Shown: positions 1 through 64,000 of the stretch, one piece after another
Layout of the letters: every line of letters starts with the position of its first letter
Position numbering within the stretch: the stretch's first letter is position 1
From: Eledone cirrhosa
Lineage: Eukaryota
Length of the DNA: 64,000 nucleotides
NCBI GenBank assembly: GCA_964016885.1
Contig: OZ024741.1
Span: forward strand, 378,572,001-378,636,000
Direction of reading: 5' to 3'
Translations under genes and position numbers: made by a program
The notes under the pieces: model-generated
Told to the model about the DNA's origin: nothing
What the model saw: only the letters and a program-made list of their open reading frames with translations
Database searches by the model: none

Positions 1-7
1 ATATATG

Positions 8-57
<50 letters not shown>

Positions 58-345
58 CAAATAACGAAACGAAATTAAATTTCGTTTCGTTTGTAACTCA
101 CTTTTGTATGGCTGACGCTTAAACAATTAAGTTAAAAACGTACATCCACATATGTATACTGAAATACTAGTATGCATATGAATACACACACGCATACATA
201 TGTAGATGTACCGAGTTTTTCACTGGTCACTTTACTGTGAGTGTCCAGCTATTCTGTATGTAAACACACAGACAAACCGGTTTTTAGAGTCATACTGGTT
301 TTTGAGGAAACACCTTTCCTCTATTCTCCAGAAAGCCAAACAAGG

Positions 346-390
346 AATATTGAACTAGTTTCGTTGTTGTTACAACTCATCAGCAATATT
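346..390 (-). ncRNA. Minimal type I hammerhead ribozyme (family A, unit 1)
   Basis: The minus strand reads aatattg CTGATGA gttg-taacaa-caac GAAAC TA GTT caatatt: full core, 7-bp helix I, 4-bp helix II and palindromic ACTAGT helix III. Confidence 0.85.
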
Positions 391-810
391 TACTTATCTT
401 CCGCCTTTCTAGAGAATCGTAAAAGCACATATCGTTATATGCTTTTTCTATGAAAATTAGTAGTGGGCAGACTAATTTGCATAGAGCGTGAGTACGTACC
501 GGTTCAACGGAGACGATAAAAACAAATAACGAAACGAAATTAAATTTCGTTTCGTTTGTAACTCACTTTTGTATGACTGACGCTTAAACAATTAAGTTAA
601 AAATGTACATCCACATATGTATACTGAAATACTAGTATGCATATGAATACACACACGTATACATATGTAGATTTACCGAGTTTTTCACTGGTCACTTTAC
701 TGTGAGTGTCCAGCTATTCTGTATGTAAACACACAGACAAACCGGTTTTTAGAGTCATACTGGTTTTTGAGGAAACACCTTTCCTCTATTCTACAGAAAG
801 CCAAACAAGG

Positions 811-855
811 ATTATTGAACTAGTTTCGTTGTTGTTACAACTCATCAGCAATATT
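811..855 (-). ncRNA. Hammerhead ribozyme (family A, unit 2)
   Basis: Same motif as 346-390 with one distal helix I mismatch. Confidence 0.8.
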
Positions 856-1276
856 TACCTATCTTCCGGCCTTTCTAGAGAATCGTAAAAGCACATATCG
901 TTATATGCTTTTTCTATGAAAATTAGTAGTGGGCAGACTAATTTGCATAGAGCGTGAGTACGTACCGGTTCAACGGAGACGATAAAAACAAATAACGAAA
1001 CGAAATTAAATTTCGTTTCGTTTGTAACTCACTTTTGTATGACTGACGCTTAAACAATTAAGTTAAAAATGTACATCCATATATGTATACTGAAATACTA
1101 GTATGCATATGAATACACACACGTATACATATGTAGATGTACCGAGTTTTTCACTGGTCAATTTACTGTGAGTGTCCAGCTATTCTGTATGTAAACACAC
1201 AGACAAACCGGTTTTTAGAGTCATACTGGTTTTTGAGGAAACACCTTTCCTCTATTCTCCAGAAAGCCAAACAAGG

Positions 1277-1321
1277 AATATTGAACTACTTTCGTTGTTG
1301 TTACAACTCATCAGCAATATT
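1277..1321 (-). ncRNA. Hammerhead ribozyme (family A, unit 3; helix III substitution)
   Basis: Same motif, but GAAAGTAGTT replaces GAAACTAGTT. Confidence 0.65.
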
Positions 1322-1410
1322 TACCTATCTTCCGGCCTTTCTAGAGAATCGTAAAGCACATATCGATTTTTTATCATATCATATTCTCTAGAAAGGCCAG
1401 AAGATAGGTA

Positions 1411-1455
1411 AATATTGCTGATGAGTTGTAACAACAACGAAACTAGTTCAATATT
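1411..1455 (+). ncRNA. Hammerhead ribozyme (family A, inverted terminal copy)
   Basis: The plus strand reads aatattgCTGATGAgttgtaacaacaacGAAACTAGTTcaatatt. Confidence 0.85.
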
Positions 1456-1680
1456 CCTTGTTTGGCTTTCTGGAGAATAGAGGAAAGGTGTTTCCTCAAA
1501 AACCAGTATGACTCTAAAAACCGGTTTGTCTGTGTGTTTACATATAGAATAGCTGGACACTCACAGTAAAGTGACCAGTGAAAAACTCGGTACATCTACA
1601 TATGTATACGTGTGTGTATTCATATGCATACTAGTATTTCAGTATACATATGTGGATGTACATTTTTAACTTAATTGTTT

Positions 1681-5487
<3,807 letters not shown>

Positions 5488-5687
5488 NNNNNNNNNNNNN
5501 NNNNNNNNNNNNNNNNNNNNNNNNNNNNNNNNNNNNNNNNNNNNNNNNNNNNNNNNNNNNNNNNNNNNNNNNNNNNNNNNNNNNNNNNNNNNNNNNNNNN
5601 NNNNNNNNNNNNNNNNNNNNNNNNNNNNNNNNNNNNNNNNNNNNNNNNNNNNNNNNNNNNNNNNNNNNNNNNNNNNNNNNNNNNNNN
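5488..5687. other. Assembly gap (200 N)
   Basis: Run of N. Confidence 0.99.
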
Positions 5688-6329
5688 GGGTACATGTGTC
5701 CGCGCGGGTTTATGTATGTGTGCGCGTGTTTATATGTATGTGCATGTATATGCATGCATGGTGGTCGTTTTCGCGTATGCACGTGTATGTACGTATATAG
5801 ATGCGTGTATGTATATATTTAATTATTATTATTTTTATGATTTTAGTAACCTCAGTCATTTTCGTTCTACCAATTTATCTACATCATTCTTAACTCTGAA
5901 GCCGAGAATCATTCGGTTTCCTAAATAGGATATTAGTCTACGACTCCATTTATACCATAAACGTGGTTTTGTCTTTTTATTCATTTTAGCTCATTACTTT
6001 CTTTATTCTACTTCATTGGTTTCCGTATATCAATATGATAAATTCTGTATCATATATAGTAATTGTACAGCTTCTATATAGTTCAGTAAAATTCAATCAT
6101 AAACCAAAAATAATACAATGAGATGTAGTTCTAAGGTGAATGATATGTTATTAAGCACGCATTAATATACAAGAAACTAAAAAAATATGATACAGCATAT
6201 TCAATACTTACTATTTCACCCGTCTTATTAAAACCCATACATTTAAAAACCAAGTGTTAAATAATAAATATGTGGGTAAAAAAAACAACATTCAACCACA
6301 TGATATATTTTAAGTGAATAACAAAATGT

Positions 6330-6433
6330 TGGACGATGGAGACGGTTACATCAGACTCGAGCAGCTGGAAGGAGCGTTTGAGGGCTATGCTCCCATGACT
6401 CAGGAAGTTGGGAAGAAGAAGAAGAAGAAGAAG
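6330..6433 (+). mobile_element. Possible LINE (RTE-like) extreme 3' end with (GAA)n tail
   Basis: A short GC-richer patch ending in gaagaagaagaagaagaagaag. Confidence 0.35.
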
Positions 6434-6444
6434 GTAAAACGTGA

Positions 6445-6685
6445 ACCGTTAAGATCACATTCCTGGATATGTCAATATTTATAAAACAAACTTTGTATTT
6501 TATCTGATGCCAGCGTACCATGTTTTGGTAGCCTTGAAATATATATATTAGAATAAATATAGTTTTATAAATATAGTTTTCATTTATTAATATCATTGAT
6601 ATAATACTCCAAAAAACATGTCGAGTGCCTTGAATCAGTTATAAATATATATATTTGTTGAATTACCAACAAATCAAAAATCCCT

Positions 6686-6690
<5 letters not shown>
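6445..6690 (+). mobile_element. PLE pLTR remnant with degenerate HHR
   Basis: Reads tattttat CTGATGC cagcgtacca..tggtagcctt GAAA tatatatat TA gaataaa. The downstream actcc..tgtcgagtgc..atcagttataaata matches the pLTR piece at 45810-45937. Confidence 0.7.
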
Positions 6691-6721
<31 letters not shown>

Positions 6722-7026
6722 TTAGAGTTATAAACTCAAACAGTCTTTTACAATTAATTAGCTCAAAGAAAGAAGCATGTCTGAGCCGTGAAATACAAGT
6801 TAATATAAATTAATATATGATAAACACCAATATGAACATATAAGCGTTTGCAGTGTAAACGACCAGGTTAGCTAGATGGAAAAATACTAATTAGATTAAT
6901 ACAGTTTGCCTGTCTCGATTTAAAATAATAAATCAATAAAAACAAACCCATATTGGCAATAGCCGTGATACCTGGACAGATTTAAATTTCAAAATCGAAA
7001 CCTGTTCCGCAGACAAATTTAAATTT

Positions 7027-7067
<41 letters not shown>

Positions 7068-7704
7068 TTACAAATTTTAGTACGGCATTAACGAAGCTTT
7101 AGGTTGCGTCCAAGCTACCGAATGAAAATTCGGAATATAGATTTAGCACTCTATAGAGAAAAATAGCCCAGAGTAATAACAATACGTTTAGACAGCTTTG
7201 CAAATCAAATATAGCGACCAGCAGTCCAGCCGCATTGCCATAGCAACGAAAATGGTTGGACTCAGGAAAAGATGTTAGACTGACCTGGACATAACGCGGA
7301 GAGCGAATGCAACATATAATGCACATCGTATAGCATTAGATATACATCACATACAGCACACAACAACATCCAATCTAGGTTTCTGTAAATCCAAGATGGA
7401 CTAATTCCGCTTGCAGAGTCTGCAAGTTAATGGTCGTTGACGACAGAACAAAGGTTTTACTTCTTCAACAAGTCTTGTGTTCTTTAGCCTCTGCGGGTGT
7501 GTTCTAGCGGTATATTTCGCTATAGACACGTGGTTTTGGCGGTGAATTCGAAATTTGAGACAAAGGAATGAAACTCCCTTAGACAAACCGAATTAAGCAC
7601 TCAACCAGAAGTTATCAAACAAACATAAACTAGTAATCAATCAATAGAATTGTCTAATTAAATAAATCAGTTAATCGTTAATTCTATGAGATAAAATTAA
7701 AATG

Positions 7705-7800
7705 TTAGTACAGCATTAACGAAGCTTTAGGTTGCGGCCAAGCTAACGAATGCATTCGTTAGCTTGGCCGCAACCTAAAGCTTCGTTAATGCTGTACTAA
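7705..7800. repeat. Perfect 96-bp palindrome at the 5' edge of a PLE
   Basis: ttagtacagcattaacgaagc...gaatgcattc...gcttcgttaatgctgtactaa. The arm also occurs at ~7077-7124. Confidence 0.9.
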
Positions 7801-7809
7801 AATTTCGAT

Positions 7810-10652
7810 AATGGACGCGCCAGTCACTCGTCTGAATCATATGGTTTTAAATCATGTAAAAACCCACCCACAAACCCTCATCTCGATGCTTTCGAACAAG
7901 ATTTAATGAAAACAACCATGAACATTAAGTTCACCAAACATAGAAATAATGAGCTGCAGCGCAACATGAAAGCACTACTCCGAAGATTGCAAAATACCAA
8001 TGGAATTGTTGTGAAAGCTGACAAGACCTCTAACGTGTATATCATGGATATCGATACGTACAATAACTTCATACGCAACGAACTACACAAAAAATATAGA
8101 AAAACAAAAGAAACTAGGCTAGCAAATATTAACAACGAGGCATATAAAGTGGTGAAGAATCTCAAGAAAGACGATAGAACCGAGCCGATTATACCCGCTA
8201 CCCCACCTTCAACCTGAAGGACCATAAGGTAAATTTTGACTCTAACCCTAAGATTAGACTTATATGCCCTTCTAAATCAGACATAGGACAAATTAGCAAA
8301 CATATACTTGACAGAGTAATAACTCAAGTGAAAAAGAAAATTGAAATTAAATTATGGGGCAATACTAGCGAAGCATTTCGCTGGTTTAATAACGTTAAGC
8401 ATAAGAATAAATCTAAGTTTATACAATTTTACATAGACGAATACTACTCTTGCATCTCACCAAGCACTTTACGTAAGGCCCTATCGTTTGCTAAGGTCAA
8501 TTCCGACCTAACGGAGGACGAAATTAATATTATTCTCGAGGCTAGAAAAACCATTATTAAGTTTGATAACTGCTACTGGGAACGTAAGGACAGACCCACA
8601 CATTTCGACATTACCATGGGTTCCAACGACTCCGCGGAGGTCACGGATCTCGTGGGAATTTACATAGCCCACATATTACATAGTAAATTTAGTAATCTAC
8701 AGGTGGGGATATACAGAGATGACGGGCTCTTATTAGTAAATAACTTGAATAACCAAAATCTTGAAAGGCTACGGAAAAATATTAGAAAATCTTTTAGTGA
8801 ACTGTGTCTAAAAATAACATACGAATACAATCTTAAAGTAGTAAACTTTCTGGACGTAAATCTTAATTTAAATACCGGACAGATACGACCGGACAGTTAC
8901 GACCCTTCCACAATGAGAACCTTACGTATATTAACTTTAACTCAAACCACCCACTCTCCATGATCAAATCAGTTCCCTGGAGTATTTCTCTTAGAATCTC
9001 TCGCCTATCGTCTAACTCTGATATGTTTAGTGAACACGCTGAATACTACAATAATGTATTAAGGAAGGCCGACCACTGGGATACAATAGAATACATTGAT
9101 AGGAATTTCCATAACACACATAGCTCTACACGAAATCAAGGAATACGTAACCGGGGGACTAAAATACAAGCGCACACACACAGTACTACCAGACATACTA
9201 ATAATAGAAAATCACCACCAAATAAATCACGTTGTAGAAAGTATATCTGGTACAATCCTATATTTAATGCCTCGATTAGTACAAAAATATCTCTTTCATT
9301 CTTTAAGTTAATCAACAAACATTTCCCTAGTTCCCATAAATACAGCAAAATTCTGAACTCTAAAACTTTTAGACTATCATACTCCACGGCACCAAACCTT
9401 GAAGCATACATAAAAAAATTAACTTAAGGCAATTAAACAACTCTACAAAACAATACATTTTAGTAACAGATGGGCAGAACGTAATATATGCCTCCCAACC
9501 ACTAAATGGGAGACGGGTATTACACAATCCACCTGTACCGCTATCACAATCTATCCATGGTATACCCGCTACCCACAACAAAGAATGTAACTGCCATCTA
9601 CCTGAAAGATGTCCATTGAAGAATGAATATCTAAAGTCCAACATTGTTTACCAATGCACGGTTGAATCGAACGACCAGAAATGGTATTATATCGGATCTA
9701 CCACCACCTCGTTTAAATCTCGCTGGTACCGTCATCGATTCTCGATCAAACATCCTAATCACCGTTTTGTGACCACGCTCGCCAACAAGACCTGGCAGCT
9801 CCGTGAACGCAACCAACAGTTCACCTTAAAAGGGATATACTTTCCAGCGCAAGTGCATATCGGAGTGGATTGAAGTACTGCAGGTTATGTAACCTTGAAC
9901 TCTTTTACATATTAAAATCCAAAAACAAACTACTTAACGATAGAATTGAACGATCATTATACTGCAACCACAAACTAAAAGCTAAATTCTCTCACTATAA
10001 AATAACTTAACATTCGAACCCGTAACTATAACATCGCTTTCTAGCTAACCACCTTCTCTTCCCCCACACTACAAGACAATACACTGCTTATCACTATGAA
10101 TGGTAACTCAGTGCAATTCAAAGATTACTACTACAAACCCAAAGTTCGCTCACCACATAAACTTCGTCTGTCCCCTCTCTACCTCTCTCTCTACATCCAT
10201 TACACTCTCTCTCTCTCTCGCCTTTGGCCTACCTCCCTCTCCACATCTATGTACCTGCCCTATGGGGCAATAAATAATTCCGACCTTAACTATCAACGCA
10301 TCTCTCCAAAAGTAACCAGTATAATAAAACCCCTACCATAACATTTTGATTAAGATATCTACAAACCACTCTCTCCTACTTCTCCAACCCCTGCATATCT
10401 CTCTCTCCCTCTCCCCTACTTTTCTCTCTTCCTTTTCTACTCTATCTTCCACAATAACCCCACTTAAGGGTATTTACATTGTACATTTTACCATTCTGCT
10501 CTGAGGATACAGTGGTCACAGCATTCGATATTTGAGTTCTGCAAATACTTGTAAATTTGCACATAGCATAACTAGGCTGTAGTACCACCATGGAAACATT
10601 TGTAAGCACACGGATTAAATTACATTTTTATGATGTCTACCTGTTATTATTC

Positions 10653-10655
<3 letters not shown>
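7810..10655 (+). mobile_element. Penelope-like retroelement (C-terminal GIY-YIG, Nematis-like), frameshifted
   Basis: ORFs 7906, 8328, 8960 and 9616 give RT motifs (FDITMGSNDSAEVTDLVG, GIYRDDGL, VNFLDVNLNL) and a GIY-YIG (IVYQC..YIGST..FKSRW..H). The 3' pLTR carries an HHR and ends at (TA)n. Confidence 0.92.
10497..10608 (+). ncRNA. Type I HHR in PLE pLTR with long helix II insertion
   Basis: tgct CTGAGGA [~85 nt] GAAAC attt GTA agca. Confidence 0.7.
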
Positions 10656-10700
<45 letters not shown>

Positions 10701-10705
<5 letters not shown>

Positions 10706-12385
10706 GTGGAACACTGGAAGGTAATATCCGTCTCGGTAGAGCACTCAGTCCAAAGGACGAGTTAGGTAAAAGTGGTTACACAACAATTAGTTCACCAAAC
10801 CAAGAACAATTGTTTCACATTCGCGGATCTTCAGCTCGGGATGTGTATGGTTATAGGAAAAGGAAGGACAACCGTACGCTCGCGCATGTGCAAAAACTCG
10901 GTCGCTTCACACAGGCAATACTAGACTGCATGCGGGGGTTGTAAGGGAGATAACTGCGAAAGTCCGGAAAGATTTTTGGTTGAAAATAAAATTAAAAAAT
11001 TAAAAATGAAATTACAAAGAATCAGTCTGGAGCCTTGTAGTTATGCAATAGGTGTTTGGTGACATGTGGACAACGTGTGAAAAATTCACTCTCGTGTTTA
11101 GGCAATCACTATTGCGTAATATCTTTAGGATAGTTATTCGTTCGTCAATACATAAGCAACATGTCGGATTTACCCTTGCGTATGGCTTGGACTTAGTGAT
11201 GGCTTTCCATTGAATGGAGTACCCTATACTTGAGTCCTTGAGGGACCATAAGTGGCTCGCGAGTTTCGTGGATGAACGTCTGTCCGGGTATCTGAAGGTA
11301 GACTGGTGGTTCAGGAAATGCTCCTTGAATCTGCCCTCCGCCATGCCCACATAGGATTTGACCTGCTGTGGTTTGTTTGGACGGTTGGAAGTGACCACAC
11401 CTTCATAGAATACAGCTGGTGTGTTGTATTGTTGTTGAAGGGGGCAATCTTCAGGCTTACGGCAAGAGCACCCTGGTGGGGTGTTGCTCCTAGGGCTGCT
11501 GGTGATGTGGGCCTTCATGTTCGTAGCGCAGGAGTATCCTAGTTTAACTTTGTGTCGGTTAAAGATGGAGCGGTATTTATGACCTATGGAGAAGTGTCTA
11601 ACTAAGAGGGCTAGACATTTTTCCTACATTGGTTTTAACGTTCAGTGAGACGGGAGGAGAGAAACAGATGGTTTGTCTATTGATGCGCTTACTTTTCTTA
11701 ATGGTGTTGTTGCTAGTGGGAGAGTAGGTGATAGGTTGTGAGAAGCCGCTGTTAGCCATCGCCGCGTTATAGTAGGGTGCCGCCCTGTCAAAGATAGCCT
11801 TATTAGAGGAGAGGTTTGAGATTCTAGTACTGATATTCTTACCGAAGTTTCTAAAAACAGTGGGAGGGTGGCATGAGTCCTTTTGAATGTGATTAAGTTT
11901 CTCGTTTAGCTTATGGAAGGGTCTGTGTCTGTGTGTGCGAAGGTCTAAATTAATGTCTAAGAAATTTAGGCTAGAGAGGTTGGTGGCTACTGTTATCCTA
12001 AGGCCTAACTCATTGAAGGTAGAAGCTAAGTCTTTTTTAAACCGGTCGAGGTCGTGACCACTTTTATGGCTCGATAAAGTCAATCCATCGTCACGGTATA
12101 TTCCCGTGTGGGAGTCCAGGAATCTAACACGTAATATGTCTGAGATAAAAAGGCCAACCAAGTCACATACGTCAGCACTGTCAAACGATCCCATGGAGAC
12201 GTCGAACAGGTCTGAAGATGTAGACCTCTTTGCCCAGGCTAGTGCGTCGTTGAAGAGGAGGGTTTTCCGGCGGTGAGCGAGGATTTCCCTGTCTAAACCA
12301 TCGACAGTGGTATAAGTGGTAGCGAAGTCCAACGCTTTGTTTAACAGGGTCTCAGAGATCGACGGGTAAAAATCGACAATGTTGG
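10701..12385 (-). mobile_element. 5'-truncated Penelope-like element (Nematis-like)
   Basis: ORF 11598-12332 has FDVSMGSFDSADVCDLVG and GIYRDDGL. ORF 11012-11518 has CSCRKPEDCPL and YVGMAEGRFKEH..NH (GIY-YIG). The 3' end abuts (TA)n at 10700. Confidence 0.92.
10800..10839 (-). ncRNA. Minimal HHR in PLE pLTR
   Basis: The minus strand reads ccgag CTGAAGA tccgcgaatgt GAAAC aatt GTT cttgg. Helix II is weak. Confidence 0.65.
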
Positions 12386-13029
12386 GTGTGTGTGGGGATT
12401 TGGCTGTTTCACATACATTTTGGCGTATATGTGGTGAGGCGAGAGTGCTGGGTGTGGATGTCGAGGTGGTTCGGTGTTAACGGTGCTGTGCAAATAAATG
12501 GGTGGGGTTTCTGTTGGTTAGAAGTTTGTCAAAGCGGAACAAAGGTAGGAAAATAAAAATAAATGAAACCCAGGTTAAGTATGACACTTTGGGGATTGGG
12601 ATTCTAACGGTTTTTTGTGCCGTGCTTAGCATGTAAATCATCTATATTCTCAAAAGCTTTTGTTTTACAACAAAAAAGTGATTTTGTCCAGTGTGTGAAG
12701 TGAATATAAATAAATAGATGAATGATTAAAAGAGATGGTTGCTACACTAACGCTATGGCCTAACTTATACACAAACACACACACACACAGTATACGTAAC
12801 CATAGATATGTGGTTGTAAAATGATTCGGTTGGATATGTAGAAGGGTGAATATATTAAAGTTAACCTCAGCGAGATTTGAACGTAAATAAATATAATAAT
12901 AACGATGATAAAATTGGTGGTACAAATGAAAGTAATCTAAACTTTAATAAAGGAAGGACTGCGGGACTGCGTACGGTATATTTCTTTTAATGCAGTTAGT
13001 AAAATAAGTTGGATTACTTTGAATAAATA

Positions 13030-13225
13030 ATTGTTTCTATTTTAGGCACAAGGCCAGAAATTAGCCAGTATATTACTGGTACTTTATTTTATCGACCCCG
13101 TAAGAATGAAAGGCAAAGTTAACCTCGGCGGCATTTGAAGTCAGATCATAAAGGGACGTAACTCTATGCTTCAAGGCATGGTGTCCGACTCTCCACCGAT
13201 ACTGCCAATCCAGGGCCCTTTATTA
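13030..13225 (-). mobile_element. tRNA-derived SINE (Meta-domain-like core)
   Basis: Reverse complement of ccgaggttaactttgcctttcat..ggggtcgataaaataaagtaccag. Homologous to copies at 35140, 36720 and 61800. Confidence 0.8.
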
Positions 13226-13694
13226 CTTTGAATAAATAATGAATGAATATTACATAATTTATGTACTCAAATTCGTAAACAAAAATAATTTCGTAAAAAT
13301 AAATAATTTCAAATTGACTTCTTTTCAAAGTAGCATTTCCAGTATATCGTCGCCACCACCACTACTTCAACTATCATATATATATAGAAAGAGAGAGTGT
13401 TTGATGAGAGAGATAGAGATATTATGATTTTCTACACGCTGACGCGTATGAGTATGCATATACATACGTCTATATGTATCTGTATATAACAATTATGAGT
13501 ATATAAATATAATCGGGCAAACACAAACTTATAAAAGTGCACTCTCACGCACATAGCTCACACAAATACACATACATTCACACATACTTTCACACACACA
13601 TACATACATTTACACCTATACATTTACACAAACACACACATACAGTCACGATACCGTTCAGTGAAGTGGAAATAGGAGGGTAAAACAAGTATAA

Positions 13695-14250
13695 CGTTTT
13701 ATTTATTTGTTAACTCCTTTTTTTTAACTCATTTAATATAATTTGTTACAGAACGAAAACACTAACAAATATATATACAAAGTAAATGGGAATTAAAAAT
13801 AGAAAGAGAAAAAATACACAAGCAGGTAATACACACATCTTAGGCCATAGAACAAAATGCAGACGAAAGAGTGGAAAATGAGCCGCTACCAGAGCAAAAG
13901 ATAGCAATATAGCGAGGAGCACTGGGAAACCTCTCTAATAATTTTTGAGGCAAGCAAGCACGCTCGCAGCGTTACATGGGGTGATGGCGAGGCTGAGGTG
14001 CTGGAACAACCAAGTGCCCTCACGAGCATCACCAGTTACCTCTGTTTGGCGAGCCACCAGTGATGATAAGAACCTCGCTGTCAGTAGCCGAACACCCTCA
14101 AACGTCTTGAACGACACAGACTGGTTAGCTGCCTCTTCACCAGAAGTAGAGAGTAAGACCGTCAAGTCTTTTCCCATCAATTCAGGACAACCCAGACGGT
14201 TCCAAAATTGAGGGGGAATTTGCCCGGGCGAAAATTCTTGAGTGGTAATA
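13695..14250 (-). mobile_element. 3' fragment of a CRE-like (restriction-like endonuclease) non-LTR retrotransposon
   Basis: ORF 13935-14180 ends TGDAREGTWLFQHLSLAITPCNAASVLA, resembling the CRE-clade C-terminal LxQRLSxAxxRGNAASVL motif. An A-rich tail follows. Confidence 0.65.
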
Positions 14251-14439
14251 GGACAGTGTGTGTCTGTGTAAGTGTGAGTTTGTCGGCGTTCTTAAATTAG
14301 AGACTCGTTTTTCTGTGTCACTGTTTTTAAGTTAGAGACATATATGTGTGTATGCCTTTCCTTCCTTTTACACACACATACATTCACACAAACACACATA
14401 CACATTGCGTGATGGACGGGTGGACAGAAGTGTCTCAAA

Positions 14440-15080
14440 TGTATATACATGTGAATAGAGTTCTACTGAATCAGTTAGAGAAGTTCAAGTATCTTGGAGC
14501 TGTATTCACGAATGGTGGAATGCAGGTGGCTGAATTAAGTGCAATAATTGCAAAAGCTGATGCAGAAAAGCGCCAGCCTCACCAATCAGTAGAAGAGGGT
14601 AGGTGTAAAAACCAAATTCGCTGTCTTCCTGGTATTTCTGTCAACCTTTATTGAGGGTCAGGAATCTTGAGTAATGACCAAAATAATACAATTGCAAATA
14701 AAAGTGGCAAAAATGGGATTGCTCCAAATGGTTTTGGAGTAATATTACTCAATAAAGTGCATAACTTAATGACTAGTGTTACTCCTGGTAGAGCCGCTAC
14801 TTCTCCGAATTGAGAATCACAACTCCGATATTATGAGCCTGTGGTTAGAATGTCTCAGTAAAGAATAGCTGGACACATTTTACAGGGAAAACCAACCGGC
14901 AAGACACCAGAGGTAGACCCTGAGCAAGATAGTTAGATAACATACATGGGCTCGGCTGGTCACGCTTTGGGATCCAGTTGGATCTGTTAGAGATGTTTGC
15001 TGCTGACAGTCTCGCTGGAAGGAGTGTTTGAGAAGGACTCTGCCCCCACGACCCTCTCAGAAATAAATGGGTGAAGAAGA
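14440..15080 (+). mobile_element. Degraded RTE-type LINE 3' fragment
   Basis: LEKFKYLGAVFTNGG...I.KA is the RT C-terminal motif, followed by decayed GKxPRGRP-type sequence. Confidence 0.7.
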
Positions 15081-15168
15081 TATTGTCAGTTTACTTTTCA
15101 ATTTACATATATCTATAGGCATATATATTTGCGTATAATACCAATATGCACACTACATATGCTAACCG

Positions 15169-15198
15169 AAAACCGCCCGAGGGCAGTTTTTCTGCTAG
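15169..15198 (+). mobile_element. Helitron-type 3' terminus
   Basis: Hairpin aaaaccgccc-ga-gggcagtttt followed by CTAG|t. Confidence 0.55.
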
Positions 15199-15419
15199 TG
15201 AAACTAATTATGGCAATTAATATGATGCTGGTAGAGTGTGTGGACCTCTGGCATATGCAGTGCGTGTCCGTGTGCGTGAGAGCGGTGGATACATGGTGAT
15301 AGTTTAATAATGAGGGTCATGATAAAGAATATAATATTTACGAGAATAACAATGGCAATCAATGATAGAGTTGATGCGACATGAAAATAATTGTGGTAGT
15401 TAATAGGATGTTGTGTTCT

Positions 15420-15900
15420 TTCGTATTGTTCTCTGTGTCTGGTGTTTAGATTTTGGAATGTCCCTGGCCGAGAATGTATGTTTACTTTTGTGTCAGCAAA
15501 TCCGCCAGGCACAACCTGCAGTGGCTTCCTCTGGTGGAGTGTTGGGCGACAGGTCTCCTTACGTACCATTTTATATGGTTCTTCAGGTTTCTATCCTTGA
15601 CGTCCCTGATAAAATCGGTCAGTCTGGTTTGGCAACGCTTAGTTCTGTTGTTGAAGGAGCTCCTGTTGTTGTACAGTCGCGCCTTAAATGTTATTGAGGT
15701 TTCACTTATATACGGGTATTCATTCTGCCGAGCCATGGCATTGAACTGGGATACAATGTTCGTTCAAGACACTCTCCGCTCAGTGGGCATTACTCTTGTT
15801 TTGGCAGTTGCACTTAGGGGCGATTGTATTATTGGTATGCTGTTGGTCGGTCTGATTTTGGTACGTCTTCGCTTGTTGTTGGGCATTGTTGAGCATCGTG
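15420..15900 (-). pseudogene. PLE GIY-YIG domain remnant
   Basis: The minus strand gives KCNC..., YISETSITFKARLYNN.SSF, IKW and CRLCL. Confidence 0.75.
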
Positions 15901-17018
15901 TATTGACTGTGTAGTGTTATTTTGTATTGTGTTAGTGGTTGCTTGGGGTGATTGTATATGTTTGTGTTTTTTGGTCCTAATAGTGTAAGCTATGGTGTTG
16001 TGGAGGGGGATAATTTTATTTATGTCTGTTAAAGAACTTGTGTTATTTGTGTGTGGGTGGAAAGGATTAGTCAAGGGCCCCGAAGAAGGTTCTGGGGACA
16101 TTGGTAGCAACGTGTATCGAGTACGGTGTGTTGTACGGTTCTGTTCCGGGTCCTACGACGTTTAGTGCGGTTGTTGTGGCTTGGTCTGTTTGTGGTCAGG
16201 CGTAACTGTCTCGCGTCATCTGGTGAGGTTTGTACCTTTTAATTCTTGTTCCCTATTAATTTGTATTTTATGAAAGGCGTCCTGTCCTTAGCTGGGTAGG
16301 AGTGTATGGCTTTACCTCCTTGAGTGTGGTATGTGTCGTTACATGTCTTGGCGGTCCTTGAGTGCAGATTATCCTAGGGGGAGAGGCGCTTTATCAATAC
16401 GTCTTGCTAAAGGACTGTGCTAATCGTATAAAGTTGTGCAGAGATGGGTGATAGAGAGAAAGAGATATTACATTACATAAAAATAAATTTAAACCCTAAC
16501 TAATTCCTCTAAATTCATAACTCATTCATTCTGCTCCTTCTTTTCACATTATATCCTTAATAACATTAATATTTTTTTATTTTAATAATACATATTAATA
16601 ATTTATTTTCCTCGCACATATTATTAAACCCTTCAATATACAAACCTTAATTTAATATTATTCTTAATTCCTTTTTTCTCTTCATGCATACACCTCATTA
16701 ACTTTTAATTTCAAATTCTTTTAAATTATCTATTATCTTCCAACGGCTTTTTAAGTTCTCTCTGTGAGACAATATATATTTTTTTCTCAGTTGTAAAGGC
16801 TATCTCTCTTTCTCTATCACCTATCTCTCCTCCTCTCTCATCCTTCCTTTATATACTTCTCCCCCCACCATTATTTACTCTCATCTCCTCCTCTTCCTTA
16901 ACATTTCCAACCCCCTCACTTTTTCCCAATCTCATACATCAATCTTAAATTATTTTTCATATGTTGATTTAAAACTTCACTATTCACAAGTGTTTTTAAG
17001 CTTCATATCGCGTATCCC

Positions 17019-17089
17019 TATTTTATCTGATGAGAACGCAGATATCATCCCATGATGATATTTGTTTTTGAAATGCGCATAATATAATA
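17019..17089 (+). ncRNA. Type I HHR in an orphan pLTR-like segment (~16440-17215)
   Basis: tattttat CTGATGA gaacgcagatatcat-ccc-atgatgatatttgttttt GAA ATGCGCAT A atataata, with palindromic helix III. AATAAA and then (TA)n lie downstream. Confidence 0.8.
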
Positions 17090-17211
17090 CTTGGAACTCT
17101 TTTAACCATCTTTTGATCTTATATTATTTATATTCCAGTCCTACAAATTGTAGAGTTCTACTTATCCGATATGTGCATTGCTTTATTGTGCTACAATAAA
17201 ACTCACCTCCT

Positions 17212-18258
<1,047 letters not shown>

Positions 18259-18480
18259 CAATATAGTTAGAAACACACATATATACATGAATGCATCCGC
18301 ACCCAACTGTGAGTTAAGGGTGCCAACTTCACCGATGTTGCTCAATGAATGACTGGGACAGACCAATTCAGTTTGAACCAGACTGACCCAGTATCAGAGT
18401 TAAAAATACATTATGAAGAGAGAAGAAACATTTAGATATAATTAGTAATAAAATGTATCATACCTAAACTGCTCCTAAAT

Positions 18481-18568
18481 TCCTCGACTACGTAGTTTCG
18501 TGGCATAAACAAAAACAATATATCAAAGATATAGAGTCCCTGCGAGGTCTGCCGACTTATCAAGAGGA
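18481..18568 (-). ncRNA. Degenerate HHR (pLTR remnant)
   Basis: The minus strand reads tcctc TTGATAA gtcggca...tgccac GAAAC tacgta GTC gagga. The helices are intact and the core reads TTGATAA. Confidence 0.55.
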
Positions 18569-18746
18569 TACCTCATTTTACTAGTCTCAAGAACGCGTCT
18601 ACACGACGTGAGAAAGAATCCCAAAAGGCGGAGGGGGAGATAGTCACGCGATATAACGGTCGAGAAACAGAGCTAAGCCTCTTATAACCACGAAGAAAAT
18701 ACCACGGAGGCGGAGGGGGTATTCATATCGATAATTACAAATAAAG

Positions 18747-19225
18747 ATTCAGCGAGAATCGCATTTCGGCAAGCAGGAAAAGCGAAGCGAAACGCGAAAA
18801 TCAGATATGATACTGGCAAAGTGCTCAATAGTTAAAAAGCAGAGCTAAACAATGTGTTAAGATGCCATACAAAACTTAAAAGGTGGTCAAGAAGACTTTA
18901 ACCACCCAAGCCATAAACCAATGAAGCTAAACAGGTCAAAACAAAATATTGATAAAAAAATAAACGATGACCAGACCTGGACTCCCGGAATTGTTGTTAA
19001 AATCGGATATAGAGCTTCTGTGACACCTAAATCAAAATAAAGTCTGCTTAAAAATATAAGCTTTGGGTATAATGATCGAAAATGTAATATCACGTTATCA
19101 ACAGGTATTTCGCTCTGTACCAAATAAGTGAATGACACGGGGGTAAGTTAACCCACGTGTGGAAATCATTGGGCGAATAACCCTAGATTTTGGCAAAGAA
19201 ATTCAGTAAGTGTGAAGCAACCGAT
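18747..19225 (+). repeat. Dispersed ~500-bp non-coding repeat family D (copy 1)
   Basis: Begins attcagcgagaatcgcatttcggc. Homologous to 24721-25275, 56580-56790 (inverted), 57704-58163 + 59545-59640, and 59681-59730. Confidence 0.8.
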
Positions 19226-19245
19226 ATATATATATATATATATAT

Positions 19246-20727
19246 GAATCCAAAATTACGATAAAATGAATTAAATGAATTTAATCTATATCGAAATCAT
19301 GGGTGCCATGATATAATGCAAGCGCCATAAATCCTGTGAAATTTAAGCTCAAAGATAAATCCAACCATATTATAATAACTAGAGGTTGATTAACATATAA
19401 ATATACATGAATCATCACAGGAGATAATTTTGCTCGCGTGTAACCACGCATAGCTAGTATAGTTAGTAGTTACCTTTAAGACTGAATAACCTTTCCTTGT
19501 ATATATCCCATTAAAGAAATATATTTCACCAATTAATCAGATGGTAAGTCACGGATAGTGGATATTATTGGATTGTCAGCAAGGAAAGTTTAATAATTTC
19601 CAGCTATTCGTCCTTACAGAGTGAGTTCAAATCTTCAACTAGCCGTCACCACGTGTTGCGTCCACAAAGATAGCGGTTTCGTTTCAGTGGCGTGAATAGA
19701 TATTCGACAACTAGAAATAGCAGTCAAATTCTCTTCAACAGAAATAGCTCTACAATTAAGGAGCCGTATATATATATATATATATAAATCCAAGGATTTA
19801 TGGCGCATGCATTATGTCATGGCACCCATGATTTCGATTTCGATTAAATTAATTTAATTCATTCTATCGTAATGTTGGATTTAGATATATATATACGCTA
19901 TCTTGTGTGGACGCAACACGTGGTGACAGCTAGTTGAAGATTCGAACTCACTCTGTAAGGTCGAATAGCTGGAAATTATTAAACTGTCCTTGCTGACAAT
20001 CCAATAATATCCACTATCCATGACTTACCATCTGATTAATTAGTGAAATATATTTCTTTAATGGGATATATACAAGAAAAGGTTAATCACTCTTAAAGGT
20101 AAAAATTACCTATACTAGGTATGCGTGGTTACACGCGAGCAAAAATTATCTCCTGTGATTATTCATGTATATTTATATGTTAATGAACCTCAAGTTATTA
20201 TAATATGCTCGGATTTATCTTTGAGCTTAAATTCCCAGGATTTATGGCGCATGCATTATGTCATGGCACGCATGATTTCGATTTAGATTAAATTCAGTTA
20301 ATTCATTTTATCGTAATTTGGGATTTAGATATATATACGGCTCCTTAATTGTAGAGGTATTTCTGTTGAAGAGAATTTGACTGCTATTTCTAGTTGTCGA
20401 ATACCTATTCACGCCACTGAAACAAAACCGCTATCGTGTGTGGACGCAACACGTGGTGACGGCTAGTTGGGGATTTGAACTCACTCTGTAAGGACGAATA
20501 GCTGGAAATTATTAAACTTTCCTTGCTGACAATCCAATAATATCCACTATCCGTGACTTACCATCTGATTAATTGGTGAAATATATTTCTTTAATGGGAT
20601 ATATACAAGGAAAGATTAATCACTCTTAAAGGTAACTATTACCTATACTAGCTATGCGTGGTTACACGCGAGCAAAATTATCTCCTGTGATTATTCATGT
20701 ATATTTATATGTTAATCAACCTCTAGT

Positions 20728-20730
<3 letters not shown>
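19246..20730. repeat. Family C: ~535-bp unit, one copy (19246-19767) inverted relative to ~1.9 tandem copies (19786-20730), bounded by TA runs
   Basis: gtggacgcaacacgtggtgac occurs at 19907 and 20440, with its reverse complement at ~19645-19665. Confidence 0.85.
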
Positions 20731-20790
<60 letters not shown>

Positions 20791-20792
<2 letters not shown>

Positions 20793-20944
20793 AATGAGTA
20801 GGACCAGCATTAGCCGTCGAAACGGCTTGAGTTCAGCCGTCGGGGTCCTACTCGTACCTATTACCCACGCTACTACCCTAAGTATTGAGTACTTTGGTGC
20901 GTTATGGTCCATCTGGTTCCTTACCACATTCCACATTTCCTTCG

Positions 20945-20946
<2 letters not shown>
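20791..20946 (+). repeat. Short element between (TA)n tracts; homologous to 25395-25566 (opposite strand, with terminal inversion)
   Basis: Shared tagccgtcgaaacggcttgag...taccctaagtattgagta..tggtgcgttatggtccatct. Confidence 0.75.
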
Positions 20947-20997
<51 letters not shown>

Positions 20998-21128
20998 CAA
21001 AGAGATATTTAATTTGTTGGTTATTCATCAAATGTATTTATAAAATATTCGAAGCACTCCACAATATTCTTATGGAGTATAATATCAATGATATTAATAC
21101 ATGTAAACTATATTTATAAAACCATATT

Positions 21129-21188
21129 TATTTTATTATATATATTTCAAGGGTACCAACATTCTGGTACGCTCTCATCAGATAAAAT
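21129..21188 (-). ncRNA. HHR in pLTR remnant (~20995-21245)
   Basis: The minus strand reads ttttat CTGATGA gagcgtacca-gaatgt-tggtaccctt GAAA tatata TA ataaaa. Confidence 0.8.
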
Positions 21189-21785
21189 TCACAAATTGTT
21201 TTATAAATATTGACATATCCCAAAACAACAACTTATCGTTTTAAGTACTTTTCGTATAGACTATATAATAAAATGAACATCTGGTTTTATAAAGATAGTT
21301 TCCATGTATTAATGTCATTGCTATAAATATATATACATATATATCATGCTAATGACCATTTGTTTCCATTTTCGTATGAAAGCATTTACTATATTCAAAA
21401 CCATACGTCATATATATATAAAAAAATAAATATATATATATATATGTGTGTGTCTGTGTGTGTGTCTTTGCGTGTTGATGTGTGTGTGTATGTGTGGGTG
21501 TGGATGTGTGTGTGTGTGTTTGTGTGTGGATGTGTGTGTGTGGTGGTGTGAGTGTGTGTGTGGGGGGGGGGGGGGGGCGAGGCGATAGTATATACATGAC
21601 GTTTTCGTTTATTCATTATTTGGAATATAAAAAATGCTTTAATACCAACACGGAAAGAAATGGTCCTTAGGAAGATATGCAGGAACATATACAGCGATTC
21701 TCGAGATTTATAGAGGAATTAATATTGAAATACAACACCAATTCCAGAAGGAATTCACAACTATTTGTTCATCATCTATAATATA

Positions 21786-22140
21786 TCATCATCGTCATCA
21801 TCATCATCAGTCCCTTGACTTTTGTAGGCGTCGGGAGGGGGGTGTTATACGCCAGAAGCAGCACATACTCGAAATAATCTATCAACTGCGGCCGTCAACA
21901 AATCTGGTGTAGTCATTTACGTCTCTTCTTTGACATTTGCCATGGCGTCCCCTCCTGCGCCCATCTTCAACGGCCCCATGCATGATGGTCTGGCAAAGTG
22001 TGGCAAGTCGTTTGACCTGGTGAAACCATGCCAGTTTTAACCTTGTGACTGGCGAGGAGAGGGTCCTGGGGACCCACAAACATTTTAACAATACTCCGGT
22101 CGTATTCTCATACATTTGCCATTAAACGCCTGTATCCTTA
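21786..22140 (-). mobile_element. RTE-type LINE 3' fragment with (GAT)n tail
   Basis: KLAWFHQVKR..TIMHGAVEDGRRRGR, with a catcatc tail at 21787-21808. Confidence 0.75.
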
Positions 22141-23211
22141 TCCAGATGACTAGTAAGTTAAGTAACATATTCCATTCTTCATAATACAAATAGTAATAAA
22201 TAACATAGAATTCACCCAACACATATTGCACTCATTGTTTGCTTCAACATGGGTTTACTCAATTTTATTTTGCTTCCTCACTACATATTGCCTAGTAATT
22301 GGCATTATTTTGAAAATGATAAGTAGGAGATCTTATAGGTTATTTTTGTTAGGAATAGTATGGGAATGAAAACCACGGAGCGTTTCGTTTTCCTACATCA
22401 CTATTTTCTGGGATTCCATGAATTCTGATAATTCATTTTTTTTTTTTTTTTTTCTAAAATAGTTTGTTGATATGCAGATTGGATTGTGTGCAAGTTACAC
22501 ACACATTGTTATATTGGTAAGCTAATGTGGAATATCAGCGTAGAAAATGAATTCTTAAATTGTAACCACAGAACAGAAAGTAAAGACCTTGCTATAAGTA
22601 TTCTAGACGTACAAATGTCAAAGTCAGCTTGAAAATGCATATACTTTTAGTTATTCCGTGTATTGAACTATAAAGAAATATTTTATTCGTATTATAGTAC
22701 TTTAATGAATTAATTGAAAAAACATATAACATTATAATTAGTTCTTTGACTAATAATGTAAATATTAAATAAGTACACTCTATTACTCAGTCAGACGAGA
22801 GTTATCGAACTCATCAAAGTAATCCTGAAAGATATTTCCGCTTTAATGCTGACATCAGGAAAAAATCAATACTTCGAAATGCAATCTTACAAAAGTACAA
22901 AAGAACAAAATAAGTGTAAATGAATTAAGTAGTATGTAAAATTATTAATCCTTTGATCAAGCTTCTAATTAAATTATAAAGTATTTCATTTATTTATTCA
23001 CGGAACTTCTGCAATAAATTAATTTTGTAACTAATTTATTCATAAATGCACGCAATAAATCGATGTTTGTGCAAGAGGTAGACCGTCTTGTAGGTTCAGC
23101 TGCAAATAATTTGTAACCAGAACATTTTGTACATTTTAGAAAGTATTAATGTGATAACTAAAGATGACTCCCTTTCTCGCATTCACGATGACAAATTTAC
23201 AGTTACTGTAA

Positions 23212-23251
<40 letters not shown>

Positions 23252-23255
<4 letters not shown>

Positions 23256-24628
23256 TTGGGGAGGGTCATCTTTGCGTAATATTGCCAGAATTAATAACAG
23301 AACACACTCACTGTTTGGTTGGTTTTCGCCTCTCGCTGTCTTTTATTATATCTGCGATCTAACTTACTCGGTCCTCAATGTTGCCATTGACTGACCGGCG
23401 GTCAAAAATAATACAGATACAATATAGACACAAACACACATATATATATATAGTTTACATAATTTACATAAATCTTTCGTTGCACATCTGCAACATCGTC
23501 AGTGGTGTATATTCATTGTTCCTCCTGTTGTGTTGTATGCGTACGCCATTTTTTATTCAGTCTGTCTATATATTTATTTATTTATTTGCTTGTTTGTTTA
23601 TCTTATTTTATTTTGTCTTCTTTGCGCATCCGTTTGCGTGTGTGTATAGTGTTATGTGTGATGTGTGACTAGTGTGTATAGTGTTGTGTCTGCTGGGTGA
23701 CTAGTGTGTGTTTATGTGCTTGTTGTTATTGTGCTTGTGTATGTATTTATTTATCTTATTTTATTTAATTTTATTTACTTATTTATACTTCTCTTAGGTC
23801 AGTGTTGTTTGTTTGGGTGTTGTTGTTGTTCCACTCATTCTTTCTGTTTAGCTTTGGTCTTCTAATTTCTATTTCACTGGCCTCTCTGATTTGCCTATCT
23901 GCTGGGTCATTCCTATGTTTAGATATTATTCTAATTTCTAGAAATTAGAATAATATCTAAACATAGGAATGACCCAGCAGATAGGCAAATCAGAGAGGCC
24001 AGTGAAATAGAAATTAGAAGACCAAAGCTAAACAGAAAGAATGAGTGGAACAACAACAACACCCAAACAAACAACACTGACCTAAGAGAAGTATAAATAA
24101 GTAAATAAAATTAAATAAAATAAGATAAATAAATACATACACAAGCACAATAACAACAAGCACATAAACACACACTAGTCACCCAGCAGACACAACACTA
24201 TACACACTAGTCACACATCACACATAACACTAAACACACACGCAAACGCATGCGCAAAGAAGACAAAATAAAATAAGATAAACAAACAAGCAAATAAATA
24301 AATAAATATATAGACAGACTGAATAAAAAATGGCGTAGGCATACAACACAACAGGAGGAACAATGAATATAACACCACTGACGATGTTGCAGATGTGCAA
24401 CGAAAGATTTATGTAAATTATGTAAACTATATATATATATATGTGTTTGTGTCTATATTGTATCTGTATTATTTTTGACCGCCGGTCAGTCAATGGCAAC
24501 ATTGAGGACCGAGTAAGTTAGATCGCAGATATAATAAAAGACAGCGAGAAGCGAAAACCAACCAAACAGTGAGTGTGTTCTGTTATTAATTCTGGCAATA
24601 TTACGCAAATATGACCCTCCCCAAGTAT
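23252..24628. mobile_element. ~1.38-kb spacerless inverted repeat made of two head-to-head PLE 3' ends
   Basis: The centre is aatttctagaaatt at ~23940. The right arm translates DRQIREASEIEIRRPKLNRKNEW, resembling a GIY-YIG C-terminus. There is an HHR-like motif in each arm. Confidence 0.85.
24372..24414 (+). ncRNA. HHR-like motif (mirror copy 23466-23508, minus)
   Basis: CTGACGA t-gttgca-gatg-tgcaac GAAAGATTTA. The core and helix II are clear; helix I is weak. Confidence 0.6.
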
Positions 24629-24720
24629 AACAATATCTGTTTCGACACACGATTTCATATAAAAAAACCTCGCAAAAACTAATTCATCGCCGCTATATAA
24701 ATATATATATATATATATAT

Positions 24721-25275
24721 AAATTCAGCAAGAATCGCATTTCGGCGGGTATAAAAAGCGAAACGAAAGGCAAAACTCAGAATTATGCTGGCAAGCACTC
24801 TATAGTTAAAAAAAAAAAGAGCTAAACAATATGTTAAAACGCCATAAACACTGAAAAAGTGGTCAATAAAGCATCAACCACCTAAGCCAAAATGCAAATC
24901 AAGCTAAAGAGGTCAAAACAAAATAAATGATACAAAAACAAACCTGAACCCATTGGAATTGATGGTAAAATCCAAATTCAGGGTGTCTATGACACCTAAA
25001 TCAATAATAATGTCTGCTTATAACTATAAGCTTTAGGTTTAATGATCGAACAAGGAATATCACGTGCATTTGGCTCTGTACCAAATTTTGGAATGACACA
25101 GAGCTTCGTAAAAGCACATATGTAATTCACAAGGGGAAAAAACCCAGATTTTGACAAATTAATACGGTATTTGAATATCATGAAACAAATTGCATAAATA
25201 GCATAAATCGAATAATCACACAACCAGGTAGTTTTTAAAATAAACTTATGCAATTAATCTTCAATATAATTATTA
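24721..25275 (+). repeat. Repeat family D (copy 2)
   Basis: Collinear with 18747-19225 and 57704-58163. Starts at (TA)n. Confidence 0.8.
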
Positions 25276-25353
25276 ACATATAATTATTAACATTAATATG
25301 TATATAATTATATCTAATATAATATATATATAATATATATATAATTATTAACA

Positions 25354-25395
<42 letters not shown>

Positions 25396-25574
25396 AATAA
25401 TTGTGGTAAGGAAACAGATGGACCATAACGCACCAGATTACTCAATACTTAGGGTAGATGAGTGTGAAAAAAGAAAAAGTATGACCCTGACGACAGAGCT
25501 CAAGCCGTTTCGACGGCTATTTCTGGAGTCAAATCCAGAAATAGCCGTCGAAACGGCTTGAGCTCTGTATGTAT

Positions 25575-25631
<57 letters not shown>

Positions 25632-25661
25632 AATATATATATATACATATGTATATATATA

Positions 25662-25710
<49 letters not shown>

Positions 25711-26225
25711 GCATATATATATATATATATATATATTGGTAAACGGCATAGAAAATGCTGACAACTTGTTCACAGTGAAAAATAGTTTAATTAGGAATAA
25801 ATGAGAATTAGTAATTGTATTGATTAGTATTCAGTTTTGGTTTTAAGTTTTACCGGTTGCGCATTTCTAAATGCTTTTCGAAAATAATTTTGAGATAGAG
25901 CGTCCGTGATGTTTGCTCTGATCTGATTAGTTTTGGGAATTCTACCTGTTTTTATGTTAAAAAAGTGGCTCCAGCGCTATTAAAATTGGTTTTTGCGCCA
26001 ATTCGTGTTGCAAAAATTCTTGTGGTCAAAACAAGGTTGATTGGTCGGTAGAGGTCATGTGAATGTAAAAAATTGATTTTGCGCCAAGACTGAGAAATGA
26101 CTCTTTCACAACAAATATGTGTATGTGTGTGTGTAGTAGTAGTAAAGTGTTCGTTGTTGTGATAATGGCTAGCAGGGATGTGTGTACGAACCGCAGCCTG
26201 TTGACAGTTCAAATACCTATTAAGA

Positions 26226-26349
<124 letters not shown>

Positions 26350-26848
26350 GCAGAGTAAATCGTGGTAGAGGGATGGTCAGTAAGAGTGTGTCTGTAAGTG
26401 AGTGGGGGACATTTTAACATGTTAAAAGATATTTTTCAGCTCTTGTCTCATACGGAGAAGTGTGTGTCTGTGTGTGTGTGTGCGTGCGTGTGTGTGTAGA
26501 AGAGTAATTCGTGGTAGAGGGATGGTCAGTAGGAATGTGTCTGTAGGTGAGTGGGGGATATTTTAACATGTTAAAATATATTTTTCAGCTCTTGTATTAT
26601 AGGGAGAAGTGTGCTTGTGTGTGTGTGTGTGTGTATAAGTCTCTTTGTATGTTAATGTACGCGTGTCTATGTGTGTGTGTATATTTGTTTGTGTGTGTGT
26701 GTGTGGGTGGACCAGTATATTTTTCCTGGTAAAATGGTGTACATTATTCGATATTTTCAGTAAAATCGATTGTCTAAATAGAACATCAAAAACCTTAACA
26801 ATAAAAGGTGTGAAATGATATTCACTATATATATATATATACATATAT

Positions 26849-26939
<91 letters not shown>

Positions 26940-26944
26940 GTTTC

Positions 26945-28860
26945 ACTATAGAACATGTGTGTTTACGTATGTCATTGTGTTTATATGTGGGTAGAGATGT
27001 GTGCTGATCTAGGTATGTATGTTGACGTGTGTATGTTGTGGGTTCGTCTTAGGGAGAAGTGTTTAGACGGGGTCCGTATTTGTTAATAAAGTAAGATTCC
27101 TTGCTGATGCGCTGGGTGTCAGTGGCATTAACTTTAAATTTGTAGAGGGAAAGATTCTGAAGTTGGGATGATTTGGGGCAGCACAGGTATCAATGTGTTC
27201 ACTCAGTGGTATTTTCCTGTAATCCCGTATTTTAATTTTGGATCTATGGACAGTCATGCGTTGGCCGAGGCTGTTGTTGGTCTGGCCTATGTATTGTTCT
27301 CGACAATCTGATCAAGTTAATACACATATTAGATTTTCCGATGCACATGTGAAATTGTGTTTTACTATAAAACGTTGTTCTTCTTTGAAATAGAATTCCG
27401 AACCGTCTATTAGGTTGATGCAAATGCCACAGTTGGGTCTATCGCATTTCTTTACTGTTGGTGTCGTTGTGGTGGTTGGCAGTACATTGGCATGTGTTAG
27501 GATGTTTTCCATTGACTTAGATTGTCTTTTGCTCTTTATGATATCGTGTGTTCGTAGGATTTGGTTCATTATATGGTCCTTTTTCAACACAGGGATGTTC
27601 TGGAGGATGGTGTCAAGGGCCTCATTGTTGTGGGGGCTGTGTGTGGAGATGTATGGAAGAGCTTTTAGTTTCGGTTGATTTACTTTAGGGTGTCTAAGCT
27701 CCTGGGTACTGAGTTTTAGGCCACGTTGGATTCCATTGTCAATTAGTGATGCAGGGTAGTCCCTGCCTATGAGTGTGCCCTTTAGTTCTTGTAGCCGTAA
27801 GTAGCAGGTGTTTTTATTGGATAATATAGTACAGATTCTCTTGGCTAAGTTGTAGGGAATATTAATTTTAACGTGTCTAGGGTGGCAAGAGCTGAAAGGA
27901 TGATATTGCTTGGAGTCTGTGGGCTTGTAGTATATGTCTGTTTCTATTTTCTTGTTATGGATCTTAATGAGGATGTCGAGGAAGGGGAGTTGTTGATGGC
28001 TGTATTCCATCGTGAAGTTAATATTCGTGTTGAGCCCATTTATAAGTGTGTGAAATTCTTTAAGTTTTTCGATGTTTTTGTGCCAAAGGATGAAGCAGTC
28101 ATCTAGATATCGCTTCCAGTTCCTTTCTATATGTAAGTGGAGAGTGTTTCCAAATGTGTTTAGGACTTTAGTGTAGAGGGTGATTTCCAGGTATCCCATG
28201 ACTAGATTGGCATAAGTGGTGTCTGTTTTAGTTCCCATAGCGGTCCCAGACATACACCTCCCAATTTTTATTTTCCCACACGCGACATACATCCACAACA
28301 CGCATAAACACCACACACACACGTGCGTACCACCACCTATTTACACATTCAGCCTCCGGAATACTCTATCCACACACGCACACACACGCCGACCTACACC
28401 CCACCCCACACACACCTCTTCCTGAACATGCAACCCCGTTCTTCCCCCAACCCTTGCTTTCTGATACACACACACACACACACCACACACACGTACACCT
28501 ACACACACACACACCAGCCTTCCCCGCTCGGACACCCGTCTCCCTCTTCCCACTCCACCCGCCACCACCCATACACGCCCCACACCCTTCCACAACCTGT
28601 TTTAGCCCATTTTAATTTTATTTTGATCATGTCTTTATTTTTAATTTCATTTGCACCGTTTCCTCTCACTCCCTTTTTGCTATATGTCTCTCCGCCACTC
28701 CCCTACACACCCTTTGAACTCTCTTCCCACACACTTTTCACCTAAAGAAGGGCTTATGCCCGAAACGTCGTTCCCCACCACCACCCCACTCTCAAGAGCG
28801 TGAAATTAATAAACCTTTGTTCGTACTGCCTCTCTGTTTTATTCCCGTTCAATGTTTCAC
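26945..28860 (-). mobile_element. 5'-truncated Neptune-like PLE with inverted pLTR (~28255-28860)
   Basis: ORF 27312-28322 has GTAMGT, WKRYLDDCF, LPFLDILI, TDIYYKPTD, the Zn-knuckle CDRPNCGIC and CASENLI. After a stop it continues YIGQT..RMTVHR. Confidence 0.9.
28738..28775 (+). ncRNA. Minimal Neptune-type HHR, core mutated
   Basis: CTAAAGA agggc-ttat-gccc GAAACGTC. G5 is changed to A relative to CTGAAGA. Confidence 0.65.
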
Positions 28861-28894
<34 letters not shown>

Positions 28895-31800
28895 CATATA
28901 TATGAGCATGTGTATGGTTTTGGTATCTAATTACACGTGCAGTATTTGGACATGGTAACTGTGCTGGTCATAGTGTTGGCTACATTAAAGTACTATTACG
29001 GTATTATTCATAATCTTGTGTTGATTCTTACTCTATGTCTGGAAGAATTCCTGTGCGTTCAGGTATGGAGATTACTTGTCTCCACGAATTGTAAAATGCC
29101 CATAAAACGCCACGAGTCAGAACTGTGGAACTAAATTTGTATCGACAGTTAAGCTATAATTTATTACGCTGTTTAAACAAATATAATTATATTTCTTTTT
29201 TGAATTTTTATATTCAGGATTAATTGAAACATTGTTTCTAAAATTAGAAAATGTGTGTGTCCCTAATGCAGGGAATAATTATAATAACAAGTGATCCCTT
29301 TTGTTGATATGAGTATTGAAGTGTGTATGGTACAATTTTGAATTGGATAACAGGATAAGTGATTTATTATTTCACATATGAAATGTACGTAAAGAATGTG
29401 TCTGAAACGTGAATAAAATCCCGTAACATGATGCGTAGTTACGAAGAATATACCATCAGATTCTAAAGATACAACTATGTGGAATTCATTTTATTAGAAT
29501 GCTACCTGATAATTATATATCAAATATCACAGGAAAAATAGAAAACAATGTTCACATTGGAAACGTTGGTATATTAAGTACTATAATAGTTTTGAACAAA
29601 TACGTAATCAAAAAAGCTACCCCGGCGGATATGATAGCAACAAGAAATAGCCGTAAGCACTAACCACATTAATGTTTAAGGATATTTATATTTGTGTAAT
29701 CACCCCCACTGCTGCTAATTTCGTAATTGTTCTATAGATGACACGATAACGTAAATGCAACGCTAAATTTTCCTAATTAATTATCAGTTGTGGTTATAAT
29801 TAATCTATCGCTAATTTCAATATTCCTGACTGAAGCTGAAAGAAACGGTTTTCAATTATAATTGTTAATTTTACAGTATCAATTATTTTAATACCTCGAA
29901 TATGCTGGGAATTTATGTCCAAAAACCCTCCATGGAGATAATCTTATGAAGGATAATTAGGAAAATAATTTTGGCGAAACAAATTAATGTGGTAGTCGAT
30001 TTCTCCATATATTTCCGTATTATTTCAACATGACATAACAGGCATTTACCTCAACAAAATTATGTGCTTGATATCAAAACAGGTTCTCTGTGTCATTGAT
30101 TTAAATTCAGTAAAAGTATATAGGAACAATGAAACTACCAGCGGGAGACACAATATTAGAGACTTAGCATAGATGTCAAATAACGCCCATATTCAGACTA
30201 ACATTTCACATACTGGACAAAAATCTGTCAACATGGGCTCAAGTGAAATAAATGTGATGTATGTGTCATCTTTCGGTCGATAGATCATAATTTCAGTGCT
30301 AATTAAATGATATGTTAAACTAATCGTACAGTATTTCACCTTTCTATTAATGAAATTTGTTTGTACCCTGAATAATATTAGCCAGACCCCACCACTATTA
30401 TATCTGCTCAACATTTCTAATTCACTCGCGAATAATTTATAACCGTCAAACACATTTATCATACAACTGTGCAATACGTTCCATGTTTTGCTAAAGATTC
30501 CTATTATTCAGTAAGTATAAATCTCTACGTTTGGCTTTACAAACTTGGTACAGGTATACTCGTGACGAAATATAAAGCACCAATTCATATCGAAATAACT
30601 GATATCATCTGCACAACACTGTCGTTGGTATTATCTTCAAACTTTCGGCTATAGAAATGTAGCAGGTGTGTTGAGATTAAATCGATAGGCTATACATATT
30701 TTCACAGATATTACAGTGGTCTAGGAATATACAATTACATGAAACACGCGGTAGAGCATCAGGTATCGAACCATCATTTAATGGACAGATACTGTATTAA
30801 CGTGTTTGGCTGGGCTCAAAATATAACAGCAAGCTATGAAAACGCATAGGCAGAAGATTTAAAACGATGTAATTTGTCAGCATTTTCCCCGGTTTCGAAC
30901 ACAATAATGATTGCAAGGTTCACTAATTTGGTTAATCAAATAAATTTTTCTTCTTGATTTGCTTTTATACACTTTTTTTTATTTAAACCTTAGTTTCATT
31001 AACATTTATAAATATCCAAATTTTGAAAACAACTTCTCTAATTTTCTAATTTTCCATTTTATCATATCCAATTAAAATGTTAATAATAGCAATTCAAATT
31101 TTATAAGTGTATGATATTATAATAATATCATATACTATAATAATATAATTCTTGTAACACCAATATAATTACTGCAACACCCAGCAGCCCTATCTCAATG
31201 TTTCGTTTTAAAGAACCCCATTTTTCTTTATAACAAGAAAGCTCACTATCCATATTCATGTGGGAAATAAGTAAAGTTATTACGGTTGTAAAGTACTGAA
31301 CCACACTTTATATCATTAACATCACGCATGTGAAGTACAGAGTCGAGTTAAATTAATTTTCAACAATTCTTACAAGCAGGGTGTTGATTACAGAGCCATT
31401 CAAGTAAACATCTTCTAAAATTACCCGAATGTAACAGATTATGGACAGGGAAACACTAGTAAATATTATTACCATATTATAATGCTAAAATAATAAACCA
31501 AGCCAAATGGGCAATACATTATCGAGAAAATAAAACGTAATAAATCATTGATTTCTTTAACTACAGCTTCTTAATCTGTTACTATTCTGCACCCATATGC
31601 ACAAAACAATGTTAATCTGATTTTATAGAGAAAATCTAATCTCACTAAATATGGGAACATATGCATTTCACCAACGTATGGAATCTTAATTTAGTACCTC
31701 CACCGCTGTAAATAATTTGTCATCGCTCCCCAAGATTTATTTACAATGTTGTCCATACCTATTAAAGTCTCTCGGGTGGGTAACGGGCTAAATATATAAC

Positions 31801-31999
31801 AGTAAACCGAAGCAATGCAGGCGGGCTATTCTATTAGCAGTTTAATGTCTAGTGCGTGTTGCTCATAACCGAACTACTGCTAAACGGTTTGAAATGGTTG
31901 ATTGTTTTACTGGCCTGTCAGAAATGGTTGGGCTACCGCTTTTTTGAATATTTAACCTTCAAAGTTTGAAAGAGAATTTAATATTTGATCTGCAAGATA

Positions 32000-34876
32000 G
32001 GTTACATACAAACAATAGCTAAATCAGAAGCTTACAGTATGAATTAGATTCTGCACCACCCATTGAATACAAGATAAATTTTGATGTAGACAAAAAGCCA
32101 ATTCCCAAGCACAGAGGCCACTACAATGCTCCAGCCGCAAAAGAAGTTACAGTAATTATTCCAGGCGACGAGTATAGGAAGAGATATATTATTATTGAAG
32201 GGAGATGAAACACGATGCAGCGGATAAATGCAATCCACCGATTATTTGATGAACTCTGGTATCCATTAATCTGTGTATTTGGCCTTCATGGATATCACTT
32301 TGGTATAAGAAGACTAAAAATAGATTTTAAAGCAAGAGCTCCTAAACTGAACAAAAAAAAACCCAGTAATATGCATGAAATTCTATGCTTACGTTTTCAA
32401 TGCTTCAATATTCTTCATCTTTCACGTGAGTTCTTCCAGCAATTTGCAATTGATATGTATACAGAAATTGAAGGAGAAAGCCTTCTTTACATTAGAACAG
32501 ATTCGAAAGATCTCCGTGCATCATACTACATTCACCTGACAGATGCATTGAATAATGAAGGATCAATGGGTGTTGATACCTTTGGACATACTTGCGTTAT
32601 TTTCCAATCAAAATTTACTGGAAGTCAACGTTATATGCATGAGCATACCCAAGATGCACTTACACGAGTCAGATACTATGGTCACCCATACCTATTCATC
32701 ACATTCACATGTAACCCAACATGGCATGAAATAAAAGGTGAAATTTATCATCATCAAGAACCCCCAAATCGCCATGATATTATTACTATGGTGTTCAGAC
32801 TAAATGTCATAATGCTAATGAATCTCCTAAGAAAAGCTAAAATCTTTGGACCAGTCAAATGTGACATGTACACAATTGAATGGCAACTCGAGGATTGGCA
32901 CATGCCCACAATTTTATTTGGATACATGAAAATCTTTGACCAATTGAAATTGACTTCTTTATCTCAGTTGAACTGTCTGATCCAGAGCAAGTTCATTTCC
33001 TGCATGAAATGTTCAAGTACCAGATAATTCATGGGCCCTGTGGTTCAATTAATCTATCCTCCCCATGCATGAGGGATAATATGTGTACCATGAACTATCC
33101 AGGTCCTTCTGTACAAGAAACCCAAACTGGAGAATGTGGCTTCCGCCTTTACAGGAGTAGAACATCTGGGCATGATAGATTCACATTGAAGAAAAAGTTG
33201 AGAAATGGGCAAGAATTCATCATTGACAATCGGTTGGTTGTGCCTTACTGTTCTCTTCTTACAAAAACTTTCAAAGTTGAATTCTGAAACTCTGTTAAGT
33301 CTATTAAGTATGTTTTCAAATATATAAAGACAGGTTTAGATGCTGCAATGTTGACTCTAATACAGAATGGCAGTCAGCAGATATAGAAAAATGACAAAGT
33401 TGCACAGTATGAGATTGGAAGATATATAAGTAGCAATCAGGCTTTTTGGCGCATCTTCAATTTTCCCATTCATAAGAGGCACCCAGCCATCATTTATCTG
33501 TGTGATTATCTACAATCTAGATTCTGAAGAATAGCCAAAGGGTTATCTTTACAAAGAAAACAGCCTTGCAACAAGCACTTTCTTTAAAAGAAACTAACCT
33601 TATTGTCTTTTTTAACTTGTGTCAAGTAAATAAAGATGCAAGAAAACTCCTTTACCTAGAATTACCGAAGTATTACACCTGGAGAAACCATACATGGCAC
33701 AAGAGTAAACGTGAGGTTGGCGCTCTTGCAAGAGTTTACAGTGTCCATCCAAGCCAAGCACAATGCTGCTACTTACGTCTCCTTTTGCATGAAGTACCTG
33801 GTCCAAATCATTCCATGAGACACTACCAGTCATTCCGAGTGGAACAAGAGCTGATGAAATAAAAACATGCATTAAGTCTTCTCACATATGGAATAAAGTA
33901 AAGAATTATTCGTTCCATTCTAACATGAGAGCTTATTTATATAGGGACCAATGAACAGAACAGTTTTCAACCCGACTCCTCCAATTAGGAAATGGGACAG
34001 TACCAATTGTTGGGTATGGTTTTATCAACTTGGCTCATATTGCTATCATGGTGGATTCACCAGCTGAATTGAAAAACAGGGTATTTCCAAAGTTAAGTAA
34101 TAATTATAATGTACCAAAATGGTTGTGAGAATAGGCAATTCCTGCTAAAAAAAAGTGAGACAGTAGTAAGGATTAATTGAATATGATTCTAACAGTCATT
34201 GAGGAGTACATATTAGTTGATTCAGTCCTTGATGAACATCAGTGTTCCTTACTTCTCTTGAGCCACCTGCAGCTCCTCCACATAACGATTTTCAGAAGGT
34301 AGGAGTCCCAATAATGCTTCTAAGAAATATAGAACCTAAATTCTGCAATGGGGCAAATTTGATTGTGAAAGCATTATCGCTTAATTTGTTAGAAGCTAAC
34401 ATCATCCCTGGATTTGCCTCTGTGAAAGATTCTTTCATTCCAAGAATTCCAATCAAACAAACATATATGACATATGAGTTCAAACAAATGTGATTCCCTG
34501 CGAGACTTTGCTTCAAAATGTCTATCAATAAAGCTCAAGGCCAGACTCTGAAATATACAAGATTGCACTTAATTAGGCCTTGCATTTCTCGTAGTCCATA
34601 TTTTGTTCGTTACTCCAGGTTTGATAGTTTAAAAGCCTTATTTTTTTATTTTCCAAACCAGAAAAAAAGAATGTTATTTACACATAAGCTCTTACAGAAT
34701 TCCCTTCAGCATTTGTGATAGAGTTTATCTCCTTTCACAAAAGTGTTTATTTTTTTTTTTTTCAATGCAATTGGAGGATAAATGGGATTTAGAATAGCAC
34801 ATTCCAATATTGTGCTTATTTCTTCCAATATATTATGAACATTTCCATTCCGAGCAAAGCCAGGTGTCACTGCTAG
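32000..34876 (+). mobile_element. Degenerate, internally deleted Helitron (Rep/helicase pseudogene)
   Basis: Rep motifs YGHPYLFITFTCNPTW, IEWQ, HGPCG and IDNRLVVPY. Pif1-type motifs [14 protein letters not shown] and SINKAQGQTL. The 3' end reads ccgagcaaagccaggtgtcactgCTAG|t at 34876. Confidence 0.92.
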
Positions 34877-35134
34877 TATATATATATATATATACGTACG
34901 TCTTTGTTTAACTCAAGAAGATGTTTACATAGTTAGGCAGCGAGTTCACGGTAATTCCAATGTAGGTTATACTTGGTGTAATAATAGTGAAACAATGTAG
35001 AGTAACATGGTTGGCTTTACAACAAGGGGCTTTAAATCAGGTATTGACAATTGTTTCATTGATCAAGTGAGTCTAGAGGTCGCTAATCGCTCGGAGTTGC
35101 GTCACTCTATCTCCATTACATTATTTACCTGTGA

Positions 35135-35325
35135 CCGTAGATTGGCAGTATCGGTAGAGGGTCGGACGCCATGCTTTGACGCATTGAGTTACGGCCCTTG
35201 ACATTCTCAGTTCAAATCACGCCGAGGTTAACTTTGCCTTTCATCCTTACGGGGTCGATAAAATAAAGTACCAGTAATACAATGGATATTTGCTGGCCTT
35301 GTGCCAAAAGTAGAAACAATTATTT
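35135..35325 (+). mobile_element. tRNA-derived SINE
   Basis: A-box-like tggcagtatcggtag and B-box gttcaaatc, plus the shared core. Confidence 0.85.
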
Positions 35326-36719
35326 ACCTCTGACCAACTCATCAGAATACAATAACAATCGCTCGAGGCAAGAGATATATAGAGAAAAAAAGTATAATCA
35401 AAACAATAACATCAATAATAAAGTATATATGATAAATAGGTAGAGAAGTTACAGATGTAAAAAGTAAAAAGTAAAATATAAGAAAAATACAGTAAAAAAG
35501 TAAGAAAATGGAAAAAATATAAATAAATAAATACGGATATGTGAAAGCATGTAAGTACAGATTATACTAGTGGTGGTGGTGGGTAAGTGTTCATATAAGG
35601 ATTCTGTGGTGGCTATAGTGCTAACATGAAAGTCATATTATAAAAATAATTATATACGTGAAGAGAGTCTGATGTAGTGGCAGATAAAAGAAAAAGCACA
35701 TTTATAGAGAGAGAGGGAGAGAGAATAAGGAAAAGCGAAGTAGTTTAAGATGTTCAAGTTCTTTAATAATAATGCTGCGATATACATTTCAATGGCGACA
35801 GTGGCCACACTATTGCGTGCGCCAGTGCCGCGACAGCTTGTTAAATAATAAGGTTATGATTCCGAGGCAATCCAAATTGAATCGACATGGGAACGGACGA
35901 AGCTAGTGGGGGTAGGAGAGTATGAGTATCAAAAGGTCTCCATACTACCCCACATTAAGCATGGACAGTATAATTGACCATCAACCTCTAAGAGAAAATA
36001 TACTTAATTCTAGGTATTATGTTTCACCGTGGAAATTATGAATGGGAGTTGGAAAATTAAAAATCGAAAATCAGAAATCAAAAATTTAAATTTAAAAATA
36101 AAAAAAAAATTTACAAGCGAGAATATAGATTGAAGTGAGTAAAAATATAGGTTGAAATGAGTAAACAAATATGTGCACCTATACTATCTAATACGTAGAG
36201 AGATTTTTAAGTAAGAAGTTTTGAAGGGGGTATTAATGTTACAGATATATTATCTACATACTGAACGATAGTACCGTACAGTAAAAGGGAGGGTAAATTA
36301 CAGTATGAAAGGTAGTAGTTGGGCGAGAAACCATAATATATAGAATTAAGTATATTTTTTCTTAGAGTTTGATGGTCAATTATACTATCCATGCTTAATG
36401 TGGGGTAGTATAGAGACTTATTCATACGCATACTCTCCCACACCTACTAGCTTTCGGCTGACTGCCACTAGCAGGGTGGCTAGCAGTAAGCTATATATTA
36501 CAGGCTTGAATATGTCATTGTTTAGTTGAGAGTGGGAACTGCCTAGGCGAATTTCGTTGAACTCTGCGGTAGCTAATGGTCAACTTCCTTCGGACCTGCG
36601 CCTGTGCAGACCGGTGGGGGTGCACTGGTACTAACAAGGGAACCGATGAAGAACCTAAGGGCACTTGGTTCACATGTCGATTCAAATTGGATTGAAATAT
36701 ATATCACAGCATTATTATT

Positions 36720-36885
36720 AAAGGTCGGCCATGCTTTCCATCGTGGTTACGTCCCTTTACGATCTGAGTTCAAATCCCGCCGAGGTTAACTTTGCCTTTC
36801 ATCCCTACAGGGTCGATAAAATAAAAGTACCAGTAATGTACTGGCTAATTGCTGGCCTTGTTCCAAAAGTAGAAACAATTATTAT
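36720..36885 (+). mobile_element. tRNA-derived SINE (5' partial)
   Basis: gagttcaaatcccgccgaggttaactttgcctttcatcc. Confidence 0.8.
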
Positions 36886-36989
36886 TAAAGGACTTGAACA
36901 TCTGAAACTAGTTCGCTTTCCCTTATTCGATATTTACTCCGGCACTCTTATGTGGTATACGTATGTTGTGTGCTTGAATTGAATTGCAT

Positions 36990-37069
<80 letters not shown>

Positions 37070-37588
37070 CAGGAAAGAAGGTTTACATGGTTTGCTATAC
37101 AAAAAAGTTTTTATTCACATAGCTTACATTTGTTTCACTGAACTGGTCTGTCTAGAGATCGCTATCCGCTTAATTTTGCGTCATTCGATCGCCAATACAG
37201 AATTATAACCAGTCAGATCTTCGGAGCATGCGAGAATGAAGAAAATACACAGGGCAAGAAAAGAAAAGAAAATATGGAGTAGTTATGGCATTCAATTAGA
37301 ACAATAACAACAACAATTATTACAACAATGCTATCAATAAACTATTTAAGGAGACCCTGACATTACTTAGGTGGGGGGTATATAATGTATCTAATGTTAC
37401 GGCGTGAAAATCAGCTGTCATAAGGCAAAGAGTATCGTAGTGTGTATCAATTTTAAATTATAAAGATAAGCTAGTTTTTACAGTCTTTCTCTTCATCTTC
37501 AACAGTATACATGAGTGGGACCACTGTCAACGCTCAACAGTTGTAGAGTTAATACAGAGGTTAACGAATTAATATACGCATATATCTA

Positions 37589-37698
<110 letters not shown>

Positions 37699-37743
37699 AA
37701 CACACACACACACACACACCAACACACACACACACACACACCA

Positions 37744-37776
<33 letters not shown>

Positions 37777-37978
37777 CATATAAATATATATACACATATA
37801 TGTGTACATAGACACATACATACACATCAATATACACTCGTACAAAAATATACATACATGCAAAGAGAAAAGCGTGCTAGTTGTAGTTATGGCAAAAAGA
37901 AGATAAAGTAACATTGTAGTAGTGAAATGAGAGAAACTAGGATCTAGGATCAAATGATTGCAGCAGCTGAGAAGGAGT

Positions 37979-39073
37979 AAGATTAAATCCATAGCACGTA
38001 GTATATCCCTCCGAATATCCCGCCTATCCTCAAACCTAGAAATCTTTAACGAGCATGCTGACTATTATAATGCAGCATTAAGTAGGGCCGGTCATAAAGA
38101 TAAACTACAGTATATAGTGAATAAGGACAACATAAACAATCCTAGTAATTTCTACTCCAACCGCTCACATAATAGTAGGAATAGCTTGACTAGACATAGT
38201 GTTAGACATGTAACACCTAGAGTAAACGGCCAAAACACTAATAACGTAAACCCTAGAAACAATAGAAGAAATAGACAAAGAAAATACCTATGGTTCAACC
38301 CAATATTCAACTCCACTATAAAAACTAGACTGCCCTCTACATTCTTTAGACTAATAGATAAACACTTCCCTATCTCGCATAGATATCACAAAATACTCAA
38401 TAGATCTACTATAAAACTCTCTTTCTCAACAGCAGCTAACATAGAATCACACATACGTAAGATCAACCACAGAAATATCTCAAGTAAATCAATTGCACCT
38501 ATACATAAGCACAAACTCATCACAACATCACAACCACAAGCGCATACAAACGCGCAGCAGCAAAACCCCATGGGGCATATATCACAACCCACTTATAACA
38601 GGGTACTAAATAGGAATGTAAAAGCTGCACAAAATAGCGCCTTAAACTGCAACTGTCACCTCCCAGATAGGTGCCCATTGGCGAACAGATGTCTCGATTC
38701 GAGCCTGGTGTACATGTGCACTGTCATCTCGGGTAACTCCACCTGGAATTACATAGGATCCACCGCGGGTTCTTTTAAGAAAAGATGGTATGTGCACAGG
38801 CACTCAATGAAAAATCGAGCACTTATGGGTTCCACCACCCTCGCCAGAAAAATATGGGAATTGAAGGACAGCAACGCTAGCAACACTATCAACTGGTTGA
38901 AGTTGTCGGCTGCTAAAACCTATAGTACAGGGATGTCCTATTGTGGGCTGTGTGATCTTGAGCTATTGTATATCCTTAGAAATGTTAAAAGGCTACTGAA
39001 TAATAAGTTAGAAAGATCTATCTTCTGCAGACATAGAATAGCCACTAAATTCATAAGATTCAAACCTCCGTGA
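37979..39073 (+). CDS. Uninterrupted C-terminal part of PLE ORF (thumb, linker, GIY-YIG)
   Basis: SISLRISRLSSN, LWFNP, CNCHLPDRCPL, LVYMC..YIGST..FKKRW..H, CGLCDLE and CRH. There is no native start codon. Confidence 0.85.
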   Translation, partial: KIKSIARSISLRISRLSSNLEIFNEHADYYNAALSRAGHKDKLQYIVNKDNINNPSNFYSNRSHNSRNSLTRHSVRHVTPRVNGQNTNNVNPRNNRRNRQRKYLWFNPIFNSTIKTRLPSTFFRLIDKHFPISHRYHKILNRSTIKLSFSTAANIESHIRKINHRNISSKSIAPIHKHKLITTSQPQAHTNAQQQNPMGHISQPTYNRVLNRNVKAAQNSALNCNCHLPDRCPLANRCLDSSLVYMCTVISGNSTWNYIGSTAGSFKKRWYVHRHSMKNRALMGSTTLARKIWELKDSNASNTINWLKLSAAKTYSTGMSYCGLCDLELLYILRNVKRLLNNKLERSIFCRHRIATKFIRFKPP

Positions 39074-39403
39074 ATCGAACCAACATAACATAGCTTTAAA
39101 TTAGGATACCTACTACCCACAGAAATATATTCATTAAGTATACTATTTCCTTCACAAGTCTATACCACACAATTGTCTGTAAATACCTAATCTACCAACA
39201 ATCTTACTCCTTCTCAGCTGCTGCAATCATTTGATCCTAGATCCTAGTTTCTCTCATTTCACTACTACAATGTTACTTTACCTTCTTTTTGCCATAACTA
39301 CAATTAGCACGCTTTTCTCTTTGCATGTATGTATATTTTTGTACGAGTGTATATTGATGTGTATGTATGTGTCTATGTACACATATATGTGTATATATAT
39401 TTT

Positions 39404-39473
<70 letters not shown>

Positions 39474-39828
39474 TAGATATATGCGTATATTAATTCGTTA
39501 ACCTCTGTATTAACTCTACAACTGTTGAGCTTTGACAGTGGTCCCACTCATGTATACTGTTGAAGATGAAGAGAAAGACTGTAAAAACTAGCTTATCTTT
39601 ATAATTTAAAATTGATACACACTACGATACTCTTTGCCTTATTACAGCTGATTTTCACGCCGTAACATTAGATACATTATATACCCCCCACCTAAGTAAT
39701 GTCAGGGTCTCCTTAAATAGTTTATTGATAGCAGTGTTGTAATAATTGTTGTTGTTATTGTTCTAATTGAATGCCATAACTACTCCATATTTTCTTTTCT
39801 TTTCTTGCCTGTGTATTTTCTTCATTCT

Positions 39829-39945
39829 CGCATGCTCCGAAGATCTGACTGGTTATAATTCTGTATTGGCGATCGAATGACGCAAAATTAAGCGGATAGC
39901 GATCTCTAGACATACCAGTTCAGTGAAACAAATGTAAGCTATGTG
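39829..39945 (+). ncRNA. HHR with U4C core variant and long helix II (mirror copy 37117-37232, minus)
   Basis: cgcatgct CCGAAGA tctgactgg...ccagttcagt GAAAC aaat GTA agctatgtg. Confidence 0.7.
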
Positions 39946-40227
39946 AATAAAAACTTTTTTGTATAGCAAACCATGTAAACCTTCTTTCCTGATTTATGAT
40001 TACTCCAAGTGTTTACAACATAGGAATTACAGCATACCCGCAGCATCACTATGAAAACGCCTTGTTGAGTCAAACCCAGCCAAGCGTTAATATCATCCAC
40101 TACCTGGAATACCATAACTGGACTTCACCTAAGTGGACTGCATTTAACTATTATTTGTTAATCCGTATATATATATATATATTTAAATATGTAATGAATG
40201 AACAGCATGAGAAAATTATTCCATTTA

Positions 40228-40290
40228 CCAAAGCTTTCACGATTACAGGCGAGCTCAACAGAGTCGTCTGAAATCGCTCATCAGAATGAA
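40228..40290 (-). ncRNA. HHR-like motif in an old pLTR remnant
   Basis: The minus strand reads CTGATGA gcgatt...aatcgt GAAAGCTTT. Confidence 0.55.
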
Positions 40291-40567
40291 AGTTTAATAT
40301 GGACGTAAGATATAAAAATAAAAACAAAGACTATTACAATTCAATGCGAGGCTGAAATAAAATAAGATAAAAATAAGAAATATATTAAATAAAATAACGA
40401 GAAAAATATACACACTGGTGTAGAACGTAAGGTTATAGGGAAAACATAAATACATCAATATATATGTACATATATATATATATACCTACACTTAAACATA
40501 TATATATATATATATATACACACACATATATATATATACACAGGTATGTATACACACATACACACAC

Positions 40568-40614
<47 letters not shown>

Positions 40615-40652
40615 ATTAAATAAATGGAAAACTATATTTATAAAACCATATT

Positions 40653-40718
40653 TATTTCATTATATATATTTCGGGGATATCATATTAACAATATGCTATG
40701 CCTTCATCAGACAAAATA
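40653..40718 (-). ncRNA. Type I HHR in 3' pLTR
   Basis: The minus strand reads tattttgt CTGATGA aggcatagcatattgttaatatgatatcccc GAAA tatata TA atgaaata. Confidence 0.8.
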
Positions 40719-41077
40719 CAATATAAACAGTTTTATAGATAAATATATTCGACATACCGTAATAAACATCAACTTCATTTGAAGAGGTTTACGCTAGCAG
40801 TGAAAATACAGAGAGAAAGAAAGAGAGAAAGAAAAGAGGGAAAAAAGAAAGAAAGACAAAACGAAGAAAAGGAAGAAAAAGAAGAAAAAGAAAAAGAAGA
40901 AATGCATGGAACAAAATAGAGAGATGGAAAAATAGATAAAGCGAAGAGCTTCATGTAAAGAGACAGAAAGAGATATATATATATATAGAGAGAGAGAGGA
41001 AATAGAGATAGATAATATATATATATAGAAAATTAGGTAGTGGGAGGTCATTTTGAGTAAGTGTATCAATGATACAT

Positions 41078-41108
<31 letters not shown>

Positions 41109-42150
41109 GTTCAAGTATTAATGTAAGGGAGATATATAGAGAGATATAGAGAGATATAGAGAGAGAACAAATTTAAAAATAGCCAGACATATTCGAGGCG
41201 TAGAAAACCCTATGTTTTAATGTATTAGTATTTATAAAACTTACACTATATTGTAAATATCAGTATTCCTGAATGAAACAAGTATTCACAATGTGTGAAA
41301 ATTCATTATCTTATGTTTAGTTTTAAAAATTCATATGTTTATGTGACAGCTACAAACATCAATGTGAATCCAACTGATTCACTCTGCAAACTCTAGGTTA
41401 CCGGAAAACATTCTCAATGTGGTATAAAAATTTGAGCGTATTATTATTCTTGCGATTACTCTACAAGATTATCTATCAAGCAGAAATAGAGAGCAGAATT
41501 TCAATATACTAATCGAAAATATATATTATATTATAAACATAAAAATAAAAATATAGAATAGAAAACTAAAACTAAAAAAAAAAAAAAAAAAATATTACGA
41601 AAGAATATTACATAATAAAAATATTGCATATTAAAAATACTACGTATTAAAAAAAAAAAAAAAAAAAAATATTAAAAATAAATTAAAAATAAATTAAAAA
41701 TAAAATAAAAAAATATTATAGAATACTACAATACTAAAAGAATAAAAATAAATAAAAATAAAAATAAAAATAAAAATAAAAATAAACCACAAAAAACAAC
41801 CCTTCAAATTTAATTGACAATATACTGCCAAGTTCATTACAAGACAAAGCCAAAAATTATCTATCAAATCACATCTAGCAAAGAACATCGCAAAAAGATT
41901 ATGATGTCCAATTATGTCTACATATGTTCCTATATTTAATATAGAAGTTTATCTAGTGTAAGGTTAATTCAAAAAATTTGGAGCATCGGCTTTTAGGGTA
42001 GCTTAATTTTTCATGAGGAATGTTTAGATAAAAATAAAAATAAATAAAATAAAATAAACAATAAAAAGAGTAAAAAGAGGGAATGAAAGATTTAGGAATC
42101 AAAAAATGTATCGGCTAGTTCTCATATAAATATAAATCAAACTAAGTATA

Positions 42151-44364
42151 CTACATTTTAAATTTAAATTTATATTTAAACGTTGAGTTTAATCTATGTT
42201 TGCAACAACTGAATAAATTTGTCCGTAGGTTAAGGGAATTTTTAGATTTTAGTATAAAGAATATCTCCTCTGCGCAGAGGTCACATGTCTCAGAGGATGA
42301 ATTAAAAGGAATCCCTCTTGAGACTATATTCCAAGCCGTCGAATATCTAACGTTATCTAGCTTAAGTTGCCAGAGTACCCCTGATAGTGCCGTTGAAGAT
42401 TTTTTATTTGGATCTGTGAAAGAATTCTTGTGGTTATTATAGCGAAGTTTAAATTCCGTCGATGTGGAACCGACGTAGTTAAAAGAATTAGAGTCAGTAT
42501 TAACATTACAATTGTATACTATATTTTTAACTAAGCAGTTGTTATTTAACGGACATTTAGATCTATCTCTACAGTTACATTTGTTAACTTGTATATTATT
42601 TATGCTATTATCAGTAGGTTTTAAGTTCCTATTATTTATTCTATTAATATTTTGTGCTAAATTTTTGGTGGATGAGTAAGTTAATTTAATTGTATGCCTA
42701 TTGAAGATTGAGTGATACCTATGTGTTCTAGGGAAGCGATTATCAAGAGCTTTGAAAAATAATTTAGCGATGTGGGTTTTAATGTTTAGTGAGAAAGGGG
42801 GGGCAAACCAAATTATGTTCCTAGTTCTATTTCTTTTTTGTCCTTTGGAATTATTGTAATGCTTTCTATTATAGTTGTTAATGTTGTTGCCGTAATTAAA
42901 AAAGTTGTTACTTTGTTTAGTTTGTCTATCATTATCTATGTACATAATCTTATCAGCATACCCTGCCCTAGCTAGTGCATCATTATAGTACTGGGCCTTT
43001 TCGTCAAAAATCTTTCTATTCGACGAGATCCTAGAGATACGTTTTTGGACTGAGTTTACTATAGTGTTTTTGACAGATCTGGGGTGGTTAGAGTTAAAGT
43101 TGACATAGTTTAAGTTTTCATTCAACTTGTGAAAAGGATAGTGGAGACATGTGTTGAGATTTAATGTTATATCTAGGAAATTGACTATTCTATGGTTGTT
43201 CTCAATTTCTATTTTAAGGTTAAAGTAATTAAAACATTTTGTAATTTGTTTACATTTTCTATTTAGTTCAGGGTTATTATTATTAATAAGTAAAAGCATG
43301 TCATACCTATATAAACCTCCGGTAGTACCAGGTATTTTCCTATGTAGCGAATTGATTAAAAATAAGCCCACAAGGTCAGTTACCTGAGCTGAGTCGGAAG
43401 ATCCCATACTTATGTCAAAATTGCTATCTCTATCTGCTCTGGTCCATAATTTGTCATTAAATTCTATCAAAGTTTTCCTAGCCGATAATATAATATGCAT
43501 TTCTTTGCTAGTTAGGTCCGTATGTTTGAATGCGTAATTTAGTGCCTTATTTAGTAGACTAGGGGTAATAGAAGAATAATAGTTAGCTATATCAAGTTGA
43601 ATAAACCTATTATTATTGTCATATTTAATTTGCCTAAACCACTCAACAACCTCTCCAGTTCCCTTCCACAAGCTCAGGTTAGATACACAATCCAAGTTCT
43701 TAATTTGCTGTATCACCCTGTCAAGAATGTTTTTGCATAATTTGCCCAGGTCCGATTTTGAAGGTGCGATCAATCTAACTGGCAGGTCATTTTCAAAATT
43801 CCTCTTGTGGTCCTTCATATTGATCTTCGGTTTCCTGGGCACGAAAGGTTGGGTTCTGTTCTCAATTTCCAACTCATGCATTATACAAGATGCTTCAACA
43901 TTCATTTTCTCAAGTTCGGCCTTATCTGCTACCTTGTATTTTTTCCTCAGCTCTTTCAGTATGAGGCCATTATACATGTCTTTCCGCACTCCATAGAGGT
44001 TGTTGGTCTTGTCAGATTTCACCAAGATCTTCTCAGTTTTCTCTAAGCTCTCAATGTTATCCTTAATGCCTTTCAGATATTCCTGGCCTTTAAAGTTTCT
44101 CTTGAATTTGACCCCTTGTATGATAGAAATTATATCGTTTTCAAAGTCAGATAAAAGTTTGTTACGGGGTGGATTTCTTTTAGATTTGAAAACTTTGTTT
44201 AAGTCCGAGATATTTTCGTCTGCATTAGATTTATCAAAGTGGAATGAACGCCACCTGATTCTCCTTATAAAAGAGTCAGATTTATCTATTAGTTGTTTTA
44301 CAAAGTCTTTGTTTCTAGGTAGAGGTATGTCTTTTAGAGAGGAAGTAATCTTAAAGAATTCCAT
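42151..44364 (-). CDS. PLE polyprotein: reverse transcriptase + C-terminal GIY-YIG endonuclease (737 aa)
   Basis: VKSDKT, PVRLI, QLDIANYYSSI, FDISMGSSDSAQVTDLVG, LYRYD (normally YRDD), VNFLDITL, CNCRDRSKCPL, IVY..YVGST..FKLRYNNH, CDLC and CKH. Confidence 0.95.
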   Translation of the reverse strand: MEFFKITSSLKDIPLPRNKDFVKQLIDKSDSFIRRIRWRSFHFDKSNADENISDLNKVFKSKRNPPRNKLLSDFENDIISIIQGVKFKRNFKGQEYLKGIKDNIESLEKTEKILVKSDKTNNLYGVRKDMYNGLILKELRKKYKVADKAELEKMNVEASCIMHELEIENRTQPFVPRKPKINMKDHKRNFENDLPVRLIAPSKSDLGKLCKNILDRVIQQIKNLDCVSNLSLWKGTGEVVEWFRQIKYDNNNRFIQLDIANYYSSITPSLLNKALNYAFKHTDLTSKEMHIILSARKTLIEFNDKLWTRADRDSNFDISMGSSDSAQVTDLVGLFLINSLHRKIPGTTGGLYRYDMLLLINNNNPELNRKCKQITKCFNYFNLKIEIENNHRIVNFLDITLNLNTCLHYPFHKLNENLNYVNFNSNHPRSVKNTIVNSVQKRISRISSNRKIFDEKAQYYNDALARAGYADKIMYIDNDRQTKQSNNFFNYGNNINNYNRKHYNNSKGQKRNRTRNIIWFAPPFSLNIKTHIAKLFFKALDNRFPRTHRYHSIFNRHTIKLTYSSTKNLAQNINRINNRNLKPTDNSINNIQVNKCNCRDRSKCPLNNNCLVKNIVYNCNVNTDSNSFNYVGSTSTEFKLRYNNHKNSFTDPNKKSSTALSGVLWQLKLDNVRYSTAWNIVSRGIPFNSSSETCDLCAEEIFFILKSKNSLNLRTNLFSCCKHRLNSTFKYKFKFKM

Positions 44365-44543
44365 TTTTCAGTTATAATATAAAGCGCTCAACAGTATTGG
44401 AGCAAGATACATGTAAAGTTATATTTAAAATTGTTGGGTTACAACTAGTGAATATTTATAACTGATATAAAAGCACTCGACAAATATTTGGAGTATATTT
44501 ACAATATTAAATAAATGGAAAACTATATTTATAAAACCATATT

Positions 44544-44609
44544 TATTTCATTATATATATTTCGGGGATATCATATTAACAATATGCTATGCCTTCATCA
44601 GACAAAATA
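44544..44609 (-). ncRNA. Type I HHR in 5' pLTR, ~190 nt upstream of the ATG
   Basis: Identical to 40653-40718. Confidence 0.8.
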
Positions 44610-44967
44610 CAATATAAACAGTTTTATAGATAAATATATTCGACATACCGTAATAAACATCAACTTCATTTGAAGAGGTTTACGCTAGCAGTGAAAATAC
44701 AGAGAGAAAGAAAGAGAGAAAGAAAAGAGGGGAAAAAAGAAAGAAAGACAAAACGAAGAAAAGGAAGAAAAAGAAGAAAAAGAAAATGAAGAAATGCATG
44801 GAACAAAATAGAGAGATGGAAAAATAGATAAAGCGAAGAGCTTCATGTAAAGAGACAGAAAGAGATATATATATATATAGAGAGAGAGGAAATAGAGATA
44901 GATAATATATATATATAGAAAATTAGGTAGTGGGAGGTCATTTTGAGTAAGTGTATCAATGATACAT

Positions 44968-45006
<39 letters not shown>

Positions 45007-45929
45007 GCTCAAGTATTAATGTAAGGGAGATATATAGAGAGATATAGAGAGATATAGAGAGAGAACAAATTTAAAAATAGCCAGACATATTCGAGGCGTA
45101 GAAAACCCTATGTTTTAATGTATTAGTATTTATAAAACTTACACTATATTGTAAATATCAGTATTCCTGAATGAAACAAGTATTCACAATGTGTGAAAAT
45201 TCATTATCTTATGTTTAGTTTTAAAAATTCATATGTTTATGTGACAGCTACAAACATCAATGTGAATCCAACTGATTCACTCTGCAAACTCTAGGTTACC
45301 GGAAAACATTCTCAATGTGGTATAAAAATTTGAGCGTATTATTATTCTTGCGATTACTCTACAAGATTATCTATCAAGCAGAAATAGAGAGCAGAATTTC
45401 AATATACTAATCGAAAATATATATTATATTATAAACATAAAAATAAAAATATAGAATAGAAAACTAAAAAAAAAAAAAAAAAAAAAATATTACGAAAGAA
45501 TATTACATAATAAAAATATTGCATGTTAAAAATACTTGTGCTAAATTTTTGGTGGATGAGTAAGTTAATTTAATTGTATGCCTATTGAAGATTGAGTGAT
45601 ACCTATGTGTTCTAGGGAAGCGATTATCAAGAGCTTTGAAAAATAATTTAGCGATGTGGGTTTTAATGTTTAGTGAGAAAGGGGGGACACACCAAATTAT
45701 GTTCCTAGTTCTATTTCTTTTTTGTCCTTTGGAATTATTGTAATGCTTTCTATTATAGTTGTTAATGTTGTTATATAAAAGTATTTTATAACTATATTTA
45801 TAAAATACTTTTATAAATATAGTTTTCCATTTATTTAATATTGTAAATATACTCCAAATATTTGTCGAGTGCTTTTATATCAGTTATAAATATTTACTAG
45901 TTGTAACCCAACAATTTTAAATATAACTT

Positions 45930-45999
<70 letters not shown>

Positions 46000-46378
46000 T
46001 ACGTATACGTACATACATACATGTATACAGACGTACAGTAGTGTGTATATATATATACATACATGCACACATGCACACATGTACGTGTGGATTCACCGAA
46101 CATTTATTATAATGCTCGCTGTGTTTGTAAACAAACATCCCGATTTAAGCCGTACAGTGTCTAGCAACCACGTTGCTCATTTGTTCAACACGCCAAAGGA
46201 ACGCTGTACTATTTTCAAGCTTATTAGCTATCGTCAGCAACGTATACCTTCCTGCCAGATTGTTGAGCGTCTGAAAGTATATACTTTCCTTATGCATATT
46301 AATGGCTGAACAGCCTAATTTGCATATCGAGTGAGTTAATCGGCCGGGGTACCGAAATCGATAAAAGGAAAGAAAGGT

Positions 46379-46450
46379 GATGTGTTAGTGTAAATGGTAT
46401 CACAGTGGTCCGGATAACCAAAGATGTGGGTTCGTCTCCCATGTACGTCA
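46379..46450 (+). tRNA. tRNA-like pseudogene / SINE head
   Basis: 72 nt that fold as a cloverleaf: wobble-rich acceptor gatgtgt/gtacgtc, A-box tagtgtaaatgg, stem tggt/acca and T arm tggg-ttcgtct-ccca. A T-run follows shortly downstream. Confidence 0.55.
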
Positions 46451-46803
46451 ATACTCATCTTTTTCCATTTCTCCGAGGGTTCTTAACCCCACTAACAGGC
46501 TAAATAATTTTTTTAATTGCTTTAGCCAAAATTCGGCGATAGCTAACATTTCTAATAATATATATATATATATAAATACTACTGTACGTCTATATACATG
46601 CATGTATGTAATTATACATACTTATATTTAAGTAACAGCCGTACTAAGAGTGAGAAAGGAATTTACGTTTCATTTTTTCCGTTTATCGTTTTCGATACCC
46701 TGGCCAATTAACTCACCCGATAGGCAAATTAGGTAGCTCAGCCTTTAATATGCATAAGGAAAGTATACACTTTCAGATGTTCAACCATTTGGCAGGAAGA
46801 TAT

Positions 46804-46846
46804 ACGTTGCTGACGATAGCTAATCAGCTTGAAACTAGTACAGCGT
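46804..46846 (+). ncRNA. Minimal type I HHR (family B)
   Basis: acgttg CTGACGA tagct-aatc-agctt GAAAC TA GTA cagcgt. Confidence 0.85.
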
Positions 46847-47110
46847 TCCTTTGTCAGGGTTGAACAAATGAGCAACGTGGTTGCTAGACAATGTACGGCT
46901 TAAATCGGGATGTTTGTTTACAAACACAGCGAGCATTATAATAAATGTTCGGTGAATCTAAACGTACATATATATATGTGTACTTGTATATATATATATA
47001 TATTCATACTACTGTACGTCTGTATACATGTATGGATGTACGTATACATACTTATCTTTAAGTAACAGCTTTACTAGGAGTGAGAAATGAAATTTCGTTT
47101 CATTTATACC

Positions 47111-47172
<62 letters not shown>

Positions 47173-47447
47173 TATTTATGTAATTTTTTCGTGGATTTAC
47201 ACATATTGAAATCATTTGCCAAAATATGGGTTTTTTTTTCCATGTGAGTTACGCATGTGCTTTTAAAAAAGACTGTGTCATCCACGACACTGGCGCAGAA
47301 CAAAATACCTGTCAATAACGTGATATTCATCGTTCAATCGTTACACCAAAAGCTTATCGTTTGAAGCAGACAGTAGTATTGATTTAGGTGTCACAGAAAC
47401 CCTGTACTTGATGTTAACATCAATTCCAAGGGTCCAAGTTTGTTATG

Positions 47448-47479
<32 letters not shown>

Positions 47480-47682
47480 AGTATGTACTAGTACATACAA
47501 GTATGTATACAGACGTACACTTATATGCATATACATATACATACATGCACACGTATATATATGTACGTATGGATTCACCGAACATTTAATATAATGCTCG
47601 GTGTGTTTGTAAACAAACATCCCGTATCAAGCCGTAGTGTCTAGCAACTATCGTTGGGCGTTTGTTCAACACTGACAAAGGA

Positions 47683-47725
47683 ACGCTGTACTAGTTTCAA
47701 GCTTATTAGCTATCGTCAGCAACGT
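47683..47725 (-). ncRNA. Minimal type I HHR, first family B monomer (repeated in every unit)
   Basis: The minus strand reads acgttg CTGACGA tagct-aata-agctt GAAAC TA GTA cagcgt. The predicted cut is between 47689 and 47688. Confidence 0.85.
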
Positions 47726-47791
47726 ATACCTTCCTGCCAGATTGTTAAACGTATATACTTACCTTAAGCATATTAACGGCCGAGTAGCCCA

Positions 47792-47799
47792 ATTTGCAT
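47792..47799 (-). promoter_or_regulatory. Octamer ATGCAAAT, conserved in most family B units and in family A (475-482, 941-948)
   Basis: Exact ATTTGCAT at the homologous position in both families. Function is inferred only. Confidence 0.4.
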
Positions 47800-48784
47800 A
47801 TCGAGTGGGTTAATCGGCCGGGTGCACCGAAAAGGATAAACGCAAAATATGAAACTAAATTTCATTTCCCATTCTTAGTACGGCTGTTACTTAAATATAA
47901 GTATGTACACGTACATAATATATGTATACAGATGCACAGTAGTATGTATATATATATACATACATGCACACATATATATATACGTACGTATGGATTCACC
48001 GAACATTTAATATAATGCTCGGTGTGTTTGTACACAAACATCCCGTATCAAGCTGTAGTGTCTAGCAACCATCGTTGCTCGTTTGTTCAACACTGACAAA
48101 GGAACGATGTACTAGTTTCAAGCTTATTAGCTATCGTCAGCAACGTATAACTTCCTGCCAGATTGTTGAACGTATATATTTACCTTATGCATATTAACGA
48201 CTGAGTAGCCCAATTTGCATATCGAGTGGGTTAATCGGCCGGGTGCACCGAAAACGATAAACAGAAAAAATGAAACGAAATTACATTTCCCAATCTTAGT
48301 ACGGCTAGTACTTAAATATAAGTATGTAGACGTACATACATATATGTATACAGACGTACAGTCTTATCATAAATATAAATATACATTCACACATATATAT
48401 ATGTGTACGTATGGATTCACCGAACATTATTATAATGCTCGGTATGTTTATAAACAAACATCCCGTATCAAGCCGTAGTGTCTAGCAACAACCGTTGCTC
48501 GTTTGTTCAACACTGACAAAGGAACGCTGTACTAGTTTCAAGCTTATTAGCTATCGTCAGCAACGTATACCTTTCTGCCAGATTGTTGAACGTATATACT
48601 TACTTTATGCATATTAAAGACTGAGTAGCCCAATTTGCATGTCGAGTGGGTTAATCGGCCGGGTGCACCGTAAACGATAAACGGAAAAAATGAAGCGAAA
48701 TTTCATTTCCCACTCTTAGTACGGCTGTTACCTAAATATAAATATGTACACGTACATACATATATGTATACAGACGTACAGTAG

Positions 48785-48821
<37 letters not shown>

Positions 48822-51800
48822 GGACACATATTTATATGTACGTATGGATTCACCGAACAGTTATTATAATGCTCGGTGTGTTTTTAAACAAACATCCCGT
48901 ATCAAGTCGTAGTGTCTAGCAACCATCGTTGCTCGTTTGTTCAACAATGACAAAGGAAGGCTGTATAAGTTTCAAGCTTATTAGCTATCGTATGCAACAT
49001 ACACCTTCCTGTCATATTGTTGAACGTATATACTTATCTTATGCATATTAAAGGCTGAGTAGCCCAATTTTCATATCGAGTGGGTTAATCGGCCAGATTG
49101 TTGAACATATATACTTATCTTATGCATATTAACGGCTGAGTAGCCCAATTTTCATATCGAGTGGGTTAATCGGCCGGGTGGACCGAAAACGTTTATGGAA
49201 AAAATGAAACGAAATTTCATTTCGCAGTCTTAGTACGGCTGTTAGTTAAATATAAGTATGTACACGTACATACATATATGTATACAGACGTACAGTCTTA
49301 TGTATATATATATATACATGCACACATATATATATGTATACGTATGGATTCACCGAACATTTATTATAATGCTCAGTGTGTTTGTAAACAAACATACCGT
49401 ATCAAGCCGTAGTGTCTAGCAACCATCGTTGCTCTTTTGTTCAACACTGGCAAAGGAACGCTGTACTAGTTTCAAGCTTATTAGCTATCGTCAGCAACGT
49501 ATATATTCCTGCCAGATTGTTGAACGTATATACTTACCTTATGCATATTAACGGCTGAGTAGCCCAATTTCCATATCGAGAGGGTTAATCGGCCGGGTGA
49601 AACGAAAACGATAAACTGAAAAAATGAAACGAAATTACATTTCCCACTCTTAGTACGGCCGTTACTTAAATATAGGTATATACACGTACACAATATATGT
49701 ATACAGACGTACAGTAGTATGTATATATATATATACATACATGGACATATATATATATATATGTACGTATGGATTCACCGAACATTTATTATAATGCTCG
49801 TTTTTTTTTGTAAACAAACATCCTGTATCAAGCCGTAGTGTCTAACAACCATCGTTGCTCGTTTGTTCAAGACAGACAAAGGAACGCTCTACTAGTTTTA
49901 ATCTTATTAGCTATCGTCAGCAACGTATACCTTCCTGCCAGATTGTTGAACGTATATATTTACCTTATGCATATTAACGGCTGAGTAGCCCAATTTGCAT
50001 ATCGATTGGGTTAATCGGCCGGGTGCACCGAAAACGTTTATGGAAAAAATGAAACGAAATTTCATTTCGCAGTCTTAGTACGGCTGTTAGTTAAATATAA
50101 GTATGTACACGTACATACATATATGTATACAGACGTACAGTAATAAGTATATATATATACATACATACACACATATATATAACTACGTATGGATTCACAG
50201 AACATTTATTATAATGCTCGGTGCGTTTGTAAACAAACATCCCATATCAAGCCGTAGTGTCTAGCAACCATCGTTGCTCGTTTGTTCAACACTGAAAAAG
50301 GAACGCTGTACTAGTTTCAATTAGCTATCGTCAGCGACGTAAACCTTCCTGTCAGATTGTTGAACATATATACTTACCTTATGCATATTAACGGCTGAGT
50401 AGCCCAATTTGCATATCGAGTGGGTTAATCGGCGTGGTGCACAGAAAACGATAAACATAAAAAATGAAACGAAATTACATTTCCCGCTCTTAGTACGGGT
50501 GTTACTTACATATAATTATGTACACGTACATACATATATGTATACAGACGTACAGTAATAAGTATATATATACATACATGCACACATATATATATATATG
50601 TACGTATGGATTCACCGAACATTATTATAATGCTCAGTTTTTTGTAAACAAACATCATGTATCAAGCCGTAGTGTCTGACAACCACCGTTGCTCGTTTGT
50701 TCAAAACTGACAAAGGAACGCTGTACTAGTTTTAAGCTTATTAGCTATCGTCAGCAACGTATACCTTCCTGCCAGATTGTTGAAAGTATATACTTTCCTT
50801 ATGCATATTAACAGCTCAGCACTCTTATTTGCATATCGAGTGGGTTAATCGGCCGGGTGCACCGAAAACGATAAACGGAAAAAATGAAACGAAATTACAT
50901 TTCCCACTCTTATTACGGCTGTTAGTTAACTATAAGTATGTACACGTACATAGATATATGTATACAAACGTACAGTAATAAGTATATATATATACATACA
51001 TGCACACATATATATATGTACGTATGGATTCCCCGAACATTTATTATAATGCTCGTTGTGTTTGTAAACAAACATCCCGTATCAAGCTGTAGTGTCTAGC
51101 AATCATCGTTGCTCTTTTGTTCAACACTGACAAAGGAACGCTGTACTAGTTTCAATCTTATGAGCTATCGCCTGCAACGTTTACCTTCCTGTCAGATTGT
51201 TGAACGTATATACTTACCTTATGCATATTAACGGCTGAGTAGCCCAATTTGCATATCCAGTGGGTTAATCGGCCGGGTGCACCGAAAACGATAAACGGAA
51301 AAAATGAAACGAAAATTAATTTCCCATTCTTAGTACGGCTGTTACTTAAATATAAGTATGTACACGTACATAATATATGTATACAGACGTACAGTATTAT
51401 GAATATATATGTACATTCATGCACACATATATATATATATATATATGTACGTATGGATTCACCGATCATTTATTATAATACTCGGTGTGTTTGTAAACAA
51501 ACATCCCGTATCAAGCCGTAGTGTCTAGCAACCATCGTTGCTCGTTCGTTCAACACTGACAAAGGAAAGCTGTACTAGTTTCAAGCTTATAAGCTCTCGT
51601 CAGCAACTTATACCTTCTTGCCAGTTTGTTGAACGTATATACTTACCTTATGCATATTAACGGCTGAGTAGCCCAATTTGCATATCGAGTGGGTTAATCG
51701 GCTGGGTGCACCGAAAACGATATACGGAAAGAATGAAACGAAATTTCATTTCCCACTCTTAGTACGGCTGTTACTTAAATATAAGTATGTACAAGTACAT

Positions 51801-54800
51801 ACATATATGTATGCAAACGGACATTAATAAGTATATATATATATATATATATACATACATGCACACATATATATATATATTTTCGTATGGATTCACCGAA
51901 AATGTATTATAATGCTCGGTGTGTTTATAAACAAACACCCCGTATCAATCCGTAGTGTCTAGCGACCATAGTTACTCGTTTGTTCAACACTGACAAAGGA
52001 ACGCTGTACAAGTTTAAAGCTTAGTAGCTATCGTCAGCAACGTATACCTTCTTGCAAGATTGTTGAACGTATATACTTACCTTATGCATATTAACGGCTG
52101 AGTAACCCAATTTGCATATCGAGTGGGTTAATCGGCCGGGTGCACCGAAAGCGATATACGGAAAAAATGAAACGAAATTACATTTCCCACTCTTATTACG
52201 GCTGTTACTTAAATATAAGGATGTACACGTACATAGATATATATATACAGACGTACAGTAATAAGTATATATATATATATATACATACATGCACACATAT
52301 ATATATGTACGTATAGATTCACCGAACATTTATTATAATGCTAGGTGTGTTTGTAAACAAACATCCCGTATCAAGCCGTAGTGTCTAGCAATCATCCTTG
52401 CTCGTGTGTTCAACACTGACAAAGGAACGCTGCACAAGTTTCAATCTTATGAGCTATCGTCAGCAACGTATACCTTCCTACCAGATTGTTGAACGTATAT
52501 ACTTACATTATACATATTAACGGCTGAGTAACCCAATTTGCATATCGAGTGGGTTAATCGGCCGGGTGCACCGAAAGCGATATACGGAAAAAATGAAACG
52601 AAATTACATTTCCCACTCTTAGTACGTCTGTTACTTAAATATAAGTATGTACACGTACATACATATATGTATACAGACGTACAGTCTTATGTATATATAT
52701 ATACATGCACACACATATATATGTATACGTATGGATTCACCGAACATTTATTATAATGTTCAGTGTGTTTGCAAACAAACATCCCGTATCAACCCGTAGT
52801 GTCTAGCAACCATCGTTGCTCCTTTGTTCAACACTGACAAAGGAACGCTGTACAAGTTTCAAGCTTATTAGATATCGTCAGCAACGTATATCTTCCTGCT
52901 AGATTGTTGAACGTATATACTTACCTTATGCATATTAACGGCTGAGTAAACCAATTTGCATATCGAGTGGGTTAATCGGCCGGGTGCGCCGAAAACGATA
53001 TACGAAAAAAATGAAACGAAATTACATTTCCCTCTCTTATTACGGCTGTTACATAAATATAAGGATGTACGCGTACATAGATATATGTATACAGACGTAC
53101 AGTAATAAGTATATATATATATATATACATACATGCACACATATATATACGTACGTATAGATTCACCGAACATTTATTATAATACTAGGTGTGTTTGTAA
53201 ACAAACATCCTGTATCAAGCCGTAGTGTCTAGCAATCATCCTTGCTCGTGTGTTCAACATTGACAAAGTAACGCTGTACTAGTTTCAATCTTATGAGCTA
53301 TCGTCAGCAACGTATACCTTCCTGCCAGATTGTTGAACGAATATACTTACCTTTTGCATATTAACGGCTGAGTAGCCCAAGTTGCATATCGAGTGGGTTA
53401 ATCGGTCGGGTGCACCGAAAACGATAAAAGGAGAAAATAAAACGAAATTACATTTCCCTCTCTTAGTACGTCTGTTACTTAAATATAAGTATGTACACGT
53501 ACATACATATATGTATACAGATGTACAGTCTTATGTATATATATCTATATATATACGTGCACACATATATATATGTTTACGTATGGATTCACCGAACATT
53601 TTTTATAATGCTCGGTGCGTTTGTAAACAGACATCCCATATCAAGCCGTATTGTCTAGCAACCATCGTTGCTCGTTTGTTCAACACAGACAAAGGGACGC
53701 TGTACTAGTTTCAAGCTTATTAGCTATTGTCAGCAACTTATACCTTCCTACCAGATAGTTGAACGTATATACTTACCTTATGCATATTAACGGCTGAGTA
53801 GCTCAATTTGCATATCGAGTGGGTTAATCGGCCGGGTGCACCGAAAACGATAAACGGAAAAAATGAAACAAAATTACATTTCCGAGTCTTAGTACGGCTG
53901 TTACTTAAATATATGTATGTACACGTACATAGATATATGTATACAGACGTACAGTAATAATTATATATATATACATACATGCACACATATATATATGTAC
54001 GTATGGATTCACGGAACATTTATTATTGTGCTCGGTGTGTTTGTAAACAAACATCCCGTATCAAGCCGTAGTGTCTAGCAATCTTCGCTGCTCGTTTGTT
54101 CAACACTGACAAAGGAACGCTGTACTAGTTTCAATCTTATGAGCTATCTTCAGCAACGTATACCTTCCAGCCAGATTGTTGAACGTATATACTTACCTTA
54201 TGCATATTAACGGCTGAGTAACCCAATTTGCATATCGAGTGGGTTAATCGGCCGGGTGCACCGAAAACGATAAACGGAAAAAATGAAACAAAATTACATT
54301 TCCGACTCTTAGTACGGCTGTTACTTAAATATATGTATGTACACGTACATAGATATATGTATACAGACGTACAGTAATAAGTATATATACATACATACAT
54401 GCACACATATATATATGTACGTATGGATTCACCGAACATTTATTATAATGCTCGGTGTGTTTGTAAACAAACATCCCGTATCAAGCTGTAGTGTCTAGCA
54501 ATCATCGTTGCTCGTTTGTTCAACACTGACAAAGTAACGCTGTACTAGTTTCAATCTTATGAGCTATCGTCAACAACGTATACCTTCCTGCCAGATTGTT
54601 GAACGTATATACTTACCTTTTGCATATTAACGGCTGAGTAGCCCAATCTGCATATCAAGTAGGTTAATCGGCCGGGTGCACCGAAAACGATAAACGGAAA
54701 AAATGAAACGAAATAAAATTTCCCAATCTTAGTACGGCTGTTACTTAAATAGAAGTATGTACACGTACATACATATATGTATTCAGACGTACAGTCTTAT

Positions 54801-56509
54801 GTATATATATATATACATGCACACATATATATATGTATACGTATGGATTCACCGAACATTTATTATAATGCTCAGTGTGTTTGTAAACAAACATACCGTA
54901 TCAAGCCGTAGTGTCTAGCAACCATCGTTGCTCTTTTGTTCAAAACTGACAATGGAACGCTGTACTAGTTTCAAGCTTATTAGCTATCGTTAGCAACGTA
55001 TAGCTTCCTGCCAGATTGTTGAACGTATATACTTAGCTTATGCATATTAACGGCTGAGTAGCCCAATTTGCATATCGATTGGGTTAATCGGCCGGGTGAA
55101 ACGAAAACGATAAACTGAAAAAATGAAACAAAATTACATTTCCCACGCTTAGTACGGCTGTTACTTAAATATATGTATGTACACGTACATAGATATATGT
55201 ATACAAACGTGCAGTAATAAGTATATATATATACATACATGCACACATATATATATATGTACGTATAGATTCACCGAACATTTATTATAATGCTCGGTGT
55301 GTTTTTAAACAAACATCCCGTATCAAGCCGTAGTGTCTAGCAATCATCGTTGTTCGTGTGTTCAACAGTGACAAAGGAACGCTGTACTAGTTTCAATCTT
55401 ATGAGCTATCGTCAGCAACGTATACCTTCCTGCCAGATTGTTGAACGAATATACTTACCTTTTGCATATTAACGGCTGAGTAGCCCAATTTGCATATCGA
55501 GTGGGTTAATCGGCCGGGTGCACCGAAAACGATAAACGGAAAAAATGAAACGAAATTTAAGTTCCCACTCTTAGTACGGCTGTTACTTAAATATAAGTAT
55601 ATACACGTATAAAATATATGTATACAGGCGTACAGTAGTATGTATATATATATACATACATGCACACATATATATATGTACGTATGGATTCACCGGACAT
55701 TTATTATAATGCTCGGTTTGTTTGTAAACAAACATCATGTATCAAGCCGTAGTGTCTAGCAATCATCGTTGCTCGTTTGTTCAACACTGACAAAGGAACA
55801 ATGTACTAGTTTCCAGCTTATTAGCTATCGTCACCAACGTATACCTTCCTGCCAGATTGTTGAACGTATATATTTACCTTATGCATATTAACGACTGAGT
55901 AGCCCGGTTTGCATATGGAGTGGGTTAATCGGCCGGGTGCACCGAAAACGGTAAACGGAAAAAATGAAATGTAGTTTCATTTCCCAATCTTAGTATGGCT
56001 TTTACTTAAATATAAGTATGTACACGTACATACATATATGTATACAGACGTACAGGAATATGTATATATATATACATACATGCACACATATATATATATG
56101 TACGTATGGATTCACCGAACATTTATTATAGTGCTCTGTTTTTTTGTAAACAAACATCCTGTATCAAGCCGTAGTGTCTAGCAACCGTCGTTGCTCGTTT
56201 GTTCAACACTGACAAAGGAACTTTGTACTAGTTGCAAGCTTATTAGCTATCGTCTGCAACGTATACCTTCCTGCCAGATTGTTGAACGTATATATTTACC
56301 TTATGCATATTAACGACTGAGTAGCCCGATTTGCATATCGAGTTGGTTAATCGGCCGGGTTCACCGAAAACGGTAAACGGAAAAAATGAAACATACTACT
56401 GTACGTACTACTGTACATCTGAATACATATATGTATGTACGTGTACATACTTATATTTAAGTAACAGCCGTACTAAGAGTGGGAAATGAAATTTCGTTTC
56501 ATTTTTTCC

Positions 56510-56552
<43 letters not shown>

Positions 56553-56579
56553 TAGATATATAGATAGATATATGAATAT

Positions 56580-56788
56580 GTAGTTTATTTTGTCTGCCCT
56601 GTCTAGCTTGACTTGTTTTGGGGCTTAGGTGGTTAATTGATTCTTGACAACCTTCTCTGATTTTCTGGCATTTGTAACCTATGTTTATTGTTCTGGTCTT
56701 TTTTATCCTATGGAGCGCTTGTCAGCATGACACGGAATTTGCGTTTCGTCTCACTTCTTCTAGCCGCCGAAATGCGATTCTCGCTGAA

Positions 56789-56790
<2 letters not shown>
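56580..56790 (-). repeat. Repeat family D, inverted partial copy
   Basis: ccgaaatgcgattctcgctgaatt followed by (TA)n. Confidence 0.7.
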
Positions 56791-56858
<68 letters not shown>

Positions 56859-56876
56859 CATATATATATATATATT

Positions 56877-56939
<63 letters not shown>

Positions 56940-57662
56940 ATGTATATAATGTTATCTGTGTGTGTGTGTGTTAATTGTGTGAAAAAGGGGGATATAATTA
57001 TAATATATAAGTGGGTCTTTATTGTGTGTATTTGTCGTAGTTAAATATATGTGTTCATAAAGAGATCAGGGTCGTGAGCGGAATAATTAATTAGTAAAAG
57101 AAGGAAGTGTCTGAGTGTCGAAAGGTATATTATACTAGCTGGAAAAAATATGTGATTTCATGTGTGGACAACTTCTGAACATCTCAGTTTTAGTTTGCTC
57201 ATTTATGGCTAGTTGGTTATTGTTAATAGTTGTTAATTTAGCCTCGTATATGATCGATTTCTTATTTCATTTTCCCTGTAAAGGCTATTGTCAGCTTCCT
57301 GGATTTCTACTTCCATCGATTTCTTTTAATGATATTCATGTTGGTAATCATAGATTTCATTGATGAGCAGCAAGAGTAGCTAATCTATATATCTAAAACA
57401 GAGAAAGTCTGTATGTCTGACTACCTAAAACTCGGGAACCACCTAACCGAACTTTTTCAAACTTAACACATGTAATACGCATGGTCGTGTGAGTCTTTTG
57501 AGCCAAATATATTTCAAATTATCAATGCTCTAGGGACCGCATTAGGCGATTTAGTCTTTCTTTTTAGATAGATACATAGTTACGACGGCGTGCCTTTATA
57601 ATATCTGTCTGCAGTACTGATTATGACGCTATATGTGTGTGTATAAATGTATATATATGTAG

Positions 57663-57701
<39 letters not shown>

Positions 57702-57703
57702 AT

Positions 57704-58163
57704 AAATTCAGCGGGGAATCGTATTTCGGCTGGTAGAAAAAGCGAAACGAAAAGCAAAATCGTAGGTATGCTGGCAAGCGCTCCAATAGTTAAGAAAATT
57801 AGAGCTAGACAATATGTTAAAACGCCTTATATACTGAAAAAGTGGTCAAGAAGGCATTAACCACCTAAGCCAAAAAACAAATCAAGCTAAACAGGTCAAA
57901 CACAATAAATTATTAAAACAGACCTGGACCCAAATGGAATTGATGGTAAAATCCAAATGCAGGGTTTCTATGACACCTAAATCAATACTAATGTCTCCTT
58001 AAAACTATAAACTTTTAGCATAATGATCGAACAAGGAATATCACGTTATCAACAGGTATTTTGCTCTGCACCAACTTTGTAAATGACGTAGAACTTTGTA
58101 AAAGCACATGTGTAACTCACAAGGGGAAAAACCACAGATTTTTGCAAATGAATTCAGTATGTG
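57704..58163 (+). repeat. Repeat family D (copy split by RTE; continues 59545-59640)
   Basis: Collinear with 24721-25275 on both sides of the LINE. Confidence 0.8.
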
Positions 58164-59545
58164 TCATCATCATCATCACCGTTTTACGTCCGTTCTTCCA
58201 CGCTAGCATGGGTTAGACGGGTTGTCCTGTTGTGGGCAGTGTCTGGTCGGCTGACCATGCCTTGCTCATACAGGAACTGATCTGGCTTGATTTCTACAGC
58301 TGGATGCCCTTCCTAACACCAACCTCATTTACAGTGAGTGCTGGGTGCTTTTTCGTGGCGCCTACACGTCCACTTTACAGTGTGGGCTGGGTGCTTTTTT
58401 GCCGTGGCACCTCCACGACCACCTTGCGGTGGGGGGGGGGGGCATATTGTTTATATGCTTCAGCATGTACCCATGGGAGGTCGGGTACCCTGTATTACTG
58501 CGTGACGCCAGAAGTCACGGTCGTGTGTCATTGACTTTGAGAGGTGTAGTTGGGTAAGGTCGGCTTTTATCACCTCATCCCAAGTCATCTTGGGTCTCCC
58601 CACTCCGCGGTTTCCATCAACTTCTAGTGCTCTGCACCTTTTTATGCAGCTGTCATCCTTCATACGCATCACATGTCCATACCAGCGTAACCGCCTCTCC
58701 TGCACGCAGCATTTGATTCCTCTTATGCTCAGTCTCTCTCTCAATTCATTTATGCTTTGTCGTTCACGTATATTACTGTTACACATCCATCGGAGCATGC
58801 AGGCTTCGTTTCTCTCTAATCTACGTAAGTCTTCCACCTTCAGCGCCCAGGTCTCACTACCATGCAACATCGCTGTTCGGATACACGCATCATACAGTCT
58901 GCCTTTCATTCTGAGGGAGAAGCCTTTTGCAGCTAGCAGTGGTAGTAGTTCCCTAAACTTCTTCCATCCCGTTCTTACCCTAGTTATTGTACTTTCTGAG
59001 CACCCACCTCCGTTGCTAATTCGGTCACCTAGGTAGCAGAAGCTGTCTACTGTTTCTACAGGGCCCTCCCAGAGATTGGTGGTACTTGTTTCCTGTGGCT
59101 GTTTGCTTGCTGTTTCAGCACAGCTGCTGCATGTGAATCCTACATTCTTAATTAAGCTTCCTGAGATCCCGCTACATCTCTTGTGTACCCATTGTTTGCA
59201 TTTGGGGCAAAGAATGGAGTTCCTACCTACACCTTTCCTACATACTGAGCAAGGCCATTTCCCTGAGGGGATCTGGGTTCTGTTTTCTCGTCTACTTATA
59301 AGGACCTTAGTCTTTGTCATGTTGACTTTGAGGCCCTTTCTCTCTAGTCCCTGCTTCCAGGTTTGGAATTTATTCTCTAGTTCTACCATAGATTCAGCTA
59401 TGAGTGCGAGGTCATCAGCATACAGGAGTTCCCATGGGCATCCGGTCTTAAACTCCTCCGTTATTGCCTGCAGGGCTATGATGAACAGGAGAGGGCTAAG
59501 AACAGAGCCCTGGTGGACCCCAACCTGTACGCTAAATTCCTCATG
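58164..59545 (-). mobile_element. 5'-truncated RTE-clade LINE with uninterrupted C-terminal ORF (58460-~59545)
   Basis: GVHQGSVLSPLLF, LLYADDL, Cys-rich CSVC..CPKC..H..C insert, FCYLGD, LRWYGHVMR and GRPKMTW. A (GAT)n tail lies at 58165-58178. Confidence 0.93.
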
Positions 59546-59732
59546 CAAATAATTGCATAGATAGCACAAATCGAATAAGCACTGAACCGGGTAGTTTTAA
59601 AAATAAGCTTATGCAATTAATCTGTCAATAGAATTATTAACAGGTTAATTGTAATACTCGGGAGATTAATACAAATATACATTCAGCGAGATTCGTATTT
59701 CGGCTGGTAGAAAAAGCGAAACGATAAAAGCA

Positions 59733-59792
<60 letters not shown>

Positions 59793-60069
59793 TGTGTGTG
59801 TAAAGTTTCTTCTGCTTTCACAGATTGATTTTTTTTTAGTTTCAGAAGATCTCGTTATGGGTGAAAGCAGAGATTATTTGCTTAAACCTTAATCTGTTAT
59901 TTTATTCGTGTACAGATATTTTGGCATACACAATAACAAAATATAAACACATGTATTTATTTCACGATGCTAGATAAGGATAAATATATATCAAATATAT
60001 GGGAACCTTAGAGCAAATCCCGAGCCACGCCGGGCCATTCTGCTAGTTTTAACTAAATTTGTATTAAAT

Positions 60070-61080
60070 ATCTTATTATATTATTGAGGGAATGTTTGTC
60101 TAAAAGTTCAAGGAATTTTCTGCCTATATTAGTTTTAATTGTTAGATAGAAAGGTGGAGTAAATCTTACTATTTTTATTTTCCTATCAGTGTATTTAGTG
60201 GTAGTTGGAAGTGTAGGTATATATCAGGTTTGTTCGTTCAAATTGCTATTTTGCAGGGCCTTATTATAATAAGGGGCTGCTTTATTAAAACTTTCTACAG
60301 GAGAAGATAAGGTGGAGATCCTACGACTATTATTAGGAATAAGGTTTCTAAATACTATAGGAGGATGGCAAGACTCTTTTTGTATATATTTTAAATTTTC
60401 GTTAGGTTTATGGTTGGGTTTGAAAGAAGCAGTAAGTAGGTCAAGATTGATATCGAGGACGTTAGTATTAGTTAGGTTAGTATCCATAGTAATTTTAAGG
60501 TTTACGTTAAAAAAGATTTTAATTAAATCTTTACGGAATTTGTGAAGGTTATGGCTGTTGGTGGTATGAGACACTGCCAATCCTTCGTCTCGGTATAAGC
60601 CGGTAGTATGGGTGGGACATTTCTCTTTAAGGATGTGGTGGAGGAATAATCCAACTCAATCGCACGCGTGGGCACTGTTAAATGAACCCATAGAGAGAGC
60701 AAAACGGTTATCTGGGTTTTTTAACCCAACTTTCTTCTTTACCGAAAAGTAGTGTTTTCCTAGCGTGTAAGATAACATCTTCCTCTAAATTAGATGTATC
60801 AATACATTTTCTAGCGAATTCTAAAGCTTTAGCTAATAAGCATTGAGTAATAGAGGGGTAGAAATATACTATATCGAATTGGGTAAATCTACACACATTT
60901 TTCTCTTTTCTGTTGTATATAATTAAACCAAGATATAACAGAGGAAGTGTTTAACCGTTGGAATAATTCTGTTTTAGTTCTTATTTGAAGGATTATATTT
61001 CTAAGGATTTTTTTACTACCAAGACAGATTTATGATTTAGCAGGGTTGATTAGTCTACAACTGGGTCGATTAAATAGTTC
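60070..61080 (-). pseudogene. Degraded Nematis-like PLE RT fragment
   Basis: QFDIVYFYPSI, ARKTLLF, LYRDEGL, VLDINLDL and ISTLSS. Confidence 0.88.
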
Positions 61081-61151
61081 TGTAGCATAGATAGAGTTCT
61101 GCCCCTTCCTTTATCGTACCTACGGAAATATTTTATATATATATATATATT

Positions 61152-61560
61152 AACAAATGGAAACTCTATTCATAAAACCATAATTATTTTATTATATATA
61201 TTTCGAGGGTGACCAAGCCAAAGTTGGTGCGCTTTCATCAGATAAAATACAAAATTTGTTTCATAAATAGTGACATAAACATGGAAAACAACCTTGACGG
61301 TTGAACATTCGCTGGATAGTCAGGGTTGCGTTCCATGGTTATGTCACTATTTATAAAACAAATTGTGTATTTTATCTGATGAAAGCGCACCGATATTGGC
61401 TTGGTCGCTCTCGAAATATATATATAATAAAATAATTATTGTTTTAAAAATATAGTGTCTATTTAGTAATATATTGAATATTTACTCCAGTAATCTGTTG
61501 AGTGCTCTATCTCTGTTATAAACTTTTAAGTGTGTTGGAATCCCAAGAAATTAAATATAA

Positions 61561-61562
<2 letters not shown>
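61152..61562. mobile_element. Small head-to-head pLTR pair with HHRs at 61185-61249 (-) and 61368-61434 (+)
   Basis: tattttat CTGATGA aagcgcacc..ggtcgctctc GAAA tatatata TA ataaaata and its inverted homolog. Related to the 40610 pLTR. Flanked by (TA)n. Confidence 0.82.
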
Positions 61563-61602
<40 letters not shown>

Positions 61603-61610
61603 TATATATG

Positions 61611-61665
<55 letters not shown>

Positions 61666-61796
61666 TGGTCGCTTTGGAAGCCTTAACAATGCAGATAGGT
61701 AAAACATCGGGTAACTTAATGAGGTGATAATGAGAGAGTTGTAAGAGGAATTGTAGAATGAGACGTATAATGTGTAGTGGAACGTAGGAAAGAGTG

Positions 61797-62010
61797 TAAT
61801 AATAATAACTGTTTCTACTTTAGGCACAAGGCCAGCAATTACCCAGTGCATTACTGGTACTTTATTTTATCGACCCCGTAAGGATAAAAGGCAAAGTCAA
61901 CCTCGGCGGGATTTTAACCCAGATCGTAAAGGGACGTATCTATGCTGGAAAGCAAGGCGTCCGACCCTCTACCGATACTGCCAATCCACCGCCCTTGTAA
62001 TAATAATAAC
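61797..62010 (-). mobile_element. tRNA-derived SINE
   Basis: Reverse complement of the 35135 copy. Confidence 0.85.
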
Positions 62011-62301
62011 ATGAGATAGAATTATCTTGGAAGTGATTTAATTGTCCTTATTTTCGGATTTCCCATCCACCAACTGGGGGTTTTCCAAGGGAGAAAGATT
62101 TAAGTCGGAGAGGAACAAAACTGCCCTCAGTTATCTGTCGTGTTGACAAAGTTCAGGTTCTGGAACACGAGAACGTAAAAGCAACTTCAATTAGAAATAT
62201 TGTAACGAGTAAAAGAAAAGAAGAAATACGCATGTTTGTAAAACACAAATACACACTCACACAAATACTCAAACATACACACGAACATGCACACACATAC
62301 A

Positions 62302-63432
<1,131 letters not shown>

Positions 63433-63539
63433 AACGGCTCTGTAGTATACTAGTTATCCTACATTGAGCTAAAACAACACTGTCATACCAAGGGTAATAT
63501 ATCTACATGTCTAGGAATACTGATATAATTGTCAACGAA

Positions 63540-63571
<32 letters not shown>

Positions 63572-64000
63572 AGATGCGAAGGCATGGTATACATTTCCGA
63601 TCATTTTAATCCCGACATATGTTTCAAAAAGAGATAGATCGATCATGTAACCATGATCGATTATCACTGATCTCGTCAGGTGAAAATGAATTGTTTTCAA
63701 ATCCTTGATATGAGGGAGAAAATTAACTGTGTTCATTCACAGAGTTTAGTCCCCGATATGAAGATCAATCAGTCAGAACACGGCGACTGCTATCGTCCTC
63801 AGTTAGTCTCATAAAACAATCAATTCCCACAGAAGCTGTAAAAGACGCTGGACATCAATCAAATCTGTAGAATTACAGTCGGTCACAGTTAATGTTAGTG
63901 GGTGCACACACACTAACATATACATGACGCGAGGTCAAAGAAAAACAAATATATACACATACCAACACAGCATCAGATCTGTAGAACTATAGACGGTCAC

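Follow-up and report, generated by a model that had tools for sequence, protein, structure and literature searches.

The window analysed here is a stretch of 64,000 nucleotides from the Eledone cirrhosa genome. It harbors insertions of two families of hammerhead-bearing tandem repeats, A and B, together with a Penelope-like element (PLE) that is a candidate helper for their movement. The main features are as follows.

51 to 1365, minus strand: direct arm of family A, made of 2.8 head-to-tail units (465-466 bp each); the 3' end, at 51, is the "long" one and adjoins (TA)n.
51 to 119, minus strand: "tail" of family A, from the short to the long 3' end, with a hairpin at 63-91.
343 to 395, minus strand: intact hammerhead of A unit 1.
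808 to 860, minus strand: hammerhead of A unit 2, with a single helix I mismatch (core at 848).
1274 to 1326, minus strand: hammerhead of A unit 3, with the helix III palindrome broken (core at 1314).
1366 to 1382, unstranded: 17-nt filler at the head-to-head junction of the A insertion, repeating nearby sequence in part.
1383 to 1681, plus strand: inverted arm of family A, covering unit positions 99-397 and finishing 3' at the "short" end, which lies 69 nt ahead of the long end and adjoins (TA)n.
1406 to 1458, plus strand: intact type I hammerhead of the A inverted arm, with a predicted cut after 1448 (GUU).
42151 to 44367, minus strand: 738-aa ORF of a young Hydra-clade PLE, candidate helper and positive control, with its own hammerhead core at 40710.
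45994 to 47116, both orientations: second B insertion, head-to-head, with the short end on the left and the long end on the right.
47476 to 56372, minus strand: direct arm of family B, ~21 units of ~420 bp, terminating at the short end.
56402 to 56515, plus strand: inverted arm of family B, terminating at the long end.

The A array lies where a preliminary description of this DNA had placed it. Its units occupy 51-515 (465 bp), 516-981 (466 bp), and 982-1365 (partial) between (TA)n tracts, with the minus strand as RNA sense. The whole locus, 51-1681, is a complete insertion: direct arm, filler, and inverted arm, with (TA)n on both sides. The filler appears to have originated by end-joining repair. 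Arrays of both families consist of head-to-tail units without LTR architecture, with a GC content of 35% and 37%, respectively. The longest ATG ORF is 22-80 aa across four monomers. A tRNA-like sequence at 46379-46450 (RF00005, 38.5 bits), in the center of the second B insertion, is possibly a SINE or a captured RNA. Rfam miRNA matches were rejected as products of inversion and TA hairpins.

The window also contains other mobile sequences. Additional fragments of Hydra-type elements, one Neptune-like fragment, fragments of Helitrons, and one LINE-type RT fragment lie at 7801-9873, 11012-12476, 27312-28340, 32209-33862, 37958-39073, 58460-59596, and 60224-60655; elsewhere, ORFs of the Neptune-like family reach ~780 aa. 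An inverted insertion of ~1.4 kb, near-perfect and set between TA tracts (23250-24690), contains another type of hammerhead-like motif, with cores at 23502 (minus) and 24378 (plus), and has no homology to A or B. At least four more hammerhead-like families occur (21181, 61241/61376, 62517/63338, 10834, and 40710), two of them in inverted pairs, and the cores at 10834 and 40710 are downstream of Hydra-type ORFs.

A and B units encode a type I hammerhead. Helix I has 6 bp, followed by an internal loop and three further pairs; helix II has four positions and a 6-nt loop; and helix III is one pair closed by a palindromic CUAG. The Rfam model Hammerhead_HH9 matches all four A ribozymes of the window (E 6e-7 to 4e-5), each under the gathering score of 52, and a scan of the window at the gathering threshold detected no ribozyme family. 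Two of these four ribozymes carry decay mutations. Folded alone, the 65-nt ribozymes do not exceed shuffled sequences in stability (z −0.8 and −0.2), which is expected of a motif of this kind. Cut-to-cut monomers were obtained at 47 loci, with units of 420-538 bp. The predicted cut site reads GUU in A, GUC in a variant of A, and GUA in B. The architecture is the canonical form of metazoan type I hammerheads, which requires a second copy to cut (PMC4209133; PMC7229834). Cleavage is predicted from the fold only, and the mismatch at the helix II base of the B group counts against it; eight of nine Xenopus retrozymes gave no cutting in vitro (10.64898/2026.07.22.740005).

We find that A and B are homologous. 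The five matches quoted earlier for a collinear relationship are all present in the sequence, one of them (gtacat...gtatac) inside a low-complexity alternating tract. When one unit of each is aligned globally (A, 466 bp; B, 420 bp), 276 of 407 aligned bases are identical. With the hammerhead excluded, the alignment reaches z = 13.5 (global) and 16.8 (local), scores attained by none of 300 shuffles. The preliminary description had noted that a similarity lost on masking low-complexity sequence would count against homology. With the alternating TA-rich tract removed as well as the hammerhead, z is 10.0 (global) and 12.4 (local), and none of 1000 dinucleotide shuffles reaches either. The bulk of the signal is carried by the 3' part, while the part 5' of the alternating tract is weak alone (z ~3, reached by 3 and 13 of 1000 shuffles). 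Against A or B, none of three further stretches of the window that carry hammerheads exceeds z = 1.8. Thus, because the alignment is significant without both ribozyme and TA tract, the homology is real, and a single non-coding tandem repeat with a hammerhead has given rise to both A and B as separate lineages.

Both families are dispersed throughout the 3.0-Gb genome. The exact core pattern has 40,341 matches, compared with 14 for the reversed control. Copies are found on many contigs, at 97-99% identity for A and 93-96% for B. Five lineages can be distinguished: A; A', which is 98% like A and differs by one compensatory helix II change; B; B2 (484-538 bp); and B3 (434 bp). Similarity is 82-95% among the B-group lineages and 67-71% between them and A. 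Lineage B3 emerged from a pattern with helix II starting A or C (1,703 matches versus 19 in the control). Searches for deeper lineages yielded a single match for a G/C helix III loop pattern, which is a mutated B copy, and 32 for helix II starting GC or GG, mostly mutated A or B copies plus unrelated singletons. Within arrays, A units differ at 0-11 positions (≤5 in 9 of 12 arrays), and between arrays mostly at 9-20. Young B arrays show 0-1.4 differences within, and identical units are common to arrays on at least three contigs. Two loci at 81.85-81.87 Mb, separated by 8 kb, are both full of same-strand A units, which suggests a single A array of at least 27 kb.

A or B is also contained in contigs from runs X1, X2, X4, X5, and X6, which may include the assembly's own sample. 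Their sequence passes abruptly into TA at the long end and, for A, at the short end as well; in run X1 the breaks fall at 516 and 585, the equivalents of the A tail boundaries. Runs X4 and X6, which carry two other organism codes, contain B along with A at ~97-98% identity.

The ribozyme has changed in a paired fashion between lineages. As had been described, the hammerhead core is invariant, with 11 of 11 core bases identical between A and B. Across the helices, 13 of 20 sites differ and 9 of 10 pairs survive (p about 0.001-0.008); among 200,000 random placements, 173 reach this survival under equal rates and 1,689 under transition bias. Unpaired ribozyme sites are identical at 21 of 25 positions. 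The claim that helix pairing is preserved is therefore correct for 9 of 10 pairs overall, but helix II keeps three of its four. The helix II strings originally quoted (agct/agct) are one base out of register with the 6-nt loop. In the proper register, helix II reads G-C, U-A, U-A, G-C in A and U.U, A-U, G-C, C-G in B. The lost pair is at the helix II base, which is G-C in A, U.U in B, and C.A in B3.

For a wider view of covariation, we used the 12 ribozyme strings that are present in at least two loci, out of 87 distinct strings (75 singletons excluded). In this set, 95.2% of cells are paired and 25 cells are changed on both sides, which none of 500 shuffles matched; slid controls gave 30-48%. 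Six pairs are changed on both sides, and measures based on pair counts were matched by 252 and 451 of 500 shuffles. About three branches account for these six double changes: four separate A from the B group, one lies within A, and one separates B from B2 and B3. An R-scape-type test is underpowered for this reason. Ribozyme covariation is thus good, though phylogenetically shallow, evidence. The preliminary description's "strong" evidence of selection on the ribozyme is supported as to homology and compensatory change and overstated as to strength, given the roughly three branches. Covarying hammerhead families inside one genome have been described before (PMC4209133).

Paired changes could also be mutational, produced by hairpin-correcting template switches with no selection for catalysis. 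The units are indeed rich in perfect hairpins, and the small number of branches involved is in keeping with such events. However, conservation extends to unpaired positions (11 of 11 in the core, 21 of 25 unpaired sites), the helix I arms are 31 nt apart, and non-catalytic hairpins covary far less. We therefore regard a template-switch origin as unlikely and favor selection on the ribozyme. Such selection is limited to source elements, and copies in the genome decay neutrally after insertion. In the window's B array, 11 of 187 core cells are changed, compared with 233 of 4603 elsewhere (Fisher P = 0.61). In the A copies the figures are 0 of 132 and 66 of 4040, and the difference is not significant.

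As circles, the monomers have folds whose stability far exceeds that of shuffled sequences (z −6 to −15, 0 of 25 each), with 64-71% of bases paired, partly due to TA hairpins. In both families, with different sequences, helix I is prolonged by a predicted long stem in which the two monomer ends meet. The duplex formed by a family's own halves of this closing stem has −23.1 (A) and −18.1 (B) kcal/mol, compared with −9.9 and −5.2 kcal/mol for swapped halves; the A 5' half with the B2 3' half is an exception (−16.2 kcal/mol). Beyond the ribozyme, covariation at the level of pairs is weak, with many one-sided breaks. When the A structure is laid onto B, 9 of 12 double changes are kept (5.5 expected), and 5 of 10 are kept in the reciprocal comparison of the B structure onto A (4.4 expected). 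Two motifs common to A and B, ATGCAAAT and GTAAACA, have a likeness to transcription-factor sites but sit in predicted hairpins.

We show that insertions of both families have two fixed 3' ends and a TA target. The survey of ends covers 94 non-redundant loci, after 26 overlapping or unrelated loci were dropped by hand. Among 48 A ends, 26 are long, 18 are short, and 4 are other, with the short site 69-77 nt upstream of the long site. Among 105 B-group ends, 40 are long, 38 are short, and 27 are other, a class that includes alignment breaks; here the short site is 50-59 nt upstream, as aligned. In the A/B alignment, each of the two sites has its homolog at the corresponding position of the other family. 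A TA run of at least 7 follows 42 of 44 fixed A ends and 70 of 78 fixed B-group ends. Exceptions to the target are one A insertion that stops in (CAT)n and long ends of the B group that continue into (AC)n (loci L095, L027, and L123).

Head-to-head insertions nearly always combine one long with one short end (31 of 32, with "other" ends dropped), a result with a chance of ~8e-9 were ends drawn 50:50. In the literature searched, which included few subscription papers, we found no description of this rule for retrozymes. Inverted insertions with a tail on a single side are a hallmark of Penelope (PMC8557442; PMC3846280). In vitro, a PLE protein cuts and extends both strands from two internal RT start sites, to which the one-sided tail corresponds (PMC11167929). 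Self-priming has been put forward as a rival account of head-to-head palindromes (PMC3846280). Two other origins were rejected. Classical twin priming on one RNA misfits the inner ends of long arms, which by eye are scattered and not at the short site, and a Helitron-type origin misfits the two alternative ends, the head-to-head arms, and the ribozyme.

The 5' ends of the insertions do not pile up at the ribozyme cut (0 of 53 for A, 4 of 106 for the B group, in lists that include some register artefacts), and the main template is therefore something other than a cut linear monomer. In A, the start sites are 230-300 nt past the cut, yet arms span many units. Arms of this length, together with the lack of 5' pile-up, point to a circle or an uncleaved multimer as template. 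Some single A arrays contain unit variants with a period of 4, 3, or 7 (L050, L059, and L052), and in L051 the same two-unit order of variants recurs in the two arms. At least some templates were therefore multi-unit.

These patterns bear on whether A and B are simply satellites, that is, orphan Penelope terminal repeats spread by unequal crossing-over in which the ribozyme is no longer relevant. Long arrays with higher-order periodicity (L047, L048, and L050) and the neutral decay of copies are compatible with this, and local amplification of a terminal repeat has been proposed by Li et al. (10.64898/2026.07.22.740005). Nonetheless, crossing-over does not explain dozens of insertions on many contigs with base-precise ends in (TA)n and a long-plus-short rule, nor identical units in young B arrays on at least three contigs, nor the fold retained by lineage founders. 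It likely extends some arrays later, but leaves their ends unexplained. We consider a plain satellite origin very unlikely.

Instead, A and B are likely non-LTR retrozymes, and their RNA is likely copied by a Penelope-like RT with a GIY-YIG endonuclease, probably of the Hydra clade. Behind this reading it is observed directly that A and B are homologous, conserve the hammerhead fold, are dispersed, end at two sites, and follow the one-long-one-short rule; from these observations we infer the remaining steps. The arrays would be transcribed, and neighboring hammerheads would pair through the palindromic helix III and be cut as dimers. The long stem may then bring the monomer ends together and so favor ligation to a circle. 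The helper protein would cut both strands of a (TA)n target, with cDNA starting at the long site on one strand and at the short site on the other, in A some 230-300 nt downstream of the ribozyme cut. Both cDNAs would read through several units of circular or uncleaved multimeric RNA and would finally be joined head to head by repair.

The preliminary description called A and B replicons. In the sense of RNA-to-RNA replication this name is unsupported, because the insertions bear the footprint of a Penelope-like enzyme. Viroid-like replicons copy RNA to RNA and often carry ribozymes in both polarities. Were A and B such replicons, the genomic arrays would be by-products, and the high stability of the circular monomers, due in part to TA hairpins, could be read in this way. 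Yet the ribozyme is found in one polarity of the unit only, DNA copies account for all variation observed, and the retrotransposon footprint is present in every well-resolved insertion. A viroid-like nature is thus extremely improbable, and a retrozyme copied by a PLE enzyme is preferred.

The best candidate for that enzyme is encoded in the window itself. RWR, DKT, and CxCx5C motifs can be read in the 738-aa ORF at 42151-44367, which has no Pfam match. Features reported for the Hydra clade are RWK, DKT, and CxCx5C motifs, a hammerhead, and a (TA)n target (PMC8557442). All 150 scored matches to this element family are 100% identical, and by this measure the family is young. It has its own hammerhead and a tail of ~90 nt, as against 69-77 nt in A and 50-60 nt in the B group, and the tail sequences differ. 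As a control, 18 inverted insertions of the family were inspected, and 14 of these combine a long and a short end in (TA)n. One of the remaining four has neither end in view, one is cut by the locus edge, one is short-short through an alignment break, and one is long-long. By target, end rule, and youth, Hydra appears to be the best helper candidate.

Sequence comparison reveals no parent element for A or B in the material sampled. The terminal regions of the window's two Hydra families score z ≤ 1.8 against A and B, and the 3' flanks of 30 Neptune-like loci do not align with either. In the same 30 Neptune-like loci, the CUGANGA core, in the pattern used, is absent within 900 bp after the endonuclease. 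Matches to PLE proteins near A and B loci are never in terminal-repeat register (119 loci, by eye). Of 430 atypical B long ends, 30 were inspected, and none is followed by such a match in register. No ORF for RT plus GIY-YIG was found between A or B repeats at the loci examined, nor was any A or B unit joined to an ORF there.

The helper could also belong to another PLE family (Neptune, Naiad, or an unsampled one) of which A and B are deletion derivatives, by an otherwise identical mechanism. Several observations are consistent with this. A and B have no sequence likeness to the Hydra terminal repeats sampled; the parent search examined three PLE families, while first-look candidates numbered 62,065 and 8,417; of 57 Xenopus retrozyme families, 24 have matches among known elements, which are PLEs in nearly every case (10.64898/2026.07.22.740005); and Naiads favor (TA)n too, as Hydra families do (PMC8557442). 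Against it, an A or B unit joined to an ORF was not found at the loci examined, and only the Hydra family is shown here to be young, TA-targeted, and subject to the same end rule. Derivation from another PLE family is accordingly possible, but we hold it to be less probable than a Hydra-clade helper.

It might also be that A and B are a long-independent lineage of structured RNA, with no sequence kinship to their current helper, and not broken Penelope ends. We offer this idea only tentatively. If true, Hydra-clade enzymes would be hijacked by RNA shape alone. The code in cis would be a dimer-cutting hammerhead, an end-joining stem, and two RT start sites that are each next to a hairpin, kept through 32% divergence and mapped by the comparison of A with B.

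A and B have the retrozyme features tested: a hammerhead per unit over two or more units in a row, units of a few hundred bp, GC below 50%, no encoded protein, dispersal, and coexistence with PLEs. Satellite-like arrays with a weak palindromic helix III and dimer cutting are known from newt satellite 2 and the schistosome satellite hammerheads; A and B have such arrays and such a helix III, with dimer cutting predicted, and the sequences are presumably unrelated. With metazoan non-LTR retrozymes, A and B share non-coding tandem units with a canonical type I hammerhead, GC below 50%, several families per genome, and PLE coexistence (PMC7229834; 10.64898/2026.07.22.740005). Axolotl HHR_Amex1 has the same helix III, and HHR_Amex2 the same U.U at the helix II base as B (PMC7229834). 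The 420-538 bp units of the A and B groups are at or over the 150-450 bp given in one account (PMC7229834) and within the 51-972 bp of another (10.64898/2026.07.22.740005). Head-to-head arms, two fixed ends, and (TA)n targeting are features of A and B that are absent from the available portions of these retrozyme descriptions (PMC7229834; 10.64898/2026.07.22.740005).

The latter features are those of PLEs. Like A and B, Hydra-clade PLEs form partial tandems with an inverted, 5'-truncated arm, have a tail on one side only, insert into (TA)n, and carry the hammerhead upstream of the start sites (PMC8557442; PMC11167929). Tails of endonuclease-bearing PLEs are reported as 30-40 nt, whereas those of A and B are 50-77 nt (PMC8557442; PMC11167929). 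In addition, A and B differ from PLEs in having no ORF, and they have no homology to the terminal repeats of the three PLE families sampled. Non-autonomous Chlamys elements such as MRC1 are, like A and B, PLE partners with multicopy head-to-tail insertions. They generally resemble their autonomous family at the 3' end, while A and B show the reverse, and most Chlamys are described as being without the canonical hammerheads that A and B have (PMC8557442).

Ribozyme covariation itself is expected and would not surprise a specialist. The enzyme that moves animal retrozymes is still a hypothesis; PLEs were named as strong candidates (PMC7229834), and a further account reports sequence kinship in frogs and derives retrozymes from PLEs (10.64898/2026.07.22.740005). 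Here, A and B retrozymes and an apparently active PLE of one genome leave the same insertion footprint. To these known systems the locus adds a ribozyme, a closing stem, and both end sites kept through ~32% divergence, with an autonomous PLE as control within the same genome. With A and B, the in vitro assay already available gains a defined RNA to work on, a protein candidate, and start sites predicted to the exact position.

What the first reader, a model, noticed from the sequence alone, without database searches (positions are those of the whole stretch)
45996..56514. All three retrozyme-like insertions use the same pair of (TA)n junction sites, one at each end
Seen, read on the HHR-sense strand: site 1 is ..ccgtttat|(AT)n in B (47115, 56514) and the homologous ..tgtttttat|(AT)n in A (53). 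Site 2 is ..tacttata|(TA)n in B (45996, 47476) and ..acttaattgttta|(TA)n in A (1680), a few nt from the homologous position. Each insertion has two outward-facing 3' ends, one at site 1 and one at site 2. Neither site is the ribozyme cut, which lies roughly 230-290 nt upstream. Inference: reverse transcription is primed from nicked (TA)n DNA at two preferred internal UA-rich positions, one for each target strand. Internal priming that yields more than one unit is most simply explained by a circular (rolling-circle) or multimeric template. This rests on only three insertions.
Basis: partly seen in the sequence, partly recalled or inferred. Interest (0 to 1): 0.8.

Follow-up and report, generated by a model that had tools for sequence, protein, structure and literature searches.

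The report
Retrozymes carry Penelope twin start sites
Two abundant non-coding repeats with a predicted self-cutting RNA motif end at the same two fixed internal points thousands of times in this genome, and back-to-back insertions almost always use one point at each end, the known footprint of Penelope-type jumping genes, which likely copy one small RNA, probably a circle, from both sides of a cut in TA-repeat DNA.

Summary
Confirmed and genome-wide. Families A (465 nt) and B (420 nt) are type I hammerhead non-LTR retrozymes. Exact (TA)n junction counts for B: site 1 3,101, site 2 1,487, a better-matching internal TATATA 6, the ribozyme cut 3. For A: site 1 1,596, control 0. Back-to-back insertions with both ends at either site pair site 1 with site 2 in 54 of 55 (B) and 14 of 14 (A). 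An intact Hydra-clade Penelope-like element (PLE) in the window does so in 13 of 13.

The stretch between the sites (61-68 nt) is the published PLE 'tail'; two internal reverse-transcription starts were shown in vitro for an anole PLE (PMC11167929).

Added here: both arms of an insertion descend from one template, most read through the hammerhead cut, and they keep no unit-register memory. This favours twin-primed copying of a monomeric circle over a heterogeneous multimer.

Limits: only about half of insertions show two arms; one of the three window examples is interrupted by another repeat; no RNA data; the autonomous partner was not found. This scan noted the same pattern earlier for other retrozyme families in this genome.

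The parts
54..1365 (-). Family A insertion, long arm (2.8 units of 465-466 nt); outward 3' end at site 1 (m299) into (TA)n at 1-53, a run that extends about 3.7 kb beyond the window
   Evidence: L147
1383..1679 (+). Family A insertion, inverted short arm (m401 to m231); outward 3' end at site 2 into (TA)n from 1680
353..383 (-). Type I hammerhead core of A (further copies 818-848 minus, 1418-1448 plus); stem III minimal; cleavage not tested
   Evidence: motif scan; Rfam gave no hammerhead hit
45998..46374 (-). Family B insertion 1, left arm (m260 to m209); 3' end at site 2 into (TA)n 45936-45997
46375..46558 (+). Fragment of a different ~272-nt tandem repeat (family D, tRNA-Ser-like domain 46378-46451), ending at its own short site into (TA)16
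46559..47113 (+). Family B insertion 1, right arm, beginning in the unit's internal TA tract; 3' end at site 1 (m270) into (TA)n 47114-47170; hammerhead core 46810-46840
47480..56392 (-). Family B insertion 2, long arm of about 21 units of 420 nt; 3' end at site 2 (m209) into (TA)n 47444-47479; units star-like, mean pairwise divergence 9%
56393..56512 (+). Family B insertion 2, inverted short arm (m161-270); 3' end at site 1 into (TA)n 56513-56573
56452..56512 (+). The 61-nt 'tail' of B (m210-270) between the two sites, present at this end only; predicted stem-loops (z -2.6 for B, -2.9 for the 68-nt tail of A)
40614..45935 (-). Neighbouring intact Hydra-clade PLE (ORF 42151-44367, 737 aa from Met; pLTRs with hammerhead core); main arm ends at its short site (~40614), inverted 5' arm at its long site (~45935), tail about 87-90 nt. 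Same architecture; not shown to be the partner of A or B

Best explanation
A and B are protein-free hammerhead repeats whose insertions end at two fixed internal sites flanking a Penelope-type tail, likely because a borrowed Penelope-like RT-endonuclease nicks both strands of a (TA)n target and starts one cDNA at each site of a single, probably circular, RNA. Shown: fixed sites, 1+2 pairing, a shared template for both arms, read-through of the hammerhead cut, and the same geometry in an intact Hydra-clade PLE. Inferred, step by step: (1) a tandem transcript is cut by dimeric hammerheads and ligated into a monomer circle; (2) the PLE protein binds the structured tail and sets two start points 61-68 nt apart; (3) each nicked TA end anneals through 2-5 nt of UA and primes; (4) both RTs run round the template, the site-1 RT displacing or stalling at the site-2 complex; (5) the two cDNA 3' ends join by microhomology, giving head-to-head arms with the tail on one end only. 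If the second cDNA is very short or absent, a one-armed copy results.
For: Sites. Pairing: of 65 B insertions with TA at both ends, 57 were 1+2 (54 after removing 3 duplicates), one 2+2, none 1+1, and 7 had one end elsewhere; A 14 of 14; Hydra PLE 13 of 13. Same template: arm-to-arm divergence 284/8358 (3.4%) against 5.8% between insertions for 38 B insertions, and 18/3574 (0.5%) against 2.9% for 12 A insertions; a subfamily indel agreed between arms in 27 of 29. Continuous template: 44 of 49 site-1 arms reaching m12 read through the cut, and 32 of 93 exceed one unit. No register memory: same-lap, shifted and adjacent-unit divergences were 3.1/2.1/2.7% (B, 24 insertions) and 0.57/0.48/0.46% (A, 7), and odd-one-out triplets 51 v 58 and 8 v 5. 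Site-1 arms stop about twice as often inside the tail (5.0 v 2.3 per kb, p=4e-4, one of five windows, post hoc). Published: a PLE protein nicks and extends both strands and starts RT at two internal sites bounding the tail, with a predicted dimer (PMC11167929).
Against: No RNA evidence for a circle or for cleavage. About half of site-1 ends show no second arm. Two of 29 insertions have arms from different subfamilies, and there is one 2+2 case, one possible 1+1 without TA (L099) and one possible 4-nt site-1 stub (L031). Rare alleles shared by only some units exist (13 B, 1 A), and the window's long array has variants patchily shared by 6-7 of 20 units, so later gene conversion can also homogenise units. 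In vitro, hammerhead cleavage was dispensable and unprocessed RNA was the main substrate for the anole PLE (PMC11167929). No PLE with a pLTR homologous to A or B was found. Tail folding is not significant for the Hydra PLE or family C.
Confidence: 0.62

Rival explanations
1. Same two-site PLE priming, but on an uncut linear multimeric transcript of a young homogeneous array, not a circle.
For: Unprocessed RNA was the dominant substrate in vitro (PMC11167929). Young arrays with near-identical units exist (L133: 2/2206 differences between adjacent units). One rare allele is shared by both arms in the same lap only.
Against: No excess of same-lap agreement. Rare alleles fixed across all passes of an insertion (7 B, 4 A) need a one-unit bottleneck. 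Minimal-stem-III hammerheads are expected to cut in multimers and not in monomer circles (PMC4209133).
Confidence: 0.2
2. Dual priming: two separate RNA molecules from the same source locus, one per nick, held by an asymmetric protein dimer that forces one start at each site.
For: 2 of 29 arm pairs disagree in subfamily. Overlapping copying of one RNA needs strand displacement, which was not shown. Arm lengths are uncorrelated (Spearman -0.20, p=0.10).
Against: With thousands of loci, arms match each other far better than other insertions. Strict 1+2 use and extra stops of site-1 arms inside the tail fit two starts on one molecule more simply.
Confidence: 0.12
3. One priming event followed by fold-back or self-priming of the cDNA makes the inverted arm; long arrays grow later by unequal crossing-over.
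For: Self-priming was proposed for PLE inverted repeats (PMC3846280). Patchy shared variants in the window's array show some DNA-level exchange.
Against: The site-2 arm reaches further 5' than the site-1 arm in 38 of 69 B and 5 of 14 A insertions, so it cannot be a copy of that cDNA, and inner breakpoints are asymmetric. The 20-unit array is flat with lag and has no pair under 5% at lags 1-10.
Confidence: 0.04
4. The ends are TA microsatellite expansions or breaks seeded at TA-like spots in the unit, or assembly artefacts.
For: The unit has an internal TA tract that does expand. Site 2 of B is TATAT-like, and its reversed control has 150 hits.
Against: Site 1 has only TAT yet 3,101 ends, against 6 at a TATATA. 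Expansion cannot give inversion or 1+2 pairing. An unrelated intact PLE shows the same rule.
Confidence: 0.02

Closest known systems
Poseidon PLE of Anolis carolinensis (Frangieh et al. 2024, PMC11167929; main text read; supplement text search empty; figures not seen)
   Same: Two adjacent internal RT start sites bounding the genomic 'tail'; ends not at the hammerhead cut; AT-rich target; both strands nicked and extended.
   Different: There the element is autonomous, the sites lie inside the ORF, the tail is described as 30-40 bp, and in the text I read the coupling of the two sites within one event was not reported. Here the elements are non-coding, tails are 61-68 nt, and opposite ends use opposite sites.
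EN+ PLE insertion architecture and the Hydra clade (Craig et al. 2021, PMC8557442; passages and Hydra section; also PMC3846280 passages)
   Same: Partial tandems, inverted 5'-truncated copy, tail often at one end only, (TA)n targeting, hammerheads in pLTRs. The window's ORF has the Hydra marks (RWR for RWK, DKT, CxCX5C linker, no CCHH, CxxC and CxH).
   Different: A and B encode no protein and form multi-unit arrays. Tails here are longer (61-110 nt, except about 36 nt in family D).
Metazoan non-LTR retrozymes (Cervera and de la Pena 2020, PMC7229834, passages and Discussion; Li et al. 2026, 10.64898/2026.07.22.740005, parts 1-3 of 5; PMC4209133 passages)
   Same: Non-coding tandem units of a few hundred nt, each with a type I hammerhead; proposed circle template and PLE mobilisation.
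   Different: In the parts I read, the PLE link rests on co-occurrence and pLTR homology, and insertion ends are not mapped. Here junction geometry supplies mechanistic evidence.
L1 twin priming and dual priming (PMC2837659, passages)
   Same: Both target nicks prime cDNA, giving an inverted two-piece insertion.
   Different: L1 starts at the poly(A) end plus a variable internal site and gives non-overlapping pieces with an internal deletion. Here both starts are fixed, 61-68 nt apart, and the arms overlap for hundreds to thousands of nt.

Membership tests
Non-LTR retrozyme | Tandem non-coding units of a few hundred nt, dispersed in many loci | tested here: met
   420- and 465-nt periods; 8,795 and 5,055 exact hammerhead-core matches; no ORF of 120 aa or more inside the arrays apart from one low-complexity frame
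Non-LTR retrozyme | Type I hammerhead in each unit | tested here: met
   CUGANGA, GAAA and NUH with stems I and II in both families, with different pairing sequences. Rfam did not detect it and the single-strand fold does not isolate it, so this is a motif-level call
Non-LTR retrozyme | Self-cleavage and expression as circular RNA | not testable with these tools
   No RNA run was listed; needs a cleavage assay and RNase R/RT-PCR
PLE-mobilised element | Tail between two fixed 3' ends, not at the hammerhead cut | tested here: met
PLE-mobilised element | Inverted 5'-truncated copy with tail at one end only | tested here: met
   54 of 55 (B), 14 of 14 (A)
PLE-mobilised element | (TA)n target preference, as in Hydra/Naiad PLEs | tested here: met
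   All six window ends and most sampled 3' ends abut (TA)n
PLE-mobilised element | Homology to the pLTR of an autonomous PLE partner | tested here: inconclusive
   No similarity to the window's Hydra pLTR; 35 fetched loci had PLE-protein hits but none with A or B placed as a pLTR after an ORF end. No whole-genome search was possible
Autonomous PLE (for A and B) | RT plus GIY-YIG ORF | tested here: not met
   No such ORF in the units; they work like PLE ends but are not autonomous PLEs
Hydra-clade PLE (window 42151-44367) | RWK-like, DKT, CxCX5C linker, C-terminal GIY-YIG without CCHH, CxxC/CxH, hammerhead, (TA)n target | tested here: met
   Motifs read from the translation against the published list; hammerhead core in pLTR. 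No tree was built; Pfam gave no hit
L1-type twin priming | Non-overlapping inverted pieces with internal deletion, poly(A) start | tested here: not met
   Arms overlap and there is no poly(A)

The most novel reading that the evidence does not exclude
Penelope-like elements integrate by obligatory twin-primed rolling-circle reverse transcription: one protein dimer clamps the tail of a single ribozyme-made RNA circle, with its two RT sites at the two tail boundaries. That one step would explain the tail, the inverted 5' copy, the partial tandems and retrozyme arrays.
Probability: 0.4. Interest if true: 0.78.

Novelty: new member of a known kind. Interest (0 to 1): 0.5.

Why it matters
How Penelope-like elements make their tandem and inverted insertions is stated as open in PMC8557442 and PMC11167929, and the circle-templated spread of animal retrozymes is a hypothesis (PMC7229834). 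These junctions give a quantitative rule: opposite ends use opposite sites, on one template, with read-through of the cut. Any model must meet that rule, and the existing in vitro PLE assay can test it directly. It also ties retrozymes to PLE enzymes by mechanism, not only by co-occurrence. The two-site tail itself is already published, which caps the surprise. Six paper searches returned no paper reporting the pairing statistic or the shared-template result, but the library lacks most subscription journals and Repbase notes.

Tried and rejected

Rfam found no hammerhead in the window or in a B dimer; its hits were microsatellite-driven miRNA noise. Pfam did not recognise the PLE ORFs.

The first B sample (30 loci) was biased to site 1 by the query boundary. 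It was left out of the histogram and pairing counts; 21 of its loci were offered to the arm-divergence tests only.

The first segmentation was too permissive and was redone. The nine-unit B reference carried two window-specific alleles (m402, m408); this does not affect end positions or arm-to-arm comparisons.

A pile-up of 5' ends at the hammerhead cut, as a linear monomer template would give, was not significant (6 stops, p=0.12). The junction-fidelity figure (no deletion at m420/m1 in 133 passes) is partly ascertained by the anchor and is not leaned on.

The search for the autonomous partner in fetched loci was negative. Target-site duplications cannot be read in (TA)n. Fold-back and microsatellite-artefact readings were rejected (see rivals). 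No structure or complex prediction was run, because the PLE protein here is not shown to be the partner.
Full report
What is in the window. The window lies in a 3.0-Gb animal genome (G000:C2:378572001-378636000). It holds two related tandem repeats: A (465-466 nt; 54-1679) and B (420 nt; 45998-47113 and 47480-56512). They are 66% alike over about 200 nt. Each unit has a type I hammerhead core with a minimal stem III; Rfam does not score it. Positions below count from the predicted cut on the hammerhead-sense strand.

Observation. Segmentation against circular monomers gives three head-to-head insertions with outward 3' ends at A m299/m231, B m209/m270 and B m209/m270. B insertion 1 is interrupted by a fragment of a different tRNA-like repeat. 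Its two B arms share two alleles seen in none of 64-66 other insertions, so it is one B event disturbed at the centre.

Is it more than chance? Exact genome-wide counts give 8,795 B and 5,055 A hammerhead cores. B site 1 + (TA)n occurs 3,101 times and B site 2 + (TA)n 1,487 times, with a reversed control of 150. An internal TATATA with longer microhomology gives 6, and the hammerhead cut 3. A site 1 gives 1,596 and an A internal control 0. For an unbiased histogram I took hammerhead matches in order along contig C1. In 57 B loci, 37 of 86 TA-abutting ends fell at m204-218, 40 at m264-273 and 9 elsewhere. In 30 A loci, 16 of 39 fell at m225-231 and 23 at m297-303. These counts include a few segmental duplicates and neighbouring insertions.

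Pairing. Across hammerhead-, site-1- and site-2-anchored B samples (117 loci), 65 inverted insertions had TA at both ends: 57 were 1+2, one 2+2, none 1+1, and 7 had one end elsewhere. Removing three duplicates gives 54 of 55 against 0.5 expected, p=1.6e-15. For A, 11 of 11 single-locus cases, two long arrays read from separate end stretches and the window's insertion were all 1+2. Site 1 is on the chromosomal left in 16 of 34, so the asymmetry is per event. Two-armedness is common but not universal. Of 96 site-1 junctions recovered from the first 100 listed (95 after one duplicate), 41 were scored with a site-2 arm, 9 with a 3-14 nt site-2 stub, 4 with another inverted end and 1 with a possible 4-nt site-1 stub; 19 joined to TA, 20 to other DNA, and 1 was censored. 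At least three of the last groups are site-2 arms misfiled by the automatic walk.

The same rule in an autonomous element. The window also holds an intact 737-aa ORF (42151-44367, minus) with the motifs listed for Hydra-clade PLEs, with hammerhead-bearing pLTRs. The search scored 61 copies, all at 96-100% identity. It has its own two TA junction sites about 87-90 nt apart. Of 30 loci, 13 (including the window) had an inverted arm with both ends readable, and all 13 paired long with short. A further hammerhead element at 62430-63539 and family D show the same two-ended form.

Template. The two arms of one insertion are much closer to each other than to other insertions: B 3.4% v 5.8% (38 insertions), A 0.5% v 2.9% (12). 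A subfamily indel agrees in 27 of 29. The arms are not nested, since the site-2 arm reaches further 5' in 38 of 69 B cases, which excludes fold-back of the first cDNA. Of 93 site-1 arms (3 rows dropped), 32 exceed one unit, and 44 of the 49 that reach m12 continue through the cut; stops at the cut are not significantly enriched. Same-lap, shifted and adjacent-unit divergences are alike and triplets show no register memory (51 v 58; 8 v 5). A monomer circle predicts this; a heterogeneous multimer does not. Against over-reading: partial sharing of rare alleles exists (13 B, 1 A, against 7 and 4 fixed and 206 and 18 singletons), 12 of the 14 within one arm. The window's old 20-unit array, though star-like, has patchy shared variants, so gene conversion acts too. 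Site-1 arms stop about twice as often within the tail (post hoc), which fits an obstacle at site 2.

Mechanism. Most likely a PLE RT-endonuclease acting in trans binds the structured tail (z -2.6 and -2.9) and nicks both strands of (TA)n. It primes one cDNA at each tail boundary through a few UA bases, copies round one RNA, and joins the two cDNA ends. The ends, pairing, shared template and read-through are shown. The protein, the dimer, priming, cleavage and circularity are inferred.

Comparison with what is known. Frangieh et al. 2024 (PMC11167929) showed in vitro that a PLE protein cuts and extends both strands and initiates at two internal sites that bound the tail, without needing hammerhead cleavage. 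Craig et al. 2021 (PMC8557442) describe the inverted 5' copy, a 30-40 bp tail often at one end only, and (TA)n targeting. Cervera and de la Pena (PMC4209133; PMC7229834) proposed circle templates and PLE mobilisation. Li et al. 2026 link animal retrozymes to PLE pLTRs. So the two sites are a known PLE signature, seen here in new retrozyme families. The near-strict coupling, the shared template and the register test are additions that I did not find in six searches. After forming this reading I saw that the scan had noted the same pattern for other retrozyme families in this genome; those notes are not independent support.

Verdict. Real, well supported and mechanistically useful, but largely an instance of a described system. 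Novelty: new member of a known kind. Interest 0.5.

Noticed in passing
window 46375-46558; L311-L315: Family D: a ~272-nt tandem repeat with a tRNA-Ser(GGA)-like domain and no CUGANGA core seen in the unit. It targets (TA)n, forms tandem and inverted copies, and has two ends about 36 nt apart (L312 pairs them). Possibly a PLE-mobilised tRNA-derived element that would need another route to a circle.
   Followed up: partly
window 40614-45935: Intact, high-copy Hydra-clade PLE; 61 copies scored at 96-100% protein identity, some in tandem with a 4,011-nt period. A candidate for biochemistry.
   Followed up: yes
window 62430-63539: Third hammerhead-bearing head-to-head element between (TA)n runs, with one arm about 110 nt longer than the other.
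   Followed up: partly
window 10703-12476, 7801-9873, 37958-39600, 27312-28340, 60224-60655: Further PLE-like ORF fragments, several beside (TA)n; the one at 10703 has a hammerhead core at 10805-10834.
   Followed up: no
L152, L154, L155: Three of the six rare ends at B m351 are inverted insertions whose other end is site 1, as if m351 can stand in for site 2.
   Followed up: partly
L270, L296, L306: Three identical 27-nt site-1 stubs preceded by the same 3-nt site-2 stub: a recurrent minimal insertion or a short related family.
   Followed up: no
window 58460-59596 and 32209-33027: LINE-type RT fragment with a PHD-finger match and a Helitron-like Rep fragment (recalled resemblance only).
   Followed up: no
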